Source: a virus (taxonomy: Duplodnaviria > Caudoviricetes). Taken from it: a stretch of DNA of 64,000 bases. Shown here one piece after another: positions 1 through 64,000 of this stretch. A program made the translations under genes and the position numbers. The stretch's first letter is position 1; each line of letters opens with the position of its first letter. The stretch lies in IMG/VR virus record IMGVR_UViG_3300011337_000669; one strand, 5' to 3'. Below the pieces are notes generated by a model. The model worked only from the letters and a program-made list of their open reading frames with translations. It searched no databases and was not told where the DNA came from.

Positions 1-94
1 CAAACACTAAAAAGGAAATTTATGATTTATATCATTACACCAATCTTCAACCATTATGGGGGACAGAGAATATGAAAAAAGGGTGTAAAATTGT

Positions 95-1771
95 TTAAGA
101 TTCCTTCCTTAAATCACGGGAATAGTGGTCAAAACGGTCATGTTCGGTTGGAGTTAACAATAACAATCCAGGATTCAATTCTCCTTTTTTCAACAGCTGA
201 TACATATGACTCATCCAGGTTTGTTCGAAAACATGGGCCCAAGTAGTATCTAAAAACATTTTTTGATTACCTGGTCTACTGACAATCTGAGGCCAGTTTG
301 AGTAATAAATTTCACCTTTAGCATAAGGAACCCCCTTATGTGATAAGACAGCATTAAATTGTGTTTTAGGCGCATTTGGGTCTAAACCAATTTCAGGTAA
401 TCTTGGTTTATCTGGCCAAAATTCTGTCCTAACATGTTGTGGAACGTTATACCATGACCACTGAGTACCATTATCACCATAAAACTCAGAATAGTTGAGT
501 TTCAAGAAGTCGAAGTTTTCTTTTTTGATAATTTCTAATGACTTACTATATAAGTTTGGAACATATCGGTTGAATCCATTTCTACAAACTTTACCTTCGT
601 TTGGATAAAAAAACATGTCATCTTCGAAGAACAAATAATAATCCAAATTTGTTTCATTTTGGAAGTGTTCGGCAATCCATTGCCTTCCCCCGCATATTCC
701 TAAGTTATCTTTCTTAATATGTTCGAATCCGAATTCTTCACAAATTAGTGAATATTCCTCAGTAGTTGATAAATCACTCGAGTTGTCTAACAAAAATTTA
801 GTTGTCTTGTTAAGATAATCTTTGTCGTATGCCAACATGGAGTCAATCAAAGTTCTAAATTGTTTCGGACTATTGAACGTGATTACGTAGAGACCTACTT
901 TGTTGGTGTCCAAGTTATTTACAACTTGTACAGAACTTTCGTTTTTAACCTTGAGGTCATCATTTTTCAAGTCCTCAAAAAATTTACCAAATAATCCATT
1001 CCCTTCGATTTCAAAATAATTGAATAGGTCTGAATGTTTATAGCACATGATGCTGAATATTGATTCTTCAGTACCCATGTATCCTTCTTCTAAAGTGCTT
1101 TTTAACAATCCATAATAAATTCCATTAACATCACCAATTGTGTGTTTAGGACCTCCAAAAAAACCACCTCTTGCAACTTTGGTTACTTTATTACCGGCGA
1201 TGGAATTTAACTTGTTATATTCAAATCCATGAATTTCTCTTTCAGCATCATAAGGAAAACTAACAAATGAAAATTTGGAAATATATTTAGATAAGTTGTT
1301 CAAAACTTTATCGTGAGTAAAATAACCTGGATGTACTGTATTAGTTAATCCACCATCAATCCAAAACATATATTCCGAATTGAATTGGTCCATGATTTTG
1401 GCATCGTGTAATAAAAACATTTTTGACATGACCAAAGGATTGTAGTTTTCCAAACGACTTTGCGTAGATTCCTTTAACCACCCCGCCAAATTATGCCATT
1501 CGGGATTTGTTCTAATTTTTTGAATTAACGGAAAAAATTCAGAGTTGGTAAACCAACTAAGTGGTCGGGTAACGAATTGAGTATTTTCAGTGTTTCTTCT
1601 TTTAAAAACAAATTCTTTTAGTTCTTCATCTCCAAAGATGATTAAGTTTTCCTCTACTTCTAATAGTTTTTCAAACTTGTCTAAATAATGTTGATAAGGC
1701 CTTGACCATCCTTCTGTTAATTCTCCACGACCGATATCCCAAATACCTGTTACTAATGTTATATTACTCAT
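95..1771 (-). CDS. Two-domain protein: HtrL/WlaTC(YibB)-like N-terminal domain plus GT-A (GT2-like) glycosyltransferase domain
   Basis: N-terminal TLVTGIWDIGR, YMFWIDGG and GGFFGG motifs typical of HtrL/YibB; C-terminal half has GICGGRQW and a YLFFEDD DxD-type motif. Confidence 0.65.
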   Translation of the reverse strand: MSNITLVTGIWDIGRGELTEGWSRPYQHYLDKFEKLLEVEENLIIFGDEELKEFVFKRRNTENTQFVTRPLSWFTNSEFFPLIQKIRTNPEWHNLAGWLKESTQSRLENYNPLVMSKMFLLHDAKIMDQFNSEYMFWIDGGLTNTVHPGYFTHDKVLNNLSKYISKFSFVSFPYDAEREIHGFEYNKLNSIAGNKVTKVARGGFFGGPKHTIGDVNGIYYGLLKSTLEEGYMGTEESIFSIMCYKHSDLFNYFEIEGNGLFGKFFEDLKNDDLKVKNESSVQVVNNLDTNKVGLYVITFNSPKQFRTLIDSMLAYDKDYLNKTTKFLLDNSSDLSTTEEYSLICEEFGFEHIKKDNLGICGGRQWIAEHFQNETNLDYYLFFEDDMFFYPNEGKVCRNGFNRYVPNLYSKSLEIIKKENFDFLKLNYSEFYGDNGTQWSWYNVPQHVRTEFWPDKPRLPEIGLDPNAPKTQFNAVLSHKGVPYAKGEIYYSNWPQIVSRPGNQKMFLDTTWAHVFEQTWMSHMYQLLKKGELNPGLLLLTPTEHDRFDHYSRDLRKES

Positions 1772-2645
1772 AAATTCTATTTAATTCTTCTAATATTTTA
1801 TAAAAACTTTTATTTTGTTCAAACATTTCATCTGATACACCTTGTGGAGAATTACCTTTGAACCACCATATATCAAAATCTTTTCTTTCGAATAATTCTC
1901 TATGGTTTACGTTCATTAAACTCATAATAATTTCTTCATGTAAAATTGATTTATCCTCACTTATAATCTTTTGAAGATAATCTTCAAATATATTTACAAC
2001 TTCATCCCACCTGTCTCTATGACCTCCGAACAGTCCTCCGATAATATGAATATTTCTATCATATTCTTTATACCATTTAGGGTCAACAGTTCCAGACCAA
2101 TAATTCCTATCATTTTCTTTACCAATAAGGAAAAATTTATCTCCTGTATCTTCAATTAGATTATGTAAAAAATCATTATTAAATAAATTACTTTCATAAT
2201 AACATCTCATTGCACCAACCGCAGTTAAGTATTTATCAGGAATTAAACCACAATGAGATAATCCTGCATCAATCCAATAATAATAATCATAACTCTTATC
2301 TTCTTTCCACCACCAATGAAATTTACTGTATTGTATTTCAACACATCTATCAGATTTTTTTGAATCATCAATATTTTTATATTGATTAATTAATTCTTTA
2401 AACTTGGTATTTGAGATATCAAATACTTCAAATACTAATTTATCTGAAGATATGTTATGTTGGGTATAAAAAAAATCTTTTAAATCTTCAATTTCTCTAT
2501 CTGAAGTATAACATAAAAAATCCGCGTCACTCATTTTTAATAATGATAATAAACTAAATTTGTAATGACCTCCCCTACTTGGTCTTCCTCCAAATTCGGT
2601 TCCATGTAAATCACTGTAAATCGATGTTATAAATTTAATTTTCAT
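1764..2645 (-). CDS. HtrL/WlaTC-like putative glycosyltransferase
   Basis: YYYWIDAGLSHCG, IIGGLFGG and HEEIIMS motifs parallel the neighbouring gene; start moved to ATG 2645 (MKIKFITSIY), which overlaps the upstream stop. Confidence 0.6.
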   Translation of the reverse strand: MKIKFITSIYSDLHGTEFGGRPSRGGHYKFSLLSLLKMSDADFLCYTSDREIEDLKDFFYTQHNISSDKLVFEVFDISNTKFKELINQYKNIDDSKKSDRCVEIQYSKFHWWWKEDKSYDYYYWIDAGLSHCGLIPDKYLTAVGAMRCYYESNLFNNDFLHNLIEDTGDKFFLIGKENDRNYWSGTVDPKWYKEYDRNIHIIGGLFGGHRDRWDEVVNIFEDYLQKIISEDKSILHEEIIMSLMNVNHRELFERKDFDIWWFKGNSPQGVSDEMFEQNKSFYKILEELNRIYE

Positions 2646-3367
2646 ATATTTTCTATAAATCTTTGTGAATAATTTATATTCCCCCAATCCGAAAAATGTG
2701 GTAAATGAAATGGGGCAAAATTATTTGTTGGTTTAATTTTATGTGGAATTTCTGAATAGTAAATTCTACCCATCATATCTCCGTCCTCAGCACCCCACCC
2801 AACATACTTTTCATCAAACCCACCCAAAGATGTTAATAGATTAGTATCGGAAATATAAACTCCGCCTAATCCACCAGTATGATGTCTTAATGGTCCATTT
2901 TCTTTAGGTCCTGAATAAGCATAAGACCAATCGGAATTTTCGATAATAAATTTATCATCAACAATATAATCGGATACATTACTATCTAATTTTGCTAAAT
3001 CAAATGTACAAACATCTCCTTTATCTAAAGATTTAATTAATTCTAAAAGTTTTTCATAATCTTGTTCGTGGAAGAAAGCGTCGCAATCAATTACCATAAA
3101 AAAATCATAATCTTGTTTATCTTTTAGAATTATGTTAGTCTTTTCTGATTTTTTATATACTCCTAAAGGATATGAGATGTGAATTGAGTCGGAAATTATT
3201 TTTTTGGGAGAAAAGTCATATAAAGATGCTTCAGCGGTAATACCGTTGTTATTAAGATAACTTGATAATTTTTTTAATTCTCTCCAAGAAAAATTAACAT
3301 TTCTTATTCTTGTTGAATCAGGTTGCCCGTCATCCCAAAATTTCATATTTAAGGAAATACTATTCAT
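2642..3367 (-). CDS. GT-A glycosyltransferase with GT7C/GT2-like C-terminal motif
   Basis: FMVIDCD DxD motif and GGFDEKYVGWGAEDGD motif. Confidence 0.75.
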   Translation of the reverse strand: MNSISLNMKFWDDGQPDSTRIRNVNFSWRELKKLSSYLNNNGITAEASLYDFSPKKIISDSIHISYPLGVYKKSEKTNIILKDKQDYDFFMVIDCDAFFHEQDYEKLLELIKSLDKGDVCTFDLAKLDSNVSDYIVDDKFIIENSDWSYAYSGPKENGPLRHHTGGLGGVYISDTNLLTSLGGFDEKYVGWGAEDGDMMGRIYYSEIPHKIKPTNNFAPFHLPHFSDWGNINYSQRFIENI

Positions 3368-4295
3368 TTACTAATAATTTAATTCTTTCCCAAACATTAT
3401 ATGTTGGGTTTATAAAAAAATCTTGTTTTAACATTTTAATGTTTTCAACATATTGGGAATATAAGTCTGATTCATTACTAACAATTGATTTAATTTTATC
3501 AATCATTTCTTCCATACTCATGTTGTTAAGTGAGATATAACATCCATCAGGTATTAATTCTGATATGTTTGAACATCCTAAATAAATTGGTACGGTTTCA
3601 GTTAAAATAACATCCCAAAATTTTTCGCTAATATAATTTTTTTGAATTGTGTTTTCGCAGGCAATTGAAAATTTGTATTCATCAAGTCCAACATGTTTAT
3701 TCCACACTTCTCCTTTAATATTTTTACCATTATTTTCCCAATAAGTTCCGTAGATGTCAATTCTTTCATCTGTGGATAAATTAATTCCTAAGTTTGTTCT
3801 TTCTTCGTAATTTATTTTATTAGTATTTGGGTTCTGTAAATGATTGTAGTGACTGTAAGTGTCTTTTCTAACTATGATAGAAATTGGTTTATTCTTTGAA
3901 TAGGTTTTATTTTTTAAATTTAAAGACCAATCCCATTCTTCTCTACTGTCATTTTCTCCTCGTCCAGCATAAAACATAGGTAATAATGTTTCAATATATT
4001 CTTCTCTATCAGGATATTCTAATTTATCGGATATTAATATTTTTGAACAATAATCATGTATCCCATCTTTTGGTTGATTTGGGGACCATAAAGGTTCTTG
4101 TGAGATATAAAAAGTTCTTTCTTTTGGTGTCTCAATTTTATCCCAATCGGTTCTACCAAAAACTATTGTATAGTCTGGATTTTCTGTAACAAATGAATAT
4201 TGATTTAAATCATCATTTGTTACAAATTGTTTTATCATTCTTGCATTTATTGAAGGTGTATTTGTCCACCAACATTCTAATTTTATTTTAATCAT
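3360..4295 (-). CDS. GT10-like (alpha-1,3/4-fucosyltransferase family) glycosyltransferase
   Basis: YKFSIACENT..KNYISEKFWD..LTETVPIYLG is the GT10 signature. Confidence 0.8.
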   Translation of the reverse strand: MIKIKLECWWTNTPSINARMIKQFVTNDDLNQYSFVTENPDYTIVFGRTDWDKIETPKERTFYISQEPLWSPNQPKDGIHDYCSKILISDKLEYPDREEYIETLLPMFYAGRGENDSREEWDWSLNLKNKTYSKNKPISIIVRKDTYSHYNHLQNPNTNKINYEERTNLGINLSTDERIDIYGTYWENNGKNIKGEVWNKHVGLDEYKFSIACENTIQKNYISEKFWDVILTETVPIYLGCSNISELIPDGCYISLNNMSMEEMIDKIKSIVSNESDLYSQYVENIKMLKQDFFINPTYNVWERIKLLVNE

Positions 4296-4312
4296 AATTT
4301 ACTTTATTTTAA

Positions 4313-4912
4313 TTATATAATGTCTAAAGATAAACTATTATATCTAACAAATTTATCAGGACAGTATTTAAAAATATGTTCGTCTTTTAATTGTTTAATA
4401 TCTAATGCGTAATGCCCGTCAGCGTTTCTATAACTGATGTTATGTATATATGTTTTTTTTAACATACGGTATCTAATAATAAAGGACCCAATGTCAAAAA
4501 GACCTAAATTTAATCTATGTTCACCATCACCATACAATCTAATTTTTTCCGTTAAACCTGCTTTTTGTGAAAATAAAACTAAATCAACATCAGAATCCTT
4601 TTCTTCATTATAAGTTGAGATTAAATCCCAAGTAACAACATTATCGTCGTCTAAAAAATAACACCAATCATTATCATCTACTAGTATATTAGTAATAAAA
4701 TAATTCCTTTGTTCATGACCCCAAATATGTAAAGTATCTATCTTATAAAATTTAACTCTATCATCTTCTTTTAAAAAACTAAAATCATCTTCTCCAATGG
4801 TATTGCTGCCCTCAATTAAATGCCAATTAAAATCATCGACTTGATGTTTAATTGTTGAGTATATTGCCTTTAAATTATTATATCGATAAAGAGGAGTGAT
4901 AAAATGTATCAT
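4313..4912 (-). CDS. GT-A fold glycosyltransferase (GT2/GT43-like)
   Basis: FITPLYR start, WCYFLDDDN motif, FDIGSF. Confidence 0.65.
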   Translation of the reverse strand: MIHFITPLYRYNNLKAIYSTIKHQVDDFNWHLIEGSNTIGEDDFSFLKEDDRVKFYKIDTLHIWGHEQRNYFITNILVDDNDWCYFLDDDNVVTWDLISTYNEEKDSDVDLVLFSQKAGLTEKIRLYGDGEHRLNLGLFDIGSFIIRYRMLKKTYIHNISYRNADGHYALDIKQLKDEHIFKYCPDKFVRYNSLSLDII

Positions 4913-5763
4913 ATTATGTAATTTTTGAAAATTAAAGACATTTCATTGTCCGAATCATTCTTCATTTTTTTTAAAGTTAAATTTAAATCAGTTAAATATT
5001 TTTGTCTAAAAAAATCGTAATTCTCTAAAATGTTATTTATGGTTTCAACCATCTTATCATACGGAGACCATATGATATGTTCATGATATGGAATATGTTC
5101 TTTATATGGAGATTCTTCACTAATAACTAATATTCCTGTCATTAATGCCGGTAAAACTCTTAATTCTTCTAAAGTACAATATTTGTCTGTTTGGTGTATA
5201 TTAACTAATACTTTATACTCATCCATGACACTTTTAATAATATCCTTAGAATACATAACACTACCTCCACACACATTATGAAAATAGTCCATATCAACTT
5301 TTTGATGGATGTTACGTCTTCTTGAACTTGAACTATGGATTGTTAAACAATTTTTAACCCTATTACCAATGTTATCTATATTGGTAATATCATATATTAA
5401 CGGGGGATAATATCGAAAAACATCAAAATTTTTTTTAAAGTGTTCTGATGTTTTTATATTGTTAATATTTGCGTTTGAGTATTCAAAAACCGATTGTAAT
5501 TTAATTAATTCTTCAAATCTATATACCTCACAAGAATAAATACCATTCCCATTATTAGTAATTGTGTGTTCATATTGAAAATCTAAATTAATATCTTTTA
5601 ATATATTATCACATCCAAAATTAATTGAATATGGAATATTATTTTTAGTTAAAAATAAAATTATAGTATTAAGAATATATTGATAATATTCGTTTAAATT
5701 TGAATTATCATATTTAGTTTCATAAAATAATTCACTGTTATTAACTATTTTACTTTTAATCAT
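4909..5763 (-). CDS. Putative GT-B glycosyltransferase-like protein
   Basis: C-terminal YKVLVNIH...LEELRVLPALMTGILVISEES resembles a GT-B nucleotide-sugar binding segment; operon context. Confidence 0.5.
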   Translation of the reverse strand: MIKSKIVNNSELFYETKYDNSNLNEYYQYILNTIILFLTKNNIPYSINFGCDNILKDINLDFQYEHTITNNGNGIYSCEVYRFEELIKLQSVFEYSNANINNIKTSEHFKKNFDVFRYYPPLIYDITNIDNIGNRVKNCLTIHSSSSRRRNIHQKVDMDYFHNVCGGSVMYSKDIIKSVMDEYKVLVNIHQTDKYCTLEELRVLPALMTGILVISEESPYKEHIPYHEHIIWSPYDKMVETINNILENYDFFRQKYLTDLNLTLKKMKNDSDNEMSLIFKNYII

Positions 5764-6506
5764 AAATTTTCTTTATTATCCATAAAAAATTTTTCGTAAG
5801 GATATAATTGAACATCCTCCAATAATTGATCACATTCTATTTCTTCAGGAAAATAATATATATCCCCATTACATTTATACTTTTGGTTGAAAATATAATC
5901 CCTGTTAAAGAAAGAATATTTACCTATACCACTTTTTATATGTTCATGTCTTATATCTGAAATAATATTTTCAATCCCTCCGGAGTTTAATCTAAAAACT
6001 TTTTTTCCTTTTTGTTTATTTAACCGATACATAATATCCCCATCTTCTTCTCCAAACCCAATTAATCGTTCATCAAAATATCCTAACTCATCAATAAATT
6101 TTTTATTAGCAACAAAAAATGAGAATGTATTGTTAATAGTACTTAATCCAAAATATTCGGGGTTTTTAATGTGGTTAGAGACAATTTCAAACATCTCATC
6201 AGAAGTAACATTGATGTCATCATTTAATATCAATAAATCTTCTTTAGTTGAGTGTATTAATAATGTGTTCCACATTTTAGATAGTCCTCTAGTCTCAACA
6301 AAAAATATTGGAAATACATTTTTATAGTTAAGGCATAATGACAACATTTTTTGTCTGTATTCTTCAGAAAAGTTTGAATCCTTTTCTCCGTTAATACATA
6401 TTAAAATATTGTTATCAACACCTAAAGTTCTAATACTTTTCACTAATGATTCCACAAAATCATATCGTAATGAAAAAGTTGTAATGCCAATATCAAAATT
6501 ATTCAT
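5760..6506 (-). CDS. GT2-family glycosyltransferase
   Basis: LLILNDDI and YFDERLIGFGEEDGD motifs. Confidence 0.75.
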   Translation of the reverse strand: MNNFDIGITTFSLRYDFVESLVKSIRTLGVDNNILICINGEKDSNFSEEYRQKMLSLCLNYKNVFPIFFVETRGLSKMWNTLLIHSTKEDLLILNDDINVTSDEMFEIVSNHIKNPEYFGLSTINNTFSFFVANKKFIDELGYFDERLIGFGEEDGDIMYRLNKQKGKKVFRLNSGGIENIISDIRHEHIKSGIGKYSFFNRDYIFNQKYKCNGDIYYFPEEIECDQLLEDVQLYPYEKFFMDNKENL

Positions 6507-6507
6507 A

Positions 6508-7896
6508 TTATAAATTATTTTTAATTTTTTGATTTATTTGAATTTTAAACTCTTTATACCAATTAAAAACATTAGTATGTAATTTTACATAATCTTCTTC
6601 GTTCATTTTATAATAATTAGTAATTTCATCCCAAGAATTAACTACAGGTAATGGAGAATTTCCCCAAACTTTAGTAAAATATTCTAAGTTATTATAATTT
6701 TTTAAAATTGGTATTGACCCTGATTCTAAACTCTCCATCAATCTAAATGAGTCAGGATGAACCCATCCCATAGGACATGGAACAAATTTTGTTTTATTGT
6801 AAATTGAAATACATTCATCTTGTGTTAAAGATGTTGAACAATTCCAAGAATTTGTTTTATGTATAAAAGTATTTTCCATATTTTCCATTACAGATAGTAA
6901 CTCTTGTCTATCTGATTTTGGTTGTCCAATAAAGGCAAATTCATATTCTTTTGTCTCTAAATAATTTTCATTTTTGTTAACAAACCCTGTTTTTACTCCT
7001 AAAGGAATAAATGTAACATTTTCATGATTAATATTTGAGTCATAATAATTTCTAAATACATGTTTAGCTTTTGAGTAATAATCACAGTTATGACTTAAGT
7101 TCTCATTAGAGAAATGTAATAAATAAAAAGTATAACCGAGTTCGACAAATTTATTTAAATAGTTATTAAAATCATCAGATATGTTATTTGAATTATTGGA
7201 ATAAATTATTACAGAATTATCTAATACTGTTGATAGTTGACCATCGTCAAATATTTTGTTGTGTTCAATATTTTTAAATAAAACTTCTGTGGTATATTCA
7301 AATTCAAAAGTCGTTTGGTCTCCATTAAATGTTTGCCAAATTAAGTTAAGAGGTTTTGTTTGCTTTCTATGAATTAAAAGTTTATTGTTATTATGTAATT
7401 CAAAAGGAATGTTTTTTTCTTTAAACCATTCTATAGTATTTACACAATCATATGCGTGTAAATCCTCAATAATGTATAAACCATTTTCTTTTAACTGAGG
7501 ATATAATGCCTCAAAACTTTTAATATGGTGAAAATGAGTATGAAGTCCATCATCAATGACGATATCATAATCACCTCCATATTCGACAACACATTTGTTT
7601 AAATCCTCAGTTACACTTTGATCGCCAATGAATATTCGAACATTTCCTTTTTCATAATTTTTACAATCTTGGTTTATATCAAAACCAATAAAATCTATGT
7701 TTGAAAAAAACTCAGTCCACATTTGTATTGAAGCTCCAGGAAATCTTGGGTCGGCAATACCTATTTCTAACATTTTAATTTTTTCGTCTTTTAATGGATA
7801 AAATAATTTTTGATATGTTTCGGTATAAGAGTGATATTCAAAATGTTGAGTACCTTTATCAGTACCAAGTCTATTTGCTATTTCTGTTAGTGTCAT
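6508..7896 (-). CDS. Fusion of a class I SAM O-methyltransferase and an exostosin/GT47-like glycosyltransferase
   Basis: N-terminal GTDK, MLEIGI, FIGDQS, DIVIDDGLH, YIIEDLH; C-terminal FIGQ..SDRQ and KFVPCPMG..HPDSFRLMESLESGSIPI. Confidence 0.7.
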   Translation of the reverse strand: MTLTEIANRLGTDKGTQHFEYHSYTETYQKLFYPLKDEKIKMLEIGIADPRFPGASIQMWTEFFSNIDFIGFDINQDCKNYEKGNVRIFIGDQSVTEDLNKCVVEYGGDYDIVIDDGLHTHFHHIKSFEALYPQLKENGLYIIEDLHAYDCVNTIEWFKEKNIPFELHNNNKLLIHRKQTKPLNLIWQTFNGDQTTFEFEYTTEVLFKNIEHNKIFDDGQLSTVLDNSVIIYSNNSNNISDDFNNYLNKFVELGYTFYLLHFSNENLSHNCDYYSKAKHVFRNYYDSNINHENVTFIPLGVKTGFVNKNENYLETKEYEFAFIGQPKSDRQELLSVMENMENTFIHKTNSWNCSTSLTQDECISIYNKTKFVPCPMGWVHPDSFRLMESLESGSIPILKNYNNLEYFTKVWGNSPLPVVNSWDEITNYYKMNEEDYVKLHTNVFNWYKEFKIQINQKIKNNL

Positions 7897-7907
7897 AGAT
7901 TAATGAG

Positions 7908-8513
7908 TTACTTCTTTTTTATTATTGATGTAACACTTTGATTATACTCTGGAGTTTTAGACCATATTCTAATATCGGAGACATTATTTTTTATGTATTC
8001 CTTTTCATCATCTAAGATATGATTGGACGCAATGTTGTTAGTAAATTTAAATGATTGTAACATATCTAAAGTAGTTATTAAATCATCAGGAAAAATAGTT
8101 CCAAAATTTTCTAATCTTGATGTATGTAAGTCTTCTAAAATATAAATTCCACCTTTCTTTAATCTTTTAAATAATATTCCAAACGATACTTGTTGTTGTT
8201 TCATTGTGTGACCACCATCATCAATAATTATGTCAAACTCAACATCAACTTCTTTTAAAAAACCATCTAAAGAGTTTCTATCTTCTTGATTAACAATGTA
8301 TGTTTTAACTCTTTCTTCATCATATTGAGTTTTATCTTCAATGTCAATTCCGTAAATGTTACCATCTTTAAATTTATCTGATAGGTATTTAAGACTTCCA
8401 CCATAATATACTCCAATCTCTAATATATGTTTACTATTACTTAAATCATTAAAATATGGTTCGTAAACATCTATGAATCCATGTTCGTATTTATCCGTAT
8501 TATATTTTTTCAT
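7908..8513 (-). CDS. Class I SAM-dependent (sugar O-)methyltransferase
   Basis: ILEIGVYYGGS, IYGIDI, FDIIIDDGGH, GGIYILEDLHTS. Confidence 0.8.
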   Translation of the reverse strand: MKKYNTDKYEHGFIDVYEPYFNDLSNSKHILEIGVYYGGSLKYLSDKFKDGNIYGIDIEDKTQYDEERVKTYIVNQEDRNSLDGFLKEVDVEFDIIIDDGGHTMKQQQVSFGILFKRLKKGGIYILEDLHTSRLENFGTIFPDDLITTLDMLQSFKFTNNIASNHILDDEKEYIKNNVSDIRIWSKTPEYNQSVTSIIKKK

Positions 8514-8524
8514 ATATTTTTTTT

Positions 8525-9787
8525 TTAACTTGTATGGTTATGAGATAGTTGTCCTGTTATCCTATCGCACCATCCTTTTGATACTGAGTGAGGCCAAACA
8601 ACCCAATGTGTTGGTAGTACTGTTGTAGGAAACTCTCTCCATACTTTACAATACTTATCAGGGTCTCTCATAAATCCATCAATTTCATTTTTGTCTGCGT
8701 CTCTTCGGTAAAGAGTTTCATCATTCGGTCCGTGGAATGCCACAACCCAAAAGTCATAATCGGTTTCAGTAACTTGTGAATATCCAATATCTATACAATG
8801 TTTAAATATTGTTGAGAAGCTATTTTTCCATTCTTCTTCATCTTCAATAACAGGACTTGGTGCGTATTTTTTATCTAAACAATGTTGGTCAACCGCTCTT
8901 TTTTCAAATAACAGTCCAGCATATCTTTCATACTCTCTAAGAGTTCTCACCGTTCCAAATCCGTATGGACCATCATGACCTTCTTGAGTTTCACCATCCA
9001 TACCGAATAGTTTTCTATTTGTTAAGTGAGAGTGTTTATTCTTATCTCCCCAAGCCTTATCATCATCCCATTGCTTAACGCGACCTTTACGAGTATATTC
9101 GTGATAAACAACAGGAATATGTGGGTGAAACAAATCATATCCATAGGTGTATGCTCTTGCTGCGATGGAGATTTCTTCTCCGTGGAAATAGTATTCAGGG
9201 TTGTGTTGTACTTCAGTAGAGAATTGTCCTAGAGTAAAACAGAAGTGAGCGGAATAGAATCTTGCAGTTACAGGTTTTGTCATTTCTCTCCAACCTGGAA
9301 TTGTTTCAGGTAAGAAGAATACTGCTCCTTCAGGGATGAATCTATCGAATGCCATTCTCCAAGCGTCTTGTGCTCTGCCTGCTGGATCATTTTCAGGGTC
9401 AAATGATGGTACATAACCTGTTAATAAAGGTTTCTTATATCCATCCTTTTGTAATCCTTTAATCATCTTAATTAGGACATCATCCCAATCTTTAATAAAC
9501 CTCATGTGAGAATCAATCTGTAAGGTATATTCTTCACCATCATAAAGTTGTTGAGTAAGATTTCTTGCGAAGCAAACACCTTTGGATTCTTGATAGGGGA
9601 TATCTAATATTTTGAATCTTTTATCTTTTCGATAATCTTCTAATTTATCAAAACCATCTTCATCACTAAATTGTCTTGCGATTGAGAATACTAAATTTTT
9701 AGGGTACTTAGCATTTGCCAACATATCTTTAATTGTTGGTTCTAATTGTGGGTCTCTATAAGAGGCTATCTGAATAAAAATTTTCAT
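8525..9787 (-). CDS. GT60-like polypeptide alpha-GlcNAc transferase (Skp1 Gnt1 / trypanosome OGNT family)
   Basis: IFIQIASYRDP start, GVCFARN, LQIDSHMRF..WD (DSH motif), FYSAHFCF, FHGEEI, YHEY. Confidence 0.8.
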   Translation of the reverse strand: MKIFIQIASYRDPQLEPTIKDMLANAKYPKNLVFSIARQFSDEDGFDKLEDYRKDKRFKILDIPYQESKGVCFARNLTQQLYDGEEYTLQIDSHMRFIKDWDDVLIKMIKGLQKDGYKKPLLTGYVPSFDPENDPAGRAQDAWRMAFDRFIPEGAVFFLPETIPGWREMTKPVTARFYSAHFCFTLGQFSTEVQHNPEYYFHGEEISIAARAYTYGYDLFHPHIPVVYHEYTRKGRVKQWDDDKAWGDKNKHSHLTNRKLFGMDGETQEGHDGPYGFGTVRTLREYERYAGLLFEKRAVDQHCLDKKYAPSPVIEDEEEWKNSFSTIFKHCIDIGYSQVTETDYDFWVVAFHGPNDETLYRRDADKNEIDGFMRDPDKYCKVWREFPTTVLPTHWVVWPHSVSKGWCDRITGQLSHNHTS

Positions 9788-9811
9788 TTGATTTATATTT
9801 TATTATAAAAT

Positions 9812-9846
9812 AAAAAACCCTACACGAAGGTGAAGGGTTTTTTTAT
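9812..9846 (-). terminator. Intrinsic terminator separating the Thr/Pro-rich gene cluster from the left glycan operon
   Basis: Imperfect hairpin AAAAAACCCTACAC..GTGAAGGGTTTTTTT flanked by A and T runs. Confidence 0.7.
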
Positions 9847-9862
9847 ATATTTTATTTTATTT

Positions 9863-10921
9863 TTATAGACATCCGTTAGGGTCCGAAGATGTTATCTGCC
9901 CTAAACCACCCGTAACTTGATACCAAGCAGTTCCGTTAGAATAATATCCATCAGGCACTACATCTGTAAGAGGTCTTCCTGTCGCTTCGTATAAGTATTC
10001 ACCTACGTTTGGTCCTACTCCACCTGCGATAGATCCATAAATTGTTTGAGGGGAAGAGCTAAACGCTAAACAAGCGTCGTTAGCCGTAGCACCTGTACCT
10101 AAACTATATGTGTACCAAGCGAAAGTTTGTGTTGGAGTTTGAGTAACTGTTGGTGTTGGAGTCGGTGTTTCAGTATTAGTTGGTGTTTGAGTTGGTGTAG
10201 GTAATGAACTACATGCAGTAAAACTACCTACCGTAGTCCCATCACTATCCAATTCAATTACTGACAATTGGTTACTATAAAAACCTGACATATCACTTAC
10301 AACAACACCTGAAGGGTCATTGTAGAATTGTGTATTGTTATCAAATATAGGAAAGAAACCATATAATTCTGTTTGTACACCGGCTTCACATGCCTCATTC
10401 GAAGTTGCTCCCGATGTCACATTGTAGAAAACTTGTAAAGGTGAGGTTGGAGTTGGTGTTGGTGTTACTGATGGTGTATCTGTTGGTGTTGATGTTACTG
10501 ATGGTGTATCTGTTGGTGTTTGACTTGGTGTATTTGTTGGAGTTTGAGTTGGTGTTTCAGTATTTGTTGGAGTTTGAGTTGGTGTTTCAGTATTTGTTGG
10601 AGTTTGAGTTGGTGTTTGAGTAGGAGTTCCTGTGTTAGTTGCGGTATTAGTTGGTGTTACAGTTGGAGATGGTGTTGGTGAATTGGATGGTGTCGGAGTA
10701 TTTGTTGCCGCAGTTGATGGGAACGTTCCTTCATCAATTAAAGATATTGATGATTTAAACGATGAAGCTACGGTATAGGTACCATCAATTACCCAAATAT
10801 TTTTAGTTTGATTTTGAGATAATTCAACTTGATAATCCCAAAGTGAATCGTCACATCTTCTATAACTGAAGTTTACTATTGTTGAACCCGTGTTCGTGAG
10901 TGTATATTTGCTACATGCCAT
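9863..10921 (-). CDS. Modular Thr/Pro-rich (mucin-like) putative virion protein
   Basis: TPTNT/TPTQT repeats separating three small Cys-containing domains; N-terminal domain nearly identical to that of 11173-15846. Confidence 0.7.
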
Positions 10922-10987
10922 ATTAAATGTTATTTACTAAATAAATACTATGATTTTCTTTAATTTTATAAAATAAAATTAAAATTA

Positions 10988-11147
10988 TTATTTTAAACAA
11001 AAGTGTCTTACGAATGGGGTTGACGAACTCGATGAAACTTCATTAATAATTGTCATTACCTTCTTCTAAGAAATAACTTGAACCTGAATTAACTAAGGTA
11101 TATGTATTTGTAGGAGTCCGAGTTTGTGTTGTTATATGTAAAAGGTC
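10988..11147 (-). pseudogene. Relic of a Thr/Pro-repeat protein C-terminus
   Basis: Start-less frame 11147-11043 reads DLLHITTQTRTPTNTYTLVNSGSSYFLEEGNDNY*; overlapping frame 11056-10988 reads MTIINEVSSSSSTPFVRHFCLK*. Confidence 0.45.
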
Positions 11148-11172
11148 TTATTTTTTTTTATTTATAAAAATA

Positions 11173-14100
11173 TTAATAAAATTCTTCGGTACTGTTTGTA
11201 GTTGAAGGTGTTAACGCACTCCCACCAAAAGCAAGTGCTTCATTTTGTGTTCCTGTTCCTCCTAAACCACATCTTGCATTTATTAAACCACTACATGCGG
11301 ACCATACACTCCCATTATATCCTTGGGTACATTTTACTGACGTGCCAAGGGCTTTTCCACCAAAAGCAAGTGCTGCATTTTGTGTTCCCGCACCTCCCAT
11401 AGCATATACTCCAGTTGATAAAACTCCACATGTGGTCCATGATGTACCATTATATTTTTCAGTAGTTGATAAACTAGGTGATCCACCAAAAGCAAGTGCA
11501 GCATTTTGTGTTCCTGCTCCTCCTAAACAAGATCTTCCAGTTATTAAACCATTACATGAGGACCATGTATTTGTAGAACCATTATATGCTTCGGTACACC
11601 TCAGGTTACTAAGGGGAGTACCACCTAAACCACCAAAAGCAAGTGCGGCATCTTGTGTTCCTGCGCCTGCTAAACCATTTCTTCCAACTATTAAATTTCC
11701 ACCTAAGGACCATGAAGCTCCATCATATTCTTCTGTACATCGTACTGTAGGAGAACCACCAAAAGCAAGTGCGGCATTTTGTGTACCCACACCTGCTAAA
11801 AATTGTCTTCCATTTAATAAATTACCACCTACACACCATATTAAACCATTATATTCTTCAGTAGTTGATAAACTAGGTGATCCACCAAAAGCAAGTGCGG
11901 CATTTTGTGTTCCTGCTCCTGCTAAAAAACGTCTTGAGTTTATTAAAGGTCCACCTGTTCTCCATACTGGTGGAGGTATAGTTGGTGTTTGAGTTGGAGT
12001 TCTTGTGTTAGTAGGCGTTACACTTGTTGTATTAGTTGGAGTTACACTTGCCGTATTAGTTGGTGTTGATGTATTAGTTGGTGTTTGTGTTGCAGTTTCT
12101 GAAGGAGTATTAGTTGGAGTTGATGTATTAGTTGGAGTATTAGTTGGAGTTTTTGTATTGGTTGGTGTCTCAGTATTAGTTGGAGTATTAGTTGGAGTAG
12201 AAGTTTTGGTATTGGTTGGAGTTACTGTTGGAGTTACTGTTGGAGTTACTGTTGGTGTATTAGTATTAGTATTGGTAGGAGTTTGAGTTGGTGTTTGAGT
12301 TGGTGTTGAAGTTTGAGTTGTAGTTTGAGTTGGAGTTGGAGTCGGACATATAACAACACAACTTAGACAATCAGTTTGAGCTGTTAATGGCGAGGTGTAA
12401 GAATATCTGGCATAACTTTCACCTGAGAATGCAACACAAGTTGCACATCCATCAAATCCTGTTGCATTAATATAATAAACAATGCCCTCATTAATTGTTT
12501 GGTCACCAGGAATTCCTTCTAGTAAAAATACTTGATTATCTCTTGATTCACAACAATCCACAAAATACCTAATTAAAGGTTCTGGTGGAGTTTGACTCGG
12601 TGTTGGTGTTTGAGTTTGAGTTGATGTATTAGTTGGCGTTTGAGTTTGAGTTGGAGTCTCTGTATTGGTTGGTGTTACACTTGCAGTATTTGTTGGTGTG
12701 TTTGTAGGAGTTTCTGTATTAGTTGGCGTTTGAGTAGGAGTAGGAGTCTCAGTATTAGTTGGAGTTTGAGTTGGAGTCTCTGTATTGGTTGGTGTTTGAG
12801 TAGGTGTTTCACTGGCGGTTTGAGTAGGAGTTTCACTCGCAGTTTGAGTAGGAGTTTCACTCGCAGTTTGTGTTGGAGTTTCAGTGTTAGTTGGAGTTTG
12901 CGTAGGAGTTTCGCTTGAAGTATTTGTCGGAGTTTCAGTGTTGGTAGGAGTATTAGATGGTGTTTGAGTCGCAGTGTTGGTAGGAGTTTCTGTGTTGGTA
13001 GGCGTATTAGTAGGAGTTTGAGTTGCTGTCTGAGTCGGAGTTTTAGTGTTAGTAGGCGTATTGGTTGGAGTCTCAGTTGCCGTCTGAGTTGGAGTTTCAG
13101 TGTTTGTTGGAGTTACTGTAGGAGTTTGAGTTTGAGTTGAAGTTTGAGTTGGAGTTGGAGTCGGACATATAACAACGCAACTTAGACAATCAGTTTGAGC
13201 AGTTAATGGCGAGGTGTAAGAATATCTGGCGTAACTTGAACCTGAGAATGCGACACAAGTTGCACATCCGTCAAATCCTGTTGCATTAATATAATAAACA
13301 ATACCCTCATTAATTGTTTGGTCACCAGGAATTCCTTCTAGTAAAAATACTTGATTATCTCTTGATTCACAACAATCCACAAAATACCTAATTAAAGGTT
13401 CTGGTGGAGTTTGACTCGGTGTTGGTGTTTGAGTTTGAGTTGATGTATTAGTTGGCGTTTGAGTTTGAGTTGATGTATTAGTTGGTGTTTGAGTTTGAGT
13501 TGGAGTCTCTGTATTGGTTGGTGTTACACTTGCAGTATTTGTTGGTGTGTTTGTAGGAGTTTCTGTATTTGTAGGTGTATTAGTTGGAGTCTCTGTAGGA
13601 GTCTCAGTTGGTGTTGGTGTCGGAGGATAATTTATCTCAACGAATACGTTTATTGGAACACCTGAAACAAAAATACTACTCTGAATTGTTGAAGGGTTTT
13701 CTGCACCAATACCTAATCCGTAATCAAAAAACACTGAAGAATCTCCACTGAAGATTATTGTATTTGCTCCTTGTGTCATTGTTACTGTACCACCATAAAT
13801 TAAAGTATCAAAATAATCAGAATGGTATAAACCCGAGGCATCTGTATTATTAATGTAAGCAATGGACGCCAAACTCCAATCATATGTTACAATTTGTTCA
13901 CCACTTGATTCAAAAGTAAACATTATATTACCTGGGTTATTTGGTTCTTCCGCATTAGATCCATCAGGAAGGAAGAAATAATATTGTCCTGGACCAGCAG
14001 GTGTAAATGTTGGTGTTAGAGTTGAAGTTTGTGTTTGTGTATTAGTTGGTGTTGATGTATTAGTTGGTGTTTGTGTTGCAGTTTCTGAAGGAGTATTAGT

Positions 14101-15846
14101 AGGAGTTACACTTATAGTATTAGTTGGTGTTGATGTATTAGTTGGTGTTTGTGTTGCAGTTTCTGAAGGAGTATTAGTTGGAGTCTCACTAGGAGTATTA
14201 GTCGGAGTTTCCGTATTTGTTGCGGTATTAGTTGGAGTTGACGTTTCAGTATTAGTTGGTGTTTGAGTTGGAGTTGATGTCTCAGTATTAGTTGGTGTTT
14301 GAGTTGGAGTTTCAGTATTAGTTGGTGTAGGCGTTTCTGTGTTAGTAGGAGTAACCGTTGGCGTTTGTGTTTCAGTTTCTGTTGGAGTTACTGTAGATGT
14401 TGGTGTTTCTGTGTTGGTGGGCGTATTAGTAGGAGTCTCTGTTGGGGTAGGTGTTTGAGTTTCTGTTGCGGTAGACGTTAATCCAACAGTAGTCGTAGAA
14501 GTTGGAGTTAATGTTGACGTTGGAGTATTAGTTGGTGTCTCACTAGGAGTATTAGTTGGTGTTTCTGTATTAGTTGGAGTTTGAGTTGGCGTGTTAGTTG
14601 GAGTTTCAGTAGCAGTATTAGTTGGAGTTTCAGTATTAGTTGGTGTTTGTGTTGCAGTCTCTGATGGAGTATTGGTAGGAGTTTCTGAAGGAGTATTTGT
14701 CGGAGTTTCAGTATTAGTTGGAGTATTAGTTGGAGTATTTGTTGGAGTCTCACTAGGAGTATTAGTCGGAGTTTCCGTATTTGTTGCGGTATTAGTTGGA
14801 GTTGACGTTTCAGTATTAGTTGGTGTTTGAGTTGGAGTTGATGTCTCAGTATTAGTTGGTGTTTGAGTTGGAGTTTCAGTGGGTGTTGTAGTTTGAGTTG
14901 GAGTTTCAGTGGGTGTTGTAGTTTGAGTTGGAGTCTCACTACTTGTTGGTGTAGGTGTTTCTGTGTTAGTAGGAGTAACCGTTGGCGTTTGTGTTTCAGT
15001 TTCTGTTGGAGTTACTGTAGATGTTGGCGTTTCTGTGTTGGTGGGAGTATTAGTAGGAGTCTCTGTTGGGGTAGGTGTTTGAGTTTCTGTCGCAGTAGGT
15101 GTTAATCCAACAGTAGTCGTTGAAGTTGGAGTTAATGTTGACGTTGGAGTATTAGTTGGAGTTTGAGTTGGTGTTTCTGTATTAGTTGGAGTTTGAGTTG
15201 GTGTTTCTGTATTAGTTGGAGTTTGAGTTGATGTATTGGTTAAAGTTTGAGTTGATGTATTGGTTGGAGTATTAGTTGGTGTTTGAGTATTAGTAGGAGT
15301 ATTAGTTGGTGTTTGAGTATTAGTTTGCGTAGGAGTTTCAGTATTAGTTGGAGTTTGTGTCGCAGTTTTGCTTGGAGTATTTGTCGGAGTTTCAGTATTA
15401 GTTGGTGTCGGAGTTTCAGTATTGGTTGGAGTATTGGTAGGGGTTTGGGTATTAGTTGGTGTATTCGTTGGTGTCTCAGTATTAGTTGATGTTGGTGTTT
15501 GAGTTGGCGTTTCTGTTGCGGTTGGTGTTAAACCTGTAGTTACAGTCGGAGTTGGTGTATTAGTTGCGGTTATACTTGGTGTTATAGTTGGGGATGGAGT
15601 AGGTGAATTTGATGGAGTAGGTGTGTTTGTCGCCTCAAGTGGTGGAAACGGACCGTTGTCAACAAAAGATATTGATGATTTAAACGATGAAGATACGGTA
15701 TAGGTACCATCAATTACCCAAATATTTTTAGTTTGATTTGGTAGTAATTCAACTTGGTAGTCCCAAACTAAATCATCACATCTTCTATAACTGAAGTTTA
15801 CTATTGTTGATCCCGTATTCGTGAGTGTATATTTACTACATGACAT
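11173..15846 (-). CDS. 1557-aa mucin-like Thr/Pro-repeat protein with a duplicated Cys-rich domain and six C-terminal kelch-like repeats; putative fibre/decoration protein
   Basis: Hundreds of residues of [10 protein letters not shown] repeats; six [20 protein letters not shown]...TEEY repeats at 11173-11964. Confidence 0.8.
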   Translation of the reverse strand: MSCSKYTLTNTGSTIVNFSYRRCDDLVWDYQVELLPNQTKNIWVIDGTYTVSSSFKSSISFVDNGPFPPLEATNTPTPSNSPTPSPTITPSITATNTPTPTVTTGLTPTATETPTQTPTSTNTETPTNTPTNTQTPTNTPTNTETPTPTNTETPTNTPSKTATQTPTNTETPTQTNTQTPTNTPTNTQTPTNTPTNTSTQTLTNTSTQTPTNTETPTQTPTNTETPTQTPTNTPTSTLTPTSTTTVGLTPTATETQTPTPTETPTNTPTNTETPTSTVTPTETETQTPTVTPTNTETPTPTSSETPTQTTTPTETPTQTTTPTETPTQTPTNTETSTPTQTPTNTETSTPTNTATNTETPTNTPSETPTNTPTNTPTNTETPTNTPSETPTNTPSETATQTPTNTETPTNTATETPTNTPTQTPTNTETPTNTPSETPTNTPTSTLTPTSTTTVGLTSTATETQTPTPTETPTNTPTNTETPTSTVTPTETETQTPTVTPTNTETPTPTNTETPTQTPTNTETSTPTQTPTNTETSTPTNTATNTETPTNTPSETPTNTPSETATQTPTNTSTPTNTISVTPTNTPSETATQTPTNTSTPTNTQTQTSTLTPTFTPAGPGQYYFFLPDGSNAEEPNNPGNIMFTFESSGEQIVTYDWSLASIAYINNTDASGLYHSDYFDTLIYGGTVTMTQGANTIIFSGDSSVFFDYGLGIGAENPSTIQSSIFVSGVPINVFVEINYPPTPTPTETPTETPTNTPTNTETPTNTPTNTASVTPTNTETPTQTQTPTNTSTQTQTPTNTSTQTQTPTPSQTPPEPLIRYFVDCCESRDNQVFLLEGIPGDQTINEGIVYYINATGFDGCATCVAFSGSSYARYSYTSPLTAQTDCLSCVVICPTPTPTQTSTQTQTPTVTPTNTETPTQTATETPTNTPTNTKTPTQTATQTPTNTPTNTETPTNTATQTPSNTPTNTETPTNTSSETPTQTPTNTETPTQTASETPTQTASETPTQTASETPTQTPTNTETPTQTPTNTETPTPTQTPTNTETPTNTPTNTASVTPTNTETPTQTQTPTNTSTQTQTPTPSQTPPEPLIRYFVDCCESRDNQVFLLEGIPGDQTINEGIVYYINATGFDGCATCVAFSGESYARYSYTSPLTAQTDCLSCVVICPTPTPTQTTTQTSTPTQTPTQTPTNTNTNTPTVTPTVTPTVTPTNTKTSTPTNTPTNTETPTNTKTPTNTPTNTSTPTNTPSETATQTPTNTSTPTNTASVTPTNTTSVTPTNTRTPTQTPTIPPPVWRTGGPLINSRRFLAGAGTQNAALAFGGSPSLSTTEEYNGLIWCVGGNLLNGRQFLAGVGTQNAALAFGGSPTVRCTEEYDGASWSLGGNLIVGRNGLAGAGTQDAALAFGGLGGTPLSNLRCTEAYNGSTNTWSSCNGLITGRSCLGGAGTQNAALAFGGSPSLSTTEKYNGTSWTTCGVLSTGVYAMGGAGTQNAALAFGGKALGTSVKCTQGYNGSVWSACSGLINARCGLGGTGTQNEALAFGGSALTPSTTNSTEEFY
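12343..13415. repeat. Near-identical direct repeat of a Cys-rich domain (about 12343-12596 and 13162-13415) with flanking Thr/Pro linker
   Basis: PPEPLIRYFVDCCESRD...TDCLSCVVIC occurs twice, with mostly synonymous differences and one S/E change. Confidence 0.9.
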
Positions 15847-15911
15847 CCTAAATGTTGTTTACTTAATAAATACTAAGACTTAATTAAATTAATTAAACAC
15901 ATTTAATTTAT

Positions 15912-16143
15912 TTACAATCCATAAGTTGCTTTTTGAAAATTATGATTATACAATGCTTAAGGTGAGGTTAATGCCACATTATTATATTGCATAGTAATTC
16001 CTAATTTACCAACATAAGGATAGTTTAGTCCTATGTTTAACTCTCTATTATTTGCTTTGTTAATTGGTGTTGTGTATCTACTATTTGATGATGCGAAGAA
16101 TGCTCCGTTTTTATAGTACTTTATAGTTCCGTTTATAAATATA
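15912..16143 (-). pseudogene. Relic C-terminal half of a LamG/ConA-like domain with an in-frame stop
   Basis: Reads IFINGTIKYYKNGAFF...ELNIGLNYPYVGKLGITMQYNNVALTSP*ALYNHNFQKATYGL*, paralleling the LamG ends of 18084-21317 (..[13 protein letters not shown]) and 21901-23865 (..KHNFKILKNRYGL). Confidence 0.7.
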
Positions 16144-18057
16144 TTAAGTGTATTCTTCGGTACAGGATAATGCTGTTGATGCAGGTGATGAAGTAAATCC
16201 TCCAAAAGCAAGTCCGGCTGTTTGTGTTCCTGCACCAGCTAAACTACATCTTGCAGTTATTAAAGCTCCGCCTGCGGTCCATGATGTACCATTATATTCT
16301 TCTGTACATCTTACTACACCAGATATAATCCCACCAAAAGCAAGTCCCTCACTTTGTGTTCCTGCTCCTGCTAAATTATATCTTGCAGTTATTAATGGTC
16401 CACCCGTGATCCATGTTGTACCATCATATTCTTCGGTACATGATAATACAACAGGTGCATTTGTACCACCAAAAGCAAGTGCTGCATTTTGTGTTCCCGA
16501 TCCTGCCAAATGTTGTCTTCTAATTATTAAAGCTCCACCTGCGGCCCATAATGCTCCGTTATATTCTTCGGTACATGTTAATACAACAGGACTAAGAGCA
16601 ATTGATCTACCACCAATAGCAAGTGCGGAATCTTGTGTTCCCGCTCCCGCTAAAAAAGTTCTAGCGTTTATTAACGCGCCGCCTACGGTCCATGATGAAC
16701 CATTATATGCTTCTGTACACGCCAACGGTCCTTCTCCACCAAAAGCGAGTCCAGCATTTTGTGTTCCTGCACCTGCTAAACCATTTCTTCCGGTTATTAA
16801 ATTTCCACCTACGGTCCATAATGCTCCGTTATATTCTTCGGTACATGATAAACAAGCAGTTGTAGTTGTTCTACCACCAAAAGCGAGTCCAGCATTTTGT
16901 GTTCCTGCTCCTGCTAAACTATATCTTGCGGTTATTAATGCTCCACCTGCGGACCATACTCCTGGCGGCATAGTTGGTGTTTGACTTGGGGTCCTTGTTG
17001 GGGTCACTGTTCTCGTTGGGGTCACTTTTGGAGTTGCTGTTATCGTTGGTGTCACTGTTGGTGTTACTGTTGCACTATTCGTAGGAGTTTGAGTAGCTGT
17101 TTCAGTATTTGTTGGTGTTACTGTTGTGGTATTTGTAGGAGTTTGAGTCGGAGTTTCGGTATTAGTAGGAGTTACTGTTGTGGTATTTGTAGGCGTTTGA
17201 GTAGGAGTTTGAGTATTTGTTGGTGTTACTGTTGTGGTATTCGTAGGAGTTTGAGTCGGAGTTTCGGTATTAGTTGGAGTAACTGTTACGGTATTTGTAG
17301 GAGTTTGAGTTGGTGTAATACTTGGAGTAACTATTGGATTAACAGATGGTGTCGGAGTAGGTGTAACGTTAAATGTTGTTCCTGATGACGCTTCAACAGT
17401 AAAACCGTATTCAGTAGTTCCTGACACATTAAATGACACCCCCTCAAATGAACTTTCGTCCGATAAATTATTGTAATCATAATCAACATATACTTGGGAA
17501 TATCCTTTAGTTGCTCCTGATAATAGTTCAACCGAACCGTTAATAACTAATGACGAGCCACTAATAGTATTAAGTATATTAGTAAAATTTACGGTCATAT
17601 CAGTGTCTAAAGGATAGTCCGCAGTTATCGAATACGAAGCATTAACAGAACCAGAATAATATAAACCTTCCAATACGAGATTATTTGATACACCTACCCA
17701 TGAATTCCAAAACCCATTATTAGTTAGCCATGCAGATGACTGATTTCCTGTTGTAAATGTTTGAGGATTACCAAATTCGTTAGATACATATTGAGATAAA
17801 CCAATAAATTCATTTTCATCAAAACTATTAGTTCTGTAAAATCCGACAGATGCCGTAACACCACTAATAGGTGTTGGTTGGGTATTACCACTTACGGGTA
17901 TAGCAATAACATAACCTAATTCTTCGTCAGGTCCTGACCAAAATTGAGGACTACCGGTAAATCCTGATGTTGGCGTTCCAACTGATAAATTTCCTACTTG
18001 TATTGTTCCAGTTATTAAGTCTGAATTATTGTAAGTAAATTGTGTTGATGTTGCCAT
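16144..18057 (-). CDS. Thr/Pro-repeat protein with six C-terminal kelch-like repeats; putative fibre protein
   Basis: TPTNT repeats followed by six GTQ.AGLAFGG..CTEEYNG repeats (16144-16956). Confidence 0.8.
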
Positions 18058-18083
18058 TATTGTTATTTTTTTTTATTAATAAA

Positions 18084-21000
18084 TTATACCCCGTAAAGAT
18101 ATTTGGTGGCCAAATAATTATCCCTAATTTGTGCTGTTGATAGTAATGATTTATAAACAAATACGCTTCCAAATCTACCACTGAAATACTCAGAATTTTG
18201 ACTAAAAAATTCGTCTCTAGTAACTCCAAGAGTAAACGCGGTACCAGAAAGACCTCCGGCATTGGTTATTTCAGGACTAAAAAAACTGTATGTTGAAATT
18301 AAAGTACCGTTCTTATACATAGAAGAGGTATTAATATCCATCGTAATAGTTACCATTTGCCAAGTGTCGGCGCTATATGCAAGAGAGAAGGTTTGGGTGT
18401 TGGACTGACTAGGAGAGCTACTTTGGTATATTGTCTGACCACCATTTGATAGGTAAGTAGTTCTATATTTAAGATATTCATACTTACTCATAATAGTATA
18501 ATTTGCAGAACTGGTATTTGAAGGACGCACCCATGCCATTATCGTCAACGGTACTTCAAAGCTAAAACCATCAGTATAGTTATCTACCTTGAAATATTGA
18601 GTAAACCCATCAAGAGTGAAACCAGAATTTGCAGTGTATGTTGGTCCACCAACTATTGTAGCATTATTACCGTTTCCTGATTGGTCCGCCCACACATTTC
18701 CAACAGGTGCAACCGCACTATTCAAATATAAATCGTAGCCTGGCTCTATCTGAGGTATAATTGTTGGTGTTGGTGTTGATGTTCTGGTAGGTGTTGGAGT
18801 TCGTGTTGCTGTTATGGTAGGTGTTGGAGTTCGTGTTTGAGTTGCCGTTGGGGTTAATCCAACAGTTACTGTTGGAGTTTGGGTTTGAGTTGGTGTATTT
18901 GTTGGAGTTTGTGTTGGAGTTTGTGTTCTTGTGTTAGTCGGAGTAGAAGTTTGTGTTCTTGTGTTAGTTGGAGTGGCAGTATTTGACGCAGTATTTGACG
19001 CAGTATTTGTTGGGGTTTGAGTTGGGGTTTTAGTTTGAGTATTTGTTGGTGTGGAAGTGTTTGATGTTGTATTAGTTGGTGTTTGAGTAGGTGTTTCACT
19101 TGCAGTTTGTGTTGGAGTTACTGTATTAGTTGGTGTTTGAGTTTGAGTTGGAGTCTCAGTATTAGTTGGTGTTACGGTATTAGTTGGAGTTTGAGTAGGT
19201 GTTTCACTTGCAGTTTGTGTTGGAGTTTCAGTTGGAGTAACTGTTGGTGTCTCTGTATTAGTTGGTGTTTGAGTTTGAGTTGGAGTCTCTGTATTAGTTG
19301 GTGTTACGGTATTAGTTGGAGTTTGAGTAGGTGTTTCACTTGCAGTTTGTGTTGGAGTTTCGGTATTAGTTGGTGTCGGAGTTTCAGTATTAGTTGGTGT
19401 CGGAGTTTCGGTATTAGTTGGTGTTACGGTATTTGTTGGAGTCTCTGTGTTAGTTGGTGTTACGGTATTAGTTGGTGTTACGGTATTTGTTGGAGTCTCT
19501 GTATTGGTTGGTGTTTGAGTAGGAGTTTCGCTAGCAGTTTGCGTAGGAGTTTCAGTATTAGTTGGTGTTTGAGTAGGTGTTTCACTTGCAGTTTGTGTCG
19601 GAGTTTCAGTATTAGTTGGTGTCGGAGTTTCAGTATTGGTCGGAGTTGGTGTTTCACTAGCGGTTTGAGTTGGAGTTTCTGTATTAGTTGGAGTTTGAGT
19701 TACAGTATTAGTTGGAGTTTGTGTTGGTGTTTCTGTATTAGTTGAAGTTTGAGTTTGAGTTTGAGTATTAGTTGGAGTTTGAGTTGGAGTTTCTGTATTA
19801 GTTGGAGTATTAGTTGGAGTTTCAGTAGGCGTTGGAGTTTGTGTTTCAGTCGCCGTTGGAGTTAATCCAACAGTTACTGAAGGAGTTGGAGTATTTGTTG
19901 GAGTTTTAGTAGGTGTTGGAGTTTGCGTTTCAGTTGCCGTTGGAGTTAATCCAACAGTTACTGAAGGAGTTGGAGTATTAGTTGGTGTTTGTGTATTAGT
20001 TGGAGTATTAGTTGGTGTTTGAGTATTGGTTGACGTTTGAGTTTGAGTTATAGTATTAGTTGGAGTATTTGTTGGAGTTTCAGTAGGCGTTGGAGTTTGT
20101 GTTTCAGTTGCTGTTGGAGTTAATCCAACAGTTACTGTTGGAGTTTGGGTTTGAGTTGGTGTATTTGTTGGTGTTTGTGTTTGTGTTTCAGTTGCCGTTG
20201 GAGTTAATCCAACAGTTACTGAAGGAGTTGGAGTTTGTGTTGGAGTCTGTGTTGGAGTTGGTGTTGCGTTAAATACAAATTCTGGTGTAAAATCAAATGT
20301 TGTTGTTTCAGAAGTCACATAACTGATATTTGTAAAACTTACGGTTTGATTTAGACTATCATAGTCTCCATTCTCAAAAGTTTGAGTAAATCCTGACAAT
20401 TCACCTGTAGGAATTACTACAGTTATAGGTATTGAAATTGTTCCTCCAGATGTTATGCCTAAAACCGCAGTAAAGCTAGTTGTAAAATCACTATCCATAA
20501 CTCTTTCAGATAATGCTGAGAATCCAGATCCAATAGAACCAGCGAAGAAATATCCTGTTAGGATAATATTATTGTTTCCCGCTGTTGGAGTTTGTGTTGG
20601 AGTTTGTGTTTGAGTTGCTGTATTAGTTGGGGTTTGTGTTTGAGTTGAAGTATTCGTTGGTGTAGGTGTTTGAGTTGGTAATACAGAACATAAACTAAAC
20701 GGACTAGTAACCTGACCATTAAAGTCAATCTCAACTAAAATACCTAAATAATTATAAAATCCCGTAATGTTACCAACATTTCCACCATTTGGCGTATCAA
20801 AGAAATGAGTGTTTTGGTCAAATTCTTGATTCTCACCGTATATAAGTACACTATATTGGTTATCACAGGCGTCGTACTGGCTTAATTCACTATAGAAACA
20901 ACTAAATTCATATAATATAACTCCTGAAGGTGTTACAGTTTGAGTTGGTGTTGCAGTTTGAGTTGGTGTAAGTGTTGGAGATTCGATAGGTGTTTCTGTA

Positions 21001-21317
21001 TTAGTAGGAGTATTGGTTGGAGTCTCCGTAGCAGTGCTAGTTGGAGTTTCAGTAGGTGTTGGTGTTGGAGAGGTTTCAGTAGGTGTTACCGTTGGAGTTG
21101 GTGTCGTAGTAGGTGTGGGACCTAGTACTACAACAGAATACATCGTAGCATAAGTAGGTACATAACAGTTGTAAGTTCCGAAATAATAATCCGAAATATA
21201 ATTAAATGGGAAAGTTTGTACCCCCAAATCTATTGTTCCACCAGATATTGGTAGATACGTTACGTTGGTTGTTAAACCACTCAAATTATCACTTAATATT
21301 CTTACACCTATTGCCAT
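18084..21317 (-). CDS. 1077-aa mucin-like Thr/Pro-repeat protein with a C-terminal LamG/ConA-like domain
   Basis: Long TPT repeat tract; [45 protein letters not shown] are LamG-type motifs. Confidence 0.8.
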
Positions 21318-21347
21318 ATCTATAAATACTCAAAAAAAATTATTCAT

Positions 21348-21911
21348 TTAACATACTCCAACATTTATTATTAATGTACCGCTTAACTGAACAAATTTTG
21401 CTCCGTCTGAAATTGTAAAATTAGCTCCGATTGGTGGGATCGTTAATTCTCTATTACCATAAACATTATCACCAACTTCTAAAATATCAAATGGTTTTGT
21501 TGTAAATATTTTTACATTTGCGGGATTTGCAAACGAATTAACTGATTGACAAACATTTTGATACCATCCACCAGTTCTTAAATTTCTTTCATAAACTGAT
21601 GACGGAGTAACTGATGGTGTCACAGTATTTGTTGGAGTTGGTGTTTGGGTTGTTGGTGTTGCGGATAAACTAACTGATGGAGTTATTGTAGGCGTAACCG
21701 TTGGAGTTGGTGTACTACTTGGACATAGCCCTATATTAGTTATACTTAACGGCCCACTGTAACTTTCTTGTATTAAATCTTCTGCACAAACAAACTCCGT
21801 GTTTAATGGTGTTATGGTTCCAACACTTACAACACTAGTACAACCTGTATATCGATAATATCCATCTTCAACACTATTGTAGTTTATTATTTGGTAATAG
21901 TTACATGCCAT
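21348..21911 (-). CDS. Small Thr/Pro-linker virion-type protein
   Basis: MAC-type N-terminus like its neighbours, TPT linker, Cys-terminated C-terminal domain. Confidence 0.6.
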   Translation of the reverse strand: MACNYYQIINYNSVEDGYYRYTGCTSVVSVGTITPLNTEFVCAEDLIQESYSGPLSITNIGLCPSSTPTPTVTPTITPSVSLSATPTTQTPTPTNTVTPSVTPSSVYERNLRTGGWYQNVCQSVNSFANPANVKIFTTKPFDILEVGDNVYGNRELTIPPIGANFTISDGAKFVQLSGTLIINVGVC

Positions 21912-23865
21912 ATATTAACTCATAAGTCAAATCATTATCAGGTATTAAAACATAATCCAAATCATTATCAGGTATTAATTCATAAGTTAAATCATTACTA
22001 GGTACAACAATCACACAATTAGGACAATCAGGATTCAACAATCCATATCTATTCTTTAGAATCTTAAAGTTGTGTTTTACCTGAGACGCATTCAATGGTT
22101 CAACATACATTCTAAACGCACTGACATCTCCAATCATACTACCACCAAAATATTCTTCTAACTTAATATGTGTGGTTAATCCCGAATATATTGTATTATC
22201 TAAATCATGAGTAGTCAAACACTCAGGGTCTTGTTGATATTCAATTTCATTAATAGTTTCAGGACATCCTCCTGAGAATGTTAAGTTGTCATGAAGACCT
22301 TGAGTACCTCCACCAATTGAAATATTATATCCAACACCAATTTGTTTTTCTTTTTGAACATCTAATAGTCTCGGAATAATCTCTTCAAAATTTTCGGCAA
22401 CCATAAACAACTTACCGTTAACAAATATTTTGAGAGCTCCTAATCTATATTTTTTCTCTTCAGTCCAATTATCATTAAAAGTTACAATTTCGGTTGTTGC
22501 CGGATCATAAGGTAATTCATGAGTCAGTGGAGGTTCAATTAAACTAACACTATTGTTTGCCGGTGTTGCAGTATAAATTGTATCAACAAGAAGACCAAGT
22601 CCTCCCTTTTCATAAAGGTCGCATGTATCCAACCACTGATTTCTTTGGAATACAGCGTCAATTTGAACCCAATGTTCTAAATTAATATACGGAGTATTCT
22701 TACATTCATCAAAAATACCTCTTGTTGAACACCATTCCGTTACGGAGGTTCCTGTCGCATAAGTCAATCCCGTCAAACAAGTACCACTTGTTTCACAACC
22801 TCCAGTTATTCTATATGTCTTGATACAAACTCTTGGGTTACCCGTGTCTCCACTCAATCGTATCGACAATCCATTAGATACACCATCATATAACGGGTCT
22901 TTTTCAGGGTATTGTGCGTTAACCTGGCATTCACAATTACATCCACACGAACAATTTTTTGATGTACCACCTGAAATCTGATATACTTCAAGGCAATCTG
23001 AAGAGGTATTGGCCGAACTAGCACATCCACAAGTATGCATACAAGTCAAACCTGAAGTTACTCTTGTATATCCTGTATCTTGTTTAGGTGACCCATCAGC
23101 ATAATGGTAGAATTTGTTTTCCGCTCTCGACCCCATATAAAAGAACGTACCTTTATTATTAGGGTATCGATTGTTCAGTCCGACACTTGTGTCTCCTGTC
23201 CATCGGTATCTTAACATAAACTCAGCAGTCCATCCTAACGGAACTCTCTGTGGAAAAATTTGGTAATCATATCCAGGTATTTTGTAAAACCCTTGAAAGA
23301 ATCCACCATTTAATCTGGCAAAGTATCCAACATCACCGCCATCAGTTGCATAGTTCAAATCGTAATTGTAAGAATCATCATTCCAAAGTCGATTTTGTGT
23401 GGTAGTAAATCCTGTGATAGGGTGAAGTTTCATTCTCCTATCGTACTTATACCTACTATATTTGTCGGAATTATTTATGTAAAGTCCTGTGGTTATTTGG
23501 ATTGTCTCCCCTGACATTTTTTTAACCAAACCATTATCAATACCTGTTAAACCAACATCACAAAGGTCAGTTACTTTAGGACAAAAGTTAGGGTCAATGT
23601 CATCTGGATTCCAATAATTTTCAGAAACAATAACATCATTATCAAAAGTACAAGAACCTGATTGGCATATCGTTGTTCCTGTACTATTGAAATCAAATCT
23701 GAATGGCATTCTATTTCCATCGACTTCACCTATTAATAATGGTGAAAAAATTACCTCTTGGTCATAGTCCTTCTCGTCTGAAGCCAAACAGATATCGGTA
23801 ATTTCATTGACGGGTTTAATACCCCAACGCCTAAAATTATACTGATTAATATTTTGATATGCCAT
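21901..23865 (-). CDS. Large putative structural protein with LamG-like elements
   Basis: GWTAEFML, KIFVNGKL, FGGSMIGDVSAFRMY..PLNASQVKHNF; Cys-rich; preceded by the TATTTAT motif. Confidence 0.55.
   Translation of the reverse strand: MAYQNINQYNFRRWGIKPVNEITDICLASDEKDYDQEVIFSPLLIGEVDGNRMPFRFDFNSTGTTICQSGSCTFDNDVIVSENYWNPDDIDPNFCPKVTDLCDVGLTGIDNGLVKKMSGETIQITTGLYINNSDKYSRYKYDRRMKLHPITGFTTTQNRLWNDDSYNYDLNYATDGGDVGYFARLNGGFFQGFYKIPGYDYQIFPQRVPLGWTAEFMLRYRWTGDTSVGLNNRYPNNKGTFFYMGSRAENKFYHYADGSPKQDTGYTRVTSGLTCMHTCGCASSANTSSDCLEVYQISGGTSKNCSCGCNCECQVNAQYPEKDPLYDGVSNGLSIRLSGDTGNPRVCIKTYRITGGCETSGTCLTGLTYATGTSVTEWCSTRGIFDECKNTPYINLEHWVQIDAVFQRNQWLDTCDLYEKGGLGLLVDTIYTATPANNSVSLIEPPLTHELPYDPATTEIVTFNDNWTEEKKYRLGALKIFVNGKLFMVAENFEEIIPRLLDVQKEKQIGVGYNISIGGGTQGLHDNLTFSGGCPETINEIEYQQDPECLTTHDLDNTIYSGLTTHIKLEEYFGGSMIGDVSAFRMYVEPLNASQVKHNFKILKNRYGLLNPDCPNCVIVVPSNDLTYELIPDNDLDYVLIPDNDLTYELIYGM
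21905..21995. repeat. Three imperfect 30-bp tandem repeats encoding (P.NDL.Y.LI)x3
   Basis: cataagtcaaatcattatcaggtattaa-type unit repeated three times. Confidence 0.85.
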
Positions 23866-23874
23866 AAACTAATG

Positions 23875-23901
23875 ATAAATACCTTATGTCATAGTATTTA
23901 T
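23875..23901. promoter_or_regulatory. Back-to-back TATTTAT motifs (candidate late promoters) between divergent genes
   Basis: ATAAATA at 23875-23881 (serving the minus-strand gene) and TATTTAT at 23895-23901 (serving the plus-strand gene); the same motif lies just upstream of at least 12 gene starts. Confidence 0.6.
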
Positions 23902-23917
23902 AGATAAAAAAAACGCT

Positions 23918-24739
23918 ATGATTCCTGTAGATACTGAATTTTTTTCATCACCATATTATTTCTTGATGAGAGACAAGGGAAATAAGTATTCGTTATATTT
24001 CTCTGTTGAGAATACTTTGACCGAAGCACGTAAAAAAGATGAGGTAATTCACTTCTCAAAAGAAAAAGGTGAAAAAGTAAAAAAACATTTGAAAAAAGTT
24101 GCAAAAGAGAAAAAAATCAAAGACACAAAAACTTTGAAGACCGACTTAGAGGAATTAGTGAATTCTGATGGAAGTATGTCAAATTCCAAAATTCCAATTT
24201 TGGACCCAAGATTACATCCAAGAAAAACTATGGACCAGACTGTTTCAGCGGCTCGTATCACAAACGACCCAATTTCTCGTGGTTATAGAACATACTACGG
24301 AGAAAGTGAAGTTAAGGAAATCGATATGTCAGGGGCATTTGGTTATGAGGAAACCAAAGATATGGATGGATGTGAAACTTACAAATATTTTGTAAAAGAA
24401 TTAGGAATGGAAAAAGATGAGGCTAAAGACCGAGTATCACAACAAGGTAAAGATTGGACGTGTAAAAAAGATGAAAAGTCAGAATATTCTGATGATCCAA
24501 ATTTTATAACAAGAGCAACACTATCTGAAATTCAAAAACAGAAGGCTATTAAGGTAGTTGAAGATATGTTGGCAAAAAAGAAAGATTCTAATTCTGCTGA
24601 CGTAGGTAAAAAAGATACTTCAAAAGATTTGGACAATTTATCTCCTGTGTTGAAAAAAAATCTTCAGTCTTTGATGAAACAAGCTGAAAAACACGGATTT
24701 TCTAAAAAAGACTTAATAAAAATAATTCAAGGTGAATAA
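23918..24739 (+). CDS. Hypothetical protein
   Basis: 273-aa ORF preceded by TATTTATA; stop overlaps the next start. Confidence 0.7.
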   Translation: MIPVDTEFFSSPYYFLMRDKGNKYSLYFSVENTLTEARKKDEVIHFSKEKGEKVKKHLKKVAKEKKIKDTKTLKTDLEELVNSDGSMSNSKIPILDPRLHPRKTMDQTVSAARITNDPISRGYRTYYGESEVKEIDMSGAFGYEETKDMDGCETYKYFVKELGMEKDEAKDRVSQQGKDWTCKKDEKSEYSDDPNFITRATLSEIQKQKAIKVVEDMLAKKKDSNSADVGKKDTSKDLDNLSPVLKKNLQSLMKQAEKHGFSKKDLIKIIQGE

Positions 24740-25208
24740 AGATTTATATAATTCGGCAAAAGGTGAAATTGAATTTCCATCTACCATGAGGGACCATATG
24801 AAAAAAAGTTTCCATATGGTAAAAGGTGCCGATGAAAATACTGAAGGATTTAACCGTAATCAAGAATTACAGGATAAAAATTTTATTGAATATAAACAAT
24901 TAAAAAGAATAAAAAACTTTTTTGACAATTTTATCGGAAATCAAAAAGAGCCTTCATTCATTTTGAATGGTGGTGTTGAAATGAAAAATTGGGTTAACAA
25001 TGAGTTAAGGAAAATGAGGGATTACACCAAAATGACCAAAACAAATAAAATGGATGCTGGAATGATGAATCAATTTATCAAACCTCATGAAAAAAAGAAT
25101 TTCAACAATGTTAGACCATCTCAACAACACGATAACACATTCAACAAACATGATGCGGCGGTAACTGAAAGTCTTAAAAGAATAAACGAAATAATGAAAC
25201 AATTATAA
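24732..25208 (+). CDS. Hypothetical protein
   Basis: 158-aa ORF in a tightly packed operon. Confidence 0.7.
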   Translation: MNKDLYNSAKGEIEFPSTMRDHMKKSFHMVKGADENTEGFNRNQELQDKNFIEYKQLKRIKNFFDNFIGNQKEPSFILNGGVEMKNWVNNELRKMRDYTKMTKTNKMDAGMMNQFIKPHEKKNFNNVRPSQQHDNTFNKHDAAVTESLKRINEIMKQL

Positions 25209-25210
25209 TT

Positions 25211-25504
25211 ATGGGAAACGAACTCGCAATCGATTTATCTCAAGATATACCAAATGCATTGACAGCAATTGGTGATGTAGAAAGAGCAAAACTAATACCT
25301 AAAAATGATTTTAACGCAGTTGGTAACGAATACTCTGTGGTTAACAGAGACGCTGTCGCTGATGGTGATTCTATGGGTAGAGGTACTGGAGCATTTTTGG
25401 ACGTTTATAATGTTAACGCGGGAACTATTACTGACGTTGTTGAACGAAAAAATGAAATAAAAATTAACAAATTTAATTCATCAAAAACTTACCCTAACTT
25501 TTAA
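25211..25504 (+). CDS. Hypothetical protein
   Basis: 97-aa ORF with TAATG overlap to the next gene. Confidence 0.7.
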   Translation: MGNELAIDLSQDIPNALTAIGDVERAKLIPKNDFNAVGNEYSVVNRDAVADGDSMGRGTGAFLDVYNVNAGTITDVVERKNEIKINKFNSSKTYPNF

Positions 25505-25884
25505 TGAAATTACAAGAAACACTTAAAGGTTTAATTTGTGAAATCGCTTCTGTCGATAGCGTCGTTAACGCTATTAAAAATAAACAGAAAGTGGTTATCT
25601 ATTACGATGGTGATGAACCAGGTGGTAGAGGACTCAGAGAAATTGAACCTGTGTGTTTAGGTACAAGTAAAGCAGGAAATAAAGTTATGAGAGCGTGGGA
25701 TGAGGAAGGTTCATCTCACACAGCCTACAAAGGAGAACAGCCTTTACCGGGATGGAGACTTTTTAGATTAGATAAAATTCTATCGCTGAAACCAACTGGA
25801 GAAAATTTCACAGAAATGAAACCTAATTTCAATCCAAATGGTGACAAAAGCATGACTTCAATTATTATTATAGCAAAATTCTAA
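25504..25884 (+). CDS. Stand-alone WYL-domain protein
   Basis: VVIYY...REIEPVCLG....VMRAW....WRLFRLDKILSL is the WYL-domain pattern. Confidence 0.8.
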   Translation: MKLQETLKGLICEIASVDSVVNAIKNKQKVVIYYDGDEPGGRGLREIEPVCLGTSKAGNKVMRAWDEEGSSHTAYKGEQPLPGWRLFRLDKILSLKPTGENFTEMKPNFNPNGDKSMTSIIIIAKF

Positions 25885-25886
25885 TT

Positions 25887-26525
25887 ATGGACCAATTAAT
25901 GCAAAAACTTATGATTTCTAAAGCCATCATGGATAAGACTGATGGTATCAAAAGAATCGATAATAGAGAAATGAACTCCCCATCAAATATGGTGGAATCA
26001 TTCAATATGCCACAAGCAAAATACAATATACCTCAAGAGTATCTTCAGGAACAACCATCGCAACAAATGAGTCAACCTTATTTATCATCTTTACCCGTTG
26101 AAAATACAAAGCCGGTTGGAGTACCTACAATAGATGCTATCAAAAATTCAAGACTTCCTGATGAGATTAAAAAACTTATGATGGAACACCCAATCTCACA
26201 ACCACAACAACAAACCGCAACCCTCTCTAATGATTTGATAGAAAGAGCTTCAAGATTAATGAAAGAAAACCCAAGTGGATATGTTCCAGAATCTGCGAAA
26301 CCAAAACAACAAACTCAGGTATCACAACAAACTCAGGTGTCACAACCAACAGGAAATATTGACTATAAGGTTTTACAGAAAATGATTAATGAAGCAGTTA
26401 ACAATGCACTAAAAGAAAATGGATTGTTAGTAGAATCGACCGACAAAACGAATGAGTTATTTAGTTTCAAAGTTGGTAAACACATATTTGAAGGTAAAGT
26501 AACAAAGATTAAAAAATTATCTTAA
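25887..26525 (+). CDS. Hypothetical protein, Q/P-rich centre
   Basis: 212-aa ORF ending at a terminator; contains an 18-bp QQTQVS tandem duplication. Confidence 0.7.
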   Translation: MDQLMQKLMISKAIMDKTDGIKRIDNREMNSPSNMVESFNMPQAKYNIPQEYLQEQPSQQMSQPYLSSLPVENTKPVGVPTIDAIKNSRLPDEIKKLMMEHPISQPQQQTATLSNDLIERASRLMKENPSGYVPESAKPKQQTQVSQQTQVSQPTGNIDYKVLQKMINEAVNNALKENGLLVESTDKTNELFSFKVGKHIFEGKVTKIKKLS

Positions 26526-26532
26526 CTAATTA

Positions 26533-26559
26533 GACCCACAATAAAATGTGGGTTTTTTT
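26533..26559 (+). terminator. Intrinsic terminator
   Basis: GACCCACA-ATAAAA-TGTGGGTT followed by a T run. Confidence 0.75.
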
Positions 26560-26570
26560 CTGATATTTAG

Positions 26571-26792
26571 TCCCCTTTTGATGACTATTGGCATTGTAAT
26601 CCAAACAAATATAATCCCGATTATATACATCCTCATAAAAAAAAGACATCATTTCAAATATGGAGTGAGGATAAAATTAGAATTGACAACATTATAAAAT
26701 ATAATTATAATTTGGAAGTGGTATGGGAATCAAATTTTGACGAAAAAACCACAATTCAAAATATAATTAAAAAATATGAAACAAAAAATTAA
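26571..26792 (+). pseudogene. C-terminal relic of a Vsr-like (EDxHD/DUF559-type) endonuclease
   Basis: Start-less frame reads SPFDDYWHCNPNKYNPDYIHPHKKKTSFQIWSEDKIRIDNIIKYNYNLEVVWESNF...KN*, with the (G)DYWHCNP and L.VVWE motifs; absent from the ORF track. Confidence 0.75.
26683..26711 (+). promoter_or_regulatory. Perfect sigma70-consensus promoter TTGACA-N17-TATAAT
   Basis: TTGACA 26683-26688, 17-nt spacer, TATAAT 26706-26711; 65 nt upstream of the first gene of the right glycan operon. Confidence 0.7.
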
Positions 26793-27999
26793 TGTTGTTG
26801 TAATCCCCAGTGACAAAAGTGGAGTCGGGAAATTTAGATCGGTTGACCCCCACATTTTTCTCCAAAATCAATATTCCGATGAATTCCACGTAGATATTGT
26901 CTATGAACCTCCATATGACGATGTCAATTTTTGGACTCAATATCAAATAGTTGCATATCATAGAAGTATCGGACCCGATTTTGATAGAGCAAACAGATTA
27001 ATCCAAATGTTAAACTCTTTGGGAGTTGTTACCGTTTGCGATATTGACGATTATTGGATGCCAGGTAAAGAGCACCCTATTCACGATATTATTCGAGTTA
27101 ATAAAATTAACGAAAAGATTGTTGCGAACCTTAAGGTTTCTAAATTTGTAACAACGACTACTGAAATATTCGCTGACGAAATTCGTAAGTACAATAAAAA
27201 CGTTATTGTGTTTCCAAATGCCATCAATCCAAATGAGGCTCAATTCAAAGAAAAAACTGAAGAATCAGACAAAGTTAGAATTGGGTGGTTAGGTGGTTCA
27301 TCTCACTTACACGATATTCAACTGTTAGATTCAGGGTTCTCCAAAATATTACATCTCAAAGATAAAGTACAATATGTATTGTGTGGATTTGACACTAGAG
27401 GAACTGTGACTGAAATCAACGCACAAACAGGTGAACAAACAAAAAGAAATATTTTGCCAGCAGAGACTGTATGGGCAAGATATGAAGAAATTTTTACACA
27501 AAATTATAAAATAGTTTCCGAGGGATACAAAAACCATTTATTAAAATATAGTCAAGAAGAGTACGTTAGTGACAAAAATGAATCATACTTGAGAGTTTGG
27601 ACTAAACCAGTTACAGGTTATGCCAAAAACTATTCAAAGTTTGACATTTCATTATCTCCAATCAAAAACACAATGTTTAATAGAATGAAATCACAACTCA
27701 AAGTAATTGAAGCTGGTTTCTATAAAAAAGCAATTATTGCATCCAATATTGGTCCTTATACTATTGATTTGAAACATTGTTTGGATAATGGGAATTTTGT
27801 TGACGGAAATGCTATTTTAGTTAATGAGGCTAGAAATCATGCGGATTGGGCAAAATTCATCGAAAAATTAGTTAAGAACCCAAATCTTATTAAAGATATG
27901 GGTGAAAGGTTATATGAAACAGTTAAAGACAAATATGACTTGAATAATGTAACGAATGATAGAAGACAATTTTATATAGATATTGCAAATAAATCATGA
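26776..27999 (+). CDS. GT-B (GT4-like) glycosyltransferase
   Basis: SGVGKFRS..PH, CDIDDYW, IGWLGGSSH, DISLSPIK...KSQLKVIEAG. Confidence 0.75.
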   Translation: MKQKINVVVIPSDKSGVGKFRSVDPHIFLQNQYSDEFHVDIVYEPPYDDVNFWTQYQIVAYHRSIGPDFDRANRLIQMLNSLGVVTVCDIDDYWMPGKEHPIHDIIRVNKINEKIVANLKVSKFVTTTTEIFADEIRKYNKNVIVFPNAINPNEAQFKEKTEESDKVRIGWLGGSSHLHDIQLLDSGFSKILHLKDKVQYVLCGFDTRGTVTEINAQTGEQTKRNILPAETVWARYEEIFTQNYKIVSEGYKNHLLKYSQEEYVSDKNESYLRVWTKPVTGYAKNYSKFDISLSPIKNTMFNRMKSQLKVIEAGFYKKAIIASNIGPYTIDLKHCLDNGNFVDGNAILVNEARNHADWAKFIEKLVKNPNLIKDMGERLYETVKDKYDLNNVTNDRRQFYIDIANKS

Positions 28000-28697
28000 T
28001 TAACATTCCATTAGAAAAATTACTTTTTATTGACATTGAAACCGTAGGAGTACAATCTGATTGGGAATCTTTAAAAAAATCCAACCTCGAACTTTCTTTC
28101 GTATTCGAAAATTATATCGATTGGTTTCAAAAAAGATTCCCTGAGGATGCTGATAAACCAGTTGGACAAATGTTTATTAATAGATCGGCATTGGTTCCTG
28201 AGTTTGCAAGAATTGCTTGTGTTAGTGTTGCTTTTGTCACAGAAAAAGGTGAAACAAAGATGCAATCATTTAGTAACGAAAATGAAAAAGATTTGTTACA
28301 AGATGTTCAAAAACTATTACGTAGAGTTGGTGAATTAGGATTTTTCTTGTGTGGACATAACGTCAAGGGATTTGATATTCCGATGTTAGCAAAACGAATG
28401 ATTATCAATGGTTTACTACCTCCAAAAATATTACCTGGTCATGATACAAAACCATGGGAAATTAAGGCGTTAGATACCAAAGAACTTTGGCAATACGGAG
28501 GATATGGCACAATCGCATCATTAGAATTGATGTGTGTTTCAATGGGAGTTGAATCTTCAAAAAATATGGAAGTCACAGGAAATAAAGTACATGAAGCGTA
28601 TTGGATAAATAAAGACATCAAAGGTATAGTAGAATACTGTGAAAAAGATGTGTTAGTATTAATTGATGTCATAAAAAAAATAACAACTTTAACATAA
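27996..28697 (+). CDS. DEDD 3'-5' exonuclease (PolB exonuclease-like, stand-alone)
   Basis: FIDIETV (ExoI), GHNVKGFDIP (ExoII), YCEKDV (ExoIII). Confidence 0.85.
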   Translation: MINIPLEKLLFIDIETVGVQSDWESLKKSNLELSFVFENYIDWFQKRFPEDADKPVGQMFINRSALVPEFARIACVSVAFVTEKGETKMQSFSNENEKDLLQDVQKLLRRVGELGFFLCGHNVKGFDIPMLAKRMIINGLLPPKILPGHDTKPWEIKALDTKELWQYGGYGTIASLELMCVSMGVESSKNMEVTGNKVHEAYWINKDIKGIVEYCEKDVLVLIDVIKKITTLT

Positions 28698-29314
28698 TGC
28701 AGAAATTAAACGAAAACATTGACGATGATATTTGGAAACAAATCCAAGAAACATTCAATCAAATAAAACAAGATACGGGAATTGAACCTGAAGAAAATTA
28801 TGTAAAAGAACTGGAAGACTTGTTAGGAATGTCTGTTGATGAAATGAACGAAACTCATATAACAGCGATGAAAACCAGAACAATTGGAGTTCAGCTAGTT
28901 CATGATGACGCAAAAATACCATCATATGCTTATACTTCTGATTCTGGTTTTGATTTACGTTCAACAACAGAAATTAACATTCCTCCATTCGGAAGAGCTT
29001 TAGTTCCAACTGGTTTAGTATTATCTATCCCTGAAGAATATGAAATTCAAATCAGGCCTAAAAGTGGATTAGCACTAAATCAAGGAATAACAGTATTAAA
29101 TACTCCCGGTACGGTCGACTCAGGATACGTTGGTGAGATTAAAGTTATTTTATTTAACACTAACAATCAAACGGTTACAATATCAAAAGGAATGAAAATT
29201 GCTCAAGCGGTTTTGTGTCCTGTGATGTGTGGAAAATATGTTTCATTTGAATTGACGAATAAAGTTGATGATAAAGATAGAGGTAGTAATGGTTTTGGAA
29301 GTACAGGATTATGA
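28697..29314 (+). CDS. dut: dUTPase with an N-terminal extension
   Basis: All five motifs present: SGFDL, RPKSG, GTVDSGYVGE, KIAQAV, RGSNGFGSTG. Confidence 0.95.
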   Translation: MQKLNENIDDDIWKQIQETFNQIKQDTGIEPEENYVKELEDLLGMSVDEMNETHITAMKTRTIGVQLVHDDAKIPSYAYTSDSGFDLRSTTEINIPPFGRALVPTGLVLSIPEEYEIQIRPKSGLALNQGITVLNTPGTVDSGYVGEIKVILFNTNNQTVTISKGMKIAQAVLCPVMCGKYVSFELTNKVDDKDRGSNGFGSTGL

Positions 29315-30936
29315 TAACAGTAGGATATTCAACAAGAGAAAGTAAACCTGAGTTTATCGAGTATCTTAAAAAAAGTTCGGGGTTTAAAAAACTTGAAGTT
29401 ATTGAAAAAGTTAATGACGGCAAAAAATCCCTTGCTCAGGTTTACAATGAAATTTTATCCGAAGCGAAAACAGATATAGTTCTTCTTTGTCATGATGACA
29501 TTTATTTTGATACTCCCGCTTGGTATAGTAAACTCCTTAAACATTTTGAAAAAACTGATTTTGGTATTATCGGAATGGCGGGTACTACCTCAATGCCCGC
29601 AAGTGGGATGTGGTGGGAAGATAGAAAAAAAATGGTGGGTATCGTCAATCATGAAAAAGATGGGAAAAAATGGGAATCAAAGTATGCCGATGCTTTAGGT
29701 AATACTATATGTGAAACAGTTGTTGTAGATGGTTTATTCATTGCAATACATAAGAAAAGAATTAAAAAAACATTCAATGAGGAGTTTAATGGTTTTCACT
29801 TTTATGATATTCCATTCTGTTTTGAAAACCATTTAGAAGGAGTTAAAATTGGTGTTATCACTAACATTAGAATGACTCACAAGTCAATAGGTCAAACCAA
29901 TCAACAATGGGAAGAAAACCGTAAAATCTTTGAAGAAAAGTACAAATCTCATCTCCCAATAAAATTACCTATAGACCCTAATAAAAAACTCAAAGTATTA
30001 ATTAGTTGTTTATTTTTTAGAACATTTACAGGTTCCGAACTCTATGTATATGAGTTGGCAAAAAACTTAATTAAACAAAATTGTGATGTTACGGTCCTAT
30101 CTCAAATAGGAGGACCTTTGACTGATTTAGCGAAAAAACAAGGAATTAAATGTTTTTCATTTGAACAATCTCCAGGATTTAAGTTGGGGGATGGTAAGTG
30201 GGGTCTTACAACTGAAAATGGATTTCAAGCATCTCAAGAAAATGTCATGTACCGAATTGGTGAAGTGAATTTTGATTTGATACATATGCAACATAAACCA
30301 GTTGCGGAAAGAATGATTCAATTTTACCCTGAAATAGATAAAATTTATTCTATCCATTCTGAGGTGATTGAATTAGAAGATCCAATCAAACACGAGTCAA
30401 TCAAAAAGTATATTGCAATAAGACCTGAAATAAAGGAACATATTATAGATAAATTTGAAATTGATGAAAATTTGATTGAGGTTATTTATAATCCAGTTGA
30501 TAATGAAAAATTCAAACCCAAATCGGTAAAAGAAGAAAACTATGTTTTATTTGTAGGTACTATCGATTATCTAAGGAAAGAAACAATTATGGACTTAATC
30601 GATTATACATCAGACAATGGTAAAGAACTTTGGATAGTCGGTGAAGATAAATCCAATTATCTTCCCGCAATATTGATGAACTCACATGTAAAACACTTTT
30701 CTCCAACATGGAACGTAGAACCTTACGTCCAAAAATGTTCTGAGACTGCGGGTATCCAATTAGGAAGAACAACTATAGAAGGATGGATGTGTGGAAAACC
30801 AAGTTGGATTTATAAAGTTGACTCTGGTGGGTTTATTTTATCTAAAGAAAAATTCAATCCACCTTCAGATATTGAAAAATATTATGCCTCTAATGTCGCA
30901 TCTCAAATAAAAGAAGAATATAGAAAAATATTATAA
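29311..30936 (+). CDS. Bifunctional glycosyltransferase (GT2-like N-terminal plus GT4-like C-terminal domain)
   Basis: LLCHDDI, VDGLFIA, FHFYD; then TGSELYVYELA, VIYNPVD, GRTTIEGWMCG. Confidence 0.75.
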   Translation: MITVGYSTRESKPEFIEYLKKSSGFKKLEVIEKVNDGKKSLAQVYNEILSEAKTDIVLLCHDDIYFDTPAWYSKLLKHFEKTDFGIIGMAGTTSMPASGMWWEDRKKMVGIVNHEKDGKKWESKYADALGNTICETVVVDGLFIAIHKKRIKKTFNEEFNGFHFYDIPFCFENHLEGVKIGVITNIRMTHKSIGQTNQQWEENRKIFEEKYKSHLPIKLPIDPNKKLKVLISCLFFRTFTGSELYVYELAKNLIKQNCDVTVLSQIGGPLTDLAKKQGIKCFSFEQSPGFKLGDGKWGLTTENGFQASQENVMYRIGEVNFDLIHMQHKPVAERMIQFYPEIDKIYSIHSEVIELEDPIKHESIKKYIAIRPEIKEHIIDKFEIDENLIEVIYNPVDNEKFKPKSVKEENYVLFVGTIDYLRKETIMDLIDYTSDNGKELWIVGEDKSNYLPAILMNSHVKHFSPTWNVEPYVQKCSETAGIQLGRTTIEGWMCGKPSWIYKVDSGGFILSKEKFNPPSDIEKYYASNVASQIKEEYRKIL

Positions 30937-30973
30937 TGGATAGAATTATTGATTTGAAAGAAAACGAAATTAT

Positions 30974-32134
30974 ATGAGAATAGGTATTATCGGTGCAGGA
31001 AGATTAGGTCTTACTTTTGCACTATTATGTAAAAAAGCGGGATACGAAGTTATTGTGTCTGATAAACGTGAAGATTACGTATTTAACTTGAATAACGGAA
31101 TTTGTAATACAAACGAACCATTAATTCAAAAAATGTTGTTTGAAATTGAAAATTTCAGTGCGACAACTAACAATATTGAAATCATTGAAAACTCAGACAT
31201 TATATTCACATTTGTTGCAACACCATCTACAACTGACGGTAGTTATGACACGTCCGCAGTTTTTGAAGTTGCTAATGATTTTTTTGAATCTTCTAAATTA
31301 GATATACCGGTTTTTAATAAAAAATTCATTATTGGTTGTACGACTAATCCTGGTGACGTTGGACAAATTCAAAATAAACTATCCATGTTTAGTATACAAG
31401 TTGCATACAATCCTGAATTTATAGAACAAGGAGAAATAGTCAAAGGGTTGGAACAATCCGATATAGTTTTAATTGGCACCGAATATCAAGAATTGTCCAA
31501 TGAGTTAATTCAAATATACAATAGAATACAAACTACCCCTGTCCACGCGCATATAATGTCACCAAAAGCCGCAGAAATTACTAAAATTGGTATAAATTGT
31601 TTTTTAACCACCAAAATTAGTTATGCCAATATGATGGGAGATATTTTAACAAAATCAAATTTGGGTAATGAAATTGATTCTGTTTTGAATGCGGTAGGTG
31701 GTGATAGTCGCGTTGGAAAAAAATATATGAAGTATGGATTTGGATTTGGGGGTCCATGTTTACCAAGAGATAATAGAGCTTTGGGTCATTATTCTAACGA
31801 ACTTGGATTAAAATTAAATCTTCCTCTCACGGTAGATGAATTTAATAAAGAACATGCGGAGTTTATCAAGAATTTTTTTATCGGACAAAATCCTGACAAG
31901 GGTATACCTTTTGTCATGAATTACGTAACATATAAACGAGGAACCGATATACTGGAGGAGTCACAACAATTAAAATTATGTTTGGATTTATTGGAAGAAG
32001 GATATTATGTAAACGTAATAGAAATAGAACCAGTTATTAAACAGTTATCAGATTTAAGTGAACAATTTAACAATAGATTAAAATTCTATAAACCAGGAAC
32101 ATCTCCTGAAGGGTTTGTAATTAACCTACAATGA
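30974..32134 (+). CDS. ugd: UDP-glucose/GDP-mannose 6-dehydrogenase family protein
   Basis: GIIGAGRLG Rossmann motif, FVATPS, YNPEF, AEITK..IN, GFGFGGPCLPRD with the catalytic Cys. Confidence 0.85.
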   Translation: MRIGIIGAGRLGLTFALLCKKAGYEVIVSDKREDYVFNLNNGICNTNEPLIQKMLFEIENFSATTNNIEIIENSDIIFTFVATPSTTDGSYDTSAVFEVANDFFESSKLDIPVFNKKFIIGCTTNPGDVGQIQNKLSMFSIQVAYNPEFIEQGEIVKGLEQSDIVLIGTEYQELSNELIQIYNRIQTTPVHAHIMSPKAAEITKIGINCFLTTKISYANMMGDILTKSNLGNEIDSVLNAVGGDSRVGKKYMKYGFGFGGPCLPRDNRALGHYSNELGLKLNLPLTVDEFNKEHAEFIKNFFIGQNPDKGIPFVMNYVTYKRGTDILEESQQLKLCLDLLEEGYYVNVIEIEPVIKQLSDLSEQFNNRLKFYKPGTSPEGFVINLQ

Positions 32135-32859
32135 TAAAATTCGTAGTTTGCGTTTGGAACGCAGAAAAATATATAAAAAATTGTATCAGAACTTTGAAGT
32201 CCCAACAAGATAGGGATTTCAAAGTTTTTATCATTGATGATGTATCTACAGATAATACCGTAGAAATAACTAAATCATTAATTGTAGATGATAATAGATT
32301 CCATTTAATAGTTAACTCAGAGAAAAAATTTAAGTTAAAAAATTTAGATGAATTAATACCAACATTTGAAGATAATGATATTATAATTGAATTAGATGGG
32401 GACGATTTTTTACTTAATTCAGAAGTTGTTTCTGACATCCGTAAAATTTATTCAGATGGTAAAGTTTGGTTAACTAATGGTTCCTTTATGTATTCTAATG
32501 GCAATCCAGGATTTTCAAGTAAATGTAATCCTGATACAGTTCGTAAGGATGTCTTTAGATTTTCTCACCTAAGGACTTGGAAAACCTTCTTATGGAAATC
32601 CATTCCAAAAAATTATCTTAAAGATGATAATGGAGAATATTTCAAGTCAGCAGCTGATGTCGCATATACCTTTTCACTTTTAGAATTAGCAGGAGAAGAA
32701 AATTATAGATTTTTACCTAAACTATATTACGTTTATAATGAACAATCTCCATATAATGATCACAAACCAGGAAGCGCAACTGGAGGGGGGCATCGAGAAC
32801 AAGAAAGATGTTCAAACATAATACGTAATAAACCAAAATTAAATAAATTAATTAGATGA
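32131..32859 (+). CDS. GT2 glycosyltransferase
   Basis: IIDDVSTDNT, IELDGDD, SAADVAY. Confidence 0.8.
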   Translation: MIKFVVCVWNAEKYIKNCIRTLKSQQDRDFKVFIIDDVSTDNTVEITKSLIVDDNRFHLIVNSEKKFKLKNLDELIPTFEDNDIIIELDGDDFLLNSEVVSDIRKIYSDGKVWLTNGSFMYSNGNPGFSSKCNPDTVRKDVFRFSHLRTWKTFLWKSIPKNYLKDDNGEYFKSAADVAYTFSLLELAGEENYRFLPKLYYVYNEQSPYNDHKPGSATGGGHREQERCSNIIRNKPKLNKLIR

Positions 32860-33665
32860 GTAACTTAATATCATGTAATTTAATGGGTGGATTAGGAAAT
32901 CAAATTTTTCAAGCGGCGCACGCTATAGCTCAAGGAATTACACATAATCGCGAAGTGGTTTTTGTTCCTAGATCTTGGACTCCCATGCAGGGAAGACAAA
33001 CACAAAACTATATTAATAATATTTTCCGTAATCTAAAGTTTGTTGACAACATAGATGGATTTGAAAAAGTAATGGAAGGACCTTGGGAGTTTAGTGAAGT
33101 ATTCGTTAAAAATCACGATACCGTATTTGACGGATATTTCCAAAGTTCCAAAAATTTTTTAGGACATGATGATAGAATTAGAAATATATTCTCACCAACT
33201 GAAGAATTCATTAGTGAAATGATGGATAAACATCCTGAATTACATCAAGAAAAAACGTTGTCAGTTCACATCCGAAGAGGTGACCTATTTATGAATCCTG
33301 ACATCCACCCAATAGCAAATGAAAAATATGTTGAAAAAGCATTAAAAGAAATTGGAGAATATTCTCATGTGTTTGTTTTCAGTGATGATAAAGAATGGGT
33401 TAAAGAAAATTTAAAGTTTGAAAATGTAACATATGTTGATGATGTTGATTACAAAGAAATGTGGTTAATGTCCTTGTGTAAAAATAACATTATTGTAAAT
33501 TCTACTTTCTCATGGTGGGGAAGTTTCTTAAATAAGAACCCTAATAAAAAAGTAATTGCGCCATCGATTTGGTTTGGTCCCAGAGGTCCAAGAAATTATA
33601 AAGATATATACGAGCCAAACTGGACTGTATTAAAAGTAAATTATGAAGACGGATGGTTAAACTAA
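32856..33665 (+). CDS. GT11 alpha-1,2-fucosyltransferase-like protein
   Basis: LMGGLGNQIFQ, DGYFQS, SVHIRRGD, VFSDD, NSTFSWWG. Confidence 0.9.
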   Translation: MSNLISCNLMGGLGNQIFQAAHAIAQGITHNREVVFVPRSWTPMQGRQTQNYINNIFRNLKFVDNIDGFEKVMEGPWEFSEVFVKNHDTVFDGYFQSSKNFLGHDDRIRNIFSPTEEFISEMMDKHPELHQEKTLSVHIRRGDLFMNPDIHPIANEKYVEKALKEIGEYSHVFVFSDDKEWVKENLKFENVTYVDDVDYKEMWLMSLCKNNIIVNSTFSWWGSFLNKNPNKKVIAPSIWFGPRGPRNYKDIYEPNWTVLKVNYEDGWLN

Positions 33666-34471
33666 ACATGTTATCAAGAAATTTCGCACACGACAAAGGG
33701 TCAACTGCGAACAAAGCTCCAGTTCATATTGAATGGTGTTTTAATAGTTATGAAAATCCAATATCAGTTTATTTGGATAATGATTTGTTTAAAGGAATTG
33801 AAGACCACAAAGTTGATAATGGTACTAAGAAAAAATTTCTTTGGGTTATTGAATCAAGAAAGTTTGATGGTGGTGCTGTAGACAATATTAAAAATAATTT
33901 AGATTCAGTATTAGAAACATTTGAACAAATTTGGACACATAATGATGAATTATTATCATTACATCCAAAATTCAAATGGACACCATCATATGGTGTTTAC
34001 ATTAAAGAATTTGGAATTTATCCAAAAAATAAGATGTCTTCAATGATTACGTCTAATAAAAGATGGACTCGTCAACATGAAATCAGACATGATTTTGCCA
34101 TGGCAAACCAAGATAAAATCGATGTTTTTGGTAGAGGAATTAATGAAATACCCAATAAAGAAATAGGATTAAAAGATTATATGTTTTCATTTGCAGTTGA
34201 AAATGATACTTATGACACTTATTTCACTGAAAAGATTTTGGATTGTTTCGCAACAGGAACTATCCCTGTTTATATGGGTACAAAAAAAGTTGTAGAATAT
34301 TTCAACCCTGAGGGAATAATTTTCTTTGATGGTACTTTCGATTTATCGTTACTAACTGAAGAATTATACCAATCAAAAATGGATGCGATAAAAGACAACT
34401 ACGACAGAGTACAAAAGTACAGTGTTTTGGATGATTGGATTTTTGAAAACTATTTAATAGATTATGTCTAA
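33653..34471 (+). CDS. GT10-like glycosyltransferase
   Basis: YMFSFAVEN...YFTEKILDCFATGTIPVYMG. Confidence 0.8.
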   Translation: MVKLNMLSRNFAHDKGSTANKAPVHIEWCFNSYENPISVYLDNDLFKGIEDHKVDNGTKKKFLWVIESRKFDGGAVDNIKNNLDSVLETFEQIWTHNDELLSLHPKFKWTPSYGVYIKEFGIYPKNKMSSMITSNKRWTRQHEIRHDFAMANQDKIDVFGRGINEIPNKEIGLKDYMFSFAVENDTYDTYFTEKILDCFATGTIPVYMGTKKVVEYFNPEGIIFFDGTFDLSLLTEELYQSKMDAIKDNYDRVQKYSVLDDWIFENYLIDYV

Positions 34472-35168
34472 GATTTGTTTAATAAGACAACCTGCAGGTA
34501 TTGGTGATATTTTTTTTACCCAAAAAATTGCCAAAGATTATATCTCAAGAGGGTATACTGTTATATGGCCAGTGATTTCACAATTTGAATTCATTAAAGA
34601 TTATATTAAGGTAGATAACTTAATGTTTGTTAACGAAAATTCTGATTTCCCTCATAAAAATATCTATCATGAAGGTTATTCCAAACCAATGGTAATTAAT
34701 GTAAACGATGTTTACCTCCCAATTCAACATTTTGATAGACATCATAATGGATCTGTTATGCATGCAAAATACAAGTTAGTCGATATGGATTTTGGAGATT
34801 GGTTAGATTATTTTTCATTCGAACGAAATTTGGAACGTGAACAAAAACTAATCGACCATTTTGATGCAAACAACAAAGAATTTGTATTTGTTAACCGAAT
34901 GTTTGGTTCTCCACCAGATTCAAAACCATGTCCACATATGGGACAATTCGAAAATTCGATTGAAATGACTTATTTAGGATGGGACAATCTTTTTGATTGG
35001 ATTGGCTTATTGTTAAAGGCAAAGCATATCTACACAGTCGAAACTTCGATTCTATATATAATTAATAAATTAGGGTTAAAAAATGTTACGGTTTACTCAA
35101 GACATAACCCTCCGAGTTTTCATCAAGTAGAACATATGTTCGATAAAGATTTAACTTATATAAAATGA
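34464..35168 (+). CDS. Putative glycosyltransferase (distant GT9-like)
   Basis: N-terminal AGIGDIF and C-terminal LLKAKHIYTVETS resemble GT9 motifs; context. Confidence 0.4.
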   Translation: MSKICLIRQPAGIGDIFFTQKIAKDYISRGYTVIWPVISQFEFIKDYIKVDNLMFVNENSDFPHKNIYHEGYSKPMVINVNDVYLPIQHFDRHHNGSVMHAKYKLVDMDFGDWLDYFSFERNLEREQKLIDHFDANNKEFVFVNRMFGSPPDSKPCPHMGQFENSIEMTYLGWDNLFDWIGLLLKAKHIYTVETSILYIINKLGLKNVTVYSRHNPPSFHQVEHMFDKDLTYIK

Positions 35169-35548
35169 TACACGTACCTGTTAGCGTTGGAGAATTGATT
35201 GATAAATTGTCAATCCTGCATGTAAAAAGCATCAAAATAACTAATGAAGAAAAATTAGTACTAGTTAATAAAGAATTTGAATTACTTTATAATTTATCAT
35301 CAGTTTATCTAAATTCTTCTGAAATTGAATTATTATATCATCAATTGTGTAATATAAATGAAAAACTATGGGATATTGAAGATGAATTACGAATATTAGA
35401 AACAAGAAAATCTTTTAATGTAGATTTTATAGAACTTGCAAGAGGCGTTTATTATACAAATGACGAAAGATTTAGAATAAAAAATGAAATAAACCAAATC
35501 ACCGATTCAGAAATTAGAGAGGTGAAAGAATATGTAAAATATAACTAA
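35165..35548 (+). CDS. DUF6165-like protein
   Basis: VPVSVGELIDKLSILHVK..I, LWDIED, FIELARGVYYTNDER..IKNEIN. Confidence 0.7.
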   Translation: MIHVPVSVGELIDKLSILHVKSIKITNEEKLVLVNKEFELLYNLSSVYLNSSEIELLYHQLCNINEKLWDIEDELRILETRKSFNVDFIELARGVYYTNDERFRIKNEINQITDSEIREVKEYVKYN

Positions 35549-35557
35549 ATATAGATA

Positions 35558-36430
35558 ATGGAAAAAATTTCAATTATTTGTGTAGTTAGAAATGACCAAT
35601 ATGGACTAAATCAAGTAGATAGAACTATCGGATTTCTTAAATCATTGAATGAAATTCCAAATAAACAAAGTTATGAAATAATTTTTGTCGAGTGGAACCC
35701 GTTACAAAATGACATAAGTTTTTACGAAAAATATTTGGATTACTTTCCGAATAATATTAATTATAAAATTGTAACAGTTTCTAAACAAACTCATGAATCT
35801 ATTTATAACCCACTTCAACTACCATTATTTGAATATTATGGAAAAAATGTAGGGGCTCGTCATACCTCAACAGATTTTTTTATTTTTACAAATCCTGATA
35901 ATATTTTCTTTCCACAAACTTGGATAGACATTGAATCATATATATCTGAAGATTATTTTATGAGACTATGTAGGTCTGACGTTAGATTTACAGATTCAAG
36001 TATAATTCATAATACAAAAGGAGTTGAGACTATAAAAAGTTTAATGCAAAATCATTTTCACTTTTATGAAACTCCTGCGTATCATTTAAATAAGGCCGAA
36101 TTTTACGAAGAAATGACTGAAGGATTTATTTGGGAAATAAATCATGAAGGAGCTTCTGGTGACTTTTTTGGTATTAGTAAGAAAAACTTCTATAAACTTA
36201 AAGGATATCGTGAATATTGGACATATGGAGTTTATGACGGATTAATTTGTCGAGACTCCAAAAAAATTGGATTGAACCAATTTATTCTACCAAAATATTC
36301 AGTACACATTGATCATTCAAGACCTCATCTTGGTTCCAAACAAATGACTGATTATAATATGGAGAATGTTAACGGAGAAGATTGGGGATTACATAATAAA
36401 AACGGAATTTCAGTAATGGAATTCATTTAA
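35558..36430 (+). CDS. GT-A (GT2-like) glycosyltransferase
   Basis: YEIIFVEWNP, KNVGARH, FTNPDN, ASGDF, GYRE; paralogue of 37107-37952. Confidence 0.6.
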   Translation: MEKISIICVVRNDQYGLNQVDRTIGFLKSLNEIPNKQSYEIIFVEWNPLQNDISFYEKYLDYFPNNINYKIVTVSKQTHESIYNPLQLPLFEYYGKNVGARHTSTDFFIFTNPDNIFFPQTWIDIESYISEDYFMRLCRSDVRFTDSSIIHNTKGVETIKSLMQNHFHFYETPAYHLNKAEFYEEMTEGFIWEINHEGASGDFFGISKKNFYKLKGYREYWTYGVYDGLICRDSKKIGLNQFILPKYSVHIDHSRPHLGSKQMTDYNMENVNGEDWGLHNKNGISVMEFI

Positions 36431-36441
36431 AACAAAAAAAA

Positions 36442-37107
36442 ATGAGTTTATTTGGGGCATTTTGGGATTTGGGACATGATAATGATCCGAACATTGTTGG
36501 AATCCAAAATTTTGGAAATGGACGTGGGTTATTTTATAATTTACAATGGCAACCGAGAGGGGTTCTACATATAGGAGCGTGGGACGCTTGGGAGGCGAAA
36601 CAATATGCCACTTTTTGTGGGAGTAATTGTGTATGGATAGAAGCTCATCCTAATTCATTTGAAAGATTCAGGAATGAAGTTGAAAAACATGGTCAAAAAA
36701 TATACAATTACGCAGCATGGAATGTCGATGATTTGGAACTTAATTTTTATTGTCCTCCATCAAATCAAGATTCCAGTTCTTTAATTGAACAACAAGGTAA
36801 TGTTATAAAAACAAAAACAATAACTATTAATACATTGTTCAATAGAGAAAATTTGAATTTTACCGATTATGATTTTTTAAATATTGATACTGAAGGGGCT
36901 GAATTACAAGTTTTAGAAGGAATTGATGATAATATAAAAAACTTTGAATTTATTATCATTGAGGTAAGTGATTTAGGATCAGATTTCGATAAATCCATCA
37001 ATAAAATATTAGAAGAAAAAGGTTTTGTATGGATTAAAGATAGTACACATCACATTAGTTCAGTTAATGGTAAATCTTTTTGTGATAAACTTTATAAAAA
37101 AAGATAA
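36442..37107 (+). CDS. FkbM-family methyltransferase
   Basis: VLHIGAWD, WIEAHP, FLNIDTEGAELQVLEG. Confidence 0.85.
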   Translation: MSLFGAFWDLGHDNDPNIVGIQNFGNGRGLFYNLQWQPRGVLHIGAWDAWEAKQYATFCGSNCVWIEAHPNSFERFRNEVEKHGQKIYNYAAWNVDDLELNFYCPPSNQDSSSLIEQQGNVIKTKTITINTLFNRENLNFTDYDFLNIDTEGAELQVLEGIDDNIKNFEFIIIEVSDLGSDFDKSINKILEEKGFVWIKDSTHHISSVNGKSFCDKLYKKR

Positions 37108-37952
37108 TGAGAGAAAAAATTTCAGTAGTTATAATTGGAAAAAATGATAACTATGGTGGTGATTTGATACATCGATTAACTCATTGTTTAAATGTTTTAA
37201 CACAATCATTCGAAGAAATTATTTACGTTGATTGGAAATCGAACGGAAAAACTTTGATAGAAGAAGTTATTGAAAATATTGTGAGGAGAGATAAGATTAA
37301 ATCTTACATTGTTACTGAGCAAGATATAGAAAATAATAATCCTGAATATATTAATTACTCAATTGTTGAGGTAATTGCAAGAAATATCGGAATTAGACGA
37401 TCGACAAATGAATGGATATTGGTGACTAACGTTGACGTTTTAATCGAAGAGTTTGAGTTATCGGAATTTAATAAGCACACACTCTACACATCCGCAAGAA
37501 TTGATATCCCACAAGAAGTTCATATCAAATATAATGATTCAATGGAATTACTAAATTTCATTAAAGAAAATAAAAACAAATTCAAAATGCAACCTGATGC
37601 TGTTATTGACGGAAAGTCAGTTTGGGATTCAGGTGACGTATGGTCTTTGGTTGTGGGCTGTGGTGATTTTCAATTTGCACATAAAGATGTATGGTATGGT
37701 ATTAGGGGTTTTGAAGAGTCATTTGGTGGTAGATGTTATGCCGATTCTAATTTGATGAAGAAAGGTTCTTTATATTTTGATATTAAAAAGGCTGAAGTTA
37801 CACTATATCATTTAAATCACGGGACTAATAAAAATTCATTACCCAATGAAATATTACCAATGAACGATAGACTTGTTTGTGTTAATAATTTTACGGAAAC
37901 ATCAAATTCGGAAAATTGGGGATGGGGTAACTATGACTTAAAAAAATTATAA
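37107..37952 (+). CDS. GT-A (GT2-like) glycosyltransferase
   Basis: NDNYGG, IIYVDWKS, ARNIGIRR, VTNVD, GCGDFQ, GFEES. Confidence 0.65.
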   Translation: MREKISVVIIGKNDNYGGDLIHRLTHCLNVLTQSFEEIIYVDWKSNGKTLIEEVIENIVRRDKIKSYIVTEQDIENNNPEYINYSIVEVIARNIGIRRSTNEWILVTNVDVLIEEFELSEFNKHTLYTSARIDIPQEVHIKYNDSMELLNFIKENKNKFKMQPDAVIDGKSVWDSGDVWSLVVGCGDFQFAHKDVWYGIRGFEESFGGRCYADSNLMKKGSLYFDIKKAEVTLYHLNHGTNKNSLPNEILPMNDRLVCVNNFTETSNSENWGWGNYDLKKL

Positions 37953-37965
37953 AAAATAAATTAAT

Positions 37966-38562
37966 ATGTACGGAGAACAAATGTATAAAGAATGGTTGTC
38001 GGAAATACCATCAGAATTAAATATTGTAATAGATATTGGTAGCAATTACGGAGAGTTTATAAATCTTTTAAGTAATAAAAAAATTAAAGAGTTACATTAT
38101 TTTGAACCAGATATTGATAATTTTTCCAAGTGTTCCGAACTTATGTCTAAGTTTAATTTTACTCATGGTCATAATTATGGAATTTTTTATGGTACGAAAG
38201 AATCTAAAGTGCAGGGGGTTGGAGACAATAATGATGGAGGATATATGGTTTCTGAAATTGATGATGAATTTAAAGATGAAATTTGGGGAGATAAAATAGT
38301 GACATATGATGGTAAAATATTCAAGCTTGAAACTCTTGAATATTTCTTACATCAACCTGTAGATCTCGTCAAATTAGATGTTGAAGCATCTGAATACAAT
38401 ATATTAGAAAACTCCGAACTAATAAAACAATCGAAATATATTTTTGTTGAGTGGCATAATAAACCGATGTCTTTTGTCCATAGTTTCATTAACAAACATC
38501 TTCCAATGTATGAAAAATACAAAGAACATGAACAGCATACTTTTTTGAAATTAAAGATATGA
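37966..38562 (+). CDS. FkbM-family methyltransferase
   Basis: VIDIGSNYG, YFEPD, LVKLDVEASEY. Confidence 0.85.
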   Translation: MYGEQMYKEWLSEIPSELNIVIDIGSNYGEFINLLSNKKIKELHYFEPDIDNFSKCSELMSKFNFTHGHNYGIFYGTKESKVQGVGDNNDGGYMVSEIDDEFKDEIWGDKIVTYDGKIFKLETLEYFLHQPVDLVKLDVEASEYNILENSELIKQSKYIFVEWHNKPMSFVHSFINKHLPMYEKYKEHEQHTFLKLKI

Positions 38563-39167
38563 AGTTAAATTTAGATTATACTAACGACCCGAGATGGGGA
38601 AAAATGTCGGACATACATAAAAAATCATTACCGATACCAAGTGTGTTCGTGAGTATTCTTTATCAGTACCAAGATAAAATACCTAACTTGAATGAAGTAA
38701 ATTTTGCGATTGAGACAGGGACGTACGATGCGAGTACTTCTGTAATTTTGGCGGAACATTTTGATGTTGTATTCACAGTGGAATTATTTCCTGACCGTAA
38801 CCCATATGATGGAAAAAGTTATAGAGAAATTTATAAAGAACTTTCAGAAAAATATGGTAACCTTACTTTCTTAGAAGGTAATTCAAGTGATGTATTAAAA
38901 TCAGTTTTAGAAGAATTACCTGATGAAAGATTCTTAATCCTATTGGATGCTCACAGTATGTTAGATGGTCCATTAAAAGAAGAATTAGGGGCTATTAAGG
39001 AGGCAAGTAACCGTACTGATCATGTAATGTTAATTGACGACTGTAGAGACTTAGGTCAAGGAAATTTCCCAACACTACAAGAGTTTAAAGACTCATTATA
39101 TAACATTAACCCTAATTATACAATCATAAACACAATGGAAGGTAACCACGTTTATTTAGTTTATTAA
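38559..39167 (+). CDS. Putative class I methyltransferase
   Basis: AIETGTY, TVEL, LEGNSS, LLDAH, LIDDCR. Confidence 0.65.
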   Translation: MKLNLDYTNDPRWGKMSDIHKKSLPIPSVFVSILYQYQDKIPNLNEVNFAIETGTYDASTSVILAEHFDVVFTVELFPDRNPYDGKSYREIYKELSEKYGNLTFLEGNSSDVLKSVLEELPDERFLILLDAHSMLDGPLKEELGAIKEASNRTDHVMLIDDCRDLGQGNFPTLQEFKDSLYNINPNYTIINTMEGNHVYLVY

Positions 39168-39168
39168 T

Positions 39169-40104
39169 ATGAAAAAATTTATTATAACAACAACAATCAA
39201 TAGTCCAACAGAAGCAACTATAAAATTCTGTAAGATTGCAGATAAAAAGGATTTTCAATTTGTTATCGTTGGTGATACCAAAACTCCACATGATGAGTAT
39301 CATGAATTGGAAGAACAATATGAAAACGTAATTTATCTTACTCCTGAAATACAATCGGAATTGTATCCTGAGTTGTCCGAAATTATCGGATGGAAGACCA
39401 TTCAAAGACGTAATATTGGTTTTGTTTATGCATATGAAAATGGAGCTGAAATTGTCGCCACAGTCGATGATGATAATATACCTTATGAATTCTGGGGTGA
39501 TAACATATTACTGGGTCAAGAAATTGAAGTGGATGAATATGAAAACTTGTCATGTCCTTACTTTGATGCAATTTCCACAACAGAACATAATGATTTATGG
39601 CATAGAGGATTTCCAATTGAATATCTACAAGTAAAAAATAATATAGAATATAAAGGAAAAACTAAAATCACACCTTTAGTTCAAGCGGAGTTTTGGGATG
39701 GAGATCCAGATATAGATGCAATTTGTAGATTAAGTAAAAAACCTATCGTCAAATTCAAATCTTTTGACCCTTTCACAACAAAACAATTAACTCCATTCAA
39801 CTCACAGAACACATTCCTACACAGAAGTATCCTTAAGTATTATTCAGTATTTCCATACACAGGAAGAATGGATGACATTTGGGGATCATATGTAATGCAA
39901 CACTATTTTCCAAATTCAGTGATTTTTGCAAAAGCTTCTGTTTATCAAGCAAGAAATCCACAAGATCTTGTAAAAAATTTGGAGAACGAAGTGATTGGTT
40001 ACAGAGGTACATTAAACCTTATTGATAACATCGAAAAATTTAGGGATTTACTTCCTACTAAAACTGTCGAATATTTTGACATATATCAAAAATACTTTAA
40101 CTAA
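39169..40104 (+). CDS. STELLO/DUF288-like glycosyltransferase
   Basis: ITTTINSPT, IVGDTKTP, RRNIGFVYA, TVDDDN, FNSQNT, RMDDIWGSY. Confidence 0.75.
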   Translation: MKKFIITTTINSPTEATIKFCKIADKKDFQFVIVGDTKTPHDEYHELEEQYENVIYLTPEIQSELYPELSEIIGWKTIQRRNIGFVYAYENGAEIVATVDDDNIPYEFWGDNILLGQEIEVDEYENLSCPYFDAISTTEHNDLWHRGFPIEYLQVKNNIEYKGKTKITPLVQAEFWDGDPDIDAICRLSKKPIVKFKSFDPFTTKQLTPFNSQNTFLHRSILKYYSVFPYTGRMDDIWGSYVMQHYFPNSVIFAKASVYQARNPQDLVKNLENEVIGYRGTLNLIDNIEKFRDLLPTKTVEYFDIYQKYFN

Positions 40105-41198
40105 TGAAAAAAATTGTAGTATTAGGTGGTGGAGGGTTCATAGGTGGACACCTTGCCAAAAGATTAAAAGAAGAAGGAAATCATGTACGAGTATGTGATA
40201 TTAAAAAACACGAATACTTCTTCCAAGACGAATTCTGTCATGAATTTATATTAGGTGACTTAACAGACCCCAAAGTTGTAGAATTAGTAATCGAAGAGGG
40301 TGTTGATGAAGTTTATCAACTCGCGGCAGATATGGGAGGAGCGTTATACATTTTTACCGGAGAACACGACGCAGATGTAATGTACAACTCAGCGACCATT
40401 AATCTTAATGTCGCTCGTGAAGCGGTAAAGAAAAAAGTCGGTAAACTATTTTACTCATCTTCAGCATGTATGTATCCCGAACACAATCAGATGGACCCTG
40501 ACAATCCAAATTGTGAAGAATCCTCGGCTTATCCTGCTAATCCTGATTCTGAGTATGGATGGGAAAAATTATTCTCTGAAAGATTATACTTGGCGTTTAG
40601 TAGAAACTATAAATTGAATGTTAGAATTGCAAGATTCCACAACATATTTGGACCACAAGGTACATGGAATGGAGGTAGAGAAAAATCACCTGCGGCTATG
40701 TGTCGAAAAGCTGTCGAAACTGAAAATGGTGGAGAAATTGAAGTTTGGGGTAATGGTTTACAAACTCGTTCTTTCTTGTATGTTGATGAATGTGTTGAAG
40801 CAGTACTTAGATTAATGGAATCCGATTTTGAAGGTCCTGTGAATATTGGTAGTGAGGAAATGGTTACAATCAATCAGTTAGCTGAAATGGCAATTGAAAT
40901 ATCTGAAAAAGATATCAATATCAAAAATATTGAAGGTGTAGAATTTACTAAGAAGTATGGTTTCAAGTGTCCATTGGGGGTTAAAGGGAGAAATTCTGAT
41001 AATAAATTATACCGAGAAAAAATTGGATGGGAAGTAAGTCAACCTTTATCAGTAGGTTTGAAAAAAACTTACCAATGGATAAAATCACAAGTTGATAAAA
41101 AAAACAATGAAACTTTGTGGATTTATGAAAGTCCTGATGGGGGAGATACAGTTTATAAAAGAGAGTCAGGAAATATAGATAGACATAAAGTTAAATAA
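40104..41198 (+). CDS. NAD-dependent epimerase, GDP-D-mannose 3',5'-epimerase-like
   Basis: GGGGFIG, QLAADMGG, YSSSACMYP, SEYGWEK, RFHNIFGP.GTW.GGREKSPAAMCRK. Confidence 0.85.
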   Translation: MKKIVVLGGGGFIGGHLAKRLKEEGNHVRVCDIKKHEYFFQDEFCHEFILGDLTDPKVVELVIEEGVDEVYQLAADMGGALYIFTGEHDADVMYNSATINLNVAREAVKKKVGKLFYSSSACMYPEHNQMDPDNPNCEESSAYPANPDSEYGWEKLFSERLYLAFSRNYKLNVRIARFHNIFGPQGTWNGGREKSPAAMCRKAVETENGGEIEVWGNGLQTRSFLYVDECVEAVLRLMESDFEGPVNIGSEEMVTINQLAEMAIEISEKDINIKNIEGVEFTKKYGFKCPLGVKGRNSDNKLYREKIGWEVSQPLSVGLKKTYQWIKSQVDKKNNETLWIYESPDGGDTVYKRESGNIDRHKVK

Positions 41199-41204
41199 TT
41201 AACA

Positions 41205-41939
41205 ATGGGTAGATTAACAAAACCAAAACCAACTGCAACTTTACCAAGTGAAGAAGCTCCGATTAAAAATAAAAAACAACAAATTTGTTCAATAATTAAA
41301 CGAAAAACCAAAGAAAAATTTTTAACTGAAAGTCAAAAGGAATACTATGAAAAATTAGTAAACAATCAGATTAGTATTTGTTCAGGTCCGGCCGGTGTTG
41401 GAAAAAGTTATATCGCTATGAAATGTGCGGTCGATTTATTATCTGACCCTAATACACCTTATGAAAAAATTATAATTGTAAGACCTGCAGTTGAGGCTGA
41501 AGAAAAATTAGGTAGTTTACCTGGTGGTGTTGAAGAAAAACTTGACCCATATATTTTTCCATCATATTATCTATTGAATAAAATAATTGGTAAAGATAAT
41601 AGAGAAAAATTAAAGGAAATTGAGTCAATAGAGGTATTTGCATTGGCATACATGAGGGGTATGAATATTGACAACTCAATTTTGATTTTTGAGGAAGCTC
41701 AAAATTCGACACCAAGTCAAATGAAATTGCTATTAACTAGAATAGGATTTAACTCAAAATTTTTTATATCAGGAGATTTGGAACAATTTGATAGACACAA
41801 AGACAAAACACAAACTGGTCTTTGGGATGCTCTTAAGAAATTTCAAAATATGAATGATATTGGTGTTTTTGAATTCAAGTCTACAGATATTGTTAGAAAT
41901 CCATTAATATCTAAAATATTAGAAAAATACGAAGAATGA
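41205..41939 (+). CDS. phoH: PhoH-family ATPase
   Basis: GPAGVGKSY, RPAVE, LGSLPG...KLDPY, AYMRG, EEAQN, RIG, GDLEQFD. Confidence 0.9.
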   Translation: MGRLTKPKPTATLPSEEAPIKNKKQQICSIIKRKTKEKFLTESQKEYYEKLVNNQISICSGPAGVGKSYIAMKCAVDLLSDPNTPYEKIIIVRPAVEAEEKLGSLPGGVEEKLDPYIFPSYYLLNKIIGKDNREKLKEIESIEVFALAYMRGMNIDNSILIFEEAQNSTPSQMKLLLTRIGFNSKFFISGDLEQFDRHKDKTQTGLWDALKKFQNMNDIGVFEFKSTDIVRNPLISKILEKYEE

Positions 41940-42535
41940 GAATTGGGATTGAGTTGAATGGAGTTTTAAGGGACACTCTTAAAAAAATACAACAAGAGTA
42001 TGAAAAATGGTATCTAAATAATCCATTCAAAGAAGAAAGTGACGAAGATGATTTCAAATATGAGGTTTTATCTGACCTAACTACATTAAACATTTCAAAT
42101 CATTTGAAATTTAGGTGTGAAGATGAATTGTATGATTTTCTATATAAAGAACACACTATGGAAATTTTCGGGCATGCGGGTTCCGTGGAACCTTCAGGTC
42201 TTGTAGAATTAAATGAATTTTACTTAGACCTGAGAGAATCTCATGACATTATTATTGTTTCGGATGAAATAGGTAAATCAAAACCTGCATCATTATTTTT
42301 CATTTCTAAGTTTGGTTGTTTAGTTGAAACTGTAAAATTTTATAGTGAAAGTACAATTAATTCATTGTGGGATTCTGTAGACATTTTACTTACCGCTAAT
42401 CCTAAACTATTATTGGATTATCCAAAAAACAAAATGGTAATTAAATTCAATACAATATATAACGAAGACATTGAATCCGATTTGAATATTTCAAGTCTTA
42501 AGGAGTTAAAAACAAAAATACAAGAAATAGCATGA
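41936..42535 (+). CDS. HAD-like 5'(3')-nucleotidase-fold protein with a degenerate motif I
   Basis: RIGIELNGVLRD instead of DxDGV; otherwise NT5C-like size and pattern. Confidence 0.5.
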   Translation: MRIGIELNGVLRDTLKKIQQEYEKWYLNNPFKEESDEDDFKYEVLSDLTTLNISNHLKFRCEDELYDFLYKEHTMEIFGHAGSVEPSGLVELNEFYLDLRESHDIIIVSDEIGKSKPASLFFISKFGCLVETVKFYSESTINSLWDSVDILLTANPKLLLDYPKNKMVIKFNTIYNEDIESDLNISSLKELKTKIQEIA

Positions 42536-42816
42536 TACAAGTATTAGGAGAAAATTATTTTATCGACTTAGATGAAATTGAAAGTTATCTTGATATGAGC
42601 CAGAGTGAAGATTCCTCTGATTCAGAATCAGGAGTAACAGAAACAAAAATTAACATTATTAAATTTGAAATGGTTAAGTTGTTGTTAGACACGGTCCTTA
42701 CCGAGCAAGAAGTCGTAGATGAAAAGCTTGGTATGAAGTCAAACTCTAATGTAAGTATACCATTCAAAATCGCGTTTAATAGTTTATTAAATAAAAAACT
42801 TATCAATCATTATTAA
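42532..42816 (+). CDS. Hypothetical protein
   Basis: 94-aa ORF overlapping the upstream stop. Confidence 0.7.
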   Translation: MIQVLGENYFIDLDEIESYLDMSQSEDSSDSESGVTETKINIIKFEMVKLLLDTVLTEQEVVDEKLGMKSNSNVSIPFKIAFNSLLNKKLINHY

Positions 42817-42817
42817 T

Positions 42818-43870
42818 ATGGAAAACCAACTTCAAGAAAAAGTAAAACAATCCATTACGATACTAAGAGAAAAACAAGCCAGAATATATTTTTTAGTTCA
42901 AGATACTAAAGGTAATGCAAAGGCATCTGTAAGACTCATATATCAAATGGCAAAAACATTAAAAGACAATGGATTTAATCCAATTATCCTTCACGAAAAA
43001 TCTGATTATGCGGGTGTTGTGGCATGGTTAGATGAAGAATACATGTCCTTACCTCACAGAGCAATCGAAGGTCAAAATTTAGAAATTTCACCTGAAGATT
43101 TTTTAGTCATCCCAGAAGTATTCGGATTTGTTATGGACCAAGTAAAACAACTTCCTTGTGCCAAAATTGTATTAACTCAACAATACGCTCACATGTTGGA
43201 AACTTTACAACCAGGTCAAACATGGAATCAATTCGGATTCCTAAAATGTATTACTACTTCGAGTAAACAAAAAGAATATATTGAAAGGGTTATGAGACAA
43301 GTCTCATTTGATATTATTGACCCTTTGATTGGTGAGGAATTTACACCTAAGTCGATACCAGCAATGCCAATCATCGGTGTTCACACAAAAGAACAAAGTG
43401 ATGCTATTAATTTAATCAAAACTTTCTATTTGAAGTTTCCACAATACAGGTGGTTTACTTTTCGAGATTTGAGAGGTTTGTCAGAAAAAGAATTTGCAAA
43501 TTCTTTAAGAGACTGTTTTTTAAGTGTTTGGATTGATGACCACAGTGGATTTGGAACGTTTCCTTTGGAATCTATGAAATCTAATGTACCAGTCATTGGA
43601 AAAGTTCCAAACCTGTCTCCTGATTGGATGAGCGAAGACAATGGTATTTGGGTGACGGACCAAACTTTATTACCTGATTTAGTTGCCGATTATGCACAAA
43701 ATTGGTTGGAAGATAATATTGACCCACAAATCTATGAAAAAATGAAAGAAACCGTTGAAAGGTATATCGATAAACAAAAGTTTGAATCATCCATTGTTTC
43801 ATTATTTGATGGTTATTTAACCACCCGAGCTGATTCATTCGAAAACCAAATCACCAAAACAGAAGAATAA
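42818..43870 (+). CDS. GT-B fold glycosyltransferase-like protein
   Basis: LVIPE, SGFGTFPLESMKSNVPVIG (Ex7E-like segment). Confidence 0.6.
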   Translation: MENQLQEKVKQSITILREKQARIYFLVQDTKGNAKASVRLIYQMAKTLKDNGFNPIILHEKSDYAGVVAWLDEEYMSLPHRAIEGQNLEISPEDFLVIPEVFGFVMDQVKQLPCAKIVLTQQYAHMLETLQPGQTWNQFGFLKCITTSSKQKEYIERVMRQVSFDIIDPLIGEEFTPKSIPAMPIIGVHTKEQSDAINLIKTFYLKFPQYRWFTFRDLRGLSEKEFANSLRDCFLSVWIDDHSGFGTFPLESMKSNVPVIGKVPNLSPDWMSEDNGIWVTDQTLLPDLVADYAQNWLEDNIDPQIYEKMKETVERYIDKQKFESSIVSLFDGYLTTRADSFENQITKTEE

Positions 43871-43871
43871 T

Positions 43872-44678
43872 ATGAATAATACATTATCACTATCAGTAAT
43901 ACTTCCCATAAAATCTTCCAAAGCGAAAGATTTCGATGAATATTTTGAAAAGGCGATTTCATCTCTAAAAAATCAAACAGTTGGTTTCGAGGAATTAGTT
44001 ATCGTACATACACAAGAAGAATCTTTAATTGACCACCTAAATTCTTATGATTTTGGGGATTTGAATGTTACAAAATTATTGTGGGATAAAGACCCAAGTT
44101 ATGCAAATCAAGTAAATTACGGAATTAAAAACGCAAAGGGAACTTGGGTTTCTCTTTTTGAGTTTGATGACGAATATTCTTCAATTTGGTTCAAAAATGT
44201 ACAAAAGTATGTTGAATCATTTCCTGATGTTCAAATGTTTTTACCTGTGGTTGTTGAAACGGATGAGAAGGGATTATTTGCGGGATTTACAAACGAGGCA
44301 ACTTTCGCGGCAAACTTTTCACAAGAAATGGGGATTTTAACTAATGATACCCTACAAGAATACCAAAATTTCCAAACTGCGGGGTCTGTATTCAAAAAAT
44401 CAATTATCGAAGATTTTGGAGGTTTCAAACCGTCAATTAAATTGACATTTATTTATGAACTTTTATTAAGACTGACATACAACTCTGTTTCAATAATGAC
44501 AATACCAAGACTTGGTTATAAGCACGTTAACCTCAGAGAAGGTTCTGTTTTTTGGAACTATAAATTTGGTGTAGATAAAATGATTGAAGACGAAGTTAAG
44601 TTTTGGATACAGACAGCAAAAAGAGAATATTTTTTCACGGACGATAGATCCATAAAATATCAATCAGATAATGCTTAA
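43872..44678 (+). CDS. GT2 glycosyltransferase
   Basis: SVILPI, VNYGIKNAKG, LFEFDDEY. Confidence 0.75.
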   Translation: MNNTLSLSVILPIKSSKAKDFDEYFEKAISSLKNQTVGFEELVIVHTQEESLIDHLNSYDFGDLNVTKLLWDKDPSYANQVNYGIKNAKGTWVSLFEFDDEYSSIWFKNVQKYVESFPDVQMFLPVVVETDEKGLFAGFTNEATFAANFSQEMGILTNDTLQEYQNFQTAGSVFKKSIIEDFGGFKPSIKLTFIYELLLRLTYNSVSIMTIPRLGYKHVNLREGSVFWNYKFGVDKMIEDEVKFWIQTAKREYFFTDDRSIKYQSDNA

Positions 44679-45424
44679 TGCAAGAATCACTCTCTGCTGT
44701 AACAGAGGATGTTTTATCAAAAAAACGAGGTAGAAAGGCGGTTAAAGAAAATTATTTTGATGTAAGAGAAGAAGAGGCCGTTAGAAAATTTCTAATCGCC
44801 GAAACTTCATACGAAAAAAATAAAATATATAATCAATTTTTGAGGTTACCTTTAGATAAAATGATTTCCTCAATTATACGACGATACAAGTTATATCGTA
44901 AAGACATGAATTTCGAGGAAATTCATACAGATACACATTCCTTTCTCATGACTAAGGTTGATAAGTTTAAGCCAGATAAAAATAAGAAGGCTTATTCTTA
45001 TTTTGGTACTATCTGTAAAAATTATCTTATGGGACAGATTATAAAAGACCAAAAAGAAACTAATAGAAAAATATCATACGAAGATATTTCATCAAGTCTT
45101 GAAGAAAGACCTGATATGTCTTATCGAATAGATGACGATATTATTGAAACTGATTACGTTATCAATAAATATTTGGAGGAATTAAAAGATTACATCGAAT
45201 TAGAACAACTAAACGATAATGAAAAGAAATTAGGTTATGCTCTAATTGATTTGTTTGATAATTATGAATCAATATTCTCAGGTGCTGACAATAATAAATT
45301 TAACAAAAATGTTATTCTTTTATCATTAAGAGAAATGACTAATTTAAGTACCAAAGAAATACGTAGTTCTATAAAAAGATTCAAAAAATTATACATTGTA
45401 ATTCAATCAAGAATCAAAAACTGA
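44678..45424 (+). CDS. gp55: T4 gp55-like late-transcription sigma factor
   Basis: KFKPDKNKKAYSYFGTICKNYL matches the sigma region 2/gp55 pattern (F.P.K...F.YF..I); about 250 aa. Confidence 0.65.
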   Translation: MQESLSAVTEDVLSKKRGRKAVKENYFDVREEEAVRKFLIAETSYEKNKIYNQFLRLPLDKMISSIIRRYKLYRKDMNFEEIHTDTHSFLMTKVDKFKPDKNKKAYSYFGTICKNYLMGQIIKDQKETNRKISYEDISSSLEERPDMSYRIDDDIIETDYVINKYLEELKDYIELEQLNDNEKKLGYALIDLFDNYESIFSGADNNKFNKNVILLSLREMTNLSTKEIRSSIKRFKKLYIVIQSRIKN

Positions 45425-45443
45425 TAAAAAAGTATTTATAGAA

Positions 45444-45812
45444 ATGCCGAGACCTCAAAGAAAAGAAATTAATTTCACTAAAGATTCTATATTATCACTC
45501 ATGCAAGAAATTTATAATGAACTTGTTGAGCAAAGACAGACTGCAATTAGAATTCAAAATAAAATGTTGGCTTTATTAAAAGACCCATCCGACATGACTA
45601 CTATTGGCCCTGTAATCGAGAAACAACAAAAAATTGTAAACGATTGTGTGGAGAAAAAAATTAGTTTATCAAAACTACAGTCAAGTATTTGGGAGAAAAC
45701 AAACAACAACAAAGAGGAATCATTCTCTCTTGCAGATTTAGACGATGATTTGATACAGAATCTCATTGAAAAAGATGTTTCCAAAGATGAGGAATCATAT
45801 AAAATGAGATAG
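45444..45812 (+). CDS. Hypothetical coiled-coil protein
   Basis: 122-aa ORF preceded by GTATTTATA. Confidence 0.7.
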   Translation: MPRPQRKEINFTKDSILSLMQEIYNELVEQRQTAIRIQNKMLALLKDPSDMTTIGPVIEKQQKIVNDCVEKKISLSKLQSSIWEKTNNNKEESFSLADLDDDLIQNLIEKDVSKDEESYKMR

Positions 45813-45815
45813 ACT

Positions 45816-47912
45816 ATGCCATTAGATATAAATTCGACTCAACAATCAATTCAGAGTAAAATTGATGCTTATAAAACCTATAGAGAAGTATCTACGTCTG
45901 AAAAAGGTTTATTAGGTAAATTGGGTAATTCCGCATCAGAGGCAACTTCTCAAATTTCGAGTCAACTCGATAAAGTAAGTGAATTCCAAAAGAGATTTCA
46001 AAGAAACCCTCCAAATTCGATGGATCAACTATTGGGGTTTTTAGGGCAAACTCAGGGTAATGGAAGTTCAACTCTAAAATATCTTAGAACAAAAATATTA
46101 GAAGCCGCAGTTCAAATCGAGCCAAAAGTGGCAGGTATATTAAATAAAGAAACTATAAAAGCTCTTGGATGTTCGGTTGAACAAACATATAATGGAGTGT
46201 CAGCTGAAAGTTTGTCTCTTCAACCAATTCCATTAAGACCTCAACAAGAAGGAATATATATACCAGTCAATTCTTTAGATTTTTTTTCAAATCTAAAGCA
46301 GTCACCAGAAACTAATTTCGGTAAAATTTATTATGAAAAACCAGATCCATCTGCCGATTCAATATTTCGGCCGTATGGAGGTCCGCAACCATTCCCAATG
46401 AATAAACAATTATTCAATATGATGACTTCTGACAACGCTGGAAGGTCGTTCAATCAAATAAATGGGAAAAATTATTTAGGAAAATCAGGACAAAACCTTT
46501 TTGATTTACAATACACTAATACTAATAGTTTTGGTGTGACCGGTGATTATTACAGAGTTTTTCTTATTGATAGAGAAGATGGATCTGGTAATATAACCAA
46601 CAACGTTGGGGAGTTTATTTCTGATTACTACAGTACCATCAAATTAGTCGATTCGGTTGATATTGGTGCCCAAATTGTCAACATAATTTCAGGAGCAATT
46701 AATTATAATACTCAAGTTGGATTCGGAGAAATAAATAACCAGTCCAGATTTGCCCTTATAGTTCAGAGAATTCTTGGTTTATGCTTCGACGACAGGAGGG
46801 AAATAGATGTTAGTGGAGTTGCTAAAATTGCTGAATTAGATGGTGTTGATGATTCATTTTTTGAACTTAATGAAATTGATTTAAGAAATATCGATGTAGA
46901 AATATCAAATGTTCAAAATGGTATTATGGAATTTGAGGATTGTGATAACATCAAACTCCCCGTAAATTCTGAAGTTTTAATTGATGAATTAATTGATTTT
47001 AGAAATACTGAAAGTGGTAACACCGTAGAACAGCAAGTTGAAATTCTTGGACAAATTATTGATTCCATATCTGATAATCCTGATTGGTCTCTAACAGCCC
47101 CAACAAACTTAAATGTAAAAGTATCGATAGATAAAAATCTCATTAAAAAAATACCTTTAGCAGTTGCTGCATCCGTATTAACTCCAAAAAATTTACTACC
47201 GCTCTATACTTTATTATCCGTAATACAATCCGGAGCAACTTTTACATATAATAAATCAGTTTCTGAAGTTAATGAAACTACAGAATCAATAACTTCATTT
47301 GGAAATCAAGGAGCTAACCTCGGTACTCCGGAAAGTAACATTGTTAATAGTGCTGAAGATTTCTTAAAAAAATATAAAACTTTTGCCATTCAAGTCATTT
47401 CTCAAATAAATGCTGAGTTTCTTCAAGTCCTTTATGAGATACTAAAAAAAGACATCGTTAATTTAGTTTCGGCAATCATTGGGGATATTTCTAAATCAAA
47501 ATTATTAAAAAAATATGCGATAATTTTGAGATTAGCACAACTTGCGTTAATAGTATCTCAGTTGGTAAATGACTATCGAAAGTGTAAGAGTCTTTTGGAT
47601 AATATCTTATTACTATTGAATTTAGTGGGTCAAGGATTGAATGCAAACTCTCCTTTACGAAATGAAATACCTTTACCGCTATTGTTATTATCAAGTGTAT
47701 TACCAGGTTATTCTCCTGAAAGAGCGACAATAAACGCAATCCAATTACTTCAGGGATTAGGAATTCCTACAGGAACTTTACCTGATGGGTCACCAAATTT
47801 GATGTTATTATATAATTTAGTAACAAATAAAGCCGCAGACCAAGAGGAAACCGAGAATGGAAAAATTGAAATAGGAGTTGTGGGAGCACTTGGATTTGGA
47901 AAAAAAATATAA
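45816..47912 (+). CDS. Large hypothetical protein, probably structural
   Basis: 698-aa ORF in the operon leading to the spike-like gene. Confidence 0.55.
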   Translation: MPLDINSTQQSIQSKIDAYKTYREVSTSEKGLLGKLGNSASEATSQISSQLDKVSEFQKRFQRNPPNSMDQLLGFLGQTQGNGSSTLKYLRTKILEAAVQIEPKVAGILNKETIKALGCSVEQTYNGVSAESLSLQPIPLRPQQEGIYIPVNSLDFFSNLKQSPETNFGKIYYEKPDPSADSIFRPYGGPQPFPMNKQLFNMMTSDNAGRSFNQINGKNYLGKSGQNLFDLQYTNTNSFGVTGDYYRVFLIDREDGSGNITNNVGEFISDYYSTIKLVDSVDIGAQIVNIISGAINYNTQVGFGEINNQSRFALIVQRILGLCFDDRREIDVSGVAKIAELDGVDDSFFELNEIDLRNIDVEISNVQNGIMEFEDCDNIKLPVNSEVLIDELIDFRNTESGNTVEQQVEILGQIIDSISDNPDWSLTAPTNLNVKVSIDKNLIKKIPLAVAASVLTPKNLLPLYTLLSVIQSGATFTYNKSVSEVNETTESITSFGNQGANLGTPESNIVNSAEDFLKKYKTFAIQVISQINAEFLQVLYEILKKDIVNLVSAIIGDISKSKLLKKYAIILRLAQLALIVSQLVNDYRKCKSLLDNILLLLNLVGQGLNANSPLRNEIPLPLLLLSSVLPGYSPERATINAIQLLQGLGIPTGTLPDGSPNLMLLYNLVTNKAADQEETENGKIEIGVVGALGFGKKI

Positions 47913-47914
47913 AC

Positions 47915-48127
47915 ATGAAAGACGAAAAATTTAAGGAAATCTTAGATAGTCAACTATCTCTTAAGGATTTACCAAATACAAAGTTGGTTGAGTTTATGGA
48001 TTTACTTTCATCCGATTTTGATACAACAAAAGAATCTATAATTAAAAGTACTCTTTATTTGGACAAATTAGAAGAATTATATGATAGGGTATTAAAAGTT
48101 TATCAAGATAGAAATAATGGAAAATAA
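47915..48127 (+). CDS. Hypothetical protein
   Basis: 70-aa ORF overlapping the next start. Confidence 0.65.
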   Translation: MKDEKFKEILDSQLSLKDLPNTKLVEFMDLLSSDFDTTKESIIKSTLYLDKLEELYDRVLKVYQDRNNGK

Positions 48128-49652
48128 TTCAATATTTTTTCAGTGTAGGGTACTAAATACTGAAGACCCAATGATGTTGGGAAGAATTCGAGGTGTTAGA
48201 CTTATCGACAATTATGACGATATCTTGAAAAGTATTAGTGACCCTCCATGGAATGAAGAAAAAGATATATGGACTGCTCGAGACCCATTTATATTCAATG
48301 CATTACTTCCATATTTCGTATATTCGGTTCCGAAAGTCGATGAATTGGTTCAGGTGATTTATGTAAACAAAGATTTCCAATATCAAAATCAGTACTACGT
48401 TCAAAATACCTTCTCAAGTCCAACCGCAACCTTCAAAGAATATTATTTTGGTGGAAATAAATTCACAGGTACGGGTATGCAAATCAAAAACCCAAAACCA
48501 CTCAAAAATCAAGATGGGACTTTTACTGACCAATCAATACACAAAGGTGTGTTTCCTCAACCAGGGGATAATGCTTTAATGGGTAGAGGTAGTGCTGATG
48601 TTATTGTAAAACAAGACGAAATTTTAATTAGGGCAGGTAAATTCAAAGGAGAACAGTTGCAACCGAATGTAATACCTGTCGCAAACCAACAAAGAGGGTT
48701 TTTACAACTCTCTAAGTTTCAAAGTATCTTACAAAATTTAGAACCAAAAGTTTATTTTGAATTACAAGAAGATGTTTTATTAACCAAATATTTAATCGAA
48801 TGGACTCTTACAAATCCTGAAAATACACAAGATAAATTCTCTGGATCGGTTTATTTATATCAATTGAAGCCAAATCCTACCGTAAATTCCAAATTAATTT
48901 CAGTAGATAGTGAAATTTCAGAAAACCTTAAAAAATTGGTTGCACTTGAATCATTTGAGATGTTATCCAAAATAGAAACTATTAAATTTATAAATGATTT
49001 CATAAAGCAATGTAATGAAACAGATGTTACTAAAAGTGGTGTTAAATTGTTCAATGACAATAATGCGTCAAATAAATTTCCAATTTATTATCGGCCTAAT
49101 ACAATAATGTATTCGAAATTGAATCCATCAACACCGTTAGGATCATCAGCAACACCAATAGAAGTTAGTAACATCAGTGACGTTTATAAGGGGATAAAAT
49201 TAAATCCTTCATTGAAAGGTGGTTATGGTTTAATTTATGCAAAAGGAAAAGTTGGAATTCCGAGAACTCCTGTAAAAAAGGTAGTCAAACAACAAAAGTA
49301 TGTTAATCAAGAATCATCTTACGGGGCATTAGGAAGTGATGTTTTATTTTTAGTTTCTCACAACTCACAAATTCCTGGTAAGGGTAAAATTAACTTTGAC
49401 GATACTTTATATGGTATAACTCCCGAAAAATTTACGAATGAGTTATTACCAAAAACTTCAAGTATGGTTAGGGGAGAAGAACTTTTAGAATTAATAAATT
49501 TGATTGTCAAATTCTTGGTAACTCACACTCACGCATATCCAGGTCTTCCACCAGTACCCATAACTCAAGAAGGAACAAACACACAATCAATTCTAACCGA
49601 ACTGAATAATGCAGTCAACAAAATTCTAAGCAAAAATATTCGACTTAATTGA
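48117..49652 (+). CDS. Baseplate central spike (gp5/VgrG/gpV-like)
   Basis: N-terminal OB-fold pattern CRV...EDP.MLGRIR; C-terminal THTH (HxH) tip motif. Confidence 0.6.
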   Translation: MENNSIFFQCRVLNTEDPMMLGRIRGVRLIDNYDDILKSISDPPWNEEKDIWTARDPFIFNALLPYFVYSVPKVDELVQVIYVNKDFQYQNQYYVQNTFSSPTATFKEYYFGGNKFTGTGMQIKNPKPLKNQDGTFTDQSIHKGVFPQPGDNALMGRGSADVIVKQDEILIRAGKFKGEQLQPNVIPVANQQRGFLQLSKFQSILQNLEPKVYFELQEDVLLTKYLIEWTLTNPENTQDKFSGSVYLYQLKPNPTVNSKLISVDSEISENLKKLVALESFEMLSKIETIKFINDFIKQCNETDVTKSGVKLFNDNNASNKFPIYYRPNTIMYSKLNPSTPLGSSATPIEVSNISDVYKGIKLNPSLKGGYGLIYAKGKVGIPRTPVKKVVKQQKYVNQESSYGALGSDVLFLVSHNSQIPGKGKINFDDTLYGITPEKFTNELLPKTSSMVRGEELLELINLIVKFLVTHTHAYPGLPPVPITQEGTNTQSILTELNNAVNKILSKNIRLN

Positions 49653-49673
49653 TATTTATTAGTTAAAAGATAA

Positions 49674-51176
49674 ATGTCAATCTTAAGGTCTTACATAAAT
49701 AAAAACAATACCATCATTTCAAACTCATATGTCAATACGGGTAGAAACCCTGTAATTGAGTTGAATTTTGGCGCTTCAAATTTAATTGTCCCAAACTTTG
49801 GTTACACAAGATTTATCTTTGATTTAGATTTATCTTTATTAGAGGAAAATATAATTTCAGGTGTCATATCTACAGGATGTACTTCCGCTATGACTCACAC
49901 CCTGAAAATGACCAACACATCTTCATTTGATAATGAATTACTTAATTCATTTATGTCCAATGAAAGACGAAGAGCAACTTCGTTTGACTTAATATTATGG
50001 AGAATCCCCAAATTTTCAGGTACCACAGGTGAACCCCAATTTTGGGATGAAGGTGTAGGTTATGACTATAATGATTTCAACATCGCACAAAATAGTGCGA
50101 ATGGTGGAATTTCCCCTTTAACATACGTTGACAGTAGAGCATATTCCACACGACCATCTAACTGGTATCAGACGACAACTCTCTCTGGATGGTCTCAAAA
50201 TGGTATCTACAACAATAAGAATGAAGGGTCTGTAAACTATTCAGGTTTGACCATTGTTGCTCGACAACATTTCGAACTCGGAAACGAAGATTTGAACATG
50301 GATATGACCGCCGAAATTAATGGTATATTGAATGGTTCCATAACTGGAGTCACAGGTTGGGGTATGTCATATCTACCACAAATAGAAAACATCACAGGTC
50401 TTACGGAAAGTTATAGTGTTGCGTTTTTCTCAAGACATACTCAAACTTTTTATCAACCCTATCTTCTAACAAATTACAACGATTTCGTAGAAGACGACAG
50501 AAATCTATTCCTTAAAAACCAAGAAAACAAGTTATTCTTATATGTCTATCAAAATGGGGATTTTGTAAATTTAGATTCTGACCCATTCGTTAGAATTGAA
50601 GATAGAAATGGTACAGCAGTCACAGGTATGGCTTCGCTGACAACTTGTCTTAAAACTAAGGGAATATACGAGGTTACAGTACCTAATGGATTTTCTAACT
50701 ATCCAACACCATGTGTATTTTATGATGTATGGTCTGGTCTTACAATCAATGGACAATCAATACCTAACGTAACAAACCAGTTCACATTACAACCATATAC
50801 ATCAGGTATTCAAATCGGTTCAGTCTCCAAAGACCCTGAAATATTTGGTTTTGACTTCTACGGTATTCTACAAAATGAAAAAATCCTTAATACGGATATT
50901 CGTAAAGTTGGTGTAACAATTAAGAAGGCATACACAGGACAACAACTTCTGTTGAACGTTTCAGGATTTTATCGAGTATATGTAATGGAGGGGACAACTG
51001 AAGTTCAAGTACAAGATTGGACTCCTATAAATCGTACTCCAAATGAATATTATTTCATATTTGATATGAGAGACAAAATACCAAATCAATATTTTGTCGA
51101 TATTCAAGTGAACACTTCGGGAGAAAAAGATACTTATAAAAGACAATTAACATTTTCAATCGTAAATACAAAATGA
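49674..51176 (+). CDS. Hypothetical structural protein (beta-rich)
   Basis: 500-aa ORF preceded by ATATTTATT, next to the spike gene. Confidence 0.55.
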   Translation: MSILRSYINKNNTIISNSYVNTGRNPVIELNFGASNLIVPNFGYTRFIFDLDLSLLEENIISGVISTGCTSAMTHTLKMTNTSSFDNELLNSFMSNERRRATSFDLILWRIPKFSGTTGEPQFWDEGVGYDYNDFNIAQNSANGGISPLTYVDSRAYSTRPSNWYQTTTLSGWSQNGIYNNKNEGSVNYSGLTIVARQHFELGNEDLNMDMTAEINGILNGSITGVTGWGMSYLPQIENITGLTESYSVAFFSRHTQTFYQPYLLTNYNDFVEDDRNLFLKNQENKLFLYVYQNGDFVNLDSDPFVRIEDRNGTAVTGMASLTTCLKTKGIYEVTVPNGFSNYPTPCVFYDVWSGLTINGQSIPNVTNQFTLQPYTSGIQIGSVSKDPEIFGFDFYGILQNEKILNTDIRKVGVTIKKAYTGQQLLLNVSGFYRVYVMEGTTEVQVQDWTPINRTPNEYYFIFDMRDKIPNQYFVDIQVNTSGEKDTYKRQLTFSIVNTK

Positions 51177-51640
51177 GTAAAGTAGTTAAACTAACAGAAA
51201 AGGATTTATCACATTTAGTCAAACGAGTTTTGAGTGAGCAACAAGAATCCGAAAATTATATGTTCTTCAGTAATCTAAAACAAATTGCTAGACAATGTCA
51301 AATGTTATTGGATATGGATGAAGAAATGATTGACCAAATTCTACAAGATGGTCATGATTGGGCAGATGACCACGTCACAGAAGCTAAAGTAAATATGGAC
51401 CAAGTTTTTGATTTCATGATGAATGAAAAAAGAAAAATGGAACAATACGTTGACTATGAAGAAATGACTGAAGGTAGAAAGAAAACGGGTACTAAACTTT
51501 GTGCTAGGGGATTAGCAGCCGCGAAAGGAAAGTTTAAGGTCCACCCCTCAGCCTATTCGAACGGTTACGGAGTCCAAGTATGTAAGGGCAAGATGCCAGG
51601 TTTAGATGGTAAAAAACGTTGTTCGGGAGCATATTGTTAA
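51173..51640 (+). CDS. Hypothetical protein with an LxE-rich leader and a basic Cys-rich C-terminus
   Basis: MSKVVKLTEKDL..VLSEQ; KLCARG..AKGKFKVHPSAYSNGY.VQVCKG. Confidence 0.7.
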   Translation: MSKVVKLTEKDLSHLVKRVLSEQQESENYMFFSNLKQIARQCQMLLDMDEEMIDQILQDGHDWADDHVTEAKVNMDQVFDFMMNEKRKMEQYVDYEEMTEGRKKTGTKLCARGLAAAKGKFKVHPSAYSNGYGVQVCKGKMPGLDGKKRCSGAYC

Positions 51641-51649
51641 AAAATAAAT

Positions 51650-51677
51650 AGGGAATCTTAAGGTTCCCTTTTTTTTT
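51650..51677 (+). terminator. Intrinsic terminator
   Basis: AGGGAATC-TTAA-GGTTCCCT plus a T9 run. Confidence 0.75.
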
Positions 51678-51726
51678 GTCAATCAATTTTCATACTTTTG
51701 TATAGTTATTATATCCCACAAAAGAC

Positions 51727-52122
51727 ATGAAAAAATTCTTCAAAAAACTTTGGATTAAGGTTTTTCTCAAAGTACACAACAGAGTTATCCCACCGATTGA
51801 ATTCGAAGATAACGAAAGAACTTCAGCCTCTATCTGTCGTAAACTTATTAATCACCAAGATTCCAAGTTTTTGATTGCTCCATTATCTCAAAAAAGATAT
51901 ATTAAAAATGAGACCCTTCAGATGTTCGTAGTACTACAAGATGATAGAATCAATATCACCAATCACATTTATAATTATGACATCACAGTACCCTCTCAAA
52001 TGACCCAAAAATTGAATCGTATGTTCGACAACAAAGTCGAAGATGCGAGACTAAAGTTTGAAAAGGAAATGCATAGTCAAGTGAGACACTCACTCAAGAA
52101 AATTTTAGAAAAACTTATTTGA
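51727..52122 (+). CDS. Hypothetical protein
   Basis: 131-aa ORF with TACTTTTG (TAnnTTTG-type element) upstream. Confidence 0.7.
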   Translation: MKKFFKKLWIKVFLKVHNRVIPPIEFEDNERTSASICRKLINHQDSKFLIAPLSQKRYIKNETLQMFVVLQDDRINITNHIYNYDITVPSQMTQKLNRMFDNKVEDARLKFEKEMHSQVRHSLKKILEKLI

Positions 52123-52810
52123 AATTTTCTTTCAAAACCTTTGTAATTAAATCCCTTAATGATTCATTTCGGGATTTTTTTGGTTTATAACTTACCATTG
52201 TTGGTTTATTACCTGTACCTGATTTCGGATTAGCCTTTTCAACCCTCCTTTTTTGTGAACATGCAGATTTTTTCTGAGCGTCCGTCATTTTAGATGCAAC
52301 ACCAGCGGCTCTACACTTTGGATAACCTTTACTATCAGCTTCAGGTCTTCCACAAGGTGGATGTCCTCCACCTTCTTTTTTTCTACAAATATTTACCCAC
52401 GGACCTTTTGGTTGTTTTGAACCTTTAGGTTTTTTCTTAGTACCAAACCAAACCGCCAAATCTTCTTTCAAAAGAGATTCTTTCAATGGATCTCCACTCA
52501 TCGTAGGATTCAGGGCTGATCCTTCTTCGTCATTTTGACCTGTATAAGACTTTTTCATATCCGCCATCATTCCACTTATTTTTTTTGTTCTTTTTTCGAT
52601 TCTTTCTCTTTGTTCAGGTGATTCTTTGTAATCACCATCAGCCTCTTGATAGGCAAGTTCCGCATTCGTATATTTGTATAAAGCATCGGTAAATGGAGCC
52701 AACTGTTCTTCTTCCCACGGTTGTGGGGCTAAAACTATTGGAACCTTGAAACGTCCACTGCTTCCTGTACCCGTCGCTTCTTTTATAATATTTTTTTTCA
52801 TATTATTCAC
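52115..52810 (-). CDS. Hypothetical protein with a basic Cys-rich domain
   Basis: EDLAVWFG...PWVNIC...PPCGR...YPKCR...KKSACSQKR; preceded by TATTTAT. Confidence 0.7.
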   Translation of the reverse strand: MNNMKKNIIKEATGTGSSGRFKVPIVLAPQPWEEEQLAPFTDALYKYTNAELAYQEADGDYKESPEQRERIEKRTKKISGMMADMKKSYTGQNDEEGSALNPTMSGDPLKESLLKEDLAVWFGTKKKPKGSKQPKGPWVNICRKKEGGGHPPCGRPEADSKGYPKCRAAGVASKMTDAQKKSACSQKRRVEKANPKSGTGNKPTMVSYKPKKSRNESLRDLITKVLKENFK

Positions 52811-52839
52811 TATAATAAATATACAGTTAAATCAAAATT

Positions 52840-53064
52840 ATGGAACAAAGACAACCTATTGGATTACTATTTGGAAGCGTTGGGTATTACAGTCCTGACG
52901 ACATCAATTCTATCTGTGACGATATGAATTTAGAACAAGCTTATTTTATGATTATAAAAGCTTTGGAATATTCACATAATTCTAATATCTTTACCCTCCA
53001 AGAATCCGAATTAGCATCAAAATCACTCAGAATACTCAACAATTATTTTACTCAAGAAAAATAA
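52840..53064 (+). CDS. Small hypothetical protein
   Basis: 74-aa ORF filling the gap between genes, protein-like composition. Confidence 0.6.
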   Translation: MEQRQPIGLLFGSVGYYSPDDINSICDDMNLEQAYFMIIKALEYSHNSNIFTLQESELASKSLRILNNYFTQEK

Positions 53065-53069
53065 TCTTT

Positions 53070-53528
53070 ATGAACAAATTTGTAATTTTATTATTTTCAT
53101 TTTTATTATTCGGGTTCAAGAATCCAAATAATAATGATACTCCAATTATTATACATTTTGAACAAATATTGAACGAGTATCGATATTCAAATGGATTGAG
53201 TAAGGTAGTTATAGATGAATCAATAAAGGAGTTTGCCGATGAACGAAGTAGAACTTTGGTTCAGGATTATAGTCACAATGGATTTTCCGAGAATATAAAT
53301 CACCAAAAGTTTTCATTCAGGTTTACAGGAGAAAACATTGGAATGTCAAGAAACAATCAAACTTCTTACCACTCTACAAATTATAATATAGCAATGTATT
53401 GTTTTTTACAATGGAAAAACTCTATTTCACATAACAAACTATTACTTAATAACAAAATAAAAAGGTTCTACCTATCTTACAATAAAAATAAAACCTTTAG
53501 TTACTTTTGTTTCATTGCTATGGATTAA
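53070..53528 (+). CDS. CAP/SCP-domain protein with an N-terminal signal peptide
   Basis: Hydrophobic MNKFVILLFSFLLFG; LNEYR..NGL, SH, GENIG, WKNS.SHN.LLL. Confidence 0.75.
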   Translation: MNKFVILLFSFLLFGFKNPNNNDTPIIIHFEQILNEYRYSNGLSKVVIDESIKEFADERSRTLVQDYSHNGFSENINHQKFSFRFTGENIGMSRNNQTSYHSTNYNIAMYCFLQWKNSISHNKLLLNNKIKRFYLSYNKNKTFSYFCFIAMD

Positions 53529-53545
53529 ACTTATTTGTTATCCTC

Positions 53546-54757
53546 CTAATAAACTTTTTGTGCCATCTTAGCATACCAATCCATTGGGTATAAACTCCAT
53601 ATTTTCTTTTGAGTTTCAATACTTGAATTTTGTATTTGTTTACCCCCACTTTGTAATCCTCGGTCAACTAACCTCCAATCAACATTTTCAGGTTTGTTTG
53701 ATATAAAATTCCAATCTGACGGAAATCCTTTTTTGATATACCAATAAATGAATAACCATGCAGATTGAAATTCTTTACTCTCATTTGGAAATGGAACTTC
53801 AAGTGCGTATGAGTCAGTAACATATGCGTTCCATGGAGCCCAATTTTTTGGTGAAGTGGGTACTTCATTACCACTCATTTGTTTCAAAATTATTACCGGT
53901 ACAGTTTGTCCTCCATTTGGAATTATTGTGGCTTTAAAAGGTGGAAGATTTAATTTTTTAATCGGAGTCTGAACATTGAGTTCCCTATTCATAGTTAATA
54001 GAGCACCAGGTAAAGTTTCTGCTTCCGACTGACTCATACCAAGGACTGCAGCAGGTGCGTAACTATAGTTATAAAATAGTGATGTATTATACTGATTTTT
54101 TGATGCAGATGGTGTTCTCGAGGTTACCACCTGTTCATCGTCAAAAGTCATAGTTGTCTCACCAGGTGTTTCTTTACCAACCACTTCTACCGTTATTTCA
54201 ACAAATTGATGTTTAGTATATTTTGGATCTTTGGCTAGTGCCGAAATTTGAGATGAAGTTAATCCTGGGCTAGGGTTCCAAGGTGTTGTTGTGTCAATAA
54301 TAGGTTGAGTAGTTACAAATTCAGGTAGTTGAGATATGATTCCTTTAGACACAAGTCCATTCATCCAGTTTGTCATAAAAGTTTGAATAGTTTCATACCT
54401 CATTTTACTGAGATCACCCGGATTCAGTTTTTTCTTTGGTGTGACTTCTCTATCATAATTTGGGACTTGAGATTCACTAGATTTTAATTTAATGATGATT
54501 TCATTATTTGGATATTTTTTCAAGAAATCTTCGATTTCCGTTAAATCTATCAGGTTATTAAGATTTACTGCAGATGAACTATGGATTCCACTTGGGAATT
54601 CAACCCGTTTGGTCAAACTAATTGAATCATTTTTGGTTTTGTTATTATTTTGTTCTGATAATATATAAAAATTCTTTGTTGCCGATTCATGAAGAGATAT
54701 AATTCTATTTCTTTCTTCGTTAGATATTTCCCAAGTTTGCTTAATCATACTGTACAA
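53546..54757 (-). CDS. Protein with a leader peptide and a possible OmpA-C-like domain
   Basis: EISNEERNRIISLHES leader; V.FPSG...FLKKYP...IKLKSSES.V.N...LSKMR...FVEITV resembles a divergent OmpA-like fold. Confidence 0.4.
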   Translation of the reverse strand: MYSMIKQTWEISNEERNRIISLHESATKNFYILSEQNNNKTKNDSISLTKRVEFPSGIHSSSAVNLNNLIDLTEIEDFLKKYPNNEIIIKLKSSESQVPNYDREVTPKKKLNPGDLSKMRYETIQTFMTNWMNGLVSKGIISQLPEFVTTQPIIDTTTPWNPSPGLTSSQISALAKDPKYTKHQFVEITVEVVGKETPGETTMTFDDEQVVTSRTPSASKNQYNTSLFYNYSYAPAAVLGMSQSEAETLPGALLTMNRELNVQTPIKKLNLPPFKATIIPNGGQTVPVIILKQMSGNEVPTSPKNWAPWNAYVTDSYALEVPFPNESKEFQSAWLFIYWYIKKGFPSDWNFISNKPENVDWRLVDRGLQSGGKQIQNSSIETQKKIWSLYPMDWYAKMAQKVY

Positions 54758-54779
54758 TTTATTATAAATATCAGGATAT

Positions 54780-54803
54780 AAAAAAAGGGACTATTCAGTC
54801 CCT
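54780..54803 (-). terminator. Intrinsic terminator overlapping the HNH gene end
   Basis: AAAAAAA-GGGACT-ATTC-AGTCCC. Confidence 0.7.
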
Positions 54804-55480
54804 ATTATCTTATTTGATTTACGAATGTTATCCGTTCCCCACATTGGTTGAAGGTTTTCTAAAGACCAACATCTCATAAACTCCTCATCACCCATTTCTT
54901 CTATGTTAAAGGATGTAATTGGTAATTTATGGTCAACGTGCCACTCACCATAGTTATCCCAATTCATATTATTCTCGAATTGAGATTCCAAATGTTTAAT
55001 CAATGATTCAGGTGTATATTGTAATATATCAAAGTAGTGTTTGTTTTTCTCAACATTACTTTCTTTTAACACCTGATAAATCGCAGTTCTGAAATTAGAT
55101 ATTAGTTTATAGAGGGGGTCACTCTCTTTACGATTTCTTTCATAATCACGTTTAGTTTTTCTAATATTTTCTATATTTTTTTCTCGGTATTCTTTAAGAT
55201 ATTCTTTACGATGTTCTTTATTTTTTTCGTTCCAAGTTTTAACGTACTCTCTAACACTATCTTTATTTTTTTCTCTCCATCGTTTATCAGCAACTTGTTT
55301 ACCACCAATATTTTTTCTACCGGATGGGCCCATTATAACACCATTTTCTTTTAACATTCTTAATATTGTTGGTTTACTAATACCGGTTTTTTCAGAAATA
55401 GTATGTGAACCTAACAACTCATCATTATACATTTTAAGTATAATGTTTAATTCATCTTTACTTAATTCTATCTTTTTCAT
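54791..55480 (-). CDS. Free-standing HNH homing endonuclease
   Basis: N-terminal HTH and basic coiled region; WHVDHKLP....CWSLENLQPMW..DNIRKSNK; start placed at ATG 55480 just after a TATTTAT motif. Confidence 0.8.
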   Translation of the reverse strand: MKKIELSKDELNIILKMYNDELLGSHTISEKTGISKPTILRMLKENGVIMGPSGRKNIGGKQVADKRWREKNKDSVREYVKTWNEKNKEHRKEYLKEYREKNIENIRKTKRDYERNRKESDPLYKLISNFRTAIYQVLKESNVEKNKHYFDILQYTPESLIKHLESQFENNMNWDNYGEWHVDHKLPITSFNIEEMGDEEFMRCWSLENLQPMWGTDNIRKSNKIIGTE

Positions 55481-55532
55481 ATATATAAATATAGCATATT
55501 TTACCAAAAAACATATAGTTAATACAAAGATA

Positions 55533-55566
55533 TAAAAAAAAAAGGGACAATTTCTTGTCCCTTTTT
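55533..55566 (-). terminator. Major capsid gene terminator
   Basis: A-run-GGGACAA-TTTC-TTGTCCC-T-run. Confidence 0.8.
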
Positions 55567-55584
55567 ACCATATTGAAATTTCGA

Positions 55585-57375
55585 TTATCTCAATTCTCTT
55601 AAGTCGAATGTTCTAACACCATCAACTGTAATTCTGCCATAGAAGCGGTTATTTACCATCTTCTTCGCGTATCTCGTCATAATACCCTTAATCGGAGTAA
55701 AGTTGAACGGATTGTACATTGTAGGAGTTAATTGTAGAGGTACATACGGTGCGTAGATGTAACCAGTGTCCAATAGAGAAGTTCCTTTGTGACCCATCAA
55801 TACTTGGTTTGGTGGGAAGTAAGGGTCTCTATACACTTGATAACGACCTGCTAATGTACCAACTCTTTCAATACCCATGTTGTATTGATCCTGCTCAGGA
55901 GCTGCGTTTGATACGTGGAAGTATTCCAAGTCATCAAAGATAGCACTGATTTCAGAAGATACAACGATCCAGTTAGCTCCACCTCTCAAAGTTGATTTGT
56001 GGATTTGTGCTGAAATTTGGTTGATTGCAGTGATAAGAGTTTGGTTCCAATCTTTCTGAGTGTAAGGAACTGCGTTAGATCCTAATCTCTTCCATCCATT
56101 GTAATCCCATCTTAAGTTCCAAGCTGCACCTTTTCTAAGGTCTCTCAAGATTTCTCTATCGATTTCAGCTGCAACTTGCTCAGATAACAATGCAGTTAAT
56201 TCAGCTTCAGCGTCGATGTTGTGGAATGCCGCAACGTCCTGAGCCATTTCTGGAGACCACTGTGCTCTTAATTTTCTTTCAGTTACAGAAACTGTTACTG
56301 ACATAAGGTCGAATGAAACTTCACCAATCTTATCTTCGAATTCCAAGTTCTTATAGATTCTATAAGTTGCTGTGAATGCGTTGTTAGCAGCTGCAGTTGA
56401 TTCGAAAGTTGAACCTGTATAACCGTCTAATGAACCACCACAAGTGATACATACTGGTACTTGTAAATCAACCTCTAAATAAATTTTACCTTCAGCATCA
56501 CATAAGTTGTCATATTGACCACCATCTGTTTTAGATTGAGGGAAAGTTAATGTAGCGTTGTTATTACCATACTGAACAATACCTTTACCATATCTTTGAG
56601 TTACTACTCTAAATAAGTAAGGGTTAGAAGTGTTTGCAGAAGTGTAAATGTTTGCTGCAGAACCGTAAACTGTCAAATCAGATAAGAATGCTTCGTTATC
56701 CATTGGTTGACCATCAGGACCGATTAACTTACCAGCTCCATCAGAAGCAAAACCTGACATAACTATCAATACTTTTCTGTAGTTATCCAAAGTGTAAGCA
56801 GAAGGTACCAAGTTGTCAGCTAACCATGCTACAGTTCCAACTTGTGCTGTAATAGCAGAATATTGTCCTTTAGAATAGTCGAACAATCCAGGAGGATCCA
56901 AAGCTGGTTCGTTACCTTCGTAGAATCTGTCGTAAAGATCCTTAGTGTTATTGTAGTCATAACCACTGTTTGGAGTTTGACCAGCAGCAGCGTTTGGAGA
57001 ACCATAAGGTGCGTAGTGCTCAGAAGTACCTGGTTGGTAAGCCTGAATGTTAGGTACGAAGTAGAACAATTTACCGATAGGTAAGTTCATAGCTTGTACT
57101 GAAACGATATCGTTTGCTAATAATTTAGAGAAAACTCTTCTAACGATAGGAAAAACAACTGTTTCAAATGCACCTGTATCAGATGTAGATGATGCTTCGT
57201 TAATTAAGTGTGAAGCTTGGTTTTCATAAAGTTGAGCTACGTTTTCTCTCATGTGACCCTTAAGACCCTCTAAGAATCCTAATTTGTCCCATTTGTTGAT
57301 TGTGTCTTCTTTGATAACTTTAAGGTGCTTAAGACCGATGTTACCTACAAGACCTGATTCTAATAATGCTCCCAT
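55585..57375 (-). CDS. gp23: T4-like major capsid protein
   Basis: DIVSVQAMNLPIGKLFY, VTERKLRAQWSPEMAQDV.AFHNIDAEAEL...EIDREI, YAPYVPL, GIMTRY. Confidence 0.95.
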   Translation of the reverse strand: MGALLESGLVGNIGLKHLKVIKEDTINKWDKLGFLEGLKGHMRENVAQLYENQASHLINEASSTSDTGAFETVVFPIVRRVFSKLLANDIVSVQAMNLPIGKLFYFVPNIQAYQPGTSEHYAPYGSPNAAAGQTPNSGYDYNNTKDLYDRFYEGNEPALDPPGLFDYSKGQYSAITAQVGTVAWLADNLVPSAYTLDNYRKVLIVMSGFASDGAGKLIGPDGQPMDNEAFLSDLTVYGSAANIYTSANTSNPYLFRVVTQRYGKGIVQYGNNNATLTFPQSKTDGGQYDNLCDAEGKIYLEVDLQVPVCITCGGSLDGYTGSTFESTAAANNAFTATYRIYKNLEFEDKIGEVSFDLMSVTVSVTERKLRAQWSPEMAQDVAAFHNIDAEAELTALLSEQVAAEIDREILRDLRKGAAWNLRWDYNGWKRLGSNAVPYTQKDWNQTLITAINQISAQIHKSTLRGGANWIVVSSEISAIFDDLEYFHVSNAAPEQDQYNMGIERVGTLAGRYQVYRDPYFPPNQVLMGHKGTSLLDTGYIYAPYVPLQLTPTMYNPFNFTPIKGIMTRYAKKMVNNRFYGRITVDGVRTFDLRELR

Positions 57376-57422
57376 TTTTAGTATTTTGTTTTGTTTTTTT
57401 TTATTTGTTTATTAAATTTTAA

Positions 57423-58946
57423 TTACCCAATTTTACTCATCAAATCTTTCATTCTTAAGAATTGAGGATTCTCATAAGTTTTTGATTCAATTAGGGTAGT
57501 TGATGAACCTGTAGAAACACCTTTGTTTAATTTAGTTTCAACTGATTCGTTAATTGGTGTTGATTCAGTTTTAGACAATTCGTCCTTAATCGACTTATAA
57601 AGATTTTTAGATTCTTTCAAAGTATCTACGTTATCAAATCTTCTAAGAATGTTAATTTTTTCTTTTTTGGTAGTCGAATGTTCGGTGAATAATCTTGTAG
57701 CGTATGCCAAGTTTGAATTGAAAATAGCAACTTCATTAAGTTTTTCTCTGAAAATATTTAATGCTTTTCTGTATTCTTCATTTTTCTCTCTCAACGTTGC
57801 AACTTCTGATTCTGAGGATTCAACTTTTACTCCGTTATTACCGTAAACATAATTTCTGTTATTAGTAATACCTTTTCTAAGTCCTCTTCCTTCTTTTGAA
57901 CCCATTCCATAAGTTCTAGCAGCCTCTTTGGTTTCTCTTTTTTCAAAACCTGCATCATCTCTACGAGATTTAGTAGTTTTAAGATCCTTTGAAGCCATTT
58001 TACCATGCTTCATTGCCAATCTTTCATCTTCTTTGTCATCGTATCCTTGACCTTCTTTTGTTTCTGCCTTAACAACTTTGGATTTTTGTTCCATATTTTC
58101 ACCTTTCTTGTATTCAAATTTTGGTTTACCAGTACCTACTGATTTAGGTCCTTCCTTCATCTTATCATCGAATCCGCCTTTAGCTTTATCTTTGTAAGTG
58201 AATTTAGGTCCTGACCCAATTCCAACACCTTTAGGTTTTACTGTCGATTTTGCCTCTCTAACAGCTCTTCTATGGTTGTAAGATTCGTCCAAATCTTCGT
58301 CTTCTTCATCCATCATGTCGTCATCTTCCATCATGTCGTCATCTTCCATCATGTCGTCATCTTCCATCATATGCTCATCTTCGTCAAATTCGATTTCATA
58401 CATGACTTCATCTTCCTCAAGGTTATCTCCTTGCCCGAAAATAGCATTGATTACATCTTCTGTATCTAGATCCATTTTTTCCATGTCATCCATTTCATCT
58501 AATTCTTCTTCCTCTTCTTCAGACTCACCAAGCTTAACTAAGTATTCTGAATCAGTGTCATTATCGGTTAAGTGAATGTCTTCACCATCTTTTTTTACGA
58601 TGATACCATCTTCTTCACCCATAGCCTTAAATACCTTCAGAATTTCTTCGTCAGAAGCGTCAGTCAAATCTATTGGACTTTCTTCTGAATCCATATCCAT
58701 GTCCATGTCAAATTCCATGTCCATTTCCATATCATCTTCATTATCAACAGTATCATCCATATCGATGTCTGTATCTAATTCAACCTCATCTTCCATGTCT
58801 TGTTCTGATAGAGATTCTTTTACTAACTGATTGATTTCTTCCTTCATAGTAGAAGCAAGTATTCCTTTTGCGTTCTGGGCGATTGCTTCTTCAACATTTT
58901 TCATTTGAATTAACGCCTCCTGTACTAAGTTTTTATTTTCTTGCAT
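57423..58946 (-). CDS. Prohead scaffolding/core protein
   Basis: Very acidic N-terminal half, basic middle and coiled-coil C-terminus; lies between the protease and MCP genes. Confidence 0.7.
   Translation of the reverse strand: MQENKNLVQEALIQMKNVEEAIAQNAKGILASTMKEEINQLVKESLSEQDMEDEVELDTDIDMDDTVDNEDDMEMDMEFDMDMDMDSEESPIDLTDASDEEILKVFKAMGEEDGIIVKKDGEDIHLTDNDTDSEYLVKLGESEEEEEELDEMDDMEKMDLDTEDVINAIFGQGDNLEEDEVMYEIEFDEDEHMMEDDDMMEDDDMMEDDDMMDEEDEDLDESYNHRRAVREAKSTVKPKGVGIGSGPKFTYKDKAKGGFDDKMKEGPKSVGTGKPKFEYKKGENMEQKSKVVKAETKEGQGYDDKEDERLAMKHGKMASKDLKTTKSRRDDAGFEKRETKEAARTYGMGSKEGRGLRKGITNNRNYVYGNNGVKVESSESEVATLREKNEEYRKALNIFREKLNEVAIFNSNLAYATRLFTEHSTTKKEKINILRRFDNVDTLKESKNLYKSIKDELSKTESTPINESVETKLNKGVSTGSSTTLIESKTYENPQFLRMKDLMSKIG
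58310..58372. repeat. 18-bp tandem repeat encoding MMEDDD, about 3.5 copies
   Basis: tccatcatgtcgtcatct unit repeated. Confidence 0.9.
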
Positions 58947-59020
58947 AGAAAAAATTTGTTTAATTTATCTTATAAATAGTACCAAATTGAAAAAAAGTCA
59001 TTTTACAATATCCCCAAAAT

Positions 59021-59049
59021 AAAAAAAGTGGTCTATTGACCACTTCATT
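59021..59049 (-). terminator. Intrinsic terminator
   Basis: AAAAAAAGTGGTC-TATT-GACCACTT. Confidence 0.75.
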
Positions 59050-59071
59050 TGTTTCAGTTTAATAATGTTGA

Positions 59072-59281
59072 TTACTCAATCACCTCGTCGATTTTACTTT
59101 CAGACACAGCGGTGATTCTCCAATCATGAGTAAATCCCTCATACTTCTTGGTGACTTTTGCCTCCACGTCTGTGACAGAGTAACCTTTTACCAATTTCTC
59201 TTCTCTAACTTTTTTAATTTTGCCTGTGTTTTCATCAGGAAAATCATACTGAATTTTTGCTACAAAATATTTTTCTTCCAT
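59072..59281 (-). CDS. Small hypothetical head-module protein
   Basis: 69-aa ORF 4 nt downstream of the protease stop. Confidence 0.7.
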   Translation of the reverse strand: MEEKYFVAKIQYDFPDENTGKIKKVREEKLVKGYSVTDVEAKVTKKYEGFTHDWRITAVSESKIDEVIE

Positions 59282-59285
59282 AATC

Positions 59286-60002
59286 TTATTTTTTTAAAAA
59301 ATCGTCTAATTTTTTCATTAAGTCAACTGACTTTTCAACATACTCATTATTTTGTTTAGATATTCTCTCTTCCTCTAAATTTTCTTCATATTTACTTCGT
59401 TCATCAGGGTTTGTGAATAAATAAGCACCTGGAGTAGATGGTGATGATACCAAATCAAAACATATCAATTCAAAGTCATCTTGTACTTCATTTTTCTCTC
59501 CAACTTTTTTTAATGACCCAACTCCTCTGGAAGAGATACCTAAAGTTACACCTTGTCTCATTAAGTTAGCCGCTTGGTCTCCCTTAGTCGAAACTATACC
59601 TCTTTCGTGAAACCCTGGAGATGTCAATAATTTGAGTTTTCCCATGAGTATATTTTTATCCCACCATATATCTGTTATGATGTGAGATACTCTGTCTAAG
59701 TCTATTAATGATGACTCAGGGTGGTTTAATTCTGATGTTGACAAACCCTTAGAAATAGATTGTTTATATCTATCTGCTTCTCTTTTCAGAATCCTTTCAG
59801 GATATGTTCTACCATTTCTATTTGGAGTATCATATTTTTGAAGAACTGCATAAAATTCAAATGGATTTCTATAATCTAAATTTGATGCTTCTTTTATAAT
59901 GTCAATATTCTGAGCGTCTTTTGGAGAAACCCAACCCGCATCCATTTCAATCAATATCCCGTGGCCAAGCTCACTAGCTTCTAAAATTCTTAAATTTTTC
60001 AT
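59286..60002 (-). CDS. gp21: Prohead core protease (S77, T4 gp21-like)
   Basis: NRNGR.Y, ELNHP...IDLDRVSH, LGISSRGVGS, FDLVSSPSTPGA. Confidence 0.92.
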   Translation of the reverse strand: MKNLRILEASELGHGILIEMDAGWVSPKDAQNIDIIKEASNLDYRNPFEFYAVLQKYDTPNRNGRTYPERILKREADRYKQSISKGLSTSELNHPESSLIDLDRVSHIITDIWWDKNILMGKLKLLTSPGFHERGIVSTKGDQAANLMRQGVTLGISSRGVGSLKKVGEKNEVQDDFELICFDLVSSPSTPGAYLFTNPDERSKYEENLEEERISKQNNEYVEKSVDLMKKLDDFLKK

Positions 60003-60041
60003 CTAATCTTTTAAGATAAATATACGGATTTGAATAGTTTG

Positions 60042-60479
60042 TTAGATTTCGTCTTTTTTAGAAATTGAAAAATCAAAGTATTTGTTTTTAATCACGTTAT
60101 TTTTATAGATTGATTTAACAATTTTTTTTATGGATTCTTTAATTTCATCACTTTTGAAATCCATTTCTCGGAGGGTATATAGATTGATTTCCAAATTGAA
60201 AAATGATTTTTTCCCTTTTGATATCCCACTTGTTCGAAGGTCCAAATCAACAATATTTTTTTCTTGAAAAATTTTTGAATCGATTGATTCAAAAACTGAA
60301 TTTTTTATTTCTCTCCCTAAACTTAAGACAATTCGGTTCCAATTTTCTAATTCTTCTTTTGGTGTAACCCATGATTGGATGTTTATGTAAACTGATTTTA
60401 AGTTTTTAGAATCTACTGTCCCATACTGTGATTTTATGGGATTGAACAGGTTAAGTTTAACACTTTTTCCTTTTTTCAT
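60042..60479 (-). CDS. Hypothetical protein
   Basis: 145-aa ORF downstream of a perfect sigma70-type promoter. Confidence 0.7.
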   Translation of the reverse strand: MKKGKSVKLNLFNPIKSQYGTVDSKNLKSVYINIQSWVTPKEELENWNRIVLSLGREIKNSVFESIDSKIFQEKNIVDLDLRTSGISKGKKSFFNLEINLYTLREMDFKSDEIKESIKKIVKSIYKNNVIKNKYFDFSISKKDEI

Positions 60480-60511
60480 TAATAATGATATTATGTATGT
60501 TTATTAATGAA

Positions 60512-60540
60512 ATTATATACATAATATGTATGATTGTCAA
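60512..60540 (-). promoter_or_regulatory. Perfect sigma70-consensus promoter TTGACA-N17-TATAAT on the minus strand
   Basis: TTGACA 60540-60535, spacer ATCATACATATTATGTA, TATAAT 60517-60512; 32 nt before ATG 60479. Confidence 0.7.
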
Positions 60541-60548
60541 AATTTTTT

Positions 60549-60556
60549 TATATTTG
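60549..60556 (+). promoter_or_regulatory. Bacteroidota-type -7 element (TAnnTTTG) upstream of bS21
   Basis: TATATTTG 16 nt upstream of the bS21 ATG; spacing to the upstream TTG is shorter than canonical. Confidence 0.4.
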
Positions 60557-60572
60557 TAGATATTTCTAAGAT

Positions 60573-60764
60573 ATGATAATAATAAAAATAACACAGGGCA
60601 ATCCTCTTGAGAAGGCTCTCAAAACCCTAAAGTCTAAAGTAATTAAAACGAAACAAAATCAAATTTTATTTGAGAAACGGGAATACACAAAAAAATCTGT
60701 ACTTAAGAGAGCACAGATTCTGAAGGCAAAACATATTCAAAGTCTTAAAGACAAATCAAATTGA
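60573..60764 (+). CDS. rpsU: Phage-encoded 30S ribosomal protein bS21 (Bacteroidota-like)
   Basis: MIIIKI..G..LEKALK.LK.K..KT.....L..K..Y.K.SV.KR.QI.KA; 63 aa; lies antisense within the head module. Confidence 0.88.
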   Translation: MIIIKITQGNPLEKALKTLKSKVIKTKQNQILFEKREYTKKSVLKRAQILKAKHIQSLKDKSN

Positions 60765-61454
60765 TTCTTCCAAATTTTTTAATTTTAAGAAATTCAATTG
60801 GTCAAACTTTTCAGACTTAACTTTATCAATTGTTTCAGAAATTTTTGTTTTAATATCCAGTGAATCTTCACTATTTTGGAGTGCGGTTAATTTAGATATT
60901 GCACTTTCTTTTATTGTCTCAAATTTCGTCTCTAAAATTTTGACATCTTCAGAAACTATTTGGAAAAATTCTTTTTTAGAATTTTCATCCAAATTAAGTA
61001 TGTAATTGTTAACTGTTTGGTTTGCAATGGAAACCATAGAACTAATTGGAATATTAATACTTTCTTTAATAGACTCTTTGGTTGATGTGATTACCTTTAG
61101 AATATTTTTCTTCGCATTTAATCTTTCGATTAAATTAACACCTTGGCTATAAACTAACGTATCAATTTCAGAATATTTGTTTTCTGTTTTTTCGGAAAGT
61201 GTAGTTGGAAGTTTGATACTTGGTAAAATTTTGTTTAATAGAGAAATCCCTTCTTCAATAAATTCTTTTGCGTCCTGTTCACCTAATTCTTGGGGTGAAC
61301 TCAGTTGATCATAAATAGCATATGCTTTAGACATAGCTTTATTATTCAAAACGTTGTGTTTGAATTCTCGTAAAGTCTTCTTGAATTCCATTTCATTTTT
61401 GTAGGATTCCAAGAGATTTTTTTCAATTAGGGATTTTACTGTTCCGAAGGTCAT
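60756..61454 (-). CDS. Hypothetical head-module protein
   Basis: 232-aa ORF after the portal gene, preceded by ATATTTATT. Confidence 0.7.
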   Translation of the reverse strand: MTFGTVKSLIEKNLLESYKNEMEFKKTLREFKHNVLNNKAMSKAYAIYDQLSSPQELGEQDAKEFIEEGISLLNKILPSIKLPTTLSEKTENKYSEIDTLVYSQGVNLIERLNAKKNILKVITSTKESIKESINIPISSMVSIANQTVNNYILNLDENSKKEFFQIVSEDVKILETKFETIKESAISKLTALQNSEDSLDIKTKISETIDKVKSEKFDQLNFLKLKNLEESI

Positions 61455-61475
61455 TGTGTCTTTTTCAAATAAATA

Positions 61476-63317
61476 TTATGAATTTAATAACTTATCTAAT
61501 TCTTTTGAAATTTCTCCCAAAGAATCTTGAGCCTGCCCCAAATTTATTACTCGTGATCCTTCAATTAAATTATTTTCCACTAGAATATTTAGATCTTTTT
61601 TCTTAGATTCTGGTGTTATTTCGGATGGAGGGGCTTCAACTGCTGGTGGTAACTCAGGTTCTCCTCCAGGTATCTCAGCACCTCCTCCGAATGATGGTGG
61701 TGACCCTAATTCCTCTCCTCCATCCATTGTTGTCGAGGCACCTGCTGTTGGTGTTGACCCTGTTTGACTACCATATAATTTGTCAATATTATCAAACAAT
61801 CCAGTTTTTGTTATAACTGTTGGAGTAGCCTTTAGCTCTTCACCAACGGCTCTTTCAATTCTTTGTTGTTGTAAGTCTAAACGAACTTCATCATCTGACC
61901 ATCCAAAAATATGTTTCTTAGCCCATGTAGATGAAGTTGCCTGAATTCCATTTCCTGGATCAGAAACCAAATCCTTATATAATAATACTTTTTCTTTCCA
62001 AACATCGATCTTTAATAAATCTGCTTGAGTGGATGGATTTGTTAATCCAATTGTAAAATTTGAAAGTTCATCTTCAAATCCTAATAAGAATAAATGTACG
62101 ATTGCAATCTTGTTAAGTTCAGCAATCATACTCTTTTGAATTCTATTGATTGTACGTGCAAATCGAATATCTTGTAATGCCAAATTTTTACCATCACCAA
62201 CAACTTCTTCAAATCCTAAAAAGGCTTTTGGTACTCGAAGAGCTGTTAGTAACTTCTTTTGGATATATTCAATGTCTGCAATTTCAGATAGGTTAGTTGC
62301 ACCTGGCAACGTATCAATAGGTGTCGGTGCCGCTGGATCACGTACAGGTATAAAATAATCTTGGTCAACCGCCATTTGATTAAATCTCATGTCTACGTTA
62401 CCTGTTTTACTGTCAACAACTTGTTCCCTCTTGAATTTGTTGGCAACACGTTGTACATACGCTTCTACATCATCGTCATTCATATTACCAACGAACACTT
62501 TGAATATTCTTCTTTCAGGTGCTCGGGATGTACGGTAAATCAACATAGCGTCTTCACAAAGTAATAATTGTTTCCAAATACGTCTTGCCTTTTCTAACAT
62601 AGATGTTCCATAAGGAAGTTTTCTGTCATCACCCAATAATCTGAAGTGAGCCATCTCCCAAGATTGAAACTCCATATTTTTATTTTTCCATGTAAAGTGT
62701 AATGCCTTTCTATCTTTATCTACTTCATTTGTTACATCGACAGATATTTTACCACTCGCTCCAACCTCATGTCTTTCTATTTCTATAGTTGGTAGTTGTT
62801 GACACCCCACAATACCTTTCTCAGGGTCTAACTTCAAATAGACAAAGTTGTCACCATACTTACATGTGTTACGTGTCCACATTGGTAAGTTTGTATTGAT
62901 GTCTAATGCGTTGTTAAATAAATCAGCAAGAACACCCTTTATTCTTTTTGATTCTGAATAAATTTGTAGTATGAACCCGTCTTCATTTGTTGTAGTTGAC
63001 TCTTCAGCATAAATGTCTAATGCTGCGGAAATCTCAGGAGTATATTCCATCGATTCGTAGTCATACTGAGCAGATAATCTTGTAGGTTCATAATATATGG
63101 CTTGAGAATAAAGATTATTCTCCACTTTAGCCCATTGATTGGTAAGATAATATGTTTGTTGTGCTTGAAGTTTTTCTTTCTCATATTCCTCTCTACTTTT
63201 TGTGCGTAGCAGTTCCTTTTTATCAAACTTGAAAGTCGGATAGTCTTGATTTAATAATGAGTTAGGTCCAAATGTTTGTGACAGTCTTTGCCAAACCGTC
63301 ATATTTTGTTCTTCCAT
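61476..63317 (-). CDS. gp20: T4-like portal protein
   Basis: YESME..PEISAALDI, YGDNF, EDAMLIYRTSRAPERRIFKVFVGN, DYFIP, IDTLPG..NL.EIADIEY. Confidence 0.93.
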   Translation of the reverse strand: MEEQNMTVWQRLSQTFGPNSLLNQDYPTFKFDKKELLRTKSREEYEKEKLQAQQTYYLTNQWAKVENNLYSQAIYYEPTRLSAQYDYESMEYTPEISAALDIYAEESTTTNEDGFILQIYSESKRIKGVLADLFNNALDINTNLPMWTRNTCKYGDNFVYLKLDPEKGIVGCQQLPTIEIERHEVGASGKISVDVTNEVDKDRKALHFTWKNKNMEFQSWEMAHFRLLGDDRKLPYGTSMLEKARRIWKQLLLCEDAMLIYRTSRAPERRIFKVFVGNMNDDDVEAYVQRVANKFKREQVVDSKTGNVDMRFNQMAVDQDYFIPVRDPAAPTPIDTLPGATNLSEIADIEYIQKKLLTALRVPKAFLGFEEVVGDGKNLALQDIRFARTINRIQKSMIAELNKIAIVHLFLLGFEDELSNFTIGLTNPSTQADLLKIDVWKEKVLLYKDLVSDPGNGIQATSSTWAKKHIFGWSDDEVRLDLQQQRIERAVGEELKATPTVITKTGLFDNIDKLYGSQTGSTPTAGASTTMDGGEELGSPPSFGGGAEIPGGEPELPPAVEAPPSEITPESKKKDLNILVENNLIEGSRVINLGQAQDSLGEISKELDKLLNS

Positions 63318-63354
63318 AATTTAAGTTTACTCTTTACCTCAGTAATATAAATAG

Positions 63355-64000
63355 TTATTTAGCGCCAAATAACCATCCATATTTTTGGTAATCTGCTTTA
63401 GACGCCCCATTATTATTTAAGTTGGAATCTCTACCCATCTGAGGTATCAAGGGGTTAAAAAAATCTGAAGTGTTTTTACTTTCATTAATCACAGAGGACC
63501 AGGAATTTAACATAGCCTTTGTGTGATTAACAACTTTTGTTAGTGATTGGAATGACTTTTCAGCGACATAAATCGCCATTGATAGTCCCATAATACAATC
63601 ATCATGTTGACCTTTTTGGTGGTCAGGTCTTCCATGAATGAACACAAAAGTATTCATCTCATTGTATGTTCTATGGGAATATATTTTGAATCCATGTCGA
63701 ACACCTTCTTCAAAAGCTGCAATAATTTGGACCCTTTTTGTATTAAAGTTAATTCCAGGGATTTTTTCATTTATTTTGGGGTCCCACTTCCATTTATTTG
63801 AAGTGTCAACACCATCAACATATAATCCAGGTTGATATTGTAATTCTTGCATTTTTCTTGCTGTCGAAACTCCCATACCACCAGTAATATCAATTACACA
63901 AAATGCATTGTACATTGTTCCCCATTTATAGGCAATCTCGGCTAATACATCTGGAGGAATCTTTCCAACATATTCTAATACTTGTTCCCGTTCATCAAAA
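63355..64000 (-). CDS. gp17: Terminase large subunit, C-terminal nuclease part (partial; continues beyond the window)
   Basis: Frame is open to the window end (FDEREQVLEYVGKIPPDVLAEIAYKWG-MYNAFCVID), ending in GQHDDCIMGLSMA; directly upstream of the portal gene. Confidence 0.85.
   Translation of the reverse strand, partial: FDEREQVLEYVGKIPPDVLAEIAYKWGTMYNAFCVIDITGGMGVSTARKMQELQYQPGLYVDGVDTSNKWKWDPKINEKIPGINFNTKRVQIIAAFEEGVRHGFKIYSHRTYNEMNTFVFIHGRPDHQKGQHDDCIMGLSMAIYVAEKSFQSLTKVVNHTKAMLNSWSSVINESKNTSDFFNPLIPQMGRDSNLNNNGASKADYQKYGWLFGAK

Follow-up and report, generated by a model that had tools for sequence, protein, structure and literature searches.

The protist GT60 transferases Gnt1 of Dictyostelium and TcOGNT1 of Trypanosoma cruzi share the family PF11397, the GT-A fold, and a DxH motif with a distal histidine with the phage enzyme described here. 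Gnt1 is cytoplasmic and acts on hydroxyproline (Hyp) of Skp1, and the T. cruzi GT60 forms GlcNAc-alpha-1-O-Thr on mucins (PMC9472816). In animals, mucin-type glycosylation is initiated by the GT27 polypeptide GalNAc-transferases, which densely glycosylate Thr/Pro-rich tandem repeats resembling our candidate acceptors, but which form another CAZy family of Golgi type-II membrane proteins with UDP-GalNAc as donor. The logic proposed here is also that of the serine-rich-repeat adhesins of Gram-positive bacteria, where GtfA/GtfB start GlcNAc in the cytoplasm on the long Ser/Thr tracts of a fibre-like adhesin and strain-variable, locus-encoded transferases elongate the chain before the adhesin is exported or assembled. 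However, initiation in these systems relies on a GT4 (GT-B) pair, the substrates are Ser-rich, and export follows the accessory Sec route, whereas the phage candidates are Thr/Pro tracts without an export signal. Among viruses, mycobacteriophages glycosylate their own virion (Freeman et al. 2023, as cited in PMC12619734) and, like chlorovirus (Vp54) and mimivirus (fibrils), they encode transferases, sometimes with sugar-nucleotide enzymes, for their own structural proteins, with glycosylation taking place in the cytoplasm or viral factory. The acceptors are capsid or tail-tube C-termini, sites of atypical N-glycans, and fibril proteins; the glycosyltransferase families differ from GT60, and none of these systems is described with GT60 or mucin-like Thr/Pro tandem repeats. 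In the literature, we found no paper describing a pairing of GT60 with Thr/Pro tracts.

Here, such a pairing was analyzed in a 64-kb window, the whole stretch of phage DNA under study. Judged from complete relatives, the window comes from a T4-like jumbo phage of roughly 320 kb, whose host probably belongs to the Bacteroidota. The source phage is giant, uncultured, and from freshwater. A first-pass annotation had placed the gene at 8525-9787 (minus strand, 420 aa) first in a left glycan operon and had read it as GT60 from three motifs. Both readings held: the gene opens a ten-gene same-strand block (95-9787), and IASYRD, QIDSH, and HGEE were located at residues 7-12, 90-94, and 202-205 of its translation. 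The profile search that had been proposed as a check matched PF11397 ('GlcNAc') with an E-value of 3.7e-64 and 217.9 bits (cut-off 21), and phrog_24687 matched with 1.8e-162. The predicted structure (pLDDT 95) comprises a GT-A catalytic domain (residues 2-324) and a beta-rich C-terminal domain (about 325-415). Its best Foldseek match in Swiss-Prot was Dictyostelium Gnt1 (Q8T1C6, E 7.6e-24, residues 2-324; 21% identity in the structural alignment), followed by ppGalNAc-Ts. In the PDB, the top 35 matches were mucin-type GalNAc-Ts headed by GalNAc-T4, T2, and T10, making GT27 enzymes the closest solved structures (E 6e-10 to 1e-8). They share the retaining GT-A fold, the DxH metal site, and the order of catalytic and C-terminal accessory domains, but the phage protein has no Pfam GT27 or ricin-lectin match. 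The phage enzyme, whose family is also encoded by bacteria, differs from the protist enzymes by an HtrL/YibB-like partner and by the C-terminal domain of roughly 90 residues, which Gnt1 lacks. Across 52 homologues, conservation is at least 90% at D92, S93, and H94, and H229 never varies. By homology and fold, the product is thus a bona fide GT60 that keeps the metal-binding DxH and the distal histidine. It lacks both a signal peptide and a membrane anchor, and sequence inspection found no hydrophobic N-terminal segment in it or in any Thr/Pro-tract protein; since it lacks a signal anchor, as Gnt1 does, it should act in the cytoplasm.

The candidate acceptors, Thr-rich mucin-like tracts as for TcOGNT1, are encoded by five upstream genes at 9863-21911 (12,049 nt, minus strand), with products of 352, 1557, 637, 1077, and 187 aa. 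These contain 76, 500, 123, 336, and 27 Thr, respectively (1,062 in total), and reach 32% Thr and 13% Pro per protein. The span and the hundreds of Thr expected of this 12-kb block were thereby recovered, but its description as largely repeats applies to two of the five proteins, those of 1557 and 1077 aa; the other three combine globular domains with shorter tracts. All 86 matches to the TPTxTPT codon pattern in the window lie within these genes (10149-21707, minus strand), and none is expected by chance (100 shuffles).

The 352-aa protein (9863-10921, minus strand) has tracts at residues 76-160 and 241-267 and shares its 75-aa N-terminal domain with the giant 1557-aa protein (11173-15846, minus strand; 199 Pro; phrog_15511). 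The latter resembles beads on a string, in which a Cys-rich domain is present twice and a Kelch-like propeller forms the C-terminus; its C-terminal repeat is the same as that of P0121, which matches Kelch proteins in the PDB. In the 637-aa protein (16144-18057, minus strand; phrog_27227, E 3e-52), a globular N-terminal domain is followed by a tract (238-358) and a six-blade Kelch-like propeller (359-637) that matches 9tsn 'Kelch protein' (E 1.5e-8), KLHL20, and KLHL2. The giant 1077-aa protein (18084-21317, minus strand) carries a tract at 348-851 and a C-terminal concanavalin-A-like LamG_3 domain (PF13385, E 1.5e-13), and the small 187-aa linker protein (21348-21911, minus strand) matches phrog_15511 (E 4.8e-8). 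The leftward block begins with a tract-free, Cys-rich 654-aa protein (21901-23865, minus strand) ending in three DNDLTYELIP units (tandem repeat at 21913-21997). Its language-model feature neighbours (Atlas) are viral LamG_3 clusters (score 0.94-0.97), a lead by which it is probably ConA/LamG-like. For this protein and the Kelch domain, no homologue was found in cultured phages.

The composition of the tracts bears on the residue that would be modified. With Gnt1, a Hyp-specific enzyme, as the best fold match and 11-13% Pro in the tracts, a prolyl hydroxylase of the 2OG-Fe(II) type from phage or host might act on tract proline and GT60 add GlcNAc to Hyp, as modeled by Dictyostelium Skp1 and plant extensins. 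Three PF13640 2OG-Fe(II) oxygenases each are indeed encoded by the complete relatives G004 and G005, but 40-230 kb away from GT60. None was found among the scanned window ORFs or in G008, Xoo-sp13, and XacN1, all of which have GT60 and tracts. Moreover, Thr exceeds Pro by about 2.5:1 and is the residue that stays constant in the repeats. We consider Hyp as the acceptor quite improbable here, and the lack of an oxygenase among the scanned ORFs and in the Xanthomonas phages makes this route unlikely to be general.

At the far end of the operon, a 558-aa two-domain protein (95-1771, minus strand) has an N-terminal HtrL/YibB-like domain (PF09612, E 8.7e-23; TIGR02192) and, judging by eye from its DNSSD and EDD motifs, a possibly GT-A-like C-terminal half. 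It is 40% identical over its full length to Xoo-sp13_300 in the GT60 operon of phage Xoo-sp13. This partner was present in 79 of 80 close loci, 56 of 70 clade-2 loci, all three Xanthomonas/Stenotrophomonas loci, and a TARA contig, as well as in 33 of 80 bacterial GT60 loci, where it often directly adjoins GT60. The adjacent 307-aa protein (1764-2687, minus strand), of unassigned family and with no credible Pfam match, has homologues in 75/80, 20/70, and 3/3 of these phage loci, respectively. By this conservation, GT60 and the HtrL/YibB-like protein form the core, with the 307-aa protein as third member. The seven genes between them (2642-8513, all minus strand) encode, by Pfam, GT7C-like (2642-3367), GT10 fucosyltransferase-like (3360-4295), GT2-like (5760-6506), and RXYLT1_C-like (6508-7896) proteins and a SAM methyltransferase (7908-8513), plus two proteins without assigned family (4313-4912 and 4909-5763). 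Each was found in only two to four of the 80 close relatives, and the gap between GT60 and the HtrL-like gene, 6.75 kb here, is about 1.6 kb in most relatives (range 1.6-5.9 kb). Comparison of loci thus marks these genes as a rare, variable cassette, with a predicted role in glycan extension and decoration.

A second glycan block (26776-45424, plus strand) is interleaved with exonuclease, dUTPase, and PhoH genes. It contains a phrog glycosyltransferase (26776), a GT2_5+GT4 fusion (29311), a nucleotide-sugar dehydrogenase (30974), two GT2 genes (32131 and 43872), GT11 (32856), GT10 (33653), two FkbM methyltransferases (36442 and 37966), and a GDP-fucose-synthase-like SDR (40104). T4-like phages glycosylate DNA, and the transferases of DNA-glycan phages are diverse according to work cited in PMC12619734; the transferases could hypermodify phage DNA, decorating hydroxymethylated bases with glycans as happens in T4 and other phages, and be unrelated to the Thr/Pro proteins. 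The dUTPase/dCTP-deaminase-like gene within this right-hand block would fit. However, the window yielded no T4 alpha/beta-GT family match and no base hydroxymethylase, and no GT60 or GT27 enzyme is known to us to act on DNA. As this reading also leaves the genome-wide tract link and the bacterial loci described below unexplained, we regard it as extremely improbable.

Co-occurrence of GT60 and Thr/Pro repeats in related large phages, which had been named as a check, was borne out. TPTxTPT occurs genome-wide 36, 74, 51, 51, and 22 times in the GT60-positive complete genomes G004, G005, Xoo-sp13, XacN1, and RAS14, which represent two unrelated lineages, and not once in the five GT60-negative relatives XaC1, SCTP-2, immuto, Mel-JY01, and LR756508. 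Among 80 close loci in IMG/VR, a TP-rich ORF adjoins GT60 wherever the upstream sequence exceeds about 0.8 kb. Of 26 GT60 clusters at 80% identity, 17 show a TP-rich ORF no more than 10 kb away, in varying positions and strands, and nine show none at that distance; in one of these nine, two partial contigs, of 181 and 131 kb, lack any TP or [ST]P tract, and another member, 234 kb long, has tracts 80-130 kb from GT60. Conversely, PF11397 was found in 17 of 48 arbitrary TP-repeat viral contigs. A few abundant lineages account for much of this phage co-occurrence, which makes the counts non-independent. Six of the nine TP-repeat contigs that are at least 90% complete lack GT60, which implies that tracts do not need the enzyme and can function unglycosylated.

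A close comparison is offered by the Xanthomonas phages XacN1 and Xoo-sp13 and the Stenotrophomonas phages CM1 and RAS14, whose hosts are gamma-proteobacterial, unlike the probable Bacteroidota host of our phage. Their GT60 is orthologous (42-47% identity over 97-99% of the protein; ORF334 in XacN1), with the same HtrL-like partner at 40% identity. They encode many Thr/Pro-tract proteins, including a giant baseplate-adjacent one and a 'mucin-16-like' one (in Xoo-sp13 996 aa, 29% Thr, 15% Pro). In contrast to our locus, a carbamoyltransferase takes the place of the GT10, GT7, and methyltransferase genes, and the tract genes are scattered genome-wide, with about 9 kb between GT60 and the closest of them. 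At least two protein bands of XacN1 virions, known as bands alone, are positive for the Schiff glycoprotein stain (PMC5852040).

The pairing extends to bacteria. A TP-rich ORF lies within 10 kb of GT60 in 27 of 80 bacterial loci from many phyla, and in Ralstonia, Paraburkholderia, Achromobacter, and Paraherbaspirillum this ORF encodes a VgrG that carries a (PT)n tail. In five Burkholderiales genomes, the T6SS VgrG lies about 4-5 kb from GT60, and all or nearly all (PT)5 matches listed fall at this locus, with one small second site in Ralstonia and eight further matches outside the listing. Comparative genomics thus supports a GT60-tract link beyond our locus, in two phage lineages, arbitrary TP-repeat contigs, and T6SS VgrG. 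This also weighs on the reading that the glycan genes target the host envelope (LPS, capsule, S-layer), a free oligosaccharide, or a different phage protein, for instance that of the capsid, with the tracts as plain flexible spacers and the adjacency as inherited synteny; an envelope target would mean superinfection exclusion or receptor masking. Unglycosylated PT linkers are common spacers, also in complete phages without GT60, some GT60 clusters have no TP gene nearby, and HtrL/YibB, GT25, GT10, and GT11 are typical of LPS loci. Nevertheless, the scanned window ORFs yielded no flippase, polymerase, or priming transferase for a lipid carrier, the characterized GT60 enzymes cited use polypeptide acceptors (PMC9472816; Gnt1), and the pairing recurs in unrelated phages with differing gene orders and at VgrG, where phage-lineage synteny cannot explain it. 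We therefore rate such a target as unlikely.

As the pairing recurs in distant phages and bacterial secretion spikes, the GT60 system probably O-glycosylates the phage's own Thr/Pro-tract proteins, whose stalks are most likely on the virion. Of the original proposal that the phage builds O-glycans on its own fibres, the enzyme, the tract link, and the stained XacN1 bands stand in support, while a general Hyp route does not. In the scheme we favor, cytoplasmic GT60 would transfer a first sugar, alpha-GlcNAc by family precedent, from a UDP-sugar to Thr (perhaps Ser) hydroxyls of the presumably late tract proteins. The HtrL/YibB-like and 307-aa proteins would then add a conserved core, and the GT2-, GT10-, GT7-, and RXYLT1-like transferases, the methyltransferase, and the two unassigned genes would attach sugars and methyl groups that differ between lineages. 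Nucleotide sugars and additional transferases may come from the second block. The expected outcome is extended stalks, densely O-glycosylated and carrying Kelch or ConA-like binding domains at their distal ends, which the virion would most likely display.

The intergenic region between the 352-aa gene and GT60 (9788-9862, minus strand) measures 75 nt, exactly as first annotated, and holds a terminator-like hairpin with a U-run (MFE -16.1 kcal/mol, z -5.13; none of 200 shuffled sequences folded as stably). The tract genes are thus apparently not co-transcribed with GT60, a separation that fits the reading with other glycan targets as well. TATTTAT occurs 4-29 nt before the start of 13 of 61 genes, against about 0.9 expected from its frequency across the window. 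Four of the 13 belong to the leftward block, among them the genes for the 352-aa and 1077-aa proteins, and others to the head module, including portal and prohead protease; no gene of the glycan operon has the motif at this distance. In the gene for the 654-aa protein, it lies 9 nt before the ATG. The motif shared with head genes, a hint of late expression, and a weak match of the 1077-aa protein to phrog_8510 'virion structural protein' (E 2.6e-11) suggest a virion location of the Thr/Pro proteins.

The 420-aa product of the gene at 8525-9787 (minus strand) carries the GT60 motifs IASYRD, QIDSH and HGEE that had been picked out in the first-pass annotation, and a profile search confirmed the family assignment with a match to PF11397 (GlcNAc) at 217.9 bits against a cut-off of 21 (E 3.7e-64). 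The protein also matches phrog_24687 (E 1.8e-162). As a single-sequence AlphaFold model was unusable (pLDDT 34), a model based on an alignment of 52 homologues with 35-92% identity was used in its place (pLDDT 95, pTM 0.91). The top Swiss-Prot fold match of this model was the Dictyostelium Skp1-hydroxyproline GlcNAc-transferase Gnt1 (Q8T1C6, E 7.6e-24, TM 0.64, residues 2-324), followed throughout by polypeptide GalNAc-transferases. Likewise, the first 35 matches of a PDB fold search were mucin-type GalNAc-transferases, while a PDB search by sequence returned no match. Within the 52 homologues, D92, S93 and H94 are conserved in at least 90% and H229, E204 and E205 are invariant; by analogy with GT27, we take D92/H94 together with H229 to be a GT27/GT60-type DxH plus distal-His metal site. 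In contrast to Gnt1, the phage enzyme contains an extra beta-rich domain (residues ~325-415), which is conserved in all phage clades, as the homologue matches extend to residue ~411. Neither a signal peptide nor a membrane anchor was found in the protein, so that it should act in the cytoplasm. The family as a whole is extensive: a threshold of E <= 1e-3 gave 4,505 clusters at 50% identity, many of them giant multi-GT60 proteins, and at least 6,999 GT60 proteins at E <= 1e-5 were counted among the 8,000 candidates examined in the 90% collection. The giant homologues bear two to four GT60 domains, e.g. P0126 (2461 aa), P0127 and P0128.

A gap of 75 nt separates the GT60 gene from the neighboring block of five genes (9863-21911, minus strand; 352, 1557, 637, 1077 and 187 aa), as annotated before. 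The description of these genes as being made largely of repeats with hundreds of Thr residues is confirmed (1,062 Thr in total), with the qualification that three of the five proteins mainly consist of globular domains with shorter tracts. The tracts reach up to 535 residues with at least 50% Thr plus Pro, and all 86 TPTxTPT codon-pattern sites of the window lie at 10149-21707 on the coding strand, with 0 expected. The five proteins thus contain dense Thr/Ser/Pro tandem repeats of the type that serves as acceptor in mucin-type systems, and at the DNA level Tandem Repeats Finder resolved the region 9863-21911 into dozens of degenerate arrays of 24-132 nt. Their architecture is that of beads on a string. 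A 75-aa N-terminal domain is common to the 352- and 1557-aa proteins, a Cys-rich domain is duplicated in the latter, and the 637-aa protein ends in a six-blade Kelch-like propeller (PDB 9tsn, E 1.5e-8; phrog_27227), the repeat of which recurs, judged by eye, at the C-terminus of the 1557-aa protein. The 1077-aa protein terminates in a ConA-like LamG_3 domain, and its C-terminal third matches phrog_8510, a 'virion structural protein' (E 2.6e-11). Signal peptides were found in none of the tract proteins. The leftward block begins with a gene for a 654-aa protein (21901-23865, minus strand), which is LamG-like according to language-model neighbors only. A tblastn search against cultured phages with this protein and with the Kelch domain gave no match, and the N-domain of the 637-aa protein yielded nothing usable in an Atlas search. 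The gene at 21901-23865 shares 11 nt with the start of the gene that follows, and a 30-nt tandem repeat of 2.8 copies (21913-21997) encodes DNDLTYELIP-type units at its extreme C-terminus.

A functional coupling of the putative initiator and its candidate acceptors may underlie the strong co-occurrence of GT60 and Thr/Pro tracts across phages and bacteria. In the 80 close IMG/VR loci, a Thr/Pro-rich ORF directly precedes the GT60 gene wherever enough upstream sequence is available; this is synteny and therefore weak evidence alone. When the GT60 proteins from 152 loci were clustered at 80% identity, 17 of the resulting 26 clusters had a Thr/Pro-rich ORF within 10 kb, located upstream, downstream or on the other strand. 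With presence and absence of PF11397 in the compared phage genomes checked by positive controls, genome-wide TPTxTPT counts amounted to 36 and 74 in two freshwater phages, 51 in Xoo-sp13, 51 in XacN1 and 22 in RAS14, all of them complete and GT60-positive; in each of the five large relatives that lack GT60, Xanthomonas phage XaC1 among them, the count was zero. One protein of Xoo-sp13, 996 aa long with 29% Thr and 15% Pro, bears the annotation 'mucin-16-like', and another, encoded 9 kb from GT60, is a baseplate-adjacent protein of 3,245 aa that contains PT linkers. The co-occurrence that the first-pass annotation proposed to test is seen in these GT60-positive phages, but Thr/Pro repeats are also present in complete phages without GT60. 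In the reverse test, PF11397 was detected on 17 of 48 arbitrary viral contigs, which were picked solely by (TPTx)2TPT, and in only three of the nine among them that were at least 90% complete, which indicates that the tracts do not require GT60. The main alternative, namely that the enzyme modifies another acceptor and that the tracts are plain linkers, is considered unlikely; the reading of the tracts as acceptors has comparative support in the recurrence of the pairing in independent settings, including bacterial VgrG spikes. One apparent exception is a cluster of 15 loci with a GT60+GT25 operon, in which two fragments of 131 and 181 kb have no Thr/Pro tract. It is weakened by a 234-kb member of the same cluster, where tracts are present at a distance of 80-130 kb from GT60. 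In several loci of the second clade (L108, L110, L117 and others), giant ORFs of a second hydroxyl-rich repeat type, (S/T)G(S/T)SGSSG, with up to 1,530 aa (e.g. L117:3200-7309) are found among the Thr/Pro genes beside GT60.

Of 80 bacterial GT60 loci from many phyla, 27 contain a Thr/Pro-rich ORF within 10 kb, and in Ralstonia, Paraburkholderia, Achromobacter and Paraherbaspirillum this ORF is a type VI secretion system (T6SS) VgrG with a (PT)n tail. Of the (PT)5 matches listed for five genomes with such a VgrG (4.7-7.9 Mb), all or nearly all are situated at the GT60 locus; this tally covers the listed matches, beside which there are eight further ones. In Ralstonia, one small second (PT)5 site was located away from the GT60 locus.

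The GT60 gene opens the left glycan block (95-9787, minus strand), where it is followed by a SAM methyltransferase, an RXYLT1_C-like protein, a GT2-like protein, two proteins without an assigned family, a GT10 fucosyltransferase-like and a GT7C-like protein, a conserved 307-aa protein (1764-2687, minus strand) and a 558-aa HtrL/YibB-like protein (95-1771, minus strand). The right glycan block on the opposite strand (26776-45424, plus strand) contributes a GT2_5+GT4 fusion, a nucleotide-sugar dehydrogenase, GT2, GT11 and GT10 transferases, two FkbM methyltransferases, a GDP-fucose-synthase-like SDR and further GT2s. Genes for PhoH, a dUTPase/dCTP-deaminase-like and a PolB-exonuclease-like protein are interleaved in this block (41205-41939 and 28697-29314, both plus strand). 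No flippase, polymerase or lipid-carrier priming transferase was found among the scanned ORFs, which favors a direct, non-lipid acceptor. Each left-block protein was searched against all GT60 loci. The HtrL-like partner was present in 79 of 80 close loci, 56 of 70 second-clade loci and all three Xanthomonas/Stenotrophomonas phages, as well as in a TARA marine contig and in 33 of 80 bacterial GT60 loci, where it often directly adjoins GT60; over its full length, the protein is 40% identical to Xoo-sp13_300. Conservation extends to the 307-aa protein as a third member beside GT60 and the HtrL-like protein. The seven intervening genes were found in only 2-4 of the 80 close relatives. The locus thus combines a conserved module of initiator and core with an insertion that is hypervariable and recalls serotype cassettes. 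The gap between GT60 and the HtrL-like gene measures 6.75 kb with seven genes in the window; in most relatives it is ~1.6 kb, with 5.9 kb as the largest value among them. Compared with the close relatives (L002-L081), the segment 1771-8525 is hypervariable despite a GT60 identity of 82-92%. At 296-5864, the TARA marine contig (L083) carries a tandem pair of GT60 genes, after which come an FkbM methyltransferase, a weak match to a sulfotransferase and the HtrL-like gene; this marine variant of the cassette may produce sulfated glycans.

All ORFs of the region 95-23865 are located on the minus strand, and a strong terminator-like hairpin between the tract genes and GT60, which was missed by a simple terminator scan and recovered by folding (z -5.1), indicates that the enzymes form a separate transcription unit. 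With regard to upstream signals, the word TATTTAT occurs 4-29 nt upstream of 13 of 61 gene starts, whereas its overall density in the window would predict ~0.9; of the four 7-mers most common upstream on the coding strand, it alone is not poly-A. Gene starts with (A/G)TATTTAT include 10921, 15846, 21317, 23865, 58946, 60002, 61454 and 63317 on the minus strand and 23918, 45444 and 49674 on the plus strand. The genes concerned are four of the leftward block with the Thr/Pro genes, the portal, the protease and other head-module genes as well as a few others; no glycan gene of either block is preceded by the word. We regard TATTTAT as a candidate signal of this phage lineage, either for late promoters or for translation, and its presence in both gene sets suggests, without proving it, that the tract proteins are expressed together with the structural genes. 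The T4 late-promoter consensus TATAAATA was rejected, as its 12 matches compare to 11 expected and are not oriented before genes.

Outside evidence is available for a cultured relative. Yoshikawa et al. (PMC5852040) found at least two periodic-acid-Schiff-positive bands in XacN1 virions, without naming the proteins behind the bands, and ascribed them to the two glycosyltransferases of this phage. One of the two, ORF334, is the orthologue of the GT60 protein studied here, with 45% identity. In Trypanosoma cruzi, GT60 forms GlcNAc-alpha-1-O-Thr on mucins (PMC9472816), and for aquatic jumbo phages core glycosyltransferases are mentioned only in general terms (PMC12619734). A search for literature linking GT60/PF11397 or mucin-like proteins with phage Thr/Pro proteins had no result. 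With respect to the acceptor residue, 2OG-Fe(II) oxygenases of PF13640 were detected in two complete relatives, far from GT60, but not in a third relative, in Xoo-sp13, in XacN1 or in the scanned ORFs of the window. A prolyl hydroxylase as an obligatory partner is not supported by this distribution, and since such enzymes are absent or distant, Thr is more likely to be the acceptor than hydroxyproline.

The best explanation, which we regard as probable, is that GT60 would initiate O-glycans in the cytoplasm on the phage's own Thr/Pro tracts and that the conserved core and the variable cassette would extend them. As parts of this reading, we infer the glycan, the donor sugar, late expression and display of the tract proteins on the virion. 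To our knowledge, only few cases of phage-encoded protein glycosylation have been described, none with a mucin-type initiator. The GT60-tract pairing is a variant of virus-encoded protein glycosylation that is testable in cultured phages and bacteria, namely XacN1, Xoo-sp13 and the T6SS of Ralstonia or Paraburkholderia. Going one step further, GT60 and the HtrL/YibB-like protein could constitute an as yet undescribed module for mucin-type O-glycosylation in the cytoplasm, widespread among prokaryotes and phages. Its targets would be Pro/Thr stalks that are assembled in the cytoplasm and later exposed outside the cell, as in phage fibers, baseplate proteins and T6SS VgrG spikes, and in jumbo phages, virion 'glyco-types', comparable to the serotypes of O-antigens, would arise from the hypervariable cassette inserted between these two core genes. 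For this broader proposal, we see the chances as evenly balanced. If GT60 does decorate Thr/Pro tracts, mucin-like appendages with a sugar coat are built by freshwater jumbo phages of a very abundant group, and prokaryotes and viruses are a large reservoir of a family known from protists. Moreover, the ubiquitous 'PT linkers' of phage and T6SS proteins may then often be glycosylated instead of being bare spacers, with effects on protease resistance, stiffness, adhesion, receptor recognition and recombinant behavior.

The phage itself is an uncultured T4-like jumbo phage, of which the window is a part. This follows from the head genes, from a search in which no cultured phage was nearly identical in the head region, and from the close IMG/VR relatives, which are complete genomes of 321-326 kb with terminal repeats in some. 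A gp23-type major capsid protein (55585-57375, minus strand; PF07068, E 3.1e-72), a gp20-type portal (61476-63317; phrog_213, E 4.9e-66) and a gp21-type prohead protease (59286-60002; phrog_207, E 4.7e-43) are all present in the window, which has a GC content of ~0.25-0.40 and contains no tRNA genes. The nearest 'bacterial' GT60 copies (67-69% identity) are found on Saprospiraceae/Bacteroidia MAG contigs (L285-L290). With a phage-like GC content of 0.34-0.50 and a length of 230 kb in one case, these are probably phage contigs mis-binned with host MAGs, and they hint at Bacteroidota as the host. The major capsid protein comprises 596 aa. Its best match to the gp23 profile falls into two stretches within residues 324-581, and tblastn covered only ~56% of the protein in two pieces; it seems to carry an extra domain of a few hundred residues, either N-terminal or inserted. 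Amid the head genes, a small CAP/cysteine-rich secretory protein family domain is encoded at 53070-53528 on the plus strand (PF00188, E 4.6e-7).
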